From Candidatus Saccharimonadota bacterium (GTDB taxonomy: Bacteria > Patescibacteriota > Saccharimonadia > Saccharimonadales > Saccharimonadaceae): a stretch of DNA of 32,000 nt. Below are positions 1 to 32,000 of the stretch, piece after piece. The stretch spans positions 810,001-842,000 of the forward strand of contig CP006915.1 in assembly GCA_000503915.1 (NCBI GenBank). Reading direction: 5' to 3'. Both the position numbers and the translations under genes were made by a program. Each line of letters begins with the position of its first letter. Position 1 is the stretch's first letter. Under the pieces are notes generated by a model that had not been told where the DNA came from, did no database searches, and was given only the letters and a program-made list of their open reading frames with translations.

Positions 1-3000
1 AACACCAAGATGTTCTCGGACTTTTGCAAGAATAGAGCCGTTGTAGTGAAAAGGCCACCAATTATATTCGCCCGGGTGCTGGTCCTTTTTTGACTCTGCG
101 ATTATGGCCGGTCTTTCGAAATCTAGACTCATTCTCCAAATCTTGTAACAATCATCAAACTTTTTATCGATATAACGCTTAATAAATATATGAAGATGAC
201 TATAAACATGATGGTTATAGTTCTTAATAGCAAAGGGGAGGTATTTTATACTTATAGCGAAGAACTTATCAAAATTGCCATTGTTTTTAATTGGTTCTTC
301 GGGCAGTTTTGCGATGTGCCAAACCAAAGATTCTCTGTGATCTTCTGAGCCATTTTCTAGGAAATCTTTTAACCTATCTTGAATTAGTTTTGGGTTATAT
401 GGGGGCATTGGTCCGCCACGTGCCTTTGACCAATTCCTAAACGCACCCTTTCTGAATTCTGCAAGGAACAGGAGTAATGTATCAAGCTCTTTTAGTGTTT
501 CTTTATCGCCGTGCTTTACGAATATATCAATGACTTCGAGTGCCTGAGACTCATTCATGGTTCTGATTCTATTGAAGACTCGTGCTAAGTGTTGCAAAAT
601 CCCATAATGATAATTTGTCTTATCTTTCAACATAGTGAAAGCAAAGTCTTCTATCCCTTTGGCCGTAGAATATTTCATAAACCAATCCTTACTTTCAGGC
701 ATAGTCGTGTGGCGATTGTTAGCAAGTGCTTCAAGCATTAGTAGTGATAGTTGTCGAACATACAAACTCTCGTCTGTACAGAGCTTTTTTGTGAGTTCAA
801 ATGCACGCTCCGTATAATCTCGCCCTGCAACGGAATTAACGGGCATTAGTATCCAAGCAATACATCCACGCACACTACTGATTTGGATATTATGCTTTCC
901 TTCAACAACGTCCTTATCAAACTCGCTATTTTTCTCAGGGCTTGGATCGGTGATAAAGAAGTCTGCTATATAGAAAGCTTCTTCAAATTTGTGCTTTTTT
1001 GAAAGCTTCTCGGCAAACCAAACGAAGTTCTCCCGTGTTTCAGTATTTGTAATTTTTGCGGCAAGTTTTGCAGCATTACCTGCAATCTCTAGTTCAGGCT
1101 TAACAATATCTAAGTAAATAGTGTCGAGATAGTCGTCAGGCATATCTCTTAAAACTGAACCAAAAACTCTCTGCTGATTCTCGGTCGGCTTATTGGCAAC
1201 TAGTGAACGCAGTATACCTATACCATTGTCGTAATCTTTCTTTAAAACATTGAGGATTGGATCTTTGGCGTCATACGAATGGAATGAGTCAAGCGACTTA
1301 GAGAAGTAATCACCGTGAAGAAATCCCTCTAAAAGGTGAGTACCCTGCTGGAAAGTGTCGTCGTTGCTAATGAGACGCATAATGGATTGAATTACGGTTG
1401 TATCAAACATAATTTGCCGATTCATATAGTCCTCATTCGCTAAAAGATTAGAGAATGTCTCTATGGCCTGCTCGTGTTTTGCCCCCAAGAGCCCCCAAAG
1501 AACCTGATCCATAAATACGTTAATTGGATAGCCAAACTCTTTAATCGCAACATTCAATAAAGTCCATTTTTGTTCGATGCTCAGTGTCTCGGAGTCTCTA
1601 ACATAAAAGAAAATGAGCTCGGCTTTGTGAGGTATGCCTTTCCTCATCTTTATGAATTCAGACAATATTCTAAAAGCTTTTTTATTGCCTTGTTCATATT
1701 GTTCAAGTAAGAATGGAATAAACGCCCTATTCATAAAGTCGGGTTTAGACTCGCTCACTTCGCTGACTTTAAGAGATATATATTTATCAGCAAGCTTCCA
1801 TTTTTTATCAATAGGCAACCTTTTAAGATAGGGCTTGATAATTGTTCTTATAAAGACTCTGTCGTGAACCTCATAATCCCCTCCGAAGTTTGACGTACCG
1901 CCTCCCATCAATTCCCAGCCATCATATTTGATCTTGAACCTCTCATATTGCCGGCTGTATTGATCTGCAAGTTGTTCAAGTAAATAACTAAAACTGCTTG
2001 GTTTAGCTAGCAGGTCATCTCGTAGAATGTCGAAGAACTTGAAGGGTGTTTTATGTGAATATTTATAATCTTCATCGACAATGTCAAAGGTCTCATATAT
2101 ATAGCTAACTATGTCTGCCTTCAAGCGTTCGTTTCCTTTTGAGTATAGTCTATCGAACCCATTGGCGAGCTCACCTAAAAGCCACTCATCACGAGCCTTA
2201 GAGCCACCTTCAATGAATAAGGGGCTTTCCGTTGAGAATGTATAAAGTCGTTTTAACAAGTCAAAGACATCGTCAATGAGTTCATCGGAAGCATCGACGG
2301 CTTTCATTAGAATATCAGCCGTAGACTTAAACTCATACTCTTCCATATTTCTAAAACGAAGCTTTTGAACATTGTCTTTTATGAAGCTAACTATGTATTT
2401 TGCCGAAGCTTCATCGTTTACATTATCTTCAAATATTCTCAACACTTCTCTTGCGTAGTAAGAGCTGAAAGTAGCTAGCCAGAAACTATGCCAAGCAGCG
2501 AGATCTAGGCTATCGGCCTTAGAGATTTCTTGTATGGCAAAGTAATGAAGACCCGAATCAGCAATAACCGCTTTCAGTCTATTTTCGGATTGAAGCCTTG
2601 AGTTATTTGCATTTGTTAGCTCCTCAAGTATCTTATTGACCGTTTCTCTTGCTGTACGCTCGCTGTATTTATAATCGTCTTTCTTTTTTAGCAATTCTCT
2701 TCGGGCTTCTAGCTCATTATCAAATTCAACTTTGGTGTAATTCCCACCTTTTGCAGATCTATCATAAACATTCTTCACTAAAAGGTTACTTATAAGATCG
2801 TCAAGTTCATCGTCGGGTAACCAAGATCTAAATCTTTCACCAACCAGATTTCTGACAATATCTTCATTCATATCTTTATCTACGACCCAAAATTTCACTT
2901 TAGATATTAATTCTAGATGTCTAGTGGTGAACTGGTGCTTTTTAACTAACCGCTCATTTACTTCAGGATAATACTTTGCATTATCAAGATCCTCTTTGAT

Positions 3001-3279
3001 CCGAGGACCTGTGCTCGTACAAATGATTAGAATTTCATCTTGTTCATTAACTAGTGGCAGCGTATCTAAAATGTCGCGAAGCCCAGCATAAGTAACGTGT
3101 GATTTTTTCGACTCGCAAATTATACGCTTATTGCTAAACACAAGAACGAAGTCCGCTAGCTTTGGCTGCTCCAATTCAATTCGTTGAAAAGACTGGTAAC
3201 CACTGTATTGCACAAACAGAGAAAGAGCTGCCCAGTTTTGAGCATTAAAGCCAGCTTGGCTATTCGCACCTTTACTCAT
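1..3279 (-). CDS. Large protein (partial, >=1093 aa; C-terminus beyond left edge) with an N-terminal Cap4/DUF4297-like PD-(D/E)xK nuclease domain and a long alpha-helical (HEAT/ARM-like) repeat body
   Basis: Absent from the supplied ORF track because it has no stop inside the window. Hand translation of the minus strand from the ATG at 3279..3277 stays open to position 1 (3279 nt = 1093 codons). The N-terminus MSKGANSQAGFNAQNWAALSLFVQYSGYQSFQRIELEQPKLADFVLVFSNKRIICESKKSHVTYAGL shows GFxxQ, then D plus a hydrophobic strand, then ExK. The rest is Leu/Lys/Glu/Asp-rich helical sequence with no Walker A noticed. Its ATG overlaps the upstream gene's TGA (ATGA). Confidence 0.7.
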   Translation of the reverse strand, partial: MSKGANSQAGFNAQNWAALSLFVQYSGYQSFQRIELEQPKLADFVLVFSNKRIICESKKSHVTYAGLRDILDTLPLVNEQDEILIICTSTGPRIKEDLDNAKYYPEVNERLVKKHQFTTRHLELISKVKFWVVDKDMNEDIVRNLVGERFRSWLPDDELDDLISNLLVKNVYDRSAKGGNYTKVEFDNELEARRELLKKKDDYKYSERTARETVNKILEELTNANNSRLQSENRLKAVIADSGLHYFAIQEISKADSLDLAAWHSFWLATFSSYYAREVLRIFEDNVNDEASAKYIVSFIKDNVQKLRFRNMEEYEFKSTADILMKAVDASDELIDDVFDLLKRLYTFSTESPLFIEGGSKARDEWLLGELANGFDRLYSKGNERLKADIVSYIYETFDIVDEDYKYSHKTPFKFFDILRDDLLAKPSSFSYLLEQLADQYSRQYERFKIKYDGWELMGGGTSNFGGDYEVHDRVFIRTIIKPYLKRLPIDKKWKLADKYISLKVSEVSESKPDFMNRAFIPFLLEQYEQGNKKAFRILSEFIKMRKGIPHKAELIFFYVRDSETLSIEQKWTLLNVAIKEFGYPINVFMDQVLWGLLGAKHEQAIETFSNLLANEDYMNRQIMFDTTVIQSIMRLISNDDTFQQGTHLLEGFLHGDYFSKSLDSFHSYDAKDPILNVLKKDYDNGIGILRSLVANKPTENQQRVFGSVLRDMPDDYLDTIYLDIVKPELEIAGNAAKLAAKITNTETRENFVWFAEKLSKKHKFEEAFYIADFFITDPSPEKNSEFDKDVVEGKHNIQISSVRGCIAWILMPVNSVAGRDYTERAFELTKKLCTDESLYVRQLSLLMLEALANNRHTTMPESKDWFMKYSTAKGIEDFAFTMLKDKTNYHYGILQHLARVFNRIRTMNESQALEVIDIFVKHGDKETLKELDTLLLFLAEFRKGAFRNWSKARGGPMPPYNPKLIQDRLKDFLENGSEDHRESLVWHIAKLPEEPIKNNGNFDKFFAISIKYLPFAIKNYNHHVYSHLHIFIKRYIDKKFDDCYKIWRMSLDFERPAIIAESKKDQHPGEYNWWPFHYNGSILAKVREHLGV

Positions 3280-4196
3280 TCTATAGTTCCCCCTACACCA
3301 GTAGCTGTTACGCCAATACTACTCGTCTGATCTTCCTCTGCGGGTAGGAGTGTCTCCACTTTAAACTTACTGATCATCTCAGTCTTTACGTATTGCTTTG
3401 CTTCGCCCTTAATTTGCTCCGGCACACCCGACACCGTGTGATTATCAAGTAGCTTGCGTAGGTACATAAAACTCATAATTTCACCTAAAAGTTCTTTTGT
3501 AATATCATTCCCAGAACCAGTATGTTTTTGAACTATGTAGAGTAATTTAGAAGCAAGATATTCATATGGTAGTTCGTGCACGTGATCATCAACTTCAAGT
3601 GTTTTCGCGATTTCTATTAATTCGGATCGTATATGCTCATCAAGGGTACTCCATGTATGGCCATTGTCATATGGCTGTTCATCGAACTTAACTCTCTTAA
3701 AGAATTTATGAATATCCCTTTGTGTGTTTAAAGCCTTTATGTCCAGCTTCGTTTTAAGTTCATCTGCTGCCGCTCGAACAGGTGCGGTCATTGTGATACC
3801 TAATCTGAGCCTATTAGCTGGGCCAATATAGTTATTAATACCGACTCCCAATCCGTTACTAAAGCTTATGAAACCGTCAAAATCTGGTGATTGCTTGGAG
3901 TACTCTAGAAATGCCAAAATTACATCCCTAACTTCAGAAGATTGGCCCTTCTTCTTACCTGAGCTAGTTGAGTCATTTTTAAATGATTCGCCGGTTTTAA
4001 CCTCGTACACTCTTTCTTTTATCGTATCTCCTGATCCCACTCTTATTAAGATGTCTAGCGAGAGCTGATTCTCTTCGATAGGAAAGTCAGTATAAAGTTC
4101 ACGGATTGTTCCTTCTCGTAATTCTTTCAAAAATAAAAGACAAGCCATCTTATCCTGATAGCAGAATCCCAGTCGAGAAGCATATATGGAAGACAT
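3276..4196 (-). CDS. Cap4/DUF4297-like PD-(D/E)xK nuclease-domain protein (306 aa) with an uncharacterised C-terminal domain
   Basis: ORF track. N-terminus RLGFCYQDKMACLLFLKEL...LSLDILIRV...VYEVKTGE matches the GFxYQ / D-hydrophobic strand / ExK layout of the dsDNA-nuclease (DUF4297) family. AT-rich codon usage. Stop overlaps the start of the downstream large gene. Confidence 0.6.
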   Translation of the reverse strand: MSSIYASRLGFCYQDKMACLLFLKELREGTIRELYTDFPIEENQLSLDILIRVGSGDTIKERVYEVKTGESFKNDSTSSGKKKGQSSEVRDVILAFLEYSKQSPDFDGFISFSNGLGVGINNYIGPANRLRLGITMTAPVRAAADELKTKLDIKALNTQRDIHKFFKRVKFDEQPYDNGHTWSTLDEHIRSELIEIAKTLEVDDHVHELPYEYLASKLLYIVQKHTGSGNDITKELLGEIMSFMYLRKLLDNHTVSGVPEQIKGEAKQYVKTEMISKFKVETLLPAEEDQTSSIGVTATGVGGTIE

Positions 4197-4224
4197 CTAA
4201 ACTAATTATACAATCTTATTAACA

Positions 4225-4253
4225 GAAAACAGCGAGACTTACTCGCTGTTTTC
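4225..4253 (-). terminator. Bidirectional-looking hairpin terminator downstream of tRNA-Gln
   Basis: GAAAACAGCGAG-actta-CTCGCTGTTTTC is a perfect 12-bp inverted repeat with A/T runs on both sides. It lies between the tRNA-Gln 3' end and the island operon. Confidence 0.6.
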
Positions 4254-4286
4254 TGAGCCCATTTGGGTCACCTTTGATGTACTACT

Positions 4287-4360
4287 TGGCTGGGGATGAG
4301 GGATTCGAACCCCCGATCACGGGACCAGAACCCGATGCCTTACCGCTTGGCTAATCCCCA
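4287..4360 (-). tRNA. tRNA-Gln (anticodon CTG), CCA encoded
   Basis: Minus strand reads TGGGGAT TA GCCAAGCGGTAAGGC A TCGGG TTCTGGT CCCGT GATC GGGGG TTCGAAT CCCTC ATCCCCA G CCA. It has the U1:A72 start typical of bacterial tRNA-Gln. A TATAAT box lies at 4376..4371, about 11 nt upstream. Confidence 0.9.
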
Positions 4361-4390
4361 ATACTAAATTATTATACCGTAAATGTGCAG

Positions 4391-4579
4391 TGGGGTTCGA
4401 ATGGATTCGACCGACGTTCCGCCGGCTCGAAACTTCGCGACTGAAAGCGCAGCTTTCATCGGAAGGTTTCCTTGCGAATTGCCACCGGCAATCCTCACCC
4501 CGATCACGGGACTCTGGACCTCGGTGCCTTACCCCCGCCTGTCTGTCCGACAGGACGGGCAGGACTTGGCTAATCCCCA
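4391..4579 (-). ncRNA. Structured GC-rich tRNA-Gln-derived element (long form of the tRNA-flank hairpin family); function unknown
   Basis: Minus strand starts TGGGGATTAGCCAAG, 15/15 identical to the tRNA-Gln 5' end. Next comes the hairpin CCTGCCCGTCCTGTCGGACAGACAGGCGGGG, inserted where the D-loop would be, then GGTAAGGCA and CCCGTGATCGGGG (tRNA-Gln-like). About 110 nt of consecutive short hairpins follow (ATTGCC-GGT-GGCAAT, GAAAGC-TGC-GCTTTC, CCGGC-GGAAC-GTCGG, TCGAAT-CC-ATTCGA). The 3' end AACCCCA can pair with the 5' TGGGG. A TACAAT box lies at 4599..4594. Confidence 0.4.
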
Positions 4580-4618
4580 ATAGTTCACGCTAAATTGTAC
4601 ACGAAATAGCCGCTTATC

Positions 4619-5131
4619 TCAAGAGGCGGCGGCGCGACGACGTTCATGAATCACTACATACACATAAGCGCTTGCAAGTACCAAGCTCCAGAGTACGGCA
4701 ATAATTCCGCCAGGTAGCGCCAATGTGTCGCCAAACAGAGCACTATTTTCGGCGTGAGCGTTGGTGAGCGAAGTAAACAGCCAAAATAATACGACCGCCC
4801 CGCCCAAAGCTGCGCTGAGCACTCTCATCAGAGAGCTCAATTTCATACCCAGTAAGTACGGCAAAGCAAAAAGCTCAGCTGCGGTAACAAGCGCCGTACT
4901 TATCGCTACTAATTGCTGGTCATTATACGCCAGTACGAGCGCCAAGATGGAAGCAAAGTTCTCAAACGAGAACAGCTGAGCCAGAAGCATCAGCACCAAC
5001 ATCCCGGTCGCCAGCCAAGCGGCGTACTGCACCCGAACCGGTCGGAGCGGCGGATAGTGAGCAATGACAGCTTTCATACTCCCAGTATATAGGCGATGCG
5101 CTCCGAAGAAAAGTGTTGTTATTTTCATCAA
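4619..5131 (-). CDS. Integral membrane protein (about 4 TM, MauE/DoxX-like guess)
   Basis: ORF track; hydrophobic segments AAWLATGMLVLMLLAQLF, LVTAAELFALPYLLG, GGAVVLFWLF, IIAVLWSLVLASAYVYVV. The true start may be the internal MKAVIAH. Confidence 0.6.
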   Translation of the reverse strand: MMKITTLFFGAHRLYTGSMKAVIAHYPPLRPVRVQYAAWLATGMLVLMLLAQLFSFENFASILALVLAYNDQQLVAISTALVTAAELFALPYLLGMKLSSLMRVLSAALGGAVVLFWLFTSLTNAHAENSALFGDTLALPGGIIAVLWSLVLASAYVYVVIHERRRAAAS

Positions 5132-5365
5132 TATGCTTGCGCTTTTTTTTAGCAGCAGGTAGAGTAATGCACAGCGATGTTACAAAAACAAACACTCCTA
5201 TGAAAAGGTTGTGACAGCTCGCTCTACGACATCCACCACAACAAGACAAGAGGGGCCAGATGCCCCTCTTGCTCTTTTTTGAAATAAATTCAAAAAAGAG
5301 GCCACTCCTCCTAAAGCTCGGCTTACACCTCGTTCGCTTCGCTCATTTCATATTCTTGCCGAGTT

Positions 5366-6028
5366 CTACTCGGAGCGTTTTAGTTTACGGCTATTTTCCG
5401 TTCGCCACTTAGCGATTTCACCATGGTGACCATTCAAAAGTACGTCGGGTACCTTCATGCCCCGGAACTCAGCGGGGCGTGTGTATTGCGGAAATTCGAG
5501 AGTCTCCCCATCGCTGAAGCTTTCGATTTCAGCGCTTGATTCACCACCAAGTACGCCGGGGATCAAGCGGACAATACTATCGATAATCGTCATGGCTGGC
5601 AGTTCCCCACCCGTTAATACATAATCACCAACGCTAATTTCAGCGTCAACCAGCGCCAGAATACGCTCATCATAACCTTCATAGCGGCCGCATATAAAGA
5701 TATATCCCTGTCCGGAGTTTGCGTATTCTTGCGCGCTACTCTGCTGCCAGCGGTCACCGCGCGGTGTCATAAGCAGCACTTTTGCGTCCGGATCGTTCTG
5801 CTTTGCCTTTTCGATGGCCGCGAATAGCGGCTCGGGCTTGAGCAGCATACCATCACCGCCACCATATGGCGTGTCGTCAACCTGCCGACGCGGCCCAAGC
5901 CCAAAATCACGTAGATTAATCGTTGATAGCTCGACGATACTGTCCTTCTGCGCTTTCCACATCATGGAGTTTTCAAATACGCCCGTAAACATTTCGGGAA
6001 ATAGCGTAATGACTTGGAATTTTCTCAT
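5366..6028 (-). CDS. trmD: tRNA (guanine37-N1)-methyltransferase TrmD
   Basis: MRKFQVITLFPEMF..., YGGGDGMLLKPEP, GRYEGYDERI and GDYVLTGGELPAM are hallmark TrmD motifs. Confidence 0.93.
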   Translation of the reverse strand: MRKFQVITLFPEMFTGVFENSMMWKAQKDSIVELSTINLRDFGLGPRRQVDDTPYGGGDGMLLKPEPLFAAIEKAKQNDPDAKVLLMTPRGDRWQQSSAQEYANSGQGYIFICGRYEGYDERILALVDAEISVGDYVLTGGELPAMTIIDSIVRLIPGVLGGESSAEIESFSDGETLEFPQYTRPAEFRGMKVPDVLLNGHHGEIAKWRTENSRKLKRSE

Positions 6029-6048
6029 CTGTTCTACTCTAGCAGCTA

Positions 6049-6077
6049 TTGACTTTTTTGTCTATATTTGATATAAT
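6049..6077 (+). promoter_or_regulatory. Consensus sigma70-type promoter (TTGACT-17 nt-TATAAT)
   Basis: TTGACT at 6049-6054, a 17-nt spacer, and TATAAT at 6072-6077. It sits upstream of the small ORF starting at 6145. Confidence 0.6.
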
Positions 6078-6144
6078 ATATACACTTTTGCTCAAGCTAT
6101 CTTCGGGCGAAAGGTCACCCTTACTTCGAGACTAGGAGACCTCG

Positions 6145-6345
6145 ATGGATCAACCAGCAGCTCCTCTGCCGTCCTGGACATTTGTCCTCGCCAGCATTAC
6201 GCTCGGAGCATTTGGCGCCTACGCCTTGTTCCTGAACATCAGCATCCGTCCGATCTCCTGGATTGGCACGGCTGCCTCCGCGGTTCTGATTTGCAGCTCC
6301 GTTCCGGTTATTATCTGGACACGGCGTAGCCGGAAATCGCGATGA
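6145..6345 (+). CDS. Small two-TM membrane protein (66 aa) with a basic C-terminus
   Basis: The ATG is preceded by AGGAG (6134-6138) and the consensus promoter. The protein has two hydrophobic helices and ends RRSRKSR. A hairpin terminator follows at 6438-6468. The patch is GC-rich and an antisense ORF is also open, so coding is not certain. Confidence 0.5.
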   Translation: MDQPAAPLPSWTFVLASITLGAFGAYALFLNISIRPISWIGTAASAVLICSSVPVIIWTRRSRKSR

Positions 6346-6437
6346 CTCCCGCCCGCCCACCGAACGCCCGCAGTCGAGCCTCAAAGCTCCTGCGAGACCC
6401 GGTTGCGGGCGTTCTTTATGTCGAAAATTTATCAATC

Positions 6438-6468
6438 AAAAACCCGCCGAAAAGTAGGCGGGTTTTTA
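6438..6468. terminator. Bidirectional rho-independent terminator hairpin
   Basis: AAAAACCCGCC-gaaaagta-GGCGGGTTTTTAAA. Confidence 0.65.
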
Positions 6469-6567
6469 AACATATAAGGCTCTCAACCTTGCCCGGTAGA
6501 GAATTCTACTAGGTCTTAAGTTGCTCGCATAGAGCTCAGTTCTCGCAGGTGTTTGAACTAGTGCTTA

Positions 6568-6999
6568 TTATATATCAAGGTCGTCGAGTTCGGCAAGTTC
6601 TTTACGCGACTTTTTTGCGTAATCTGACTCGTCGTTATTTTGTGAGTTTTCCACAACTTCATCATCATCGTCATCTGTTGCAGTAACGGGTCGGTCATCC
6701 ACAGGCTGGCTTGATGGTTCATCTGATGACATCGTATAGCTCTCGCGCTGGTCGTCATTGTTGACGATCTTGAGGTTGTAACGCGCGTCATTCTTTGTAC
6801 CCAAGGCGCGCAGCAGTGTACGCAGGCTTTGGGCAGTCATACCGCGCTTTCCGATCACCCGGCCCAAGTCCTCAGGGTTGACGGTAAGCGTTAGCAGTAC
6901 GCCTTTTTCATCGATGATCCGGTCGATCGTTACGTCTCCTGGATGCTCGACGAGTGATTTGACGATGTACTCGACAAATTGTTGGTCTATGGTTGTCAT
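6568..6999 (-). CDS. KH-domain RNA-binding protein (KhpA/YlqC-like) with an acidic C-terminal extension
   Basis: VEYIVKSLVEHPGDV...LTVNPEDLGRVIGKRGMTAQSLRTLL carries the GxxG KH core of the UPF0109 family usually linked to rpsP/trmD. The tail is DDDDDEVVEN...ELDDLDI. Confidence 0.85.
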   Translation of the reverse strand: MTTIDQQFVEYIVKSLVEHPGDVTIDRIIDEKGVLLTLTVNPEDLGRVIGKRGMTAQSLRTLLRALGTKNDARYNLKIVNNDDQRESYTMSSDEPSSQPVDDRPVTATDDDDDEVVENSQNNDESDYAKKSRKELAELDDLDI

Positions 7000-7109
7000 G
7001 ATTGCCCTCCTCCGGTCGCTCTATAACTCTACTGTCGTACGAGGCTATTATAACACCAGCGAGCCGAATGAAGCGAAAGTTTACTTGCGCCTCTCTAGGT
7101 GACCTGGTG

Positions 7110-7613
7110 TTATTTTACATTCGAAAGCCAGCCAGAGGCCGCGGTATTTACCCACACATAGAGCGAGCTTGAGCCAAGGCCAAGACTGGCACAAATAGAG
7201 GTTGGGTTATTCGACGAAAGATTGGTTGGTGCCGTTTGCAGCTTGCCATCGTCCTTAATGTAATAGGTATTGCCCGTTTTGCTTTGGCCGACAATCGCCA
7301 TCGTTTGACCCGTCGAGTCCTGGACGCAGTAAAGCATGGCATTATTCGTCGTCACGTAGCTATCGGTATTCACCCGGGCATTCGTAATCGTCATAAACGA
7401 AGTCTGGTCAACCGGATACTTATAGCTATTCGCCACATAGTAGGCATTTAGAGAATCGGCAAGACCCGATATATTACTCTGTACGCGCGTGTCATGGGCA
7501 CGGCTCTGTACACCCGCGTAGGAAACAGTAGTAATTCCTGCCAATATTCCTATGACGACGATGACGATGAGCAGTTCGACAATCGTAAAGCCAACAAAAA
7601 AGCGCTTATGCAT
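7110..7613 (-). CDS. Type IV pilin-like protein (prepilin N-terminal methylation motif)
   Basis: Preferred start is the ATG at 7613, giving MHKRFFVG/FTIVELLIVIVVIGILAGI (a class III signal with G/F cleavage and E+5). The ORF-track start at 7664 adds 17 unlikely residues. Confidence 0.8.
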   Translation of the reverse strand: MHKRFFVGFTIVELLIVIVVIGILAGITTVSYAGVQSRAHDTRVQSNISGLADSLNAYYVANSYKYPVDQTSFMTITNARVNTDSYVTTNNAMLYCVQDSTGQTMAIVGQSKTGNTYYIKDDGKLQTAPTNLSSNNPTSICASLGLGSSSLYVWVNTAASGWLSNVK

Positions 7614-7647
7614 ACCGTTATTGTAGCACGTCTGCCTGCCCAGAATG

Positions 7648-8451
7648 CTACTGTGGACCAGCACTGGCTAAGCTTTGAACCTCACTGCTGCCGAGCGGGC
7701 GATTATATATTCTCACATCGTCAATGGTGCTTGCCAGGAAGGCCGAAACAGTCCCGTTTCCGCCCCTGGCAGCAATACGTAATGCATTGGCATTTGAAGC
7801 AAAGTTTCCGGAACCGCTCAAAGTATACTGCCAAGAACCGTTCAAATACCCTTTGATAGTCGTCCCATCATAAGTAATGACAAAATGCGACCATTGAGCA
7901 CTGCTCGCCACCATCCCTGTATTGCGCCATGCCCAGCCCGGAGAGGTGTTGGCAAATGCATAGTAAATGCTACCATCCGAAATAAGCGCTACTTCGTAAC
8001 TATTTTCTTTATTCATAATTATACAGGGAGTAGTGACGGTACAGCCGCTTATACTTACTGGTTTTAGCCATGCAGCCAAGGTAACGCCAGGAGCACCAAC
8101 TCGAAGGTTGGCGTTATCATTAATATGGATGTAGTCGGAGGTTCCATTAAATACATAGGCCATACCGCTCGCACCATTTGCATTGGTAGTTGTAATGGCA
8201 CCATCCACCGTACCATTATTACCACCCAAGGAGTTATCGGTACCATTGCCGTTCAATTTCCACCAACCCACAATACCACCACTTTCTGTACACGTGCCTG
8301 AGTCCAGTGAACTGCCGGTCGTATAATGACTCACGCTTCCTGACGTGGCGGAAAGACAGTAGGTCGCCCCATCCGTCCCGTATTGATACGTGACTACCGA
8401 TGAAGCCACGTCAATATCAGACAAAGCCGAGGGATAAGTACTATTTTCCAC
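7648..8451 (-). CDS. LamG/concanavalin-A-like lectin domain ORF (267 aa), probably the detached C-terminal body of a pilin-like protein
   Basis: WWKLNGNGTDNSLGGNNGTVDGA...FNGTSDYIHI...LAAWLKP...DDVRIYNRPLGSSEV is a typical Laminin_G_3 pattern. The only start is GTG, and the frame is open upstream to 8484, overlapping the pilin N-terminal ORF in another frame. Confidence 0.6.
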   Translation of the reverse strand: MENSTYPSALSDIDVASSVVTYQYGTDGATYCLSATSGSVSHYTTGSSLDSGTCTESGGIVGWWKLNGNGTDNSLGGNNGTVDGAITTTNANGASGMAYVFNGTSDYIHINDNANLRVGAPGVTLAAWLKPVSISGCTVTTPCIIMNKENSYEVALISDGSIYYAFANTSPGWAWRNTGMVASSAQWSHFVITYDGTTIKGYLNGSWQYTLSGSGNFASNANALRIAARGGNGTVSAFLASTIDDVRIYNRPLGSSEVQSLASAGPQ

Positions 8452-8455
8452 CTTA

Positions 8456-8626
8456 TTAAAGAGCGAGGTTTCGATTGACTTGAGTTAAAGCAGCGTCGAC
8501 AGTTGTGGAACGAGCTCTATCCTGAGTACCGTTATACGCCAGAATCACAACCGTGGCCAAGATAGCAATGATCACGATAACAATAAGGAGCTCAACAATT
8601 GTAAAACCTCTTACGTTTTTTGCCAT
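8456..8626 (-). CDS. Pilin N-terminal segment ORF (56 aa): prepilin leader plus hydrophobic helix, ending in a TAATAA double stop
   Basis: Hand translation gives MAKNVRGFTIVELLIVIVIIAILATVVILAYNGTQDRARSTTVDAALTQVNRNLAL*. It is below the ORF-track size cutoff. It sits directly upstream of the LamG ORF in a different frame. Confidence 0.55.
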   Translation of the reverse strand: MAKNVRGFTIVELLIVIVIIAILATVVILAYNGTQDRARSTTVDAALTQVNRNLAL

Positions 8627-8651
8627 AGCATAACTATATCACTAACAATTA

Positions 8652-8682
8652 CCTAAAATAGAATACCCGGCAGGCCGGGTAT
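8652..8682 (-). terminator. Rho-independent terminator after rpsP
   Basis: Minus strand reads ATACCCGG-cctg-CCGGGTAT followed by TCTATTTT. Confidence 0.6.
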
Positions 8683-8717
8683 TTAAGAAACTTGCCTTAT
8701 GTACACTATTCTGTTTT

Positions 8718-9128
8718 TTATTCCGCTGTATCAGGGGTTGTTTCTGGCTCGACAGTTGTTTCTGTTTCGGGCTCGGCTTCGGCCGGTGCTGCTTCGGCTA
8801 CTGGCGCTTCTTTTGGCTGGTTTTTACGCAGTTTTTCGGCATTCTTGAGTGACCTTTTCTTGTCGGTCGCAGGCTCTCTCACCCAGGTTGGCAGTTTGAC
8901 GCCAGCGTCTTTTAGCAGTTTGACGACACGCGGCGTTGGCTGAGCGCCATTGTCGAGGTATTTTTGAGCGGCTTCGACTTGAACCGAAGCTTCTTTGGTG
9001 TGGGGGTTGTAGCTACCAACATAGGCAACCACGCGGCCACTTGATGGATGACGCTGCGCTTCCTGAACAGCGAGGCGATAAACGGGATAGCCTTTGCGGC
9101 CGACACGTTGCAAACGAATTGCGAGCAT
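8718..9128 (-). CDS. rpsP: 30S ribosomal protein S16 with a Pro/Glu/Ala/Thr-rich C-terminal extension
   Basis: MLAIRLQRVGRKGYPVYRLAV...GSYNP...YLDNGAQPT is the canonical S16 sequence. Confidence 0.93.
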   Translation of the reverse strand: MLAIRLQRVGRKGYPVYRLAVQEAQRHPSSGRVVAYVGSYNPHTKEASVQVEAAQKYLDNGAQPTPRVVKLLKDAGVKLPTWVREPATDKKRSLKNAEKLRKNQPKEAPVAEAAPAEAEPETETTVEPETTPDTAE

Positions 9129-9204
9129 AAAAACAAAACTTCCTTTTTACTCTTTAAGTCTTTTATAGTACTTCTAGTGAATTTTACTCTATTACAGAGG
9201 TAAC

Positions 9205-9282
9205 GTCAACCCTGTAGTAGACTTTTCGAGAACTTCGTTATGTCGCTACACGACAATCTCGAAAAGCTCACTACAGGGTCAA
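9205..9282 (-). other. Long imperfect inverted repeat (arms of about 22 bp, ~25-nt loop) in the rnc-rpsP intergenic region
   Basis: CAACCCTGTAGTAGACTTTTCGAGA ... TCTCGAAAAGCTCACTACAGGGTCAA. The loop contains a small GTCG-ctaca-CGAC hairpin. Confidence 0.6.
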
Positions 9283-9286
9283 TCTG

Positions 9287-10015
9287 TTAAGACGCAAAAC
9301 TGTCGGGGTGTTCACTCTGGTAGCGTTCGAGCGCTGCTCGGGCGGCTTGTTGTTGGGCAATTTGTTTGCTGTGTCCTTTACCCTTACCCTTCATTTTGGC
9401 GTTCACAAAGACACCGAGCGTAAACAACTTGTCATGATCGGGACCGATCTCCTCGAGCACTTTATACTGTGGTGTGGCGCCATCGATGCGCTGCGAGACT
9501 TCCTGCAGATGCGACTTTGGGTCGCGCCAGCTACCCTCTTCGAGGATGGGCTCCAGTTTGCTGGCGATGTGTTTCAAAATAAAGCTTTCGGCATCTTTGT
9601 AGCCGCGCTCCAGATAGATCGCACCAATGACGGCCTCAAACGAATTCGCCAAGATCTGTTGGCGCGCTCGTTCACTGCCGTGCTTCTCGCCTTTGCTCAT
9701 ACGTAGCAAGGACTCGTAACCCAGCTTATCGCCGGCTTCACCGATACTTTCCGTCCGCACCAGTGCAGCGCGCCAGCTGGTCAATGTACCCTCCGGTTCG
9801 CTGTAATTGTTGTAGAGAAAGTCGGTAACGGCCAGCTCCAACACTGCATCACCGAGGAACTCCAAACGCTCATTGTGCTCAGACACACTTTTTTTGTGTT
9901 CGTTGACGTAGCTTCGGTGCGTGAGAGCCGTGACGAGGAGATCAATATTCTTAAATTCAAAACCCAGCTTCTCGCGAGCAAATTCTTGGTAGGGAGCTAC
10001 GGACATACCTGACAT
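9287..10015 (-). CDS. rnc: Ribonuclease III
   Basis: ALTHRSY, the NERLEFLGDAVLEL signature, and a C-terminal dsRBD (KSHLQE...QQAARAAL). A TAATG overlap joins it to the upstream Nudix gene. Confidence 0.93.
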   Translation of the reverse strand: MSGMSVAPYQEFAREKLGFEFKNIDLLVTALTHRSYVNEHKKSVSEHNERLEFLGDAVLELAVTDFLYNNYSEPEGTLTSWRAALVRTESIGEAGDKLGYESLLRMSKGEKHGSERARQQILANSFEAVIGAIYLERGYKDAESFILKHIASKLEPILEEGSWRDPKSHLQEVSQRIDGATPQYKVLEEIGPDHDKLFTLGVFVNAKMKGKGKGHSKQIAQQQAARAALERYQSEHPDSFAS

Positions 10016-10512
10016 TACAGATTCTCCTGGCGAATTCGTTTCATCCCGAGCAGCATCAGCTTGCCGATGTCTTCGTACTCAATAGCATCGAGCGCATCGC
10101 TAAATGAAAACCATTTGATACCGTTCATCCATTCTTCCTTCTTAATCGCGTTGGTATTACCCATCGCTTTTACAAGGTAGATTTGTGTCGTCATGAGCAC
10201 CAACTTGTCGATGCGGCGATAACGGAAATGGATTTTGCCGAGCCAACCGAGGACTTCCACCTCTGTTAGTCCAGCCTCTTCACCAATCTCACGCTTTGCA
10301 GTCTCCTGCGCGGTTTCACCTGGTTCAATATGTCCTTTCGGAATCGTCCAGCGGTCTTTGGCGTCTTGAATCAGCAGGATCTCTATCTCGCCCTGTTTGT
10401 TGCGACGATAAACCACCCCGCCAGCCGTCGGCTCGCGCACGATTTCCTGAATAGAGGGTTTTTTACCGCGATTAAAATATTTCTTGAATTTACCGAGTTG
10501 AGGTGTTGGCAT
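10015..10512 (-). CDS. Nudix hydrolase
   Basis: Canonical Nudix box GHIEPGETAQETAKREIGEEAGL (Gx5Ex7REUxEExGU). Confidence 0.85.
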   Translation of the reverse strand: MPTPQLGKFKKYFNRGKKPSIQEIVREPTAGGVVYRRNKQGEIEILLIQDAKDRWTIPKGHIEPGETAQETAKREIGEEAGLTEVEVLGWLGKIHFRYRRIDKLVLMTTQIYLVKAMGNTNAIKKEEWMNGIKWFSFSDALDAIEYEDIGKLMLLGMKRIRQENL

Positions 10513-10951
10513 CGTTTTTTCCTTCTACAAGCGTTCGATAGGCTGTCCCGAGGACGCCGTTGATGAACTTGCTTGAGTTTTCAGAACCAAATGCCTTTGC
10601 CAGTTCAACCGCTTCGTTGATCACTACCTTTGGCGGTACTGTATCAGCTTGATGAAGTAGCTCGTAGAGCCCCATTCGGAGGACGTTGCGGTCGATCCGG
10701 GCGATCTGATCGATCGGCCAGCCCGGTGCCATCTCTTGTAGCTTTTCATCCATCTCGGCCTGGTACTCTAAGACGCCATTTACCAGCGTGCTGACAAATC
10801 CCTTGTCATCGATTGCTTCCTGGTAGCGCTCAATATTACGCGTCAGTATCTCGGTGAGGTCAACGCTTTCATCAGCTGACGACGTACGAAACTCGTACTC
10901 GTAGAGCGTTTGCAAAGCGACGATTCGCCCAAGATGTCGATTTGAGGCCAT
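10490..10951 (-). CDS. nusB: Transcription antitermination factor NusB
   Basis: RIVALQTLYEYEF..., ...LRMGLYELL..., PPKVVINEAVELAKAFG; size and motifs fit NusB. Confidence 0.88.
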   Translation of the reverse strand: MASNRHLGRIVALQTLYEYEFRTSSADESVDLTEILTRNIERYQEAIDDKGFVSTLVNGVLEYQAEMDEKLQEMAPGWPIDQIARIDRNVLRMGLYELLHQADTVPPKVVINEAVELAKAFGSENSSKFINGVLGTAYRTLVEGKNDANTSTR

Positions 10952-10993
10952 GGTATTGGTTCTTTCTGATTATGTTAAGAGCTGGCTAAAGTA

Positions 10994-11143
10994 TTAGCTG
11001 GCTTTCTTTTTGCCGGTCTCACGCTTGGTAGTGTGGACTTTGACTGGTGATTTGGCGTTTACCATACGCGCCAGTTTGAGGCGTAGGTGGCTACGACGTA
11101 AACCCGTCTTGCGCGGGCTTGATTGTTTCTTTGGCTCTGCCAC
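10994..11143 (-). CDS. rpmF: 50S ribosomal protein L32 (49 aa, GTG start)
   Basis: Hand translation gives (M)AEPKKQSSPRKTGLRRSHLRLKLARMVNAKSPVKVHTTKRETGKKKAS*, which has the L32 N-terminal PKKKxSxxRxxxRRSH pattern. AAGGAG lies 8 nt upstream. It is below the ORF-track cutoff. Confidence 0.75.
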   Translation of the reverse strand: MAEPKKQSSPRKTGLRRSHLRLKLARMVNAKSPVKVHTTKRETGKKKAS

Positions 11144-11220
11144 TTGAATGTTCTCCTTCTCAGGTTGATGTAAACTTACCCTGCATTATAGCGGTTCCCG
11201 GCTGTTTTCTCAAGCAGTTA

Positions 11221-11249
11221 TTGACAACAATTCATATAAATGTTATTAT
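11221..11249 (+). promoter_or_regulatory. Promoter TTGACA-17 nt-TATTAT, positioned for a leaderless transcript of the LysM gene
   Basis: TTGACA at 11221-11226 and TATTAT at 11244-11249. The ATG at 11256 is 6 nt after the -10 box, and there is no SD. Confidence 0.55.
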
Positions 11250-11255
11250 GGTAAT

Positions 11256-11615
11256 ATGAAAGATGTGTTGGATAAAACCCCGAACAAGCTTCGGACTTCG
11301 ACGGTAGCTATTGTAGCTGTCATGAGCGGTATCGCACTTAATAGCTGCACCGCCGCTGACAAAGGAACTGCACCAACTCCCGCCTGTGCTATCCACATTG
11401 AGCGGGGTGATACGCTCTATAGTATCGCCGCTGCGAGCGACATGGATATACGCGAAGGCATTGCCGAGATGAAACAGATTAATTCAGGTGTCGACGCCGG
11501 TCATCTAAGCATTGGAGACGATGTGGCGATCAGCTCACAGATGTGTCAGGATATTATTGGCAACAAAAAAAATACCTTGGATCTGCGCCCACTACACGAC
11601 GATCTCAATCAGTAA
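11256..11615 (+). CDS. LysM-domain lipoprotein
   Basis: Signal peptide with a lipobox (IALNSC), then ERGDTLYSIAAAS...INSGVDAGHLSIGDDVAI, which is LysM-like. Confidence 0.65.
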   Translation: MKDVLDKTPNKLRTSTVAIVAVMSGIALNSCTAADKGTAPTPACAIHIERGDTLYSIAAASDMDIREGIAEMKQINSGVDAGHLSIGDDVAISSQMCQDIIGNKKNTLDLRPLHDDLNQ

Positions 11616-14508
11616 TTACAATACTCACCAGCCGGCCGGGAACGTAAATCGTCTTGGCCGGTTTTTGTGTACCGACAAATTTCTGAACATTTTCATCAGC
11701 CAGAGCCGCCGCGATAGCATCTTCTTTACTGACATCTTTAGCGAGCTCGAGTTTGGCACGTACTTTCCCGTTTACCTGAACAACGATTGTCGCTGTTTCG
11801 CTAGTCGTGAGCGCCTCATCCCACGATGGCCATGGTGCAGTATCGAGCGACTCTTCGTGTCCGAGCTGCTGCCAAAGTTCAGCGCTGAGATGTGGCGCAA
11901 ATGGAGCGAGTAGCTGGGTCATGGTCTCTAATACGTCACGCCATGGTTTATCACTAAATCCATCAGCTTTTAATTTGTATAGTTCATTCGTTGCTTCCAT
12001 CATAGCTGCAATGGCGGTATTGAAACTCAATCGGTGCAAGTCTTCGGTGACTTTTTTCGTCGTCTTATGTTGCAAACGACGAACCGCATCGTCCTGCTGG
12101 GTGTCCGCTACTGTGTCAGCTGCTAGATATTCCTGTGTCAATGTCCAGACGCGCGTCAGGAAACGATAGACACCGGCTAGGCCATTAGTGCTCCAGGCTG
12201 AATCTTCTTCGATTGGACCAACAAACAGCAGGAAGGTGCGTAATGCATCAGCGCCGTAGCCTTGGTCGATAATGTCGAGTGGGTCAATGACATTGCCAAG
12301 GCTTTTACTCATCTTGCGGCCGTCCTCGGCTTGGATCAGGCCGTGGTAGACTAGTTTCTTAACTGGCTCCTTGCTCGGTACCAGTCCCATGTCGTAAAAA
12401 ACGTGATTCCAGAAGCGGACGTAGAGCAAATGCGCGACCGCATGGTCGCCACCAACATAGTAGTCAACCGGTGTCCAGTAGTCGGCCTTTTCTTGCGACC
12501 AGGCTTGCTGGTCGTTCTTCGGGTCGGTGTAGCGCAGCAAATACCAGCTACTACAGGCGTAGCCGTCCATGGTATCAGTTTCACGCTTTGCTGGGCCACC
12601 ACACTCAGGACAGGTCGTATTAACCCAGTCGTCGACGCGCGCCAGCACTGATTTACCGTCACCTTTTGGGGCGTAATCTTCTACTTCTGGCAGCACCACT
12701 GGCAGCTGATCTTCTGGCACCGCCACGGCGCCATCTTTTTCACAATGAATGATCGGAATCGGCGCACCCCAATAACGCTGGCGAGAAATCAGCCAATCGC
12801 GCATTTTGTAGGTGGTCATCATCTTGCCTGTTCCCTGCTCTTCCAGCCAGGCAACAACCTCTTCACGCGCCTCACTCGTCGGCATGCCGTCAAAAGCTCC
12901 AGAATTTACCAGTACACCCTCATTGGCATATACGGCTGTCTTTTGATCTAGATACGCCAGCCATACTTTTAGATGCGTCTGCCAGGTAAGCTTTTTAGCT
13001 ACCTGATCTTTTGTAATCCACTCAATAGTGTGCTTGCCCTCATCAACTTCACTTCTGATTTGAGTTTTTGAGCCAAGCATAACTTCATATGCAGCACCTC
13101 TATAGCGATGATTCACCCCTTTGTCCGGACGATAGGCAATACCGGAAATGATTGGGAAAATTTTTCTGACACTTACAATATCTGTATAGCCCGTCTCCTC
13201 AGCTACTTCCCTACGTAGTCCGTCTTCCGTCGAAGAGTCTTCTTGTTCAATCCCTCCCCCAACGAAGTGCGTATCGGTCACCCCACCTTCTGTTGAAGTT
13301 TGTAGCAAGTAATTACCCTCGCCATCGCAGATGACTGCATCCGCCACGTTTCGATCGATAGTCTCAGCGTCTAACTCTGGCTCAAAGTGATCGCCACTAA
13401 TATGATGCTCAGCAACCACTTGCACTACTGGCAATTTGTACTTCTCTGCAAATTCATAATCACGTTCGTCATGAGCCGGCACAGCCATGATAGCGCCCGT
13501 GCCGTAGCCACCAAGGACATAGTCGGCAATCCAGATAGGAATTTTTTCTCCCGTGGCTGGATTGATGGCATAGGAGCCGGTAAATACACCTGTTTTTTCT
13601 TTGCCTTCACTTTGACGCTCAATCTCAGACTTTTTCAGCGCCGTTTTTACATAAGCGTCGACATTTTCGTGCGTCTCATCAGTCGTCAGTGCCTCGACTA
13701 GCGAATGCTCCGGCGCAATAACCATGAAGGTAGCACCGAAAATCGTGTCGGGACGCGTCGTAAATACGGTGAGCGTTTCATCATGCTCGGCGACCAAGAA
13801 CTCAATCTCGGCACCCTGGCTTTTGCCGATCCAGTTGGTTTGGGCAGTTTTGATCTTTTCCGGCCAGTCGAGCGCCGGGATTTCTTCGAGCAGCGCATCG
13901 GCATAGTCAGTAATCTTGAAAAACCATTGGCGAATATTCTTTTTTTCAGCCAGTGGATCGTCGGGACCATCGTGGCGCCAGCACTTGCCATTGATAACCT
14001 GCTCGTTGGCAAGCACCGTTTGATCGATCGGACACCACCATTGCAACGAATCTTTCTGATAAGCCAGGCCACGCTCAAAAAACTTGGTAAAAACCCATTG
14101 GGTCCAGCGATAGTAGTCGGGGTCGGACGTATTGATCTCGCGCGACCAGTCGATACTGGCGCCGAGCCGTTTTAGCTGATGAGTAAAATTGGCGATATTG
14201 TCTTTGGTCACTTTGGCCGGTGCCATGCCGGTCTTGATCGCGTAATTTTCAGCGGGCAGTCCAAATGCATCCCAACCCATCGGGTTCATGACATTGCGGC
14301 CGTGTGCACGTTGAAAACGGGCAATTGCATCGACAACCGAATGTTCCATAGCATGGCCAGAGTGCATACCGGCGGCACTTGGGTACGGGAACATAGGAGA
14401 AATATAGAATTTTTCCCTATCGCCGCCGTCGCTTGCCTGGTAGCGGCGCTCGTCCGCCCAAACTTTTTGCCAGCCAGGCTCGATCTCACTCGGATTGTAT
14501 CGCTGCAT
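11605..14508 (-). CDS. leuS: Leucyl-tRNA synthetase carrying an internal Nudix-like domain insertion (about aa 366-528)
   Basis: PYPSAAGMHSGHAMEH (HIGH-type), KMSKSLGN, and the CP1 editing region (TTRPDTIFGATFMVIAPEH, AVPAHDERDYEFAEKYKLP). The protein is 967 aa. The insertion contains GGGIEQEDSSTEDGLRREVAEETGY. Confidence 0.93.
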   Translation of the reverse strand: MQRYNPSEIEPGWQKVWADERRYQASDGGDREKFYISPMFPYPSAAGMHSGHAMEHSVVDAIARFQRAHGRNVMNPMGWDAFGLPAENYAIKTGMAPAKVTKDNIANFTHQLKRLGASIDWSREINTSDPDYYRWTQWVFTKFFERGLAYQKDSLQWWCPIDQTVLANEQVINGKCWRHDGPDDPLAEKKNIRQWFFKITDYADALLEEIPALDWPEKIKTAQTNWIGKSQGAEIEFLVAEHDETLTVFTTRPDTIFGATFMVIAPEHSLVEALTTDETHENVDAYVKTALKKSEIERQSEGKEKTGVFTGSYAINPATGEKIPIWIADYVLGGYGTGAIMAVPAHDERDYEFAEKYKLPVVQVVAEHHISGDHFEPELDAETIDRNVADAVICDGEGNYLLQTSTEGGVTDTHFVGGGIEQEDSSTEDGLRREVAEETGYTDIVSVRKIFPIISGIAYRPDKGVNHRYRGAAYEVMLGSKTQIRSEVDEGKHTIEWITKDQVAKKLTWQTHLKVWLAYLDQKTAVYANEGVLVNSGAFDGMPTSEAREEVVAWLEEQGTGKMMTTYKMRDWLISRQRYWGAPIPIIHCEKDGAVAVPEDQLPVVLPEVEDYAPKGDGKSVLARVDDWVNTTCPECGGPAKRETDTMDGYACSSWYLLRYTDPKNDQQAWSQEKADYWTPVDYYVGGDHAVAHLLYVRFWNHVFYDMGLVPSKEPVKKLVYHGLIQAEDGRKMSKSLGNVIDPLDIIDQGYGADALRTFLLFVGPIEEDSAWSTNGLAGVYRFLTRVWTLTQEYLAADTVADTQQDDAVRRLQHKTTKKVTEDLHRLSFNTAIAAMMEATNELYKLKADGFSDKPWRDVLETMTQLLAPFAPHLSAELWQQLGHEESLDTAPWPSWDEALTTSETATIVVQVNGKVRAKLELAKDVSKEDAIAAALADENVQKFVGTQKPAKTIYVPGRLVSIVITD

Positions 14509-14564
14509 AACTATCTGTTAGTATACCATCGATTCACCACCGAGAAAACTGAGGCGTTGAGCCG

Positions 14565-15851
14565 CTACTCGGTGAGGTTGCCGAAAAACTTTTCTTTGGT
14601 CTGCTGCCACTGCGCTCCTTGGCGCACCAGCTGATGGTCGTCGCTCGTTTCGTGAAGCAAGATCTTTAAGGCTTCCTCCGCATAAACATTGTTTTGCGAG
14701 CCTTTAGCAAGGACAACCGCACCACTTTCGACAACACCGTTGACAAAACCGCCAGCCTGCAATGCGGAGCGGAATGATTTCACTTGGCAACCGCGTGCCC
14801 GAGCAGCCGGTGCCAGATATTTCTCCGACTCCGGCCCAATCGTCACCACCCAGGCGAGTAAGCTCGGGTCGCATAGCGTACCGAGTGTCTCGTGCTCAGT
14901 TTGGGACGAGCTGCCCAATTCATTCATGTCACCCAAGATGGCGATACGCTGCGGCGCCTGCAAATTATAAAGCGTCTGGAGTGCCGCGCTGGCCGATGCC
15001 GGACTCGAATTGTACGTGTCATCGATCAAGATAGAATCCTGGACACCGCGGAGTACATTCATTCGCCCATTCACCGCTACGATATCTTCCACTGCCTCGG
15101 CTACGACACGAATATCCATGCCAAGTTTCAGAGCCACGGCGACGGCAGCCGCCACTGGTCGGAGCGAATGCTCGCCCAGTACACGCACATTTGCGACCAC
15201 GCCTTCTTTCAAGTCGGGTGCGTAAAAATATGCCTCATAGCCATGATTGATATCGAAATCTTTTACCTCGATCCGATACTCTGCCGACCCAGTCGTGCCG
15301 TAGGTGTTCACCTCAGGGTTGGTCAAATATTGCGAGAACCGGCCATCGATATCATCCCGGTTAATGAGAGCGGCCTGGCTAAAATTCGCCAGCGTCAATT
15401 CCTCCTGGGCAACGGTCTCAATACTGCCAAGAAACTCCATATGCTCTGGCGTAACTGCCGTCACCACACCCAAAAATGGTTTAAGGTACGTGCCGAAATG
15501 AGCGATCTCACCCGGGTGATCAGTACCCAGCTCCTGGACAATCACATCGACATCGCTCGGCTGATGGATTCGCTTCTTAGCGGCGCGAAATACCTGCAGC
15601 CACGCTATCACACCATGAACATTCTCCGGATAGGTGATACCTAAAATACCGAGCGGAGCGCTGAGATGCGTATTGTGATTGCTGTCTTCCATTCGGACAC
15701 GCAATGACTTTGCAAGTACTGTCGCGATCGCAGTCTTGGTACTGGTCTTGCCGACACTGCCACCGACGGCAATAAGCCTAACTTCGGGATGCGCCTTAAA
15801 GTAGGCGCGAACGTAACTTTCTAATTTTTTTTGGACAAATCGTTTAAACAT
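14565..15851 (-). CDS. murF: Mur ligase family protein, probably UDP-MurNAc-tripeptide--D-Ala-D-Ala ligase (MurF)
   Basis: P-loop GGSVGKTSTKTAIA, HNTHLSAPLGILG, DDTYNSSPASASAAL, GDMNELG. Confidence 0.75.
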   Translation of the reverse strand: MFKRFVQKKLESYVRAYFKAHPEVRLIAVGGSVGKTSTKTAIATVLAKSLRVRMEDSNHNTHLSAPLGILGITYPENVHGVIAWLQVFRAAKKRIHQPSDVDVIVQELGTDHPGEIAHFGTYLKPFLGVVTAVTPEHMEFLGSIETVAQEELTLANFSQAALINRDDIDGRFSQYLTNPEVNTYGTTGSAEYRIEVKDFDINHGYEAYFYAPDLKEGVVANVRVLGEHSLRPVAAAVAVALKLGMDIRVVAEAVEDIVAVNGRMNVLRGVQDSILIDDTYNSSPASASAALQTLYNLQAPQRIAILGDMNELGSSSQTEHETLGTLCDPSLLAWVVTIGPESEKYLAPAARARGCQVKSFRSALQAGGFVNGVVESGAVVLAKGSQNNVYAEEALKILLHETSDDHQLVRQGAQWQQTKEKFFGNLTE

Positions 15852-15914
15852 AGACTGTATTAATCATACGTGATTTGCCCAGGAATTACGAATCACGCGT
15901 TGTTATCGTCGGTT

Positions 15915-18008
15915 CTATTTTAGTCCGTTTGTTGTGTTAAGATCGACTCGTCTAAGAAGCTGAGCGTTCAGTGCGACGATGACCGTCGAAGCTGACATGA
16001 GTACTGCACCAACGGCAGGAGCGAGCACGATGCCTGCACCGTATAAGATACCGGCAGCAAGTGGTATGGCGAAGAGGTTATAGCCGGTTGCCCAGGCTAA
16101 GTTCTGCACCATCTTAGTGTACGTCTTCTTTGACAGGTTGATCACTTTGACAACATCACTCGGGTCACTTTTTACCAAAATGATGTCGGCTGATTTTATC
16201 GCCACGTCGGTACCGGCACCAATCGCAATGCCGATGTCGGCCTGCGTCAGGGCAGGCGCGTCGTTGATGCCATCGCCAACCATGGCCACCTTTTGTCCGT
16301 TTTTCTGCAAAGCTTTAACTTTGGCGGCCTTGTCTTCCGGCCTCACTTCGGCAAAATACTCATCCAAGCCGAGCTGCTCCGCGACACTGGCCGCAACTTC
16401 ATTGCTATCGCCAGTGATCATAGCGGTTTTTATACCCAATGCTTTGAGTGCTTGAACAGTTTGCTTACTTTCAGCCCGTACCATATCGGCAAGCGCTAGC
16501 GCACCGACGACGGTCGAATTGGTCATGAGATATACCTCGGTCTTGCCCTCTTTGGCCGCCTGTTTGACTGCTTTAGCGATTTCGGTCGGTACGGTTAGTT
16601 GATGTTCCTCGATATAGCGGTAACTGGCCGCAATATACACGTCGCTGCCGTGCAAGGTACCTTGTACACCCACGCCGGGCAGAGCCGTAAAGTTCGTAAC
16701 TTTATCGAGGTGTACGCCTAGCTCTTCGGCCTTGCGGACAATACCCTTCCCAACAATGTGCTCGCTATTTTGTTCCAGGCTGGCTGTCAGGTGTACGATG
16801 TCTTCTTTGCTATAGCCTTTTGCTGCCCAGATATCAGTGACACCATGCTCGCCCTTAGTGAGCGTGCCGGTTTTATCAAATAACACCCAGTCTAGTTTGC
16901 GAGCCGATTCAAGCGCCAGACGTTTGCGAATGAGTAGTCCATTGCGAGCCGACAAAGCACTCGATATTGAGACAACAAGCGGTATGGCCAGTCCCAGCGC
17001 ATGCGGACAGGCGATGATCAGCACTGTCACCGAGCGCTCAAGCGCAAAGCCAGCATCCTTCGCGATAAGCCAATAAAGAAAGGTAACGACTGCAGTCACG
17101 ATAGCGATAATCGTCAGATAAAATGCCGCTTTGTCGGCCAATATTTGCACGTTGGATTTTGACTTCCCCGCTTCAGCCACGAGGCGCATGATGCCGGCCA
17201 GTGCCGTATCCGCGCCGAGCTTCGCTACTTTGACCGTGAGCGAACCGTCTTGGTTGCTCGTACCGGCGACTACTTCGTCGCCACTCATTTTGCTGACGGG
17301 CTTGCTCTCACCGGTGATGGCCGCTTCGTCGACCGACGAACTCCCTTCCGTGATCACGCCGTCTACCGGGATACTAGAGCCAGGGCGTATCAGTACCAGA
17401 TCGCCGACTTTCAACGTGCTTACCAGCACTTGCTTCGGTTGGCCGTCAACTAGTTTTTCCGCCATGTCAGGGAGGAGTTTCGCGATCGCATCAAGCGCAC
17501 TTTCGGCCTTGGCGACCGACGCCATCTCCAGCCAGTGTCCGAGCAGCATGATCGTCACTAAGGTTGCTAGCTCCCAGAAAAAGCCGTCGCCCTTGATCAC
17601 AAATAACGTCGCGACACTATAGCCATACGCGGTAATAATCGCTAGGCTGATCAATGTCATCATGCCCGGAAGCTTAGCTTTTAGTTCGCCCCACGCCCCT
17701 TTTATAAATACTAGGCCGCCGTAAAAGAAAATGATGGTACTAAGTATGAACGGCACGTACTGTGAACCCGGAAAGGCTGGCGGCGCGAAGTGAAACCACT
17801 GTTGGATCATTTCCGAATAGGCCAGTACCGGCAACGTCAGTGCTAGACTCAGCCAAAACCGATCCTTAAACATCGCTACAGAATGGCCAGCATGCTTGTC
17901 GTGCTCCTGGTGTTCATGGTGTTCGTGATGTTCGTGATGTTCGTGATGTTCGTGACCGCTAGGATGATGTGCTTGGTGTTGATGTGTCTGGTGCGAGTGG
18001 TGCATCAC
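15915..18008 (-). CDS. copB: Copper-translocating P1B-type ATPase (CopB-like) with a His-rich N-terminus and a CPH motif
   Basis: N-terminus HEHHEHHEHHEHHEHQEH, TM CPH motif IIACPHALGLAIP, DKTGTLT, MITGD, GDGINDAP. Confidence 0.9.
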   Translation of the reverse strand: MMHHSHQTHQHQAHHPSGHEHHEHHEHHEHHEHQEHDKHAGHSVAMFKDRFWLSLALTLPVLAYSEMIQQWFHFAPPAFPGSQYVPFILSTIIFFYGGLVFIKGAWGELKAKLPGMMTLISLAIITAYGYSVATLFVIKGDGFFWELATLVTIMLLGHWLEMASVAKAESALDAIAKLLPDMAEKLVDGQPKQVLVSTLKVGDLVLIRPGSSIPVDGVITEGSSSVDEAAITGESKPVSKMSGDEVVAGTSNQDGSLTVKVAKLGADTALAGIMRLVAEAGKSKSNVQILADKAAFYLTIIAIVTAVVTFLYWLIAKDAGFALERSVTVLIIACPHALGLAIPLVVSISSALSARNGLLIRKRLALESARKLDWVLFDKTGTLTKGEHGVTDIWAAKGYSKEDIVHLTASLEQNSEHIVGKGIVRKAEELGVHLDKVTNFTALPGVGVQGTLHGSDVYIAASYRYIEEHQLTVPTEIAKAVKQAAKEGKTEVYLMTNSTVVGALALADMVRAESKQTVQALKALGIKTAMITGDSNEVAASVAEQLGLDEYFAEVRPEDKAAKVKALQKNGQKVAMVGDGINDAPALTQADIGIAIGAGTDVAIKSADIILVKSDPSDVVKVINLSKKTYTKMVQNLAWATGYNLFAIPLAAGILYGAGIVLAPAVGAVLMSASTVIVALNAQLLRRVDLNTTNGLK

Positions 18009-18159
18009 TACCGCCTTTCTTGCCCTGCTGGGCTTCGATTGAATGTTTTGTTATATCAAGGCTACAGCTTTTATGCTCATGACACCAAGCCTCGCATTGT
18101 TTTGCCATGTCCTCATCGCTGTAATGCAAGCCACATTCGGGACACTGATAGACCTGCAT
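17959..18159 (-). CDS. Small Cys-rich (zinc-ribbon-like) protein between csoR and copB
   Basis: MQVYQCPECGLHYSDEDMAKQCEAWCHEHKSC. It starts 1 nt after the csoR stop. Its tail overlaps the annotated copB start by 50 nt, so one of the two boundaries is uncertain. Confidence 0.45.
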   Translation of the reverse strand: MQVYQCPECGLHYSDEDMAKQCEAWCHEHKSCSLDITKHSIEAQQGKKGGSDAPLAPDTSTPSTSS

Positions 18160-18160
18160 C

Positions 18161-18445
18161 CTACTTACTCCTCACGTTTGATAATTCATAAAGTGCCAGT
18201 AGCTCTGCGATTACTTTCTCCTGCTCTTTTTCCGAGCTGGCATGAATACTCTCCTTGACATGAGTTCGCACATGGTTCTCTAGAAGGAGCTTATTGAGTG
18301 ACCCAATCGATTTTTGAATAGCTAGATTTTGCGTCAGGATATCCATGCAATAGTCTTCGTTTTCGATCATCTTTTGGACACCGCGCATTTGCCCCTCGAG
18401 TATCCGAGTGCGGTGCATGGCACGTCTCTTTATATCACTAATCAT
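18161..18445 (-). CDS. csoR: CsoR/RcnR-family metal-sensing repressor
   Basis: RILEGQMRGVQKMIENEDYCMDILTQNLAIQKSI..LLENHV is the DUF156 pattern with the conserved Cys/His. Confidence 0.88.
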   Translation of the reverse strand: MISDIKRRAMHRTRILEGQMRGVQKMIENEDYCMDILTQNLAIQKSIGSLNKLLLENHVRTHVKESIHASSEKEQEKVIAELLALYELSNVRSK

Positions 18446-18455
18446 ACATACAAGT

Positions 18456-18478
18456 ATAATACCCGGGTGGGGTATTAT
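18456..18478. promoter_or_regulatory. CsoR-type operator overlapping the csoR operon promoter
   Basis: Perfect inverted repeat ATAATACCC-gggtg-GGGTATTAT (the TACCC..GGGTA type). On the minus strand it overlaps TATAAT and TATTAT -10-like boxes. Confidence 0.65.
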
Positions 18479-18516
18479 ACAAGTACGATTTTTTAGATTC
18501 TACTAATTTGTAGTGG

Positions 18517-18840
18517 CTAGACTATTCGTCGCTTTGCGGCGTAGGCGGAAAAGTGATTGACGGCGTTAAGTAGCGGGATTGCTTCCATCCCGAGATCGGT
18601 CAGACTGTAAGCGACATCAGCTCGAGAAGTTTCGGTACGTGTCACCAAGCCACTTTCTTGCATATCTTTTAAGCGCTTCGAAAGCGTTGCGGTGTTAACA
18701 CCCTCGAGCTGGCGCTCCAACTGATTGAAGCGGAGTGCACTGCCATCGGAGAGTTCGTCGATTACCCGCAATGTCCAATAATCACTCAATATTTTGAGGC
18801 TTGGCAGGCAGATTGGCTGTTTTGTTTGAAGAGTTGTCAT
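18517..18840 (-). CDS. HxlR-family winged-helix transcriptional regulator
   Basis: LSDYWTLRVIDELSDGSALRFNQLERQLEGVNTATLSKRLKDMQESGLV. It is divergent from the oxidoreductase gene. Confidence 0.8.
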   Translation of the reverse strand: MTTLQTKQPICLPSLKILSDYWTLRVIDELSDGSALRFNQLERQLEGVNTATLSKRLKDMQESGLVTRTETSRADVAYSLTDLGMEAIPLLNAVNHFSAYAAKRRIV

Positions 18841-18922
18841 AAAATACTTGCTTTAATAATTAAAGTACTCTATACTTAAAAGTACTACATAAATCATAGC
18901 ACTAAAGAATAGGAGAGTCAAT

Positions 18923-19555
18923 ATGAATATAACGATTATTGGAAATGGCAACATGGCGAAAGGTATCGCTACTCGCCTCGTCAGTGGCGGACACAAGGTT
19001 ACGATTCACGCCCACGACGAGGCCAAAGGTAATGAACTAGTCGCCCACCTAAAGACGGTCAACCCGTCAGCCGACGTTAGCGTCGCCACAGTCGGCAGCA
19101 GCGTCGATGATATCGCCATCCTTGCTACCCCCTATACCGAGACCGAGACTATCGCCAAGCAGTACGACGGATTTGCGGGCAAGACCGTCATTGATATTAC
19201 TAATCCGGTTGATTTCAATACGTTCCAGCTCATCCCAGAGCCTGGCCAGTCCGGCGCCGAGGAGATTGCTAAACTACTTCCCCAAGCTACGGTGGTCAAA
19301 GCTTTCAATACTACCCTGGCCGGAGCGCTTGAGGCTGGTAAAATTGATGGCAAAGAGCTCGATGTATTTATCGCTGGTGACGACGAAACTGCTAAAAAGC
19401 AAGTTAGCGAACTGATCAAAAACAGTGGCATGCGCCCTATTGACGTTGGCCCGCTGGCTAATGCTCGACACCTGGAAGGCTTCGGCTTAATCCAAATGGC
19501 AGTGCAGGATCAAATCGGCACCAACTGGATGAGCTCGCTTAAGTTTCTTGGGTAA
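18923..19555 (+). CDS. NAD(P)-binding oxidoreductase (NADPH-dependent F420 reductase / P5C-reductase-like fold)
   Basis: N-terminal Rossmann motif MNITIIGNGNMAKGIATRL. About 210 aa, and a typical HxlR-partner gene. SD AGGAG lies upstream. Confidence 0.7.
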   Translation: MNITIIGNGNMAKGIATRLVSGGHKVTIHAHDEAKGNELVAHLKTVNPSADVSVATVGSSVDDIAILATPYTETETIAKQYDGFAGKTVIDITNPVDFNTFQLIPEPGQSGAEEIAKLLPQATVVKAFNTTLAGALEAGKIDGKELDVFIAGDDETAKKQVSELIKNSGMRPIDVGPLANARHLEGFGLIQMAVQDQIGTNWMSSLKFLG

Positions 19556-19578
19556 TAAGCCTGCTCAACAGATTGTGA

Positions 19579-19606
19579 AAAACCGGACTGCATGTCCGGT
19601 TTTTTC
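19579..19606. terminator. Bidirectional terminator between convergent genes
   Basis: AAAAACCGGAC-tgcat-GTCCGGTTTTTT. Confidence 0.7.
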
Positions 19607-19649
19607 GTAGTGCAGGCTAATCACCTGAACGATGCATTGCCCTGGTCGA

Positions 19650-21887
19650 CTAGTCAATAGGGATACGAGGAATGATCTTTCCTATCCAAGCCGGAAGCCA
19701 CCAAGCCTTCTTGCCCATCAGGCGCATCACTGCCGGAACAATCGTCATCCTCACCAGGAACGCGTCAATAAAGACACCGACCGCCAGCGCGAAACCGAGT
19801 GCTTGGACGACGCTATTGTCGTTTGTAATAAAGCCAGCGAAGACTGCGACCATGATCAGCGCCGCTGCCGTCACGACTTTACTCCCATGGCTGAAGCCGT
19901 TTATGATGGCCTTTTGAGGATCGTCCGTATGCTCATGCGCTTCACGTATACTCGAGACGAGGAAAAATTGATAGTCCATCGCCAGACCAAAGAGGATGCC
20001 GAGTGCCATTAGTGGTAGGAAGCTAACGATCGGCGCCGGCGCTTCGGCAATGCCAAACCAACCCCACTGGAATACTGCCACCAGCGCGCCGAACATCGCC
20101 GCTACCGACAACAAGTAGCCGAGCGTTGCTTTGATTGGGATCAGTATAGAGCGAAAGGCGATAACGAGTAGCAACAGCGATAGGCCGACAACAACGGCGA
20201 GATACACCGGTAGAGCGCTGGCCAGCTTGTCGTTGATATCAATGAGCATAGCGGTACTGCCAGTAACGGTAAACGTCGCACCTTTTAGCCATTTCTGCTG
20301 ATTGTCTTGATCACGTAGGGCGTTTATAAGATCGGTCGTAGCCTTATCGGAAGGACCGGAGCTGGGAATAACCTGCAGTACACCGACGGTACCATCCTCG
20401 TTGATCATTGTCGGCAGTACCGTCTCGACATTGTTAAGCTTGGCAACCTCATTGCCGACTTTTGTCAGATGGAGGCGCTTGCCATACTCTTCAGCCTGAG
20501 CAGCTGAAATTTGCCCGGCTTTGGCTTGGTTCTGGGTTTTAGCGGCAACCAGCTCGGCGCTACTGACAGGCTCGAGCCCTTCAACCACCACCATGAGCGG
20601 CGCATTGTAACCTTCACCAAAGCTTTTGGTTACCGTATCGTAGGCTTTACGCTCGGTCGTATCCGCGGCAGCATATTGGTCGGTAGACATGCCTAGCTCC
20701 AGGGAGGGGGCAGGTAGCGCGATGGCGACAATGACGATCAGTGCCGCAAAAATGGCGACGAGCGGACGCTTCGTAACCAGCACACCCCATTTGTACCAAA
20801 TATGTTTTCGCTCGTCGGTGGCATTATTTGCCTGAGCCGTGTCAGCTTTTCGCCTTTGCCGTTTGTGTATAATTTTCGAGCCGGCCAGCCGGAATAATGC
20901 CGGCAGGATAGTGATCGCCATTACCGCGGCAGCAGCTACAGCGGCAGCGGCAGTCAGCCCCATCGTTGTAATGAAAGGTATCCCGACGACGCTCAGTGCC
21001 GCCAGTGCGATTAGCACCGTGGCAGCAGCAAATATGACGGCATTGCCGGCAGTCATAGTCGCCCGTATAGCCGCCTTTTTGCGAGCCATACCATCACTCA
21101 GGTAGCTACGGTAACGACTGATAATAAATAACGAGTAGTCTATACCTACGGCGATACCGAGCATCGCTCCGATCGCTGGCGTCGATGTGTTGACATCGAT
21201 AACCTGACTCAACCCAAACAGCCCCGCCATTGTCGCGCCAACTGCCGTAAAGGCAATCAGCAGCGGCATACCGGCTGCCACCAATGACCCGAACGTCACT
21301 ATGAGCACCAAGAACGCCACAAGTACACCGACCGCTTCACCAGCGCCTAGTGGTTGGTGCGAGAACTTGTTAACCAAGTCACCGCCAGTCTCTATGGCTA
21401 TACCCTCGCCTCTCGCGTCATCGACGATCGACTGAACTTGGTCGGTGGTAGATTTTTCGATTGCACCGGATTCTTCAACTAGCTGCACCTGGATAAGTGC
21501 GGCTTTTTTATCCTGGCTGATAGCGCTCGGATTTTCAAAGGGGTTCACCGCCCGCTTTACACCCTCAACTTCTGAAACGTCTTTAGTTAACGTGGTGATT
21601 TGACTTTTATAGCTCATAACCGTGCTATCACCAGCAACCGAAACGACGATACTACCAGCACTTTTGCCGGATTCTGGGAAATACTTGCTCATTGTCTCGA
21701 CTCCGGTTTGTGCCTCAGTGCCAGGTACGGTCATAGCGTTGCCCGGCGCCTTGTAAAAGGTAGCTGCCGCTATCGCCAATAGTGCGACCACGACGACCCA
21801 GGCGAGAATTGTTCGCCACGGATGTTCAAAACTAAATTTACCGATCTGTTTTAGTAATTTTTGCAATTGTTCCTCCTGTTTTTTCAA
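19650..21887 (-). CDS. MMPL-family (RND superfamily) membrane transporter
   Basis: 745 aa with two blocks of about 6 TM separated by soluble loops; GIDYSLFIISRY and GLAMDYQFFLVSSIRE are MMPL signatures. Confidence 0.85.
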   Translation of the reverse strand: MKKQEEQLQKLLKQIGKFSFEHPWRTILAWVVVVALLAIAAATFYKAPGNAMTVPGTEAQTGVETMSKYFPESGKSAGSIVVSVAGDSTVMSYKSQITTLTKDVSEVEGVKRAVNPFENPSAISQDKKAALIQVQLVEESGAIEKSTTDQVQSIVDDARGEGIAIETGGDLVNKFSHQPLGAGEAVGVLVAFLVLIVTFGSLVAAGMPLLIAFTAVGATMAGLFGLSQVIDVNTSTPAIGAMLGIAVGIDYSLFIISRYRSYLSDGMARKKAAIRATMTAGNAVIFAAATVLIALAALSVVGIPFITTMGLTAAAAVAAAAVMAITILPALFRLAGSKIIHKRQRRKADTAQANNATDERKHIWYKWGVLVTKRPLVAIFAALIVIVAIALPAPSLELGMSTDQYAAADTTERKAYDTVTKSFGEGYNAPLMVVVEGLEPVSSAELVAAKTQNQAKAGQISAAQAEEYGKRLHLTKVGNEVAKLNNVETVLPTMINEDGTVGVLQVIPSSGPSDKATTDLINALRDQDNQQKWLKGATFTVTGSTAMLIDINDKLASALPVYLAVVVGLSLLLLVIAFRSILIPIKATLGYLLSVAAMFGALVAVFQWGWFGIAEAPAPIVSFLPLMALGILFGLAMDYQFFLVSSIREAHEHTDDPQKAIINGFSHGSKVVTAAALIMVAVFAGFITNDNSVVQALGFALAVGVFIDAFLVRMTIVPAVMRLMGKKAWWLPAWIGKIIPRIPID

Positions 21888-22188
21888 TATTTTCTAATAA
21901 ACTTATAAATTCGCGGAGTGACTTTAGAGGTGTCGAGTACTGCGGTGTGTAGTAATAATTCACTCCTTTTCGATGTACGGTCAGCAGTCCGGCTTTTTTG
22001 AGAATTTTGATATGGTGCGAGACGGTCGGTCGCGCCAGGCCAGTCCGTTTGGTAAGCTGGGCAACATTTTTTGAGACATCGTCGGACAACAGCAGCATAA
22101 TTTGCTGACGCACCGGGCTTCCGAGCGCGTTGAAAATAGGCAGATTTCGCTGCAGCAATTCCATAGCTCGTAGGTTTTTATTGTCCAT
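21838..22188 (-). CDS. ArsR/SmtB-family transcriptional regulator
   Basis: LGSPVRQQIMLLL...VAQLTKRTGLARPTVSHHIKILKKAGLL. Confidence 0.85.
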   Translation of the reverse strand: MDNKNLRAMELLQRNLPIFNALGSPVRQQIMLLLSDDVSKNVAQLTKRTGLARPTVSHHIKILKKAGLLTVHRKGVNYYYTPQYSTPLKSLREFISLLENIEKTGGTIAKITKTDR

Positions 22189-22194
22189 TCATTA

Positions 22195-22223
22195 ATAGTA
22201 CTACATCGGTCGAAATTTTTCAA
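22195..22223 (-). promoter_or_regulatory. Promoter TTGAAA-17 nt-TACTAT for arsR, leaderless geometry
   Basis: Minus strand reads TTGAAA aatttcgaccgatgtag TACTAT taatga ATG, with the ATG at 22188. Confidence 0.5.
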
Positions 22224-22247
22224 CGTATATAAAAATATCTCCTTTAC

Positions 22248-22374
22248 CTCTTATCCAGGGTTTCACCTTTAACAGATCAAATAAGGCCGGCTTCTATTTT
22301 TGAAGAAACCGGGAGTCATAAATCATACATGCCAATTAAAAAACCGAGGCTAGGCCTCGATGTTTTAATTGGTG
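22248..22374. repeat. Left copy of a ~127-bp direct repeat bracketing the R-M/PurM-like island
   Basis: Aligns by eye at roughly 88-90% identity with 28118-28246: CTCTTAT..CAGGGTyTCACCyTTAACAGATCAAATAAGGCCGGCTTCTATTTTTGAAGAAACCrGGAGTCATAAATCATACAT...AATTAAAAAACCGAGG...CCTCGATGTyTTAATTGGTG. Includes a terminator hairpin. Confidence 0.85.
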
Positions 22375-22474
22375 GAGTTTTACAACTAAGTTCGAGCCGA
22401 ATTTGAGCGCTAGGGCTGAAGCGTAAGCTTGGCCCCGATGCCTGCGGGCGTGTAACGCCCGCTCGTCCCACCAA
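22369..22474. other. GC-rich structured element occupying the tRNA slot next to the left repeat
   Basis: Closed by TTGGTGG/CCACCAA. Internal hairpins are GCGGGCG-ttaca-CGCCCGC and GGGGCC-AAGC-ttac-GCTT-ca-GCCC(T). The minus strand ends CTCCACCA followed by the same downstream sequence as tRNA-Gly(GCC). No cloverleaf could be drawn. Confidence 0.4.
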
Positions 22475-22576
22475 AAAACCCTTTGCCTTATTTTTTATTT
22501 CCCCCACCGAGATTTCTTTTTTAGTTGAAAAGGGTGCCTTCTGGTGGTGGCGTATTGCTTGGCAACTTTGGCGATG

Positions 22577-24406
22577 TTACCTAACGAGATCTGTCGACCA
22601 GTTGTTAAGGATATCCTCTGTGTTCGCAACCCAGACATCGGAGCTTTCTGATGATTCTGCGTTTTCTGCAATGCTCTCGACGAGATTTCGGAGATTATCA
22701 TGAGTAAAGCGTCTGCCAGACTTTCTAATTTGTTTGAGAGTTTTCAGAATTAAGACAAATTGGTTGATTGTGATTGGTGTAATCTTTTGCTTGCTGCCTT
22801 TGTAGCCATGGACATTAGCAATCCAAAATGTTTCGGCACTGTCGGTATGAATCGTCGGTGCGATAAATATACAATAGGCATTTTGATTTGTTGCCTCGAA
22901 GTCTCGGAGGTGTCGCATAACAGGTTGACCTTCGTTGTACCACTGGTCGCGCCCACTGAGCATCGTAACTTCACAAATCATATTGAAGTCGTCGTAGTAA
23001 CACTCTATATCCGCCATGCCGCCAGGAGCAGTAGACGTTGGTTCATTATCATCTCCAACGGGATAGTTCGGCTTTATCTCCTTTGCGTCGTTGAGTGCGT
23101 GTAGTCCCATTGTTGAGAGATATTCTAGGCGTAGCGGTCGATTTTCAGCAGTAAAGATATTTTCTAGCTGCTCAATGTAGTCAGTGATTGATTCAACAGG
23201 TTGCGACTTTACGTGATTATCCTGCTCTTGCAGTTCTTTTCGCAAGGCTCGTAACTCACTAATGTAGTCGTTAAGCTCTGCTTCGCTCATTTCTGAGGTA
23301 TTTTTTACGCTAAGAACTGACAAACCGAGATCTATTTGCAGACTACTAACATCATCGTAAACTTCAGACACTATTCCAGCTAACTTATCTTTAGTTTGCC
23401 ACGGCAAACGTGGCTGACTATCGTCTGACATGTAACCCAAGTACTCATCTTTGTCGATGAACGTCTTTGGCTTGTAAAATGCTGTTTCAAATAGTGACTC
23501 AATCTCCGTATGACGGTTAGGCTCTAAGTCGATATAAAATCCATTACCACGAATACGAATGAACTTTGTAAGGCGGAAGTATCGTATTGCATTATCACCG
23601 TAATCACGTAGATTCTTAAGATGTGTATCTATTTCTTTTTGCACGCTTGAGCCAAGAAAGCTGACAGCAAAGCTACGTCGATAACTATCACGCATTGCCT
23701 TCCTGTCTGCCTTTGTTTTACCTTTTTGAGCCTCTCGGAGCTTCACGATCTCATTTGCATATCTGGATATATCACGGTAATTAATTAGCGTAGGGACAAA
23801 TAAGCAGAACTCTCGTTTGCTAATGCCGACCGACTTATTGCCTCGATCCGACCATAGTTTATTTACCTCACTAATGAGCTTGAGCATTGCCACAAACGGC
23901 ACGACGTCGTATTTGCCATCATCACTGTAGTCATTGCTAGCTGGGTTGGGTATTTGCCACTTAATAAACGACTTAAGGAATACATCGCCAGAATCTTTTT
24001 CACTTGCTATCAGTTTTTGACCAAGCTCTGTGATTTTCAAAATACCATTATCTATGAATGCAAAGCCAAACTTTGTGAGCGGGTTGATTGACTGGCGACC
24101 ACGCATCGAGAAATCTTGATAGTTTTTTGCTTCAATAATGCGGTCGATTATAGTGCCGGTAATCTCAGCATCGACATCGTTAATAGTGGCTACAACATCA
24201 GGAGGCAAACCGTTATAAAACTGCTGACTTCCGTAACCATATAAGCGATTCTTGATGAGTAGTTTTTGATATTCTTTCTGGCTATCTCGATTCCACTCTT
24301 TGCCAACAAGGGGTTGCAAGGCAACTAAAAATGCTCTCAGCCGTTCAGGGCTGCGAACGGTGGTTGATATTGACCACATTTTTGACATAATATCATTATA
24401 TCTCAC
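22577..24406 (-). CDS. Type II (IIS-like) restriction endonuclease, AlwI/MlyI/PleI/N.BstNBI-family candidate
   Basis: About 600 aa, directly downstream of the methylase gene (2-nt gap). The N-terminus WSISTTVRSPERLRAFLVAL resembles what I recall of the AlwI-family N-terminus; this was not verified by search. An alternative ATG start at 24388 (MSKMWSIS) has TATAAT 6 nt upstream. Confidence 0.6.
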   Translation of the reverse strand: MRYNDIMSKMWSISTTVRSPERLRAFLVALQPLVGKEWNRDSQKEYQKLLIKNRLYGYGSQQFYNGLPPDVVATINDVDAEITGTIIDRIIEAKNYQDFSMRGRQSINPLTKFGFAFIDNGILKITELGQKLIASEKDSGDVFLKSFIKWQIPNPASNDYSDDGKYDVVPFVAMLKLISEVNKLWSDRGNKSVGISKREFCLFVPTLINYRDISRYANEIVKLREAQKGKTKADRKAMRDSYRRSFAVSFLGSSVQKEIDTHLKNLRDYGDNAIRYFRLTKFIRIRGNGFYIDLEPNRHTEIESLFETAFYKPKTFIDKDEYLGYMSDDSQPRLPWQTKDKLAGIVSEVYDDVSSLQIDLGLSVLSVKNTSEMSEAELNDYISELRALRKELQEQDNHVKSQPVESITDYIEQLENIFTAENRPLRLEYLSTMGLHALNDAKEIKPNYPVGDDNEPTSTAPGGMADIECYYDDFNMICEVTMLSGRDQWYNEGQPVMRHLRDFEATNQNAYCIFIAPTIHTDSAETFWIANVHGYKGSKQKITPITINQFVLILKTLKQIRKSGRRFTHDNLRNLVESIAENAESSESSDVWVANTEDILNNWSTDLVR

Positions 24407-24408
24407 TG

Positions 24409-26397
24409 TCAGTAGTTTGTAATTAGTACCTCGACCGTTTTATTATTCTTTGCCATTGAGTGATAGTTAGAGTTTTTGTAGTGATAGTCAAGTTTGTTAA
24501 TGTGGTAGCTGTTTTTTTCCACCCATTTCTTCATTATCTCGTTAACTTCACCTTTATGCTCCAATACGTTTGAGAGGGCGAACCGTATATTTTTTTTATG
24601 TAGCTTAGTGAGCAGAGTGTACAAGTCTTTTTCATCCTTTTCTGTCCAGCCACCCAGCTCATTATAGCTTGCTAAGCCTAGCAGATATGGAGGGTCGAGA
24701 TACACAAAGTCATCTTTTTGCAATTTCATCATTTCTATATCTCGAAAGTCAGCATGTTTGAATGTAATGTTTTTTTCGTTCGCCGCTTGATTGAACGCCG
24801 CAACATTTCTTCTTGAGCTGCCGTTATAGTCACGTTTACCCACGGGTAGATTGAAGTCACCCTTTGAATTGAATCGTATCTGATTATTGAACGAGTAGAG
24901 AACTAGTATGAGTAATAGGTCAATACGTTTTTTAGATTTATTGAACTCATCACGCAACTCAAGAAATGCTTGTTTATTAACTTTTCCAAGCCCAGCCGAG
25001 CTTTCAGCTCCATAAAAATCATAGCCTTTTATGTAGCTCTGACTTAGACCGAACTTATCGATAATATCGACAATTTGTTGATTCAGGTCATCAAAATTAG
25101 TACCTTGTATTAGCTGCAAAAGGTCAATGACATTCTTATTTTTCTCGACACAGATGATACTTTGGGCATCGGCATTTATGCCAACATTTGCACCCCCAGC
25201 AAACACATCGTAAAAAGTATTGATGTTTTCAGGGAATAGCTTTGTAATCTGCGGCAGCAGTTTATGTTTTCCGCCAGTATAGTTGAGGGGTGACTTAACA
25301 TAGCCACTTTGTATAGGGTTTCGCTTTGATGCGACTATGGATTTTTGTGTTGTAGTTGTGCTATTAACTTTACATAAAAAGATTCGTTCTTTCAGATCAT
25401 CTTTGTTTGATTTGCCAGTTGTAAACTGCTTAAAATCAGTCTCGTATATCTGAACCTCGCCTTTTCGCTTGAGGGCAGAGAGTATTTCATGGTCGCTGAT
25501 TCGTGATTGAGAACGTGCGTTGCCAGAACCACCCATATCGTTATAAGAAACGAGAATGTATTTTGCATTGATTGCGTCGATGAGTTCGCCAAAAGCAACA
25601 CCCGCTGATTTCATACTGTACTTACTCTTTATATGGTCTCGATTGATTTTCTTTGCAACGCCAAACACCTCTTGCTTATGCCATGATGCGATGTTTTCCA
25701 GCAAGTGGTAAGCATCAGAATATTGCCGTGAATTATAGGGCGGGTCGATGTATACCACATCGGCTTTTATTTGCTTTACTAACTCATTTGCATCACTTTT
25801 ATATATCGTTGCTTTGTATTTTGAGGATTTTACATTAAGCGGCAGGAGGAATAGCTCTTTCTTAGGAATATCTATTTTTCTATACGCATCGTAGTGTCCA
25901 ACAGTATTTGCGATTCTATCAAGAGCATAGATAAGCGAGGTGAGTAAATATGACTTTTCTCTCGGAGTAATAATCTTTTCTTCAAATAATTTCTCTATAT
26001 CATCTCGAATGATGCCAATTTTCTTTGAGTTTATTTTGTCAAAGTAGGTATTTGCAAAGTTCTTTGAAAAGTAATTGTCATCGTATTTTTCTATGTCTAG
26101 GGAATTATAAACTTTAAGTCGTTTTTTCAGTTTCTCCTCTCTAATTTCATCATTTCCAAAAAAAGCATTATAAGCATGGTGGTTTGAATCGAGGATATCG
26201 TTTACAATGATTTGGGAGCGGTCGTAAAAGTGATTTGCAACCGACCCAGTACCTGCAAAGATATCTGCAAATGAGTTGAACTTTATATTTTCCTTCTGCA
26301 ATATGCTGTCAATAAAGTTTAGTAGCTTTGTTTTTGAGCCAAGATAACGTCTTTGTGTTATACAGAATGATTTATTTCCAAAATATGCATCGTCCAT
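24409..26397 (-). CDS. Fused double N6-adenine DNA methyltransferase (two Dam/D12-class domains)
   Basis: Domain 1: RRYLGSKTKLL, FADIFAGTGSV, DPPYNSRQYSD. Domain 2: LNYTGGKHKLLPQI, FYDVFAGGANVG, DPPYLLGLASY. The ATG at 26397 (MDDAYFGN) is preferred. The ORF track extends to a TTG at 26487. Confidence 0.85.
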   Translation of the reverse strand: MDDAYFGNKSFCITQRRYLGSKTKLLNFIDSILQKENIKFNSFADIFAGTGSVANHFYDRSQIIVNDILDSNHHAYNAFFGNDEIREEKLKKRLKVYNSLDIEKYDDNYFSKNFANTYFDKINSKKIGIIRDDIEKLFEEKIITPREKSYLLTSLIYALDRIANTVGHYDAYRKIDIPKKELFLLPLNVKSSKYKATIYKSDANELVKQIKADVVYIDPPYNSRQYSDAYHLLENIASWHKQEVFGVAKKINRDHIKSKYSMKSAGVAFGELIDAINAKYILVSYNDMGGSGNARSQSRISDHEILSALKRKGEVQIYETDFKQFTTGKSNKDDLKERIFLCKVNSTTTTQKSIVASKRNPIQSGYVKSPLNYTGGKHKLLPQITKLFPENINTFYDVFAGGANVGINADAQSIICVEKNKNVIDLLQLIQGTNFDDLNQQIVDIIDKFGLSQSYIKGYDFYGAESSAGLGKVNKQAFLELRDEFNKSKKRIDLLLILVLYSFNNQIRFNSKGDFNLPVGKRDYNGSSRRNVAAFNQAANEKNITFKHADFRDIEMMKLQKDDFVYLDPPYLLGLASYNELGGWTEKDEKDLYTLLTKLHKKNIRFALSNVLEHKGEVNEIMKKWVEKNSYHINKLDYHYKNSNYHSMAKNNKTVEVLITNY

Positions 26398-26480
26398 ACT
26401 CCCAATATAGCTTAATGTGGTTATGCTAACAATACCGAATTTTAAGATTTTTGGGTTTTGTGGATAAGTGTACTGACTAT

Positions 26481-26504
26481 GGTTCAAGAGGACTGTTCTC
26501 TTAT
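26481..26504. repeat. 24-bp repeat GGTTCAAGAGGACTGTTCTCTTAT (copy 1), with inverted 7-bp arms around a 7-nt spacer
   Basis: Matches 28101-28124 at 23/24. TTAAGAG-gactgtt-CTCTTAT has the architecture of a recombinase core site. It overlaps the methylase-upstream region and the membrane-protein stop. Confidence 0.7.
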
Positions 26505-26863
26505 GTAGGTGCTACGAACAAGAGCCATACCACAACCCCTGAAAGTCCATAGATAAGCAGAACAATTACTCCAATTCCAAATGTCCCCCTTAAGCCCTCA
26601 CGTACTAACTTTGCAACTGGATGGTTTTTTCGCAGCGAGGGTTCAAGTTCTCGCCAAAGTTCTGCTAATTGGTCAAGACAGAAAAGCATAATTAACAAAC
26701 CTGCAATGCTAACTACAAGATCTGGAATAGTGATTGAGATTGCTAATGAGCTTACTCCAAAATGAGCTAAATACGAGTAAAGAAATACGTACGCAAGAGC
26801 ATAGGCAAACGCTGAGGCTATTAGGACACGTGTTCCATCCGTAATCGTGAAGTTACGAAACAT
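26501..26863 (-). CDS. Small integral membrane protein (120 aa, 3-4 TM)
   Basis: ORF track; hydrophobic helices LIASAFAYALAYVFLYSYL, SITIPDLVVSIAGLLIMLF, GIGVIVLLIYGLSGVVVWLLFV. It begins 10 nt downstream of the PurM-like gene. Confidence 0.6.
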   Translation of the reverse strand: MFRNFTITDGTRVLIASAFAYALAYVFLYSYLAHFGVSSLAISITIPDLVVSIAGLLIMLFCLDQLAELWRELEPSLRKNHPVAKLVREGLRGTFGIGVIVLLIYGLSGVVVWLLFVAPT

Positions 26864-26872
26864 ATTAGTTAC

Positions 26873-28015
26873 CTAAAACTCCAGCCACTCACTATCTGAA
26901 CCAGCACCAAGATTGCGAATTTTAATACCTGGCTTTTCTGTTACTACGCCAATCTCTTGTGCAACAACACCGTGCTGCTCGGCAGCCTCAAGAACTTTCT
27001 CTGGTTCGTTAGTTGCAACTACCATACCTGGCCCCATGTGCCATTTTCCATAAGCCGTCCTGTCGTCAAAGCCACGAATCTCTTGCATCTTCAGCATAAT
27101 GTCGGGCGGGGTATTAGGATTACTAATCTCCACACCAAGCCCACTTGGCTCTAACATTCTTCCAATTTTACTGGGCTGACCACCACCAGTTATGTGAGCA
27201 ACTCCAGTCACCCTAGCAAGTGATTCCTTTGCAATGTCATAACCCCCCGTTAATTCAGACATAAAGCCAGAGTAGATTATCGAAGGGGCTTGTACAAGTT
27301 TACCGAGAGCTACATCGCTCAGTGAACGGTCAATTTTGTTGTGCCAGTCTTCACCATATTCTTTCAGCATAGCTTTGCGAACGTCAGTAATTCCATTTGA
27401 ACGGAAGCCGTGTTCGCTAAAACCAACGAGTGTGTTGCCTGCTTCAATTTGATGTCCTGTCAATATACGGTCTTTATGAGCGACCCACAAGATTGCAGCA
27501 CCCCAGTTGTAATTAAACTCTCCAAACCCTCCAACACGGTCTCCAAGCTCTGCCACTTCACCATTCACTACAGCAACCTTTGCAAGCCCTGCAGCCGCTA
27601 CGTAACCGTATGCGAGTTGACGAAGTGCCTCTCGTGTATGTTCTGTATCGTCCAACTGCCGAACATCTAAAATTGTTCCGATTGCGAGTGGCTCAGCGCC
27701 CCGCACAACCGCATCATCACATACCATAGCAAACAAGTCATGAGCCACGGTCGAATGGTTATCCATGCGCTCGGCTATCTCAATTTTTGTACCTACCCCA
27801 TCAAAACCTAGATTGATTTCAAGATTTTCAAAATCTTTATCCTTAAACTGAGAAAGAGGGATTGAACGGAACCCAGAGAAGGATTCATGTGCTTCTCGCA
27901 CTAATCCTGGTCGATTAGCGTGAGTATGCTTCGATGCTTCGTAAAGCATTTTTGAGGCATCGTCTCCTAGTTCAATGTTAACGTCTTGGATTGGTCTGCG
28001 AGATAGTTCTGTCAT
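26873..28015 (-). CDS. PurM/AIR-synthase-superfamily protein (divergent, PurM-like)
   Basis: FDGVGTKIEIAE, HDLFAMVCDDAVVRGAEPL, NGEVAEL, FRSNG and VAHITGGG line up with PurM motifs (DGVGTK, DLVAMCVNDLVVQGAEPL, GGETAEM, SNG, AHLTGGG). It has an N-terminal extension and is AT-rich. Confidence 0.7.
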   Translation of the reverse strand: MTELSRRPIQDVNIELGDDASKMLYEASKHTHANRPGLVREAHESFSGFRSIPLSQFKDKDFENLEINLGFDGVGTKIEIAERMDNHSTVAHDLFAMVCDDAVVRGAEPLAIGTILDVRQLDDTEHTREALRQLAYGYVAAAGLAKVAVVNGEVAELGDRVGGFGEFNYNWGAAILWVAHKDRILTGHQIEAGNTLVGFSEHGFRSNGITDVRKAMLKEYGEDWHNKIDRSLSDVALGKLVQAPSIIYSGFMSELTGGYDIAKESLARVTGVAHITGGGQPSKIGRMLEPSGLGVEISNPNTPPDIMLKMQEIRGFDDRTAYGKWHMGPGMVVATNEPEKVLEAAEQHGVVAQEIGVVTEKPGIKIRNLGAGSDSEWLEF

Positions 28016-28100
28016 GTATCAACTATACAGGACGAAAATAAATGCAAAAAGCATAAGCAACTCTATTACATTAAGCTGGAGTTAGAAACCATGTTTAAGA

Positions 28101-28124
28101 GGTTTAAGAGGACTGTTCTCTTAT
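28101..28124. repeat. 24-bp repeat GGTTTAAGAGGACTGTTCTCTTAT (copy 2), abutting the right ~127-bp repeat
   Basis: See 26481-26504. Its last 7 nt, CTCTTAT, are also the first 7 nt of both long direct repeats. Confidence 0.7.
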
Positions 28125-28246
28125 AACAGGGTCTCACCCTTAACAGATCAAATAAGGCCGGCTTCTATTTTTGAAGAAACCAGGAGTCATAAATCATACA
28201 TACTAATTAAAAAACCGAGGGGCAAGCCTCGATGTCTTAATTGGTG
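28118..28246. repeat. Right copy of the ~127-bp direct repeat; contains the tRNA-Gly(GCC) terminator and ends inside the tRNA 3' CACCA
   Basis: Aligned by eye with 22248-22374. The terminator on the minus strand is CGAGG-cttgcc-CCTCG GTTTTTT (28206-28232). Confidence 0.85.
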
Positions 28247-28317
28247 CGGGTTAGGAGACTCTAACTCCTGGCCTCTTCCATGGCAAGGAAGCGCTCTAAC
28301 AACTGAGCTAAACCCGC
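28242..28317 (-). tRNA. tRNA-Gly (anticodon GCC), CCA encoded, with unusual D and T loops
   Basis: GCGGGTT TA GCTC AGTTGTTA GAGC G CTTCC TTGCCAT GGAAG AGGCC AGGAG TTAGAGT CTCCT AACCCGC A CCA. The D-loop lacks GG (GU instead), and the T-loop is UUAGAGU rather than UUCRANU. Confidence 0.85.
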
Positions 28318-28365
28318 ATATGTGATCAGTGATATATTAGTCACTGGATGAAATGTACAAACATG

Positions 28366-28441
28366 AGCTTTCTTGGCCTGGCAACTCTTCACTCTAACAG
28401 CTGACCTGCCCGCCGGGCGTGACAGGCGGGGCTAAACCCGC
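28366..28441 (-). other. Pseudo-tRNA-Gly(GCC) 5' portion with a GC-hairpin insertion in the D-loop (short member of the hairpin family)
   Basis: Minus strand reads GCGGGTTTAGC [CCCGCCTGTCACGCCCGGCGGGCAGG] TCAGCTGTTAGAGTGAAGAGTTGCCAGGCCAAG. The flanks follow tRNA-Gly(GCC) through the TTGCCA anticodon loop. No T-arm or 3' acceptor is present. Confidence 0.6.
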
Positions 28442-28460
28442 ATGTTGTTTTCAAGGAGTA

Positions 28461-28489
28461 ATTATAGATGAACAGAGCGTTAATTTCAA
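28461..28489 (-). promoter_or_regulatory. Near-consensus promoter TTGAAA-17 nt-TATAAT reading into the pseudo-tRNA element and tRNA-Gly(GCC)
   Basis: Minus strand reads TTGAAA ttaacgctctgttcatc TATAAT. The element begins 19 nt after the -10 box. Confidence 0.6.
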
Positions 28490-28501
28490 CATTACTCATA
28501 G

Positions 28502-28532
28502 AAAAACACCGACGCTCTGGTTCGGTGTTTTT
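28502..28532 (-). terminator. Rho-independent terminator after tRNA-Phe
   Basis: Minus strand reads AAAAACACCGA-accagagcg-TCGGTGTTTTT. Confidence 0.75.
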
Positions 28533-28534
28533 CC

Positions 28535-28610
28535 TGGTGGCTCCTACTGGACTTGAACCAGTGACACAAGGCTCTTCAGGCCTCTGCTCTACCAACTGAG
28601 CTAAAGAGCC
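28535..28610 (-). tRNA. tRNA-Phe (anticodon GAA), CCA encoded
   Basis: GGCTCTT TA GCTC AGTTGGTA GAGC A GAGGC CTGAAGA GCCTT GTGTC ACTGG TTCAAGT CCAGT AGGAGCC A CCA. Confidence 0.92.
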
Positions 28611-28634
28611 TCGTCGGCGTTCACTATCAACCTC

Positions 28635-28658
28635 AACTTTTAAACTAGTTTAAAAGTT
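28635..28658. repeat. Perfect 24-bp palindrome AACTTTTAAACTAGTTTAAAAGTT in the divergent tRNA promoter region
   Basis: Read directly; it is 25 nt upstream of the tRNA-Phe 5' end. Confidence 0.8.
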
Positions 28659-28813
28659 TCGATTTCCCGTTACGCCTCCTCTCAATTTTTCAAACAGTCG
28701 CTTTGCTCCTTGGTTTAAAAAATTGGGGTGCCGCAACACGGAACGAGAACACTCATCATTGTAGCTAAACTAGGGTAAAATCACAAGTCAAACCTTGCTA
28801 CAATGAACTTAAC

Positions 28814-28858
28814 GCGGGTATCGTATAACGGCCACCCGGGTGACCTTCCCCCGCCTGT
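28814..28858 (+). other. Left half of a split hairpin-family element (acceptor-like GCGGGTA ... CCTTCCCCCGCCTGT)
   Basis: GCGGGTATCGTATAACGGCCACCCGGGTGACCTTCCCCCGCCTGT. Its reverse complement, ACAGGCGGGGGAAGGTCACC, matches the segment after the hairpin in element 4391-4579 (ACAGGCGGGGGTAAGGCACC). An extended -10-like TGCTACAAT lies just upstream. Confidence 0.55.
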
Positions 28859-28860
28859 AC

Positions 28861-28934
28861 GCGAGATTAGTATAGTGGCAGTACGCTTGCTTCCCAAGCA
28901 AGAGGCGCCAGTTCGATTCTGGTATCTCGCACCA
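28861..28934 (+). tRNA. tRNA-Gly (anticodon CCC), CCA encoded
   Basis: GCGAGAT TA GTAT AGTGGCA GTAC G CTTGC TTCCCAA GCAAG AGGC GCCAG TTCGATT CTGGT ATCTCGC A CCA. Confidence 0.9.
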
Positions 28935-28951
28935 AGCATAAGCATTATGAT

Positions 28952-28973
28952 CTCTGTTAATTCAGAGGTTTTT
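28952..28973 (+). terminator. Terminator after tRNA-Gly(CCC)
   Basis: CTCTG-ttaatt-CAGAG GTTTTT. Confidence 0.6.
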
Positions 28974-28985
28974 AAATTATTTGCA

Positions 28986-29014
28986 TTGACAAATATACTA
29001 TTTTAAGTTAAAAT
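28986..29014 (+). promoter_or_regulatory. Consensus promoter TTGACA-17 nt-TAAAAT for the winged-helix ORF
   Basis: TTGACA at 28986-28991 and TAAAAT at 29009-29014. A strong SD, AAAGGAGGTG, lies at 29041-29050. Confidence 0.65.
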
Positions 29015-29055
29015 ATGATAACTTCACCTATCTCTATTTGAAAGGAGGTGAAGAG

Positions 29056-29460
29056 ATGGAGATGACCCAGTCAATCAAGCTGGTCGGAAAGCCCGAAGAC
29101 GTCATCCGAGATGCAACACTGCTGCAAGAGTTCTTGGAGGGTCTGGAGACTGCCGCGGGCGAGATCCCCGATGTCGGCAATCACCAAGAGTGGCCGACAT
29201 ACGTCGATGGGCTTCTGGAGTTCCAGGGCGCTAGCGTGACTGTTTCCGAGAAGCTCGGACGTACGCTGTCGATCCTCCTGTATGCTCATGGCTCACTGGT
29301 CACGCGCAAGACACTCCAAGACATCGTTGTCGAAGAAGGCAAGAAGCCCAACGAGGCACTAGTGCGGATATCACGTCTGCGCGCACTGCTGTCGAAGGAC
29401 ATGCCTAGACTCGAGATCGAGTCAGTGGGTACCGGCTACAGGCTCAAGATCGTCGACTGA
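29056..29460 (+). CDS. Small protein with a C-terminal OmpR/PhoB-type winged-helix DNA-binding domain (no receiver domain)
   Basis: The ATG at 29056 sits 5 nt after AAGGAGGTG (the ORF-track TTG at 29038 is less likely). The C-terminus LSILLYAHGSLVTRKTLQDIV...EALVRISRLRALL...IESVGTGYRLKI follows the Trans_reg_C pattern. Codons are GC3-rich (about 60% GC in a spot count), unlike the neighbours. Confidence 0.7.
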   Translation: MEMTQSIKLVGKPEDVIRDATLLQEFLEGLETAAGEIPDVGNHQEWPTYVDGLLEFQGASVTVSEKLGRTLSILLYAHGSLVTRKTLQDIVVEEGKKPNEALVRISRLRALLSKDMPRLEIESVGTGYRLKIVD

Positions 29461-29617
29461 CAATCAGTTCCTCCATCCCATCACCCTCATGAAAGGAATG
29501 CACCCTCTGGGAGCCCCTCAAATGAGGGTGCTTCCATATCTGACAAAGTTCTAAGTGTGTCGGTGAGGGGGCACCAAAATACGAGACGGGAGGCAAGGTT
29601 GAGACAGGAGTTCGACT

Positions 29618-29663
29618 CCCCGCCTGTCTGTTCGACAGAACGGGCAGGTCCTTACCCGCACCA
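29618..29663 (+). other. Right half of the split hairpin-family element: complete GC hairpin plus a tRNA-like 3' end TACCCGC-A-CCA
   Basis: CCCCGCCTGTCTGTTCGACAGAACGGGCAGGTCCTTACCCGCACCA. The hairpin differs at 2 positions from the 4532-4563 copy. TACCCGC is the exact complement of GCGGGTA at 28814-28820. Confidence 0.55.
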
Positions 29664-29712
29664 TTACCGATAAGAATCGGGTAATTCACACCCGCTACCG
29701 TGGAAACCAGAT

Positions 29713-30090
29713 CTATTTCCGCAAAGCTCCTAGTAAAGGGATGCTAAGAAACACCATTATTGCTACGTCCACGAGGACGTTTATATAAACCCCGTAGATT
29801 ATAGAAATAATCGCCTCAAACACGAGCCATGCACCAATACCAAGCAACAGTATCTTCGTAAGCTCATGATCCTTCTTCTGAATCGCACGACGGCCTACTA
29901 GAAGCAGCAAAATGCTAAACCCAATGAAACTGGCGCCATAAAGTCCCTGACTCCACTTTTTAAAGAATGCCTCTGGTACAATTTTTTGGTAAATGGGTAA
30001 GCCCTCCAGTCCAAATACTGCATAAAAAATCCCAAATACGATACCGATAAGTCCGGCGATAGTTATCCATAGAAGATACTTCTGTTTCAC
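29713..30090 (-). CDS. Small integral membrane protein (125 aa, 4 TM)
   Basis: ORF track; helices LLWITIAGLIGIVFGIFYAVF, ASFIGFSILLLLVG, LLLGIGAWLVFEAIISIIYGV, VDVAIMVFLSIPLLG. Confidence 0.6.
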   Translation of the reverse strand: MKQKYLLWITIAGLIGIVFGIFYAVFGLEGLPIYQKIVPEAFFKKWSQGLYGASFIGFSILLLLVGRRAIQKKDHELTKILLLGIGAWLVFEAIISIIYGVYINVLVDVAIMVFLSIPLLGALRK

Positions 30091-30153
30091 TCATAGTATT
30101 ATAGTGCAAAGCTAGATGAAAGCGATACTCTATACACAGGTTCTCTCCGTATA

Positions 30154-31176
30154 TCACTCGAGTGCAAGCTGAATAATTGTATCGATCAGCGATGCGTACG
30201 AGATGCCTTCAGCTTGCCACAATTTTGGATATTGGCTGATGTTGGTAAAGCCGGGCAGCGTATTAAATTCATTAAGATACACACCCGACTCATCCGCAAA
30301 GAAATCGACGCGCGCTAGGCCTCGGCAGCCAAGAAGCGCATATGACTTATGCGCGATCTGCTGAATCTCTCGGCGCAGCTCGTCAGGAATATCGGCTTTC
30401 GTGACAACTTGCGCCTTACTATCGGTAGCATATTTGTCTTCGTAGCTATAAAATTCCTCACCAGGGATAATCTCGCCGACGCCACTTTCGCGGTGCGTTG
30501 GCGGATTGCCTAGCACCGCTACCTCCAGCTCGCGCCCTGTAATTGCCTGCTCGATCAATACCACTGAGCTGTGCTTTGAAGCTTTCTCGATAGCGGGGAT
30601 CAGCTCGTCTTTCCTGTGCACTTTACTGACGCCGATCGAGCTGCCGGCTACCGTTGGTTTTACAAACAGCTGCTCACCGAGCCGCGATGCTAACGCTTCG
30701 TACTCCGGCATTTCATCGCCCACATGATAGACGTGGTAAGGTACTACCGGGATGTCATTTTGCGCCAGCAGTTGCTTAGTATAGAGCTTGTCCCAACAAA
30801 CCGCGCTAGCGCCGAGACCTGACCCAACCGCTGGGATATGCGTCAGATTAGCAAGACCTTGCACGGCACCATCTTCGTGGCCATTCTCACCATGTAGTAC
30901 CGGGAAAAGTACGTCGATATGAATTGGCCTATTACCGGGAACGGTCAGAAATGCACTGCTCCCCGGTACCGGCGCAAGCTGCACCCCACCGTGAAGCTGT
31001 AGATTCGTTGGCCAGCTCTCAAGGAACCACCATTTACCTGCTCGATCGATATAACAGAGGTGGACATCGTATTTTCTGTCATCCATCGCCGCATAGACAT
31101 TGCTAGCGCTCATCACAGAAACATCGTGTTCAGACGATTCACCGCCAAAAAGGAGTAAAATGCTTGGTCGGCTCAT
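30154..31176 (-). CDS. ddl: D-alanine--D-alanine ligase
   Basis: ILLLFGGESSEHDVSVMSA, PVLHGENGEDG, the ATP-grasp region FVKPTVAGSSIGVSKV, and EVNTLPGFT-like NEFNTLPGFTNIS. The ATG at 31176 (MSRPSILLLFGG) is preferred over the ORF-track TTG at 31206. Confidence 0.9.
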   Translation of the reverse strand: MSRPSILLLFGGESSEHDVSVMSASNVYAAMDDRKYDVHLCYIDRAGKWWFLESWPTNLQLHGGVQLAPVPGSSAFLTVPGNRPIHIDVLFPVLHGENGHEDGAVQGLANLTHIPAVGSGLGASAVCWDKLYTKQLLAQNDIPVVPYHVYHVGDEMPEYEALASRLGEQLFVKPTVAGSSIGVSKVHRKDELIPAIEKASKHSSVVLIEQAITGRELEVAVLGNPPTHRESGVGEIIPGEEFYSYEDKYATDSKAQVVTKADIPDELRREIQQIAHKSYALLGCRGLARVDFFADESGVYLNEFNTLPGFTNISQYPKLWQAEGISYASLIDTIIQLALE

Positions 31177-31282
31177 AATGCTACCTATTATAGCACCAGG
31201 AAACAAGCAAAGAACGATCGAGATCGTTTTCCGAGTGGCGACGTATTACATTAGTACGAAAGTTCTAATATATACTATAGTC

Positions 31283-32000
31283 ATGGACTCATCGTCACGA
31301 ATACCGCTCGCTGAACAAATGCGCCCCATAACGCTCGACGAAGTTGTCGGCCAGACGCATCTGCTTGGTGATGCCGAAATCTTGAAGCAGATCATTAAAA
31401 ACAAACAGCCAGTCAACTTGATCTTGTGGGGTCCGCCTGGTACCGGTAAAACGACACTTGCCCGTATTATTGCACGCGAAGTTGAAGCCGAGTTCATTGA
31501 ACTTTCAGCCGTGACTAGCGGCAAAAAAGATATTGAACGGATCATCGAGCATGCGCGGCAAAACTGGAATTTACAGCTACGCACCATCCTATTCGTCGAC
31601 GAGATCCACCGTTTCAACAAGGCGCAACAAGACGCATTCCTGCCTCACGTTGAGTCAGGACTTATCACGTTGATCGGCGCGACAACTGAAAATCCGAGCT
31701 TTGAGATCATCAACCCGCTGCTCAGCCGTAGTCGTGTACTCGTACTGCAGCCGCTCACCAAGGAAGAAATTATCAATATTGTAAAGCATGCGCTGACAAA
31801 ACTAAAAGCCCAGAAGCGCGTCAATAAAGCAGCCCTTGATTACCTAGCAGAGCTTTCCGGCGGTGACGCGCGCGTAGCACTTGGTAATCTGGAGCTGGCA
31901 CTGAGCTTCGGCGAGAAAGTCACGCCCGATGTCGTCAAAGCCGCCGCACAGAAAAAAGTACCCGGCTACGATAAAAAAGGCGACATGCACTACGATGTGA
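31283..32000 (+). CDS. rarA: Replication-associated recombination protein A (RarA/MgsA AAA+ ATPase), partial; continues beyond the right edge
   Basis: Hand translation gives [29 protein letters not shown]...[19 protein letters not shown]...[40 protein letters not shown]...GGDARVALN-like. It is absent from the ORF track because there is no stop in the window. TATACT lies 6 nt upstream of the ATG. Confidence 0.88.

Follow-up and report, generated by a model that had tools for sequence, protein, structure and literature searches.

The window, a stretch of 32,000 nucleotides from Ca. Saccharibacteria RAAC3_TM7_1, carries at its left edge a pair of genes that looks like an undescribed family of anti-phage/anti-MGE defence module and that forms the tRNA-proximal cargo of an integrative island of 9.15 kb. 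We judge it slightly better than an even chance that the pair is a two-gene, nuclease-based module of this kind, with a layout of effector and HEAT-repeat sensor resembling that of DSR2. The small and large proteins of the window had no match in Pfam, NCBIfam, PADLOC or PHROGs at curated thresholds, sequence similarity to any solved structure (DSR2 included) was not detected, and no description of such a nuclease-HEAT pair was found in the literature, in line with the initial annotation, which knew of no named system of this composition.

Both genes lie on the minus strand. The small partner gene (3276..4196) encodes 306 aa and corresponds to AHB42764.1 in Ca. Saccharibacteria RAAC3_TM7_1, which is annotated with a length of 290 aa. 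The large ORF begins with an ATG at 3279 and runs leftward past the window edge, stop-free over the 1093 codons inside the window. A public contig that is 100% identical over window positions 1-4314 (locus L001, in which position p equals window position 4315-p) supplied the sequence left of the window, where the full large protein was found to have 1157 aa, with the last 64 codons outside the window. As already reported from the sequence, the stop and start codons of the two genes overlap as ATGA (3276..3279, minus strand), indicating probable translational coupling, and in most related loci the two genes again overlap, by 4 or 8 nt, or lie at most 5 nt apart.

Residues 1 to approximately 135 of the large protein (2875..3279, minus strand) make up a predicted Cap4-like PD-(D/E)xK nuclease domain with G10-F-x-x-Q14, E37, D43, E56-x-K58 and D81, in which the motifs read GFNAQNW, LAD43FVLVF and ICE56SK58. 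E37, D43, E56 and K58 were invariant in 65 large homologues of 23-49% identity and, given this invariance, the putative nuclease motifs are beyond chance. The small protein is predicted to consist of an N-terminal Cap4-like PD-(D/E)xK nuclease domain (GFCYQD, SLD48ILIRV, YE65VK67) followed by a helical C-terminal domain. D48 and K67 were invariant in all small-partner alignments and E65 was invariant in an 11-sequence alignment; two of eight diverse Cap4-A6 partners have G or S in place of this glutamate, and certain lineages may therefore carry a partner without catalytic activity. The AF2 models of both proteins gave an α-βββ-α-β core, with elements H13-25, E31-36, E43-48, E52-57, H64-73 and E82-87 in the large N-domain and H3-28, E31-40, E45-55, E58-67, H87-102 and E107-113 in the small protein (pLDDT 78, pTM 0.80; one of five models confident). 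The best PDB match of the small model in Foldseek was E. coli HamA (8zue_A; E 2.7e-5), followed by LmuA (9hr5_C, E 1.4e-3; 9nxx_B), at modest TM-scores of 0.41-0.44. A syntenic partner family of related loci reaches 27.8 bits against PF14130, above the gathering cut-off of 26.2 bits, and this PF14130-positive family aligned in hhalign both with the window's small family (prob 92, P 6.5e-7) and with the large N-domain over approximately 180 columns (prob 88-91, P 1-3e-6, best 1.1e-6). When the large N-domain was aligned to the small family of the window itself, the match was weak (hhalign P 1.5e-4 to 7.6e-3). This indirect evidence from profiles and models supports predicted Cap4-type PD-(D/E)xK domains in both proteins.

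The remainder of the large protein in the window (residues ~136-1093 of 1157; 1..2874, minus strand) is a helical linker and a HEAT/ARM-type alpha-solenoid, as assigned from AF2, Foldseek and the Pfam matches of homologues. The AF2 model (pLDDT 86) is all-helical from residue 135 save one hairpin at 459-474, and some large homologues match HEAT, HEAT_2 or Cnd1 in Pfam. Foldseek matches of the solenoid were CAND1, importin-beta, SF3B1 and condensin HEAT subunits; the top-ranked were protein-binding HEAT proteins (CAND1, importins), and DNA-binding HEAT proteins, including a condensin subunit (7qen_D) and FANCI (3s4w_A), were also among the matches. Invariant polar positions of the solenoid were G454, P513, D514, R518, R749, D778 and P781, with K552 and R804 nearly invariant (at least 90%) in the family. 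No Walker A, GxGxxG or DEAD motif and no NTPase family match was found in the large protein. The initial annotation, made from the letters of the window, had described two proteins opening with the same nuclease motif grammar, had called both Cap4/DUF4297-like, and had given the larger a HEAT/ARM-like body with no NTPase; all of this agrees with the conservation, fold and family results above, the Cap4 assignment being reached via the PF14130-positive family and the HamA and LmuA folds with no direct Pfam match.

The integration target of the island is a tRNA-Gln(CTG) gene (4287-4360, minus strand; ARAGORN and Rfam RF00005, 58.5 bits). The 23-nt attL, CGAATCCCTCATCCCCAGCCAAG (4285..4307, minus strand), comprises the last 21 nt of this gene and 2 nt downstream, and repeat search and alignment located a second copy with 100% identity 9153 nt further on (L001 9161-9183, beyond the window), which is the other island end. 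GC content was 0.36-0.43 across window positions 1-4000 compared to approximately 0.47-0.56 in the backbone. The island also encodes a large serine recombinase, the next gene past the large gene and convergent to it, together with a weak terminase-small/HTH-like match; phage structural genes are absent. The AT-rich island seen earlier at the tRNA-Gln is thus confirmed by low GC, direct repeat and recombinase, and the leftward extension proposed with it found the expected island end, a partial tRNA-Gln 3′ repeat. The suggestion that more components might lie to the left did not hold, since the large gene ends 64 codons past the window and is followed by the convergent recombinase, with no further operon gene. 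The same element sits at a different, non-tRNA site in L049, and likewise at a different site in L050. The island resembles tRNA-targeting defence islands in its 23-nt tRNA 3′ repeat at both borders, its integrase-type recombinase, its low GC and its defence-like cargo by attL, but its recombinase is a large serine enzyme where such islands usually have a tyrosine integrase, it measures only 9.15 kb and it has no phage structural genes.

The large-protein family comprised 107 clusters at 50% identity, mostly from CPR MAGs, and the module is almost confined to uncultured bacteria, across many CPR phyla and scattered Proteobacteria, Chloroflexia, Armatimonadota, Elusimicrobia and Actinomycetota. 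Its architecture is fixed, nearly all clusters being 1150-1270 aa or fragments. The large protein is the conserved core and the upstream partner is exchangeable: five partner types (two Cap4-like, one Mrr-like, one Schlafen/AlbA_2 and one of unknown type) are interspersed across the large-protein tree, nearly all overlapping the large gene or located no more than 5 nt away, and the partner is absent in 5 of 39 loci. The pairing of two Cap4 nucleases described in the initial annotation therefore stands for this locus and does not extend to the family. Mrr_cat matches of the Mrr-like partner were sub-threshold (E 0.013-0.16). No copy of the pair turned up in 72,556 plasmids, in 50,697 phage genomes or in a pattern-seeded scan of IMG/VR contigs.

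In DSR2, a SIR2 effector is followed by HEAT repeats that sense a phage tail-tube protein (PMC11263360). Like the large protein here, DSR2 is one large protein of comparable size with an N-terminal enzymatic effector, a long HEAT body and no NTPase. It differs in carrying a SIR2 NADase where a Cap4-type PD-(D/E)xK nuclease is predicted here, it was not among the best 50 Foldseek fold matches of the large protein, and the family described here usually has a translationally coupled partner gene. The Hachiman protein HamA begins with a Cap4 nuclease domain whose active site is D45/Q58/K60, and its gene overlaps that of its large partner by 4 bp (PMC11914072). Type I-B Hachiman (HamA/AbpA and HamB) thus shares a small Cap4-type nuclease coupled to a large regulatory partner, but the large partner here is without SF2 helicase/ATPase and is a HEAT solenoid with its own predicted nuclease, and neither DUF1837 nor PADLOC Hachiman models were matched. 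Lamassu (LmuA and LmuB SMC, with or without LmuC) is similar in its interchangeable small component, LmuA reportedly occurring in Cap4-like and Mrr-like among other effector flavours, and in the LmuA Cap4-nuclease structures that match the small protein's fold. However, the locus encodes no SMC/Rad50-like ATPase, PADLOC Lamassu models gave no match, and the variable module here is a separate protein beside a conserved nuclease-HEAT protein. CBASS Cap4 and HerA-DUF4297 share the nuclease family PF14130, via the syntenic partner type and the profile-profile links; no CD-NTase, SAVED or other ligand-binding domain or HerA ATPase occurs here, so the activation logic must differ from that of both systems.

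We infer that the module acts in defence, that its two proteins form a physical complex, that the solenoid senses a trigger and that the substrate is DNA. The large protein would combine a Cap4-type nuclease predicted to be catalytically intact with an NTPase-free HEAT solenoid of approximately 1000 aa, an arrangement like DSR2 with a nuclease replacing SIR2. The solenoid would hold the nuclease inactive and act as receptor for an invader-derived trigger, which could be a phage protein or an abnormal DNA/protein complex. Binding of the trigger would then release or oligomerise the nuclease and lead to DNA degradation, and the coupled 306-aa Cap4/HamA/LmuA-like nuclease may dock on the large protein as an accessory effector that can be exchanged. 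Points against this model are the generic nature of HEAT solenoids as scaffolds, the absence of similarity to DSR2 in the searches above, and the position of the window copy, which has no restriction-modification system beside it.

Besides its mobility, patchy distribution and modular partner, the genomic neighbourhoods of the family speak for a defence role, and they point in part to restriction. Counts among 99 neighbouring ORFs included N6_Mtase 7, N6_N4_Mtase 7, ResIII 7, Resolvase 7, Eco57I 6, SWI2_SNF2 5, HSDR_N 3 and Methylase_S 3, as raw counts in which one multidomain protein may score under several families; other neighbours were GmrSD, NB-ARC-TPR, reverse transcriptase and MmeI-type RM genes. 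In 9 of 10 loci checked, the immediately upstream, co-directional gene was a restriction component (HsdR, HsdS, Eco57I/MmeI-type enzyme, GmrSD or Res helicase). It overlaps or abuts the partner gene in L011, L044 and L048; an MmeI-type enzyme lies 10 nt upstream in L010, and in L031 the upstream 1043-aa ORF is HsdR-like at its N-terminus by reading, with a next ORF that reads as DUF45/YgjP-type hydrolase-like. These arrangements would fit a restriction-linked backup or guard, in which the HEAT protein is docked on a Type I, IIG or III enzyme or monitors it, and the nuclease or nucleases are unleashed once a phage anti-restriction protein disables that enzyme, on the model of PrrC held by EcoprrI, or in which the pair is an extra nuclease subunit for translocating restriction enzymes. 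We consider this unlikely, as the window copy and L049-L051 are without an adjacent restriction-modification system and the pair travels as cargo of a 9-kb island without restriction-modification genes. The adjacent systems also span unrelated classes (Type I, IIG/L, III and IV), which favours defence-island clustering over a specific protein partnership.

The pair could instead be a constitutive Type IV-style enzyme that discriminates DNA modification or structure, with the solenoid tracking or clamping DNA, the partner recognising it and the N-terminal nuclease cutting. The Mrr-like and AlbA_2 DNA/RNA-binding folds among the partners, the condensin and FANCI matches, the stricter catalytic residues of the large nuclease compared to the partner and the five loci missing a partner are all consistent with this, but it appears doubtful given that neither a DNA-binding motif nor a companion methyltransferase was identified, that the Mrr_cat matches fell below threshold and that the best solenoid matches bind proteins. 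Its position beside the recombinase at the end of an integrative element, its recurrence by related serine recombinases in L016, L029 and L051, and a coupling that resembles toxin-antitoxin pairs would suit an addiction or maintenance module of the island, either with one nuclease as a toxin checked by the other protein or with a part in processing the element's own DNA. Most family members, however, adjoin restriction-modification genes and not a recombinase, known antitoxins bear very little resemblance to a HEAT protein of 1157 aa, unrelated folds freely take the partner's place, and neither the plasmid and phage sets nor the pattern-seeded IMG/VR scan yielded a copy, making this reading highly improbable. 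Eukaryotic repair offers examples of HEAT proteins combined with nucleases, and HEAT folds of the FANCI/D2 type were among the Foldseek matches; to a housekeeping or non-conflict role, for example as a DNA-repair nuclease and scaffold lying in variable regions by chance, we nevertheless give hardly any credence, in view of the patchy distribution across phyla, a GC below that of the host, perfect att repeats, two different insertion sites and genomic contexts that are not conserved between loci.

Two smaller elements precede the small gene. A TATAAT hexamer (4205..4210, minus strand), 8 nt upstream of its ATG, may be the -10 box of a nearly leaderless transcript; it was missed by a consensus promoter scan because a good -35 is absent. 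Between attL and the small gene lies a perfect 14-bp-stem hairpin, CAGAAAACAGCGAG-TAAGT-CTCGCTGTTTTCTG (4223..4255, minus strand), which probably protects the operon against read-through from the tRNA or serves as a regulatory or att-arm element. The initial annotation had placed the start of the block right after a tRNA-Gln terminator, and a hairpin is indeed present there, but it is part of the island and not the tRNA-Gln's own terminator, since it moves with the element into the non-tRNA site of L049, where it is kept and its two arms show a compensatory change from A/T to G/C.

Two minus-strand genes lie at the left end of the window, with stop and start codons overlapping in the sequence as ATGA (3276-3279). 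The small gene (3276..4196) is an ORF of 306 aa and the large gene starts at an ATG at 3279 and runs leftward off the window edge for 1093 codons without a stop. The full large protein of 1157 aa was completed from L001, a public contig (SRR944699) identical to window 1-4314 that reaches 4.9 kb past the window. GC content was 0.36-0.43 over window 1-4000 compared to roughly 0.47-0.56 in the backbone, and a tRNA-Gln(CTG) identified by ARAGORN and Rfam lies on the minus strand at 4287-4360. Exact-sequence look-ups assign the window to Candidatus Saccharibacteria bacterium RAAC3_TM7_1, its TrmD being AHB42766.1. AHB42764.1 and AHB42763.1, each annotated 'hypothetical protein', belong to the clusters formed at 90% identity around the small and the large protein, respectively.

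Neither window protein matched any entry in Pfam, PADLOC-DB v2, NCBIfam or PHROGs, and direct family assignment was therefore dropped for both. PF14130 gave no match at E<=1 for the 306-aa or the 1093-aa protein (the Pfam gathering threshold was not reached) or for any of the 40 large homologues scanned, and a PDB sequence-profile search returned only a trivial HEAT-like alphaRep match or noise. Pairwise BLASTP was not significant between the small and large proteins, nor between the small protein and the partner from locus L008 (a partner being encoded directly upstream of a large-protein gene). As no curated library recognised either protein, the claim of the initial annotation that both contain Cap4/DUF4297-like nucleases was assessed via indirect lines of evidence.

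A word-seeded search identified 35 homologues of the large protein and an exhaustive phmmer search with its first 220 aa identified 107 clusters at 50% identity. E37, D43, E56 and K58 were invariant in 65 of 65 full-length large homologues at 23-49% identity, with G10, Q14 and D81 nearly invariant. D48 and K67 were invariant in the small family and E65 nearly so (replaced in two of eight diverse partners), and the A7 partner type carries QxK, as HamA does. The putative catalytic D/E/K residues singled out from the sequence are thus conserved in the large family and, with the variation at E65, in the small. The AF2 model of the large protein, covering the window's 1093 of 1157 aa (pLDDT 86, pTM 0.64), has N-terminal elements H13-25, E31-36, E43-48, E52-57, H64-73 and E82-87, an α-βββ-α-β core typical of PD-(D/E)xK enzymes in which D43 opens β2 and E56-x-K58 lies within β3. 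The best model of the small protein (pLDDT 78, pTM 0.80), the single confident one as the remaining four were poor, has the same element order, with D48 in β2 and E65-x-K67 in β3. Both window proteins are therefore predicted to contain a PD-(D/E)xK core with a conserved D ... (E/Q)-x-K.

Profile comparison linked both proteins to the known family. The 263-aa L008-type partner, which takes the position of the small protein in related loci, matched PF14130 (Cap4_nuclease) with 27.8 bits against a cut-off of 26.2 (E 3.6e-6), and its relatives P0045, P0047 and P0048 already carry PF14130 annotation. In hhalign comparisons with this PF14130-positive partner family, the window's small family scored a probability of 71-92 (P 3.9e-5 to 6.5e-7) and the N-terminal domain of the large protein (residues 1 to ~135) a probability of 88-91 (P 1-3e-6, ~180 columns). 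The large N-terminal domain aligned more weakly with the window's own small family (P 1.5e-4). Profile-profile homology to proteins that pass PF14130 was thus found for both, although a direct match was obtained for neither, and homology of the nuclease domains is visible at the profile level only. The three best PDB matches of the small model in Foldseek were 8zue_A (E 2.7e-5), 9hr5_C (E 1.4e-3) and 9nxx_B (E 2.9e-2), with TM-scores of only 0.41-0.44 from the single confident model; the first is HamA/AbpA of E. coli and the other two are Lamassu LmuA Cap4-type nucleases. The fold search placed the small protein nearest HamA/LmuA, at modest TM-scores. Foldseek on the large protein was run as a whole protein, and the solenoid dominates its matches. 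The N-terminus of HamA is described as a Cap4 nuclease domain with an active site of D45/Q58/K60, and its gene is described as overlapping hamB by 4 bp (PMC11914072). As conservation, predicted structure, profile links and fold search converge, we accept the reading that both proteins carry putative Cap4-type nuclease domains, as divergent members below the Pfam threshold.

The last ~1000 aa of the large protein are all-helical in the AF2 model except for one hairpin at 459-474. Foldseek matches of this body included CAND1, importin-β, exportins, SF3B1, condensin HEAT subunits and FANCI, and several large homologues had HEAT, HEAT_2 or Cnd1 Pfam matches, confirming the HEAT-like solenoid that had been read from the sequence. 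A motif search of the large protein found no Walker A, GxGxxG or DEAD motif, in agreement with the earlier reading that it has no NTPase motif. Within the solenoid G454, P513, D514, R518, R749, D778 and P781 were invariant and K552 and R804 nearly invariant; the invariant polar residues suggest a specific binding or regulatory site. HTH_3/HTH_31 (Cro/C1-type) matches occurred in two of the 40 large homologues scanned (alignment A10). These are probably the homologues whose nuclease domain starts ~70 residues in, which we infer to be P0081 and P0119, and the HTH could either be a regulator fused to the protein or stem from gene calling that merged the gene with an upstream HTH gene.

The pair lies on an element inserted at the tRNA-Gln. 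In L001, where position p corresponds to window 4315-p, the end of the large gene adjoins a convergent large serine recombinase (Resolvase, Recombinase and Zn ribbon; PHROG integrase, E 3e-62), beyond which are six small ORFs, one weakly HTH/terminase-small-like. A perfect 23-nt direct repeat, CGAATCCCTCATCCCCAGCCAAG, at L001 8-30 and L001 9161-9183 delimits an element of 9.15 kb, and its first copy is the tRNA-Gln 3' end (window 4307-4285). A tRNA 3'-end repeat at both borders together with a site-specific recombinase identifies a tRNA-integrated genomic island. Leftward extension therefore located the island end, as had been proposed, and the suspicion that more components lie to the left was not upheld at this locus; further operon components were rejected there, as the next gene in L001 is the recombinase. 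Genes downstream of the large gene vary among other loci. A sister element on contigs L049/L050 is 84% identical across L001 18-8984, with a large protein 92% identical, and adjoins a PLDc_2 gene with no tRNA there. The element is mobile and its left border is mapped, as the homology of this sister copy at another site begins exactly at CCCAGCCAAG. A 14-bp hairpin (4223-4255), initially taken for the tRNA-Gln terminator, is carried along by the element, with a compensatory change in the L049 copy, and is therefore island sequence.

A prophage was rejected because, besides the recombinase, there were only weak PHROG matches (terminase-small/HTH-like, Sie-like) and no structural genes, and the element is 9.15 kb long. 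The far end of the sister element (L049 ~12046-12069) has ATCCCCAGCCAAG, preceded by a degenerate tRNA-like 3' half, and an intact tRNA is present at neither end. This element is ~2.3 kb longer than that of the window, with extra cargo including a NUDIX gene. Outside the window, the island also encodes two overlapping ORFs of 190 aa and 339 aa with no family matches (L001 6697-8266, plus strand). The longer protein (339 aa) has an Rx4H motif, EIRNNTVHNG, similar to the one in HEPN RNases, and the two ORFs may form another small module acting in defence or as a toxin.

A scan of one genome per species with alignment A3 found 38 loci. The family was detected in many CPR phyla (Saccharibacteria, Daviesbacteria, Shapirobacteria, Gottesmanbacteria, Doudnabacteria, Moranbacteria, Giovannonibacteria, Peribacteria, Parcubacteria and Microgenomates), with scattered copies in Gammaproteobacteria and Deltaproteobacteria MAGs, Chloroflexia, Armatimonadota, Margulisiibacteriota, Elusimicrobia, Actinomycetota and a Pedobacter MAG. 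No large-protein relatives were found in IMG/VR viral contigs (pattern-seeded scan), 50,697 phage genomes (INPHARED) or 72,556 PLSDB plasmids (mostly from cultured isolates), and the reading as a phage or plasmid gene was therefore rejected. Within the collections searched, the family occurred only in MAGs and metagenomes.

Partners were tallied over 39 genome-scan and metagenomic loci with an evaluable upstream region. The upstream gene overlapped the large gene or ended within a few nucleotides of it in 34 loci, with five loci lacking a coupled partner. Partners comprised five unrelated types: the window's Cap4-like type (10 loci), a PF14130-positive Cap4 (six), an Mrr-like protein of ~200 aa with sub-threshold Mrr_cat matches only (seven), Schlafen/AlbA_2 (eight; PF04326, E 2e-19) and a ~360-aa protein with a WKFECKD motif (three). 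Both genes were on one contig in every close relative of the window pair, so the co-inheritance that had been anticipated was observed at this range. In a neighbour-joining tree of the large proteins, partner types were interspersed and close sisters had different partners, which makes the large protein the conserved core and the upstream gene an exchangeable module. A docking domain common to the five types was rejected, as in hhalign comparisons the Cap4 types resembled none of the others (Mrr-like, AlbA_2, 360-aa). A 182-aa ORF upstream in L006 was also rejected as a partner (262-nt gap, low-complexity sequence, no homology).

In four loci (L013 3753-4841, L036 2609-3709, L027 11667-12773, L047 8739-10448), a conserved gene whose product begins with MFKYLQADQYYVDRYDL or a similar sequence directly follows the large gene or overlaps its end, and the sole match of this conserved gene was weak and SseK/NleB-like (E 9.5e-4). 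The stop of the large gene is overlapped in L017 and L044 by another gene, of 178 aa, and in L002/L045 by one of 305 aa. Given these recurrent genes, a third component may exist in some lineages. PD-(D/E)xK proteins are also encoded directly downstream of the large gene in L011 (11589-12347; PDDEXK_1/Cas4-like) and L020 (11594-13114; DUF2779 with a Cas4-like region).

Cap4-type effector nucleases are known from CBASS, Lamassu, Hachiman and Avs, and a HEAT-repeat sensor from DSR2. The pair shares its effector domain family with CBASS, Lamassu, Hachiman and HerA-DUF4297 and its putative sensor logic with DSR2, but fails the defining features of all five. PADLOC and Pfam detected no CD-NTase cyclase and no SAVED or other nucleotide-sensing domain in either protein (CBASS), and the other genes of the island are the serine recombinase and small ORFs. 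There was no LmuB SMC/ATPase in the island (Lamassu), no HamB SF2 helicase, DUF1837 or DEAD/Walker motif (Hachiman), and neither L001 nor the window encodes HerA or an FtsK-like protein (HerA-DUF4297/SIR2-HerA), with PADLOC blank for each. DSR2 is described as carrying its effector at the N-terminus, followed by a HEAT sensor that has no NTPase (PMC11263360). Its N-terminus is a SIR2 NADase, for which Pfam gave no match in the pair, whereas that of the large protein has a predicted PD-(D/E)xK fold; the large protein has a HEAT solenoid, but DSR2 was not among the 50 fold matches listed and there was no sequence match to PDB chains. The initial statement that the pair has no SMC, helicase or cyclase partner and corresponds to no named system therefore stands for the island and proteins searched, and we found no description in the literature of a protein fusing a Cap4-type nuclease with a HEAT solenoid, nor of this partner set. 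The pair would follow a known pattern, effector nuclease plus repeat sensor, with a putative function in defence.

The best-supported reading of the pair is a nuclease-based defence module. The solved nucleases of CBASS Cap4, HerA-DUF4297, HamA and LmuA are described as inactive until a partner or ligand changes the assembly, and the solenoid is therefore proposed to restrain the nuclease(s). The large protein would resemble DSR2 in logic with a Cap4-type nuclease as effector: the solenoid would hold back the nuclease(s) until it binds a trigger derived from the invader, upon which DNA would be cleaved. The partner, whose translation is coupled to that of the large protein, would dock on the solenoid as an accessory effector. 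We consider it unlikely that the pair is a constitutive enzyme of Type IV style in which the partner reads the DNA. In its widest form, the defence reading would make the family a new CPR-widespread, NTPase-free class of innate immune receptor, in which the HEAT solenoid directly recognises a phage component and licenses a built-in Cap4 nuclease and an upstream plug-in slot takes unrelated effectors (Cap4-like, Mrr-like, Schlafen/AlbA_2 and others), a 'DSR2-with-nuclease plus swappable co-effector'. We put this forward tentatively; such a class would have escaped defence screens because the plasmids and phage genomes lack it and only MAGs and metagenomes yielded it here.

The neighbourhood of the pair bears on further alternatives. 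Among 99 flanking ORFs from 28 loci, family counts included N6_Mtase 7, N6_N4_Mtase 7, ResIII 7, Eco57I 6, SWI2_SNF2 5, TaqI_C 4, HSDR_N 3 and Methylase_S 3, and seven ORFs had serine-recombinase domains. A restriction component was immediately upstream of and co-directional with the pair in nine of 10 loci scanned, a purely descriptive count: HsdR in two, HsdS in one, Eco57I/MmeI-type in four, GmrSD in one and a Res-type helicase in one. In L010 an MmeI-type enzyme lies 10 nt upstream; neighbours elsewhere were EcoRI-methylase, GmrSD and HD (L008, L052), Eco57I/Type ISP (L005), and NB-ARC-TPR and a reverse transcriptase (L006). This tight placement, repeated behind restriction genes of Types I, IIG, III and IV, raises the idea of a restriction-linked second line of defence; a guard or backup of that kind is considered unlikely as an account of the pair. 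A role as an addiction module of the island is improbable, and a housekeeping role is the least probable of all. Serine recombinases like that of the island also lie beside the nuclease-HEAT gene in unrelated lineages (L016 1213-2796 and 7518-9059; L029 11633-12916; L051 2194-3864), with one on each side of the partner-less gene in L016, which suggests a recurrent recombinase-borne cassette.

CPR (Patescibacteria) have tiny genomes and few recognised defence systems. The family is concentrated in these lineages and invisible to Pfam, NCBIfam, PADLOC and PHROGs, and it joins two separately known ideas in an architecture that has no NTPase but has a slot for exchangeable partners. Should it prove to be a defence system, it would represent a new receptor-effector design and a compact test case for solenoid sensors gating nucleases, and would imply that discovery restricted to cultured genomes misses whole families.

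Two further features of the window were recorded. Immediately upstream of the tRNA-Gln, a 199-nt stretch (4385-4583, minus strand) shares its first 15 nt (TGGGGATTAGCCAAG) with the tRNA and has TCGAATCC...CCCCA at its end, so that it has the look of a tRNA-Gln-like gene interrupted by large insertions. It was not recognised by ARAGORN or by Rfam (E<=1), and its minimum free energy was -81 kcal/mol (z = -2.0). In a second low-GC block (22577-26487, minus strand; 0.34-0.45) lie genes for a 609-aa restriction endonuclease of the AlwI family (PF09491, E 9e-96) and for a protein of 692 aa in which two stretches match D12-class N6-adenine methyltransferase; the two genes look like a Type IIS restriction-modification system. 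This block is ~2 kb from a cluster of tRNA-Gly, tRNA-Phe and tRNA-Gly (28242-28934) and may be another acquired island.

Follow-up and report, generated by a model that had tools for sequence, protein, structure and literature searches.

Archaeal non-canonical tRNA introns, marked by a bulge-helix-bulge of two 3-nt bulges around a 4-bp helix at the exon-intron junctions, are related inserts that occupy several loop positions (D, anticodon and T loop) in many different tRNAs and always lie in the sense orientation. MITEs, REP/BIME sequences, Correia elements and Rickettsia palindromic elements are short, ORF-less and hairpin-forming, occur in multiple copies with a patchy distribution among relatives and can sit inside genes. 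The attC sites of integrons carry the core sites R′′ and R′ (RYYYAAC...GTTRRRY) in an imperfect hairpin and, like the folded single-stranded attP of CTX phage, are structure-conserved, strand-specific imperfect palindromes that border single-gene cassettes. In Neurospora, hybrid cDNAs joining the Mauriceville or Varkud retroplasmid to a tRNA enter tRNA genes via homologous recombination, leaving tRNA/foreign-element chimeras and a partial duplication beside the parental tRNA gene. In Salmonella, quasi-palindromes give rise to tandem inversion duplications with a sense/antisense/sense order.

Here we describe a module of 93 nt which comprises the hairpins P1, P2 and P3 and is found in the window, by which we mean the whole 32,000-nt stretch of Saccharibacteria DNA that was analysed, and in many metagenome sequences. 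The module has the traits named above for the archaeal introns; unlike them, it is bacterial, its hosts are truncated tRNA copies beside an intact gene, a bulge-helix-bulge is missing, and it consists of three stacked hairpins with a near-invariant P1 and comes with no evidence of splicing. It likewise has the traits listed for the small repeats but is devoid of terminal inverted repeats and of a short target duplication, keeps a strict orientation to the tRNA, targets loops of tRNA sequence and occurs together with partly duplicated and inverted sequence of its target gene. Moreover, its covariation is far stronger than expected for neutral copies.

With attC and attP the module shares the properties given above, including the bordering of cassettes in two loci (L110, L113). 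In contrast to these sites, its arms are copied from the local tRNA, no recombinase is found nearby, its central sequence is conserved and most units contain no cargo. The likeness to the Neurospora hybrids extends to the inverted copies seen at modules, which self-primed (snap-back) synthesis of that type could produce, whereas the module junctions lie inside tRNA loops, continuous on both sides and not at the CCA end, and no reverse transcriptase was identified at the module loci. The inversion duplications of Salmonella have their counterpart in module loci with the same order of copies and a terminator hairpin at one turn-round (L156, L162); the model derived from them leaves unexplained the foreign module in the last copy and the differing sequences of the two terminators of a unit.

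Anatomy of the segment upstream of tRNA-Gln

An earlier note on this DNA had drawn attention to 189 nt directly upstream of a tRNA-Gln gene as a GC-rich element of several hairpins. This segment, read on the minus strand from 4579 to 4391, is a composite of a partial tRNA-Gln copy and two insertions. It has the following parts and surroundings.

4287-4360, minus strand: intact parent gene tRNA-Gln(CTG), called by ARAGORN and by the Rfam tRNA model (58.5 bits)
4361-4390, minus strand: spacer with a -10-like TATAAT (4376-4371); its -35 is poor and it was not called by the promoter scan
4391-4410, minus strand: remainder of the T loop, TCGAATCC, then the T loop together with the 5′ strand of the T-stem in inverted copy, ATTCGAACCCC
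4406-4499, minus strand: 93-nt module with its three hairpins, inserted into the T loop of the copy, as delimited by the covariance model R1
about 4498-4533, minus strand: decayed continuation of tRNA-Gln, GGTAAGGCA...GATCGGGG
about 4533-4564, minus strand: GC-rich 31-nt hairpin within the D loop of the copy, CCTGCCCGTCCTGTCGGACAGACAGGCGGG
4565-4579, minus strand: first 15 positions of tRNA-Gln in copy, from the 5′ strand of the acceptor stem into the D arm, TGGGGATTAGCCAAG, identical to 4360-4346
4594-4622, minus strand: promoter-like TTGAGA-17-TACAAT with 10 of 12 consensus matches
28362-28441, minus strand: second element of similar kind, upstream of tRNA-Gly(GCC) at 28242-28317
29618-29648, minus strand: second full copy of the 31-nt hairpin, 94% over 31 nt

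The continuation of the copy (4498-4532) contains the 3′ side of the D arm, the anticodon arm, the variable region and the 5′ strand of the T-stem, and its local alignment to tRNA-Gln positions 17-49 stops right at the 93-nt module. The anticodon loop of the copy has 9 nt, 2 nt more than normal, and because of this excess the copy is called neither by ARAGORN nor by the Rfam tRNA model. Downstream of the module, an antisense match spans tRNA-Gln positions 48-58 within the terminal stretch 4410-4391 (TCGAATCCATTCGAACCCCA), an arrangement that is also seen in L036, L175, L137, L179 and L105. The tRNA part of the segment is a partial, decaying copy of tRNA-Gln positions 1 to about 54, placed between the native promoter and the intact gene.

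Much of the description in the earlier note was borne out. The first 15 nt are indeed identical to tRNA-Gln (4579-4565 against 4360-4346), and the hairpin of about 30 nt followed by resumed tRNA-like sequence was located at 4563-4534 and 4533-4498. The roughly 110 nt of back-to-back hairpins are present too, but had been left undescribed; they contain the conserved 93-nt module. The TACAAT at 4599-4594, which had been taken for a -10 element of the segment itself, is part of the promoter match at 4622-4594. A closing helix between the 5′ TGGGG and the 3′ CCCCA, which had also been proposed, is probably the wrong pairing: single-sequence folds allow the terminal ACCCC to pair with either the 5′ TGGGG or the T-stem GGGG at 4501-4498, and the family members favour the latter, which suggests that this end is part of an inverted T-arm copy.

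As a single sequence, the 189 nt fold at -80.4 kcal/mol (z = -2.35 versus shuffles), which is unusual only to a moderate degree. Three ORFs run across the segment (4317-4580 on the minus strand, 4383-4583 and 4390-4593 on the plus strand). These frames had been attributed to GC richness and judged unlike protein, and we agree: protein coding was rejected, the compensatory changes fitting helices and not codons. No terminator-like site was found between the segment and tRNA-Gln.

Structure and covariation of the module

On the minus strand of the window, P1 extends over 4497-4473, P2 over 4470-4429 and P3 over 4426-4410. In an alignment of 75 copies, P1 consists of 10 pairs around a conserved A·G mismatch and ends in an RGU loop; the 17 pairs of P2 are interrupted by three bulges and capped by CUUG or CUNUG, and the 7 pairs of P3 carry a GAA loop in most copies. 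A second variant of P2, of the type CCGGAAG...GAGGCGG, also occurs. P1 is near-invariant, including the 5′ half that lies outside the search pattern, the conservation of its 3′ half being partly imposed by the search motif. In P2 and P3 the sequence varies while the structure is conserved.

Among 74 distinct sequences, 96.1% of the pair cells were paired, compared to 77.3% in column shuffles (none of 500 reached the observed value) and 28-45% when the partners were slid against each other. Double-change cells numbered 455 versus 129.5 expected in the same 74 sequences, and compensatory changes were present in 21 of the 34 pairs, 16 of them among the 17 pairs of P2. At the tip of P2, which changes fast, L097 and L154 differ by four double changes between nearly identical flanks. 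Within the helices, G·T wobbles outnumber A·C by 132 to 22, and 65 of the 74 sequences retain one G·U (columns 81:89), from which it follows that the strand in sense with the tRNA is the one that folds.

The covariance model R1, built from the alignment of 75 copies, to which metagenome contigs contributed 72, matched the window at 4406-4499 on the minus strand with 94.3 bits and E = 2.5e-21, an E-value that is rough due to a short calibration, by which the bit score is unaffected. No second module copy was found by R1 within the window. With this compensatory support, the module represents a conserved family resembling a structured RNA, the secondary structure of which is under selection, and the copy in the window is a member of it.

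Extent of the family and comparison with known classes

A set of 80 Saccharibacteria loci, fetched via the neighbouring gene trmD, was searched with the segment by BLAST. Two matches were obtained, both in Saccharibacteria MAGs, one of 108 nt and 79% identity directly upstream of tRNA-Gln (L036) and a shorter one downstream of tRNA-Gln (L003). Compensatory changes in the three hairpins were already visible by eye when these two copies and that of the window were compared. A strict 21-nt motif from the first hairpin (TGCCRGTGGCANTTCGCAAGG) matched at least 120 metagenome stretches, and additional, diverged copies turned up with R1. All fetched sequence together contains at least 130 module copies, those of the window, L003 and L036 included, with 2-3 on several contigs. 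Saccharibacteria origin is established for the relatives of the window, most of the metagenome contigs being without taxonomic assignment.

The earlier note could not assign the segment to any RNA class and had proposed a scan of Rfam. Such a scan with Rfam 15 was run on the window and 42 loci at gathering and E-value thresholds and returned nothing but tRNAs. At the gathering threshold, only tRNAs were called in the window and in 14 module-bearing loci; at E up to 10 there was no match on the segment in the part of the window from 4200 to 4700, and at E up to 5 no credible module match in seven short module-bearing loci. Nor was a description of the module found in the full-text literature that could be searched. 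We conclude that the module belongs to a large family that is absent from Rfam 15 and resides in tRNA-gene fragments beside intact tRNA genes of Saccharibacteria-like genomes.

Several known classes were considered and rejected. As a tRNA, the segment fails both RF00005 and ARAGORN, with its 9-nt anticodon loop and two insertions, and 4287-4360 is the only tRNA called here. A tmRNA was not found by ARAGORN in the window and had no Rfam match. The same holds for the families of Rfam 15 at large, including self-cleaving ribozymes, omega-RNA/HEARO, Y-RNA-like, T-box and, where modelled, ROOL/GOLLD RNAs. A MITE or REP-like element is contradicted by ends that are direct and not inverted (GTGAG... 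versus ...GTGAC/GTAGG), by the missing short duplication and by the lack of a recurrent transposase nearby. For a palindrome element of the IS200/IS605 type or a guide RNA of TnpB or IscB, similar subterminal hairpins at both ends would be expected, but P1 is unlike P3, no such proteins are encoded in the neighbourhood and Rfam gave no match. A retron ncRNA, which would have flanking inverted repeats (a1/a2) and a reverse transcriptase gene immediately behind it, was dismissed in view of the lack of a reverse transcriptase among the tested or recurring neighbours. A phage origin was rejected as well: in IMG/VR the strict motif had no match and a relaxed motif had three, all of which failed the covariance model.

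Placement and insertion sites

In every listed copy with a tRNA within 400 nt, the module lies on the tRNA strand. Its core motif is located 73-104 nt past the 3′ end or about 95-175 nt before the 5′ end of the tRNA, and in three contigs (L115, L139, L153) one tRNA is flanked by modules on either side. In the upstream type, to which the window belongs, a sense tRNA copy from position 1 leads into the module and goes on for a few bases beyond it; the adjoining segment is then repeated in short inverted form, and a spacer separates this repeat from the intact tRNA. In the downstream type, a terminator and a short inverted copy come after the intact tRNA. A sense copy of about positions 43-53 then leads into the module, from which sense sequence continues as far as the CCA end, often with a second terminator behind it.

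The host is a partial copy of the same tRNA that is intact nearby. But for a few outliers, no more than one base separates its sense sequence from the module, beyond which this sequence continues. The insertion is in the T loop in all downstream cases and in 18 upstream cases, in the D arm in 17 cases and in the anticodon loop of tRNA-Pro(GGG) in 3 cases; the base before the insertion is G at all sites. Six loci (e.g. L092, L189) have a host other than a tRNA, namely an uncatalogued hairpin that starts a conserved, likewise uncatalogued region of ~500 nt between pth and dprA. Nested and tandem modules occur, and other inserts were found in the same architecture, one of 79 nt at tRNA-Phe (L156) and AT-rich ones in L097 and L110.

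Over the last 20 nt of the tRNA, the median number of matches was 6 for the antisense copy versus 18 for the sense copy. The sense 3′ arm matched the tRNA perfectly in 11 of 42 cases and at 19 or more of 20 positions in 18 of 42. For the short inverted copies, the median local alignment score was about 21 compared to about 14-15 in irrelevant comparisons. A 'splint' of uninterrupted antisense sequence bridging the insertion point was considered and dropped, as the test for it was near null: the means were 9.9 versus 9.3 of 16, and 11 of 75 cases exceeded the 95th percentile.

Turnover among relatives

Three of 81 Saccharibacteria sources around trmD (874 kb) carry the module (the window, L036 and L003), in three different arrangements at tRNA-Gln: in the T loop upstream, in the D loop upstream, and downstream. 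The sites in L002 and L049, the TrmD of which is closer to that of the window (83-85% identity), are empty, with a promoter directly before tRNA-Gln and without the segment. This promoter (CTCTTGAG-N17-GGTACAAT) is the orthologue of the site at 4594-4622 in the window. In the window, transcription from the native promoter of tRNA-Gln would therefore pass through the partial copy and the module before it reaches tRNA-Gln, with the module as part of the 5′ leader. The earlier suggestion of a transcribed leader fits this arrangement, with the orthologous native promoter upstream and no terminator before tRNA-Gln.

Several loci contain tandem amplifications of units of ~185-190 nt. Outside P1, the identity was 0.735 between modules of the same contig versus 0.633 between others, and some same-contig pairs reached 89-98%, which points to recent local duplication.

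Neighbouring proteins and cassette arrays

Clustering of 1635 ORFs within 3 kb of modules yielded no recurring linked protein family; the clusters consisted of spurious ORFs over the module itself and of housekeeping genes in at most 5 loci. By Pfam, neither an integrase nor a reverse transcriptase was detected among the genes of the window and the neighbours of the arrays described below. The sole recombinase was a large serine recombinase (L159), present at only 4 loci.

Arrays at the 3′ ends of tRNA-Lys genes were found in L113 (11160-12700) and L110 (1-1000). In these, the 3′ end of tRNA-Lys is followed by a terminator, an inverted copy, the module, a tRNA 3′ end and one gene, after which comes a short repeat of the tRNA 3′ end, and so on. 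Single-gene cassettes thus alternate with module units and are bounded by the last 9 nt of tRNA-Lys; their cargo comprises a GNAT protein, a 117-aa protein and a LigT-like phosphoesterase. Compared to attC, cassette-like arrays and palindromic units are present and the arms are tRNA-derived, with GTTCGAA fitting GTTRRRY loosely; no integron integrase was found in the fetched flanks, to which this search pertained. The arrays lend some support to the earlier proposal of a recombination target for tRNA-flank islands, to the extent that modules border cassettes at tRNA-Lys in L110 and L113.

The 31-nt hairpin and the element at tRNA-Gly(GCC)

The 31-nt hairpin in the D loop of the copy had been the focus of the earlier note, which reported its recurrence at three further sites of the window. 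We confirmed all three, each in or beside tRNA-like sequence. The full copy at 29618-29648 has, on the plus strand, the context of a tRNA-Gly-like 3′ fragment (AGGAGTTCGACTC, the hairpin, TCCTTACCCGCACCA). A shortened, inverted copy at 28405-28430 lies within the partial 5′ copy of tRNA-Gly(GCC). The third trace, at 28834-28858, is a 25-nt match of 80% with an exact match of 11 nt and adjoins tRNA-Gly(CCC). A 17-nt core of the hairpin had 3 matches in the window with at most 3 mismatches, a number reached in none of 100 shuffles. Only one further related copy was found in 1.5 Mb of fetched loci, at L110 9212-9238 in a tRNA 3′-end fragment, and none in viral contigs. These loci and viral contigs give no support to a widespread hairpin family, and we regard the hairpin as a secondary insertion, real but minor. 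The conserved, covarying unit is the 93-nt T-loop module: covariation in relatives, which the note had named as a check, is strong for the module, while the hairpin has just the one related copy elsewhere.

The second element of similar kind, at 28362-28441, combines the partial 5′ copy of tRNA-Gly(GCC) with the degenerate inverted small hairpin. At the position of the module it has only TGA|AGAG, followed by sense and antisense sequence of the anticodon arm (TTGCCAGGCCAAGAAAGC). Compared to the module-bearing homologues in L104 and L147, this element has lost its module.

Discussion

The module family is best explained, in our view and with middling confidence, as a non-autonomous, orientation-specific insertion element that acts through single-stranded nucleic acid, be it RNA or the sense DNA strand. 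Such an element would insert behind a G where tRNAs, and at least one hairpin of another kind, expose a loop, and would persist only where a partial duplicate of a gene takes the insertion and the intact copy remains alongside. The tRNA copy and the real gene would then form direct repeats, permitting clean loss by recombination, which would explain the empty sites in close relatives. The loop-type sites, the sense-only orientation and the conserved G·U let us lean towards RNA over DNA as the acting form, and a path through cDNA and recombination could also account for the partial copies and the short inverted ones. That a mobile RNA inserts into the loops of stable RNAs, or that a trans-acting RNA family uses tRNA fragments as expression scaffolds, we consider unlikely. 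Insertion at the RNA level into the T, D and anticodon loops of tRNAs and one other hairpin would in the former case be followed by a return to the genome beside the parent gene via cDNA and homologous recombination. By this route modules would come to lie in the sense orientation only, next to partial gene copies and to short inverted copies made by snap-back synthesis.

Against an insertion element it has to be held that the module has no linked gene for a transposase, a recombinase or a reverse transcriptase, so that its mobility is deduced from the distribution, and that it has neither terminal inverted repeats nor a short target duplication. The same site in the same tRNA is occupied by many copies across metagenomes (e.g. 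the D arm of tRNA-Gly(GCC); downstream of tRNA-Gln(TTG)), which also fits old, vertically kept insertions, and transcription of the downstream copies is uncertain, these being behind the tRNA terminator. Moreover, the helices are 96% paired while the adjoining inverted tRNA copy is degenerate, which could equally mean a function in place. This last point is the strongest one for the main rival, a resident functional RNA domain in the leader or trailer of the tRNA, e.g. a protein-binding or regulatory one, which would use tRNA-derived sequence as its scaffold and be kept for the benefit of the host and not for its own spread. A domain of this kind, possible though rather doubtful in our estimate, would be in line with the strong covariation and its one conserved G·U, with the near-invariance of P1 even in the half that the search pattern did not select, with the conserved CUUG or CUNUG loops of P2, with the native tRNA promoter upstream in the window and no terminator in between, and with the terminator of their own after many downstream copies. 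It is difficult to reconcile with a patchy presence in 3 of 81 syntenic sources and empty sites in the closest relatives, with the variable position in the host tRNA and on either side of the gene, with nested and tandem copies, with differing inserts in the same architecture (L156, L097, L110) and with the terminator that precedes the downstream copies.

If the module and its sense and antisense tRNA arms instead formed a folded-DNA recombination site, at which a recombinase acting in trans inserts small cassettes at tRNA genes, the cassette arrays of L113 (11160-12700) and L110 (1-1000) would be accounted for, as would the retained structure with variable P2 and P3 sequence, the common GAA-type triloops of P3, the strict orientation and the sense 3′ arms that are often identical to the tRNA (perfect in 11/42, at least 19/20 in 18/42). 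Yet no recombinase recurs near the module, the large serine recombinase being limited to 4 loci, most units have no cargo between the repeats, and a single recombinase would need to accept arms from about a dozen tRNAs. The conserved G·U-type mismatch and the CUUG loops are more RNA-like, and the upstream copies duplicate the 5′ part of the tRNA, which, to our knowledge, the known tRNA-targeting integrases do not do. A site of this type fits the arrays and little else, and we judge it improbable. Far less probable still is a mere tandem duplication of tRNA-Gln, restricted to this strain and decaying, in which random filler happens to form the hairpins. The tRNA copy itself is clearly decayed: its anticodon loop is enlarged by 2 nt, it contains an additional hairpin and it lacks a proper 3′ acceptor strand. 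No tRNA is called there, and the fold reaches a z of only -2.35; but the score of 94.3 bits to R1, the massive covariation and the homologues at the same tRNA in L036 and L003 refute such an origin for the module, so that it stands for the host tRNA copy only.

A module that is an intron of a working tRNA, removed by self-splicing or by an endonuclease and a ligase, is in turn effectively excluded. In favour of an intron, the module occupies different loops of its tRNA hosts, which it has in common with the non-canonical introns of archaea, and members such as L102, L116, L175 and L097 retain the 5′ part with its anticodon arm undamaged. However, the hosts are never complete, those upstream being without the 3′ acceptor strand and those downstream without positions 1 to about 40, and an intact gene of the same tRNA is always alongside. 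An archaeal-type intron was rejected on inspection of the junctions, where the bulge-helix-bulge motif is absent; P1 begins 2 nt past the 5′ junction and P3 extends into the 3′ exon. A group I intron, which in a bacterial tRNA would have a catalytic core P3-P9, complete exons, an anticodon-loop position, a U ahead of the 5′ splice site and a G as its 3′ end, was rejected as well: there was no such Rfam match at E up to 10, the exons are incomplete, and the 93 nt with three hairpins are below the core size of group I or group II introns.

The covarying 93-nt module, with at least 130 copies, is without an entry in Rfam 15 and without a description in the searchable literature. It marks a recurring pattern at the tRNA genes of Saccharibacteria, in which partial sense copies go together with short inverted ones and with additional promoters and terminators. 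The units create pseudo-tRNAs, spurious ORFs (three in the segment studied here) and repeats and may thereby mislead genome annotation, tRNA counts and the calling of island boundaries in the CPR. If the module is mobile, it would be an element specific for tRNA loops and for orientation without a known enzyme, whereas a resident RNA would constitute a new class of non-coding RNA in a phylum with very few known ones.

A non-tRNA host and composite modules

A non-coding region of ~500 nt, located between pth and dprA, is conserved and starts with the hairpin GAGCCTACAGAGGGGGTGGGCACCGCTGTAGGCTC. It too serves as a host of the three-hairpin module (P1, P2 and P3), which is carried by a partial 5′ copy. 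This region was found at the two positions below and is present also in L091, L107, L192 and L198.

L092, ~1370-1800: conserved non-coding region
L189, ~175-560: conserved non-coding region

An Rfam search of the region with E-values up to 1 was without match. Because the module sits in a partial 5′ copy of it, the region behaves as the tRNA hosts do.

Nested or tandem modules were observed in four loci.

L084, 4244-4384
L098, 1653-1760
L143, 314-479
L181, 5580-5742

In these, P3 is replaced by a second unit, whose P1 differs in its apical sequence while the base GUGAG...CGCAAGG is kept. This second P1 provides the P1 covariation that was missing from the main module alignment.

Genes at tRNA flanks and other genes of the window

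A large serine recombinase gene starts directly after tRNA-Gln(CTG) in L159, with a module-bearing copy upstream of the tRNA; the same sequence occurs in L116, and homologues were found in 4 module loci. Arrays of single-gene units were recognized at tRNA-Lys-type 3′ ends.

L159, 312-1850, minus strand: large serine recombinase
L110, 1-3600: array of single-gene units
L113, 11100-12800: array of single-gene units

The arrays encode a LigT-like 2H phosphoesterase, a ROK kinase, GNAT and small unknown proteins. Their genes are separated by GGCCCTCCA repeats plus module units, and the leader of every gene consists of a hairpin followed by a T-run and GTTATAAT.

In the window, direct repeats (95% identity over 94 nt, then ~25 nt at lower identity) copy the last bases of tRNA-Gly(GCC) together with the region immediately 3′ of it, and flank a segment of ~5.9 kb on both sides.

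22256-22374 and 28127-28246: direct repeats
22577-24406: AlwI-type restriction enzyme
24409-26487: D12 adenine methyltransferase
26873-28015: AIR-synthase-like protein

This segment appears to be a restriction-modification island that was inserted at the 3′ flank of tRNA-Gly(GCC).

Elsewhere in the window, a small protein with winged-helix Trans_reg_C as its sole domain (29038-29460, plus strand) has tRNA-Gly(CCC) on one side and, on the other, the tRNA-Gly 3′ fragment that contains the hairpin. In the leucyl-tRNA synthetase (11605-14508, minus strand), the editing domain is followed by an inserted NUDIX domain (residues 387-511), and a second, stand-alone NUDIX protein is encoded at 10015-10512.

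The downstream architecture with other inserts

The same downstream order recurs in three loci, with a terminator first, then an inverted tRNA copy and an interrupted sense copy, and the CCA end last.

L156, 345-490
L097, 2795-2935
L110, 9095-9250

Since their inserts are unrelated to the module, the architecture is independent of any single module sequence.

Follow-up and report, generated by a model that had tools for sequence, protein, structure and literature searches.

The region 28814-29663 of the 32,000-nt stretch analyzed here (the window), from Ca. Saccharibacteria RAAC3_TM7_1, an ultra-small member of the CPR, consists of a native tRNA-Gly(CCC) gene of 76 nt and three independent insertions that broke it. 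The three insertion steps follow from alleles of the gene, and how the DNA moved is what we infer. The native gene was probably destroyed stepwise by small mobile DNAs, with hairpin elements moved in trans and a replacement tRNA placed inside the anticodon. The features of the region are as follows.

28796..28804 (+): TGcTACAAT, an extended -10 promoter-like site before the native tRNA-Gly(CCC), read from the sequence
28814..28849 (+): native tRNA-Gly(CCC) nt 1-36 (ARAGORN on the join; collinear with L152, L157, L158)
28850..28858 (+): 5' arm of the interrupted hairpin copy hpL, CCCGCCTGT, identical to nt 1-9 of the hairpin module; same junction in L159
28859-28860 (+): linker AC after the hpL 5' arm
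28861..28934 (+): foreign complete tRNA-Gly(CCC), CCA encoded (ARAGORN; Rfam 67.7 bits)
28935..29578 (+): single-gene wHTH cassette, 644 bp; absent from L159, with copies in other contexts
28949-28970 (+): terminator-like site (promoter/terminator scan)
28986-29014 (+): promoter-like site TTGACA-17-TAAAAT (promoter scan)
29056-29460 (+): wHTH ORF, 134-aa protein (weak Pfam and NCBIfam matches)
29579..29593 (+): linker ATACGAG and hpL 3' arm (ACGGG-AGG, 29586-29593, one base deleted)
29594..29618 (+): native tRNA-Gly(CCC) nt 37-61 (100% identity to L152, L157, L158)
29619..29648 (+): complete 30-nt hairpin module hpR, CCCGCCTGTCTGTTCGACAGAACGGGCAGG; missing at this point in L159, L152, L157, L158
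29649..29663 (+): native tRNA-Gly(CCC) nt 62-76 (ARAGORN join, BLAST, empty alleles)

Reconstruction of the Native tRNA-Gly(CCC) Gene

The first native piece covers the 5' strands of the acceptor and anticodon stems, with a decayed D arm between them (ACCCGGG versus ATTATG in the intact gene), and ends in the anticodon loop after the second anticodon base. The second piece runs from the third anticodon base to C61 and takes in the 3' strand of the anticodon stem, the variable loop, the 5' strand of the T stem and the T loop, and the third holds the remaining T stem, the acceptor 3' strand TACCCGC, discriminator A and CCA. Joined together (28814-28849 + 29594-29618 + 29649-29663), the pieces were called as tRNA-Gly(ccc) by ARAGORN before any allele was known; the controls for this three-piece join gave 1/3000 and 0/3000. 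In BLAST, the reconstruction was contiguous with real tRNA-Gly genes over both junctions (E = 8e-8). Allele comparison revealed TGcTACAAT also upstream of tRNA-Gly(CCC) in L152, L157, L158 and L159. It was missing from the promoter scan because it has no -35 element. This putative promoter probably now drives the foreign tRNA.

Alleles Record Three Insertion Steps

Three allelic states were distinguished. State 0 (L152, L157, L158) is an uninterrupted 75-nt tRNA-Gly(CCC) gene without hairpin, collinear with the three window pieces and with flanks of 92-95% identity to the window. In state 1 (L159), a 101-nt unit alone occupies the anticodon, and cassette and T-stem hairpin are both missing. 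State 2, the window, has the 101-nt unit, the 644-bp wHTH cassette and the complete 30-nt T-stem hairpin. The allele lengths agree (197 + 644 + 30 - 1 = 870). States 0 and 1 are known from short metagenomic contigs of 1.0-1.9 kb. Junctions identical to those of the window were present in the independent assemblies L064 and L066, and exact-protein look-ups matched near-identical strains only, with the arrangement as in the window. In eight GTDB Saccharibacteria species, the region between Ddl and tRNA-Phe holds a different gene (SPFH) and no hairpin; this synteny gave no information on an empty site.

The 101-nt Unit Carries a Foreign tRNA

The 101-nt unit lies between the second and third anticodon bases and reads CCCGCCTGT-AC-(complete foreign tRNA-Gly(CCC))-ATACGAG-ACGGGCAGG, so that the foreign tRNA lies between the 9-nt arms of a GC-rich 30-nt hairpin repeat. 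This tRNA shares just 64% identity with the native one, is found in L159 and not in L152, L157 or L158, and is the predicted functional replacement for the native gene. At the place of the shortened hpL 3' arm, L159 has a perfect one (ACGGGCAGG), and both L159 arms match the hairpin (9/9 and 9/9). In an anchored test, a suffix as arm-like as the hpL 3' remnant occurred at 2.2e-4 of positions. Folding indicated that the hpL arms can still pair around the foreign tRNA. A search of about 0.7 Mb of related loci for a second cargo-carrying hairpin unit or a solo half-hairpin returned chance-level matches only.

The wHTH Cassette Is a Separate Insertion

The 644-bp cassette sits directly 3' of the foreign tRNA CCA, with GCACCAA as a 7-bp direct repeat on either side; in L159, the CCA is followed at once by ATACGAG. 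Its order is a tRNA-Gly-type trailer (AGCATAAGCATT), terminator, promoter, RBS, wHTH ORF and a tail ending in AAGTGTGTCGGTGAGGGGGCACCA. Copies with 83-92% identity occur elsewhere in other contexts (L067-L071, L150, L151), among them a cassette array in L070 and, in L151, a tRNA-Gly + wHTH unit without hairpin arms. The cassette is a separate insertion.

An earlier note, made from the letters alone, had read these parts as belonging to one GC-rich segment of 759 bp. Its terminator and promoter were recovered by the scans, and its OmpR-type wHTH ORF did match the OmpR/HilA type, but weakly (Pfam Trans_reg_C 24.2 bits, cut-off 26.2). The ORF has 57% GC, but the segment has 51%, compared to 50.5% for the core genome, and compositional foreignness was rejected as the segment equals the core genome in GC. 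The 'structured tail' received modest support only (z = -2.15) and matched no Rfam family. A phage or viral origin was rejected, BLAST against phages matching tRNAs only. The 759 bp are not one element, and the part found in other contexts is the wHTH cassette. As the note had stated, the inserted DNA holds no recombinase: 28850-29593 encodes just one tRNA and the 134-aa wHTH protein. Any mobilisation would therefore occur in trans.

Integrons comprise IntI, attI and attC sites with R''-L''/L'-R' boxes, and their cassettes are normally promoterless. The cassette here carries its own promoter, no integrase was found among the scanned window ORFs, and no attC-like boxes were spotted by eye.

A Family of Mobile 30-nt Hairpins

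The third insertion, hpR, splits the T stem between C61 and U62. It folds with an 11-bp stem (z = -4.25), and eleven identical copies of its sequence were found in metagenomic contigs. The family comprises about 24 metagenomic loci with unrelated flanks and four copies in the window, in eight sequence variants. The alignment has 93% column identity, with 95.5% of stem cells paired and compensatory changes at the stem top. Mobility is evidenced by polymorphism, the T-stem copy being present in the window and absent from L159, L152, L157 and L158. In addition, L103 has a paralogous tRNA-Arg pair, one member intact and the other with a precisely inserted hairpin, and three independent insertions hit TAGC^TCAG in the D loop (L123, L147, L103). 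Duplicated bases are absent at the insertions hpR, L103, L123 and L147. Terminal inverted repeats with target-site duplication, the hallmarks of MITEs, were not found; the whole unit is one hairpin.

The hairpin runs against the tRNA sense in El1 (described below), L081, L097 and L103, and with it in hpL, hpR, El3, L123 and L147. Its copies concentrate strongly in loops of redundant tRNA genes, often together with an 88-nt module, and occur in non-tRNA intergenic DNA too. An intact cognate tRNA adjoins every tRNA-like carrier, and truncation or decay is seen in many of these carriers. When the hairpin was deleted in silico at each family locus, a tRNA was restored in L081 alone; most carriers are therefore decayed. 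Within 4.5 kb of 18 hairpin loci, no recurrent integrase, transposase, RAYT or HUH gene was found, the genes there being ordinary core genes. The hairpin matched no known RNA family in Rfam and was not in the viral contigs searched. As RNA, the + strand folds with -17.4 versus -14.8 kcal/mol for the other strand; as DNA, the two strands are about equal (-7.9 versus -7.1). Since both strands fold with near-equal DNA energies, strand asymmetry is weak evidence, and a strand-specific hairpin was set aside. In Saccharibacteria, the hairpin is a palindromic repeat that is dispersed and mobile and codes for no enzyme. These repeats are unreported in the RAAC3 paper and in the CPR literature searched.

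El1 and the 88-nt Module

A further hairpin carrier, El1, had served as the reference element of the earlier note.

4391..4579 (-): El1, a decayed tRNA-Gln paralogue with blocks identical to tRNA-Gln
4287-4360: true tRNA-Gln, El1 lying just upstream
4534-4563: El1 hairpin, 30 nt, in the D loop, inverted relative to the tRNA sense
4409-4496: El1 88-nt structured module, in the T loop, homologous to copies in L097 and L123

As had been noted, the hairpin core recurs in El1 with two differences; both belong to one compensatory pair. The 88-nt module shows compensatory changes at 16/33 pairs, in six copies only, and has no known RNA family in Rfam. Deletion of both modules from El1 gave no tRNA, and neither did brute-force single and double deletions in El1 and in the tRNA-like sequence 22375-22480. 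El1 as a tmRNA was considered and rejected: its + strand start, GGGGTTCGAATGGATTCGAC, is tmRNA-like, but ARAGORN and Rfam (E <= 10) found none. The likeness is explained by a T-loop-like sequence in the tRNA-Gln paralogue. A hammerhead in the 88-nt module (CUGAUGA...GAAG) was also discarded, as the helix topology is unfit and Rfam gave no match. Apart from these elements, the window has a low-GC block beside tRNA-Gln as well as a 5.9-kb R-M block with 120-bp repeats on both sides.

Alternative Explanations

According to the earlier note, a single 759-bp insertion split an 81-nt hairpin-family element by duplicating, or recombining at, a 10-bp core, CCCCGCCTGT. Its reading of the letters was accurate: exact copies of the 10-mer stand at 28849-28858 and 29618-29627 (and further ones at 4533-4542 (+) and 28422-28431 (-)), tRNA-Gly(CCC) starts 2 nt after the left 10-mer (28861-28934; ARAGORN, Rfam), and deleting 28859-29627 gives a join that folds with a 7-bp terminal stem and ends in ACCA. 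However, no natural allele matches this join, and ARAGORN did not call it a tRNA. Where the uninterrupted 81-nt site would be expected, L152, L157 and L158 carry the plain 75-nt tRNA instead; the real pre-insertion unit is a plain 75/76-nt tRNA-Gly(CCC) with neither hairpin nor CCCCGCCTGT, and the 10-bp repeat is no target-site duplication and no att core. Each 10-mer is the 5' end of a different hairpin copy, so the two do not form a direct repeat around one insert, and they did not arise in one event: L159 has the left copy and its junction without the right-hand hairpin. The intact hairpin 29618-29648, taken as the partner of the left half, is an independent 30-nt T-stem insertion. A hairpin was indeed interrupted, namely the anticodon copy hpL with arms 28850-28858 and ACGGG(C)AGG 29586-29593, but the right-hand one was not. 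The supposed insert is a mixture of three insertions, one of them a separately mobile cassette, and 25 nt of native tRNA sequence (29594-29618). The alleles of L152, L157, L158 and L159 refute a single insertion of this kind; the broader proposal that mobile DNA entered a tRNA-like target is supported.

More serious, though still doubtful in our view, is an origin of the 101-nt unit in two steps, which keeps the note's idea of the hairpin as integration target but corrects its boundaries: the 30-nt hairpin would have entered the anticodon loop first, and a foreign tRNA minigene (AC, tRNA and a few nt) would later have entered the hairpin at about nt 9-13, through a trans-acting hairpin-targeting enzyme or illegitimate recombination. 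Among the alleles found, none has a bare hairpin in the anticodon, so one-step and two-step origins both fit. Hairpins do insert alone into tRNA genes (the T stem of this gene; the D loops of L103, L123 and L147), the tRNA-Gly + wHTH unit exists in L151 without arms, and the right linker ATACGAGA loosely resembles the apical-3' part of the hairpin, TTCGACAGA, as expected if most of the hairpin was kept. In contrast, the kept arms are exactly 9 + 9 nt, with the central 12 nt replaced and not merely split, no other hairpin among about 30 copies is interrupted, and the anticodon shared by incoming tRNA and host gene is left unexplained. It is unlikely that hairpin and 88-nt module are RNA-level parts (introns, elbow expansions) of working tRNA-like genes. 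The covariation of the 88-nt module would suit this, as would the L081 carrier, whose acceptor stem stays paired via a compensatory change and whose anticodon arm is identical to that of the true tRNA-Ile, and D, anticodon, variable and T loops are positions of archaeal non-canonical introns. On the other hand, the hairpin occurs in both orientations and outside tRNA genes, its carriers adjoin intact cognates and are often truncated or decayed, the anticodon insertion here holds a terminator and a protein gene, and Rfam gave no intron or ribozyme match (E <= 10). A classical tyrosine-integrase island at the anticodon loop, with incidental hairpin-like ends, is very unlikely. tRNA genes are the usual targets of genomic islands, and displaced tRNA fragments mark island ends (PMC4383910). 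In Islander-type islands, which target tRNA or tmRNA genes through tyrosine integrases, the incoming DNA also restores the lost function. Target, displaced fragments and predicted restoration are alike here, as is tandem build-up at tRNA 3' ends, seen in the L070 cassette array and in the GCACCAA repeat of the present locus, and the window has island-like features (the low-GC block and the R-M block with its repeats). Unlike in such islands, the incoming DNA measures 101 nt to 0.64 kb instead of kilobases, and a whole divergent tRNA, not a matching 3' part, is nested in the anticodon with both native halves remaining. Moreover, no integrase is present in the inserted DNA or the other scanned window ORFs, and the state 1 element, of only 101 nt, matches hairpin arms at both ends.

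Comparison with Other Small Mobile Sequences

Small palindromic dispersed repeats include REP/BIME with RAYT transposases, Rickettsia palindromic elements and yeast mitochondrial GC clusters. Compared by description, the hairpin here is also a short (30-nt), GC-rich, imperfect palindrome in an AT-richer background, non-coding, with many near-identical copies in unrelated flanks and presence/absence between close strains; like Rickettsia palindromic elements and GC clusters, it can sit inside structured-RNA genes. Unlike REP, it lacks the 'GTAG' head, and neither RAYT nor HUH genes were found near its copies; it favours loops of tRNA copies in both orientations, and the arms of one copy bracket a complete tRNA gene. 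REP or attC hairpins are targeted by IS1397/ISKpn1 and the IS110/IS1111 family. If the two-step origin is right, foreign DNA likewise went into a palindromic repeat, but it lacks transposase and IS ends, and one hairpin only is interrupted. Thermoproteales archaea have transposable non-canonical tRNA introns, which resemble the present case in placing short related sequences at the D, anticodon, variable and T loops of several tRNA genes. The differences are the bacterial host, the two orientations and the redundant or decayed carriers beside intact genes; a bulge-helix-bulge motif or splicing system was not identified here.

Proposed History

As the alleles show, the 101-nt hairpin-armed tRNA minigene landed between the second and third anticodon bases. 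The promoter-bearing 644-bp wHTH cassette entered right after the foreign tRNA CCA, with GCACCAA on both sides, and the complete 30-nt hairpin entered the T stem at C61/U62 without target duplication. As for the mechanism, the hairpin would be a palindromic, non-autonomous mobile element that an enzyme acting in trans moves and that prefers loop-encoding positions of tRNA genes, and the 101-nt unit a cargo-carrying family member moved as a single piece. The unit may survive in the tRNA-Gly(CCC) anticodon because it brings a predicted working tRNA-Gly(CCC), and the cognate anticodon match would then be a survivorship effect. This argument weakens if tRNA-Gly(CCC) is dispensable, as tRNA-Gly(UCC) could read GGG. 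The foreign tRNA is presumably transcribed from the old promoter and freed by RNase P and 3' processing, while the dead native halves would decay, as in the D arm, and then gather further hairpins.

More tentatively, the 101-nt unit might be a new minimal mobile element that overwrites a resident tRNA gene via its anticodon, one of the enzyme-less CPR modules (30-nt hairpin, 88-nt) homing to tRNA-gene loops. Recognition of folded single-stranded tDNA is one way in which such modules may work, and an RNA intermediate is another.

A fully resolved natural time series (empty, intermediate, final) is rare for very small non-coding mobile DNAs, and the alleles provide a stepwise record for CPR mobile elements, which are poorly known. 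Tiny insertions of at least three kinds have their hotspots in the tRNA genes of these reduced genomes, and a foreign copy lodged in the anticodon of a tRNA gene can apparently replace that gene. The 30-nt hairpin and the structured 88-nt module define two unannotated families that can now be searched systematically, along with their moving enzyme; otherwise, they are open to misreading as pseudo-tRNAs, tmRNA-like fragments or assembly noise.

A Further Hairpin Carrier: El3

28320..28443 (-): El3, a 124-nt insertion before tRNA-Gly(GCC), absent from L152

El3 is made up of a hairpin variant of 26 nt (28405-28430), decayed pieces of tRNA-Gly(GCC) and a stretch resembling a promoter. It is bordered by a repeat of 13 nt from the 5' end of the tRNA (GCGGGTTTAGC..), and the corresponding L152 flanks join with a 13-nt overlap. 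In L123, the El3 orthologue carries the canonical hairpin.

Reconstruction of the interrupted tRNA-Gly gene

The region 28814-29663 holds a native tRNA-Gly(CCC) gene broken by three insertions. It lies next to a Ddl gene whose product shares 69% identity with Saccharimonadales MAGs, in the 845,464-bp genome of Candidatus Saccharibacteria bacterium RAAC3_TM7_1.

28814-28849, 5' piece of the native tRNA gene
28850-29593, 744 bp placed within the anticodon
28861-28934, foreign tRNA-Gly(CCC)
28935-29578, 644-bp wHTH cassette
28949-28970, predicted terminator-like site
28986-29014, predicted near-consensus promoter
29056-29460 (+), ORF RAAC3_TM7C00001G0955
29594-29618, middle piece of the native tRNA gene
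29619-29648 (+), 30-nt hairpin in the T stem
29649-29663, 3' piece of the native tRNA gene

Upon removal of the 30-nt hairpin, AGGAG-TTCGACT-C meets TCCT-TACCCGC-ACCA, and the junction forms a perfect T arm, acceptor 3' strand and CCA. In addition, the 5' piece ends in TGACC-TTCC, which pairs with CAA-GGTTG (29594-29601). The three pieces joined yielded a 76-nt tRNA-Gly(ccc) in ARAGORN, compared with 1/3000 calls for random three-piece joins and 0/3000 when the middle piece was shuffled. Positions 31-76 of the join aligned contiguously over both junctions to real tRNA-Gly genes of relatives (85% identity, E = 8e-8). The 744 bp within the anticodon open with the first 9 nt of the hairpin and close with its final 9 nt, one base of which is missing; an anchored test put the frequency of such an arm remnant at 2.2e-4.

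The earlier note had described an 81-nt hairpin element split by a 759-bp insert between 10-bp direct repeats. The 10-mer CCCCGCCTGT is indeed exact at 28849-28858 and 29618-29627, and also occurs at 4533-4542 (+) and 28422-28431 (-). However, both repeat copies consist of a host C plus a hairpin start; they are the starts of two different hairpin copies, are absent from the empty site, and are neither a target duplication nor an att core. Deletion of 28859-29627 does give an 81-nt sequence folding with a 7-bp terminal stem, but ARAGORN made no tRNA call for it, which speaks against it as the original unit. The 759 bp are not one unit either: AC and the foreign tRNA are followed by the cassette and a linker, then by the right arm of the split hairpin and 25 nt that belong to the native tRNA. 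The tRNA-Gly(CCC), terminator and promoter reported within the insert were recovered, as was the bracketing of foreign DNA by one hairpin copy. The ORF exists, but its match to OmpR/HilA-type winged-helix proteins was weak and sub-threshold, and searches of PHROGs and PDB sequences returned nothing useful. With 51% GC the segment equals the core genome (50.5%), only the ORF being richer (57%), and the structure ascribed to the cassette tail was only modestly above that of shuffles (z = -2.15).

Natural alleles in related strains

Contigs of relatives were found through orthologues of the adjacent 125-aa gene and represent three states. In state 0 (L152, L157, L158; flanks 92-95% identical to the window), a 75-nt tRNA-Gly(CCC) stands uninterrupted behind the same TGcTACAAT and before the same downstream hairpin, with no copy of the 30-nt module. 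This allele is the empty site. In state 1 (L159), the anticodon holds only CCCGCCTGT-AC-[foreign tRNA-Gly(CCC)]-ATACGAG-ACGGGCAGG, a 101-nt unit with both arms perfect; neither wHTH cassette nor T-stem hairpin is present. State 2 (the window, L064, L066) gains the cassette right after the CCA of the foreign tRNA, with GCACCAA on both sides, as well as the T-stem hairpin, and has lost one base from the right arm. The lengths tally (197 + 644 + 30 - 1 = 870). Thus, the natural alleles confirm that the locus is a broken tRNA gene.

Alignment of the independent assembly L066 with the window shows 13 differing positions, only one of them within the element (in the foreign tRNA). Since all junctions are identical, the arrangement is not an assembly artefact. 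The contig of L064 (GCA_003537595.1) ends at window position 29591 and that of L066 starts at 28520; such breaks at or near element junctions are consistent with repeats or strain heterogeneity at a hotspot.

The wHTH cassette

Copies of the cassette (window ~28930-29581), 83-92% identical, occur in other contexts: directly after an intact tRNA-Gly(TCC) (L151), after a tRNA-Gly 3' fragment inside a tandem array of single-gene cassettes (L070), adjoining an IS1595 transposase (L067) and between tRNA-Gln-like 3' ends (L071). The L070 array (5749-8473), between tRNA-Gly(TCC) and tRNA-Arg(TCT), carries cassettes for the wHTH protein, an HD/YfbR-like protein, a small GC-rich peptide and a 145-aa protein, interspersed with partial tRNA-Gly and tRNA-Arg 3' ends. 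Three unrelated cassettes share the right end AAGTGTGTCGGTGAGGGGGCACCA; each unit that follows starts with the tRNA-Gly trailer AGCATAAGCATT, every junction reading ...GCACCA|AGCATAAGCATT. These contexts and array ends mark the cassette as an insertion in its own right that targets tRNA 3' ends, and therefore not part of a 759-bp unit.

The hairpin family and its 88-nt companion

The hairpin occurs twice on the plus strand (4534-4563 and 29619-29648), the two differences forming one compensatory pair. The related element at 4391-4579, read on the minus strand, opens with the initial 16 nt of the neighbouring tRNA-Gln and has further identical blocks in common with it. A third copy lies upstream of tRNA-Gly(GCC), its first 11 nt being those of that tRNA. 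A metagenome scan gave 78 loci, of which ~24 form a clean family (consensus C-CCGCCTGTCTGTyCGrCAGrACGGGCAGG) and the remainder are GC-rich coding noise. The clean copies lie in contigs of 37-47% GC with entirely different flanks; the module measures exactly 30 nt and shows 93% conservation, with stem positions 95.5% paired and compensatory C-G/U-A changes at the top of the stem. Several copies sit precisely within tRNA-like sequence without duplicated bases. The D-loop site TAGC^TCAG holds three independent hairpins (L123, L147 and, inverted, L103), and in L103 an uninterrupted identical tRNA-Arg 14 nt from the carrier is a paralogous empty site. In L081 and L097, the hairpin lies in pseudo-tRNA-Ile copies next to the true tRNA-Ile in the rRNA operon spacer. 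No recurrent recombinase was found in the 4.5 kb around 18 hairpin loci, the surrounding genes being ordinary core genes.

At one orthologous intergenic site (L120/L149, L132/L145, L126, L100), the content varies from a single hairpin, with or without a 25-nt spacer, to a hairpin accompanied by part of a second copy, or a pair of hairpins 25 nt apart. This indicates local turnover or tandem accretion. In L147 (2060-2450), an 83-aa GIY-YIG nuclease gene (Pfam E = 8e-15) lies between a hairpin-bearing tRNA-Arg(TCG) 5' fragment and an intact tRNA-Arg; it is another mobile unit leaving a partial tRNA copy beside a working one.

An unclassified ~88-nt module is common in hairpin carriers, inserted either into the T loop of the pseudo-tRNA or at its position 26/27 (window 4409-4496 (-); two copies each in L081 and L097; L123). 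Its layout is GAG-hairpin-CGCAAGG...GAUGAAA-hairpin...CGAAG...GGUCGCGGAACGUGACC, with 33 predicted pairs. Compensatory changes affect 16 of these when six copies are compared, and Rfam gave no match to the module.

A 124-nt insertion before tRNA-Gly(GCC) (28320-28443 (-)), missing in strain L152, combines a hairpin variant of 26 nt with decayed tRNA pieces and a promoter-like stretch. It is bounded by a 13-nt repeat of the tRNA 5' end; the orthologous element in L123 has the canonical hairpin and the 88-nt module. A pseudo-tRNA-Phe 5' part lies directly upstream of the true tRNA-Phe (L002 11873-11935; L152, L157, L158), with a D-loop hairpin that differs from the 30-nt module (GGCTCTTTAGCTC[CTryGTGAAACGCAAGTAwTC]GTAGAGCAGAGGCC). 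Since L159 lacks it and the window has unrelated sequence in its place, the tRNA-Phe leader region is also polymorphic.

Proposed mechanism

The hairpin behaves like a non-autonomous palindromic mobile element, inserting precisely, in either orientation and without duplication; mobilisation must be in trans, one of the two options given in the earlier note. It is strongly over-represented in tRNA-derived DNA (4/4 window copies) and, outside intergenic DNA, was seen only in tRNA copies that are redundant or dead, as expected if insertions into sole-copy tRNAs are lethal. We favour the 101-nt unit as a one-piece, cargo-carrying member of the hairpin family; a survival filter would then explain why a tRNA-Gly(CCC) is found in a tRNA-Gly(CCC) anticodon. 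A nearly as likely alternative is that the hairpin came first and the tRNA was inserted into it later, which is the original proposal with corrected boundaries. The foreign tRNA shares 64% identity with the native one and lacks its own promoter. It most likely uses the native promoter and would be released by RNase P. The hairpin arms are predicted to still pair around it; because both hairpin strands fold, strand asymmetry argues only weakly for RNA over DNA.

Among known kinds of element, palindromic repeats of the REP, RPE and GC-cluster types come closest, together with tRNA-targeting islands. The preference for tRNA loops, the tRNA minigene with hairpin arms inside the anticodon of its cognate and the covarying 88-nt partner would be new as variants of these kinds. 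Neither repeat has an Rfam family or a description in the RAAC3 genome paper or the CPR literature searched.

Neighbouring blocks and possible islands

The ~50% GC block at 4.4-21.6 kb carries the core genes for TrmD, S16, RNase III, NusB, LeuRS and a MurF-like protein; the host genome is therefore ~50% GC and low-GC stretches are islands. The low-GC block (36-42%) at 1-4286 abuts the 3' end of tRNA-Gln (4287-4360), with a decayed tRNA-Gln paralogue opposite, and possibly represents an island that arrived with a tRNA-Gln of its own; its 306-aa ORF (3276-4196) has no Pfam match. A ~120-bp direct repeat (22256-22374 and 28127-28246, 95% identical), made up of the tRNA-Gly(GCC) trailer and terminator, lies on both sides of a 5.9-kb block with an AlwI-type restriction enzyme, a fused D12-class methyltransferase, a small membrane protein, a PurM-like protein and tRNA-Gly(GCC). 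A tRNA-like sequence with a CCACCA end lies at 22375-22480. The block resembles an island without an integrase that sits at the 3' end of a tRNA. The leucyl-tRNA synthetase (11605-14508 (-)) carries a NUDIX domain inserted at aa 387-511, and a similar insertion was described in the RAAC genome paper for the Ile-tRNA synthetase of the SR1 genome.
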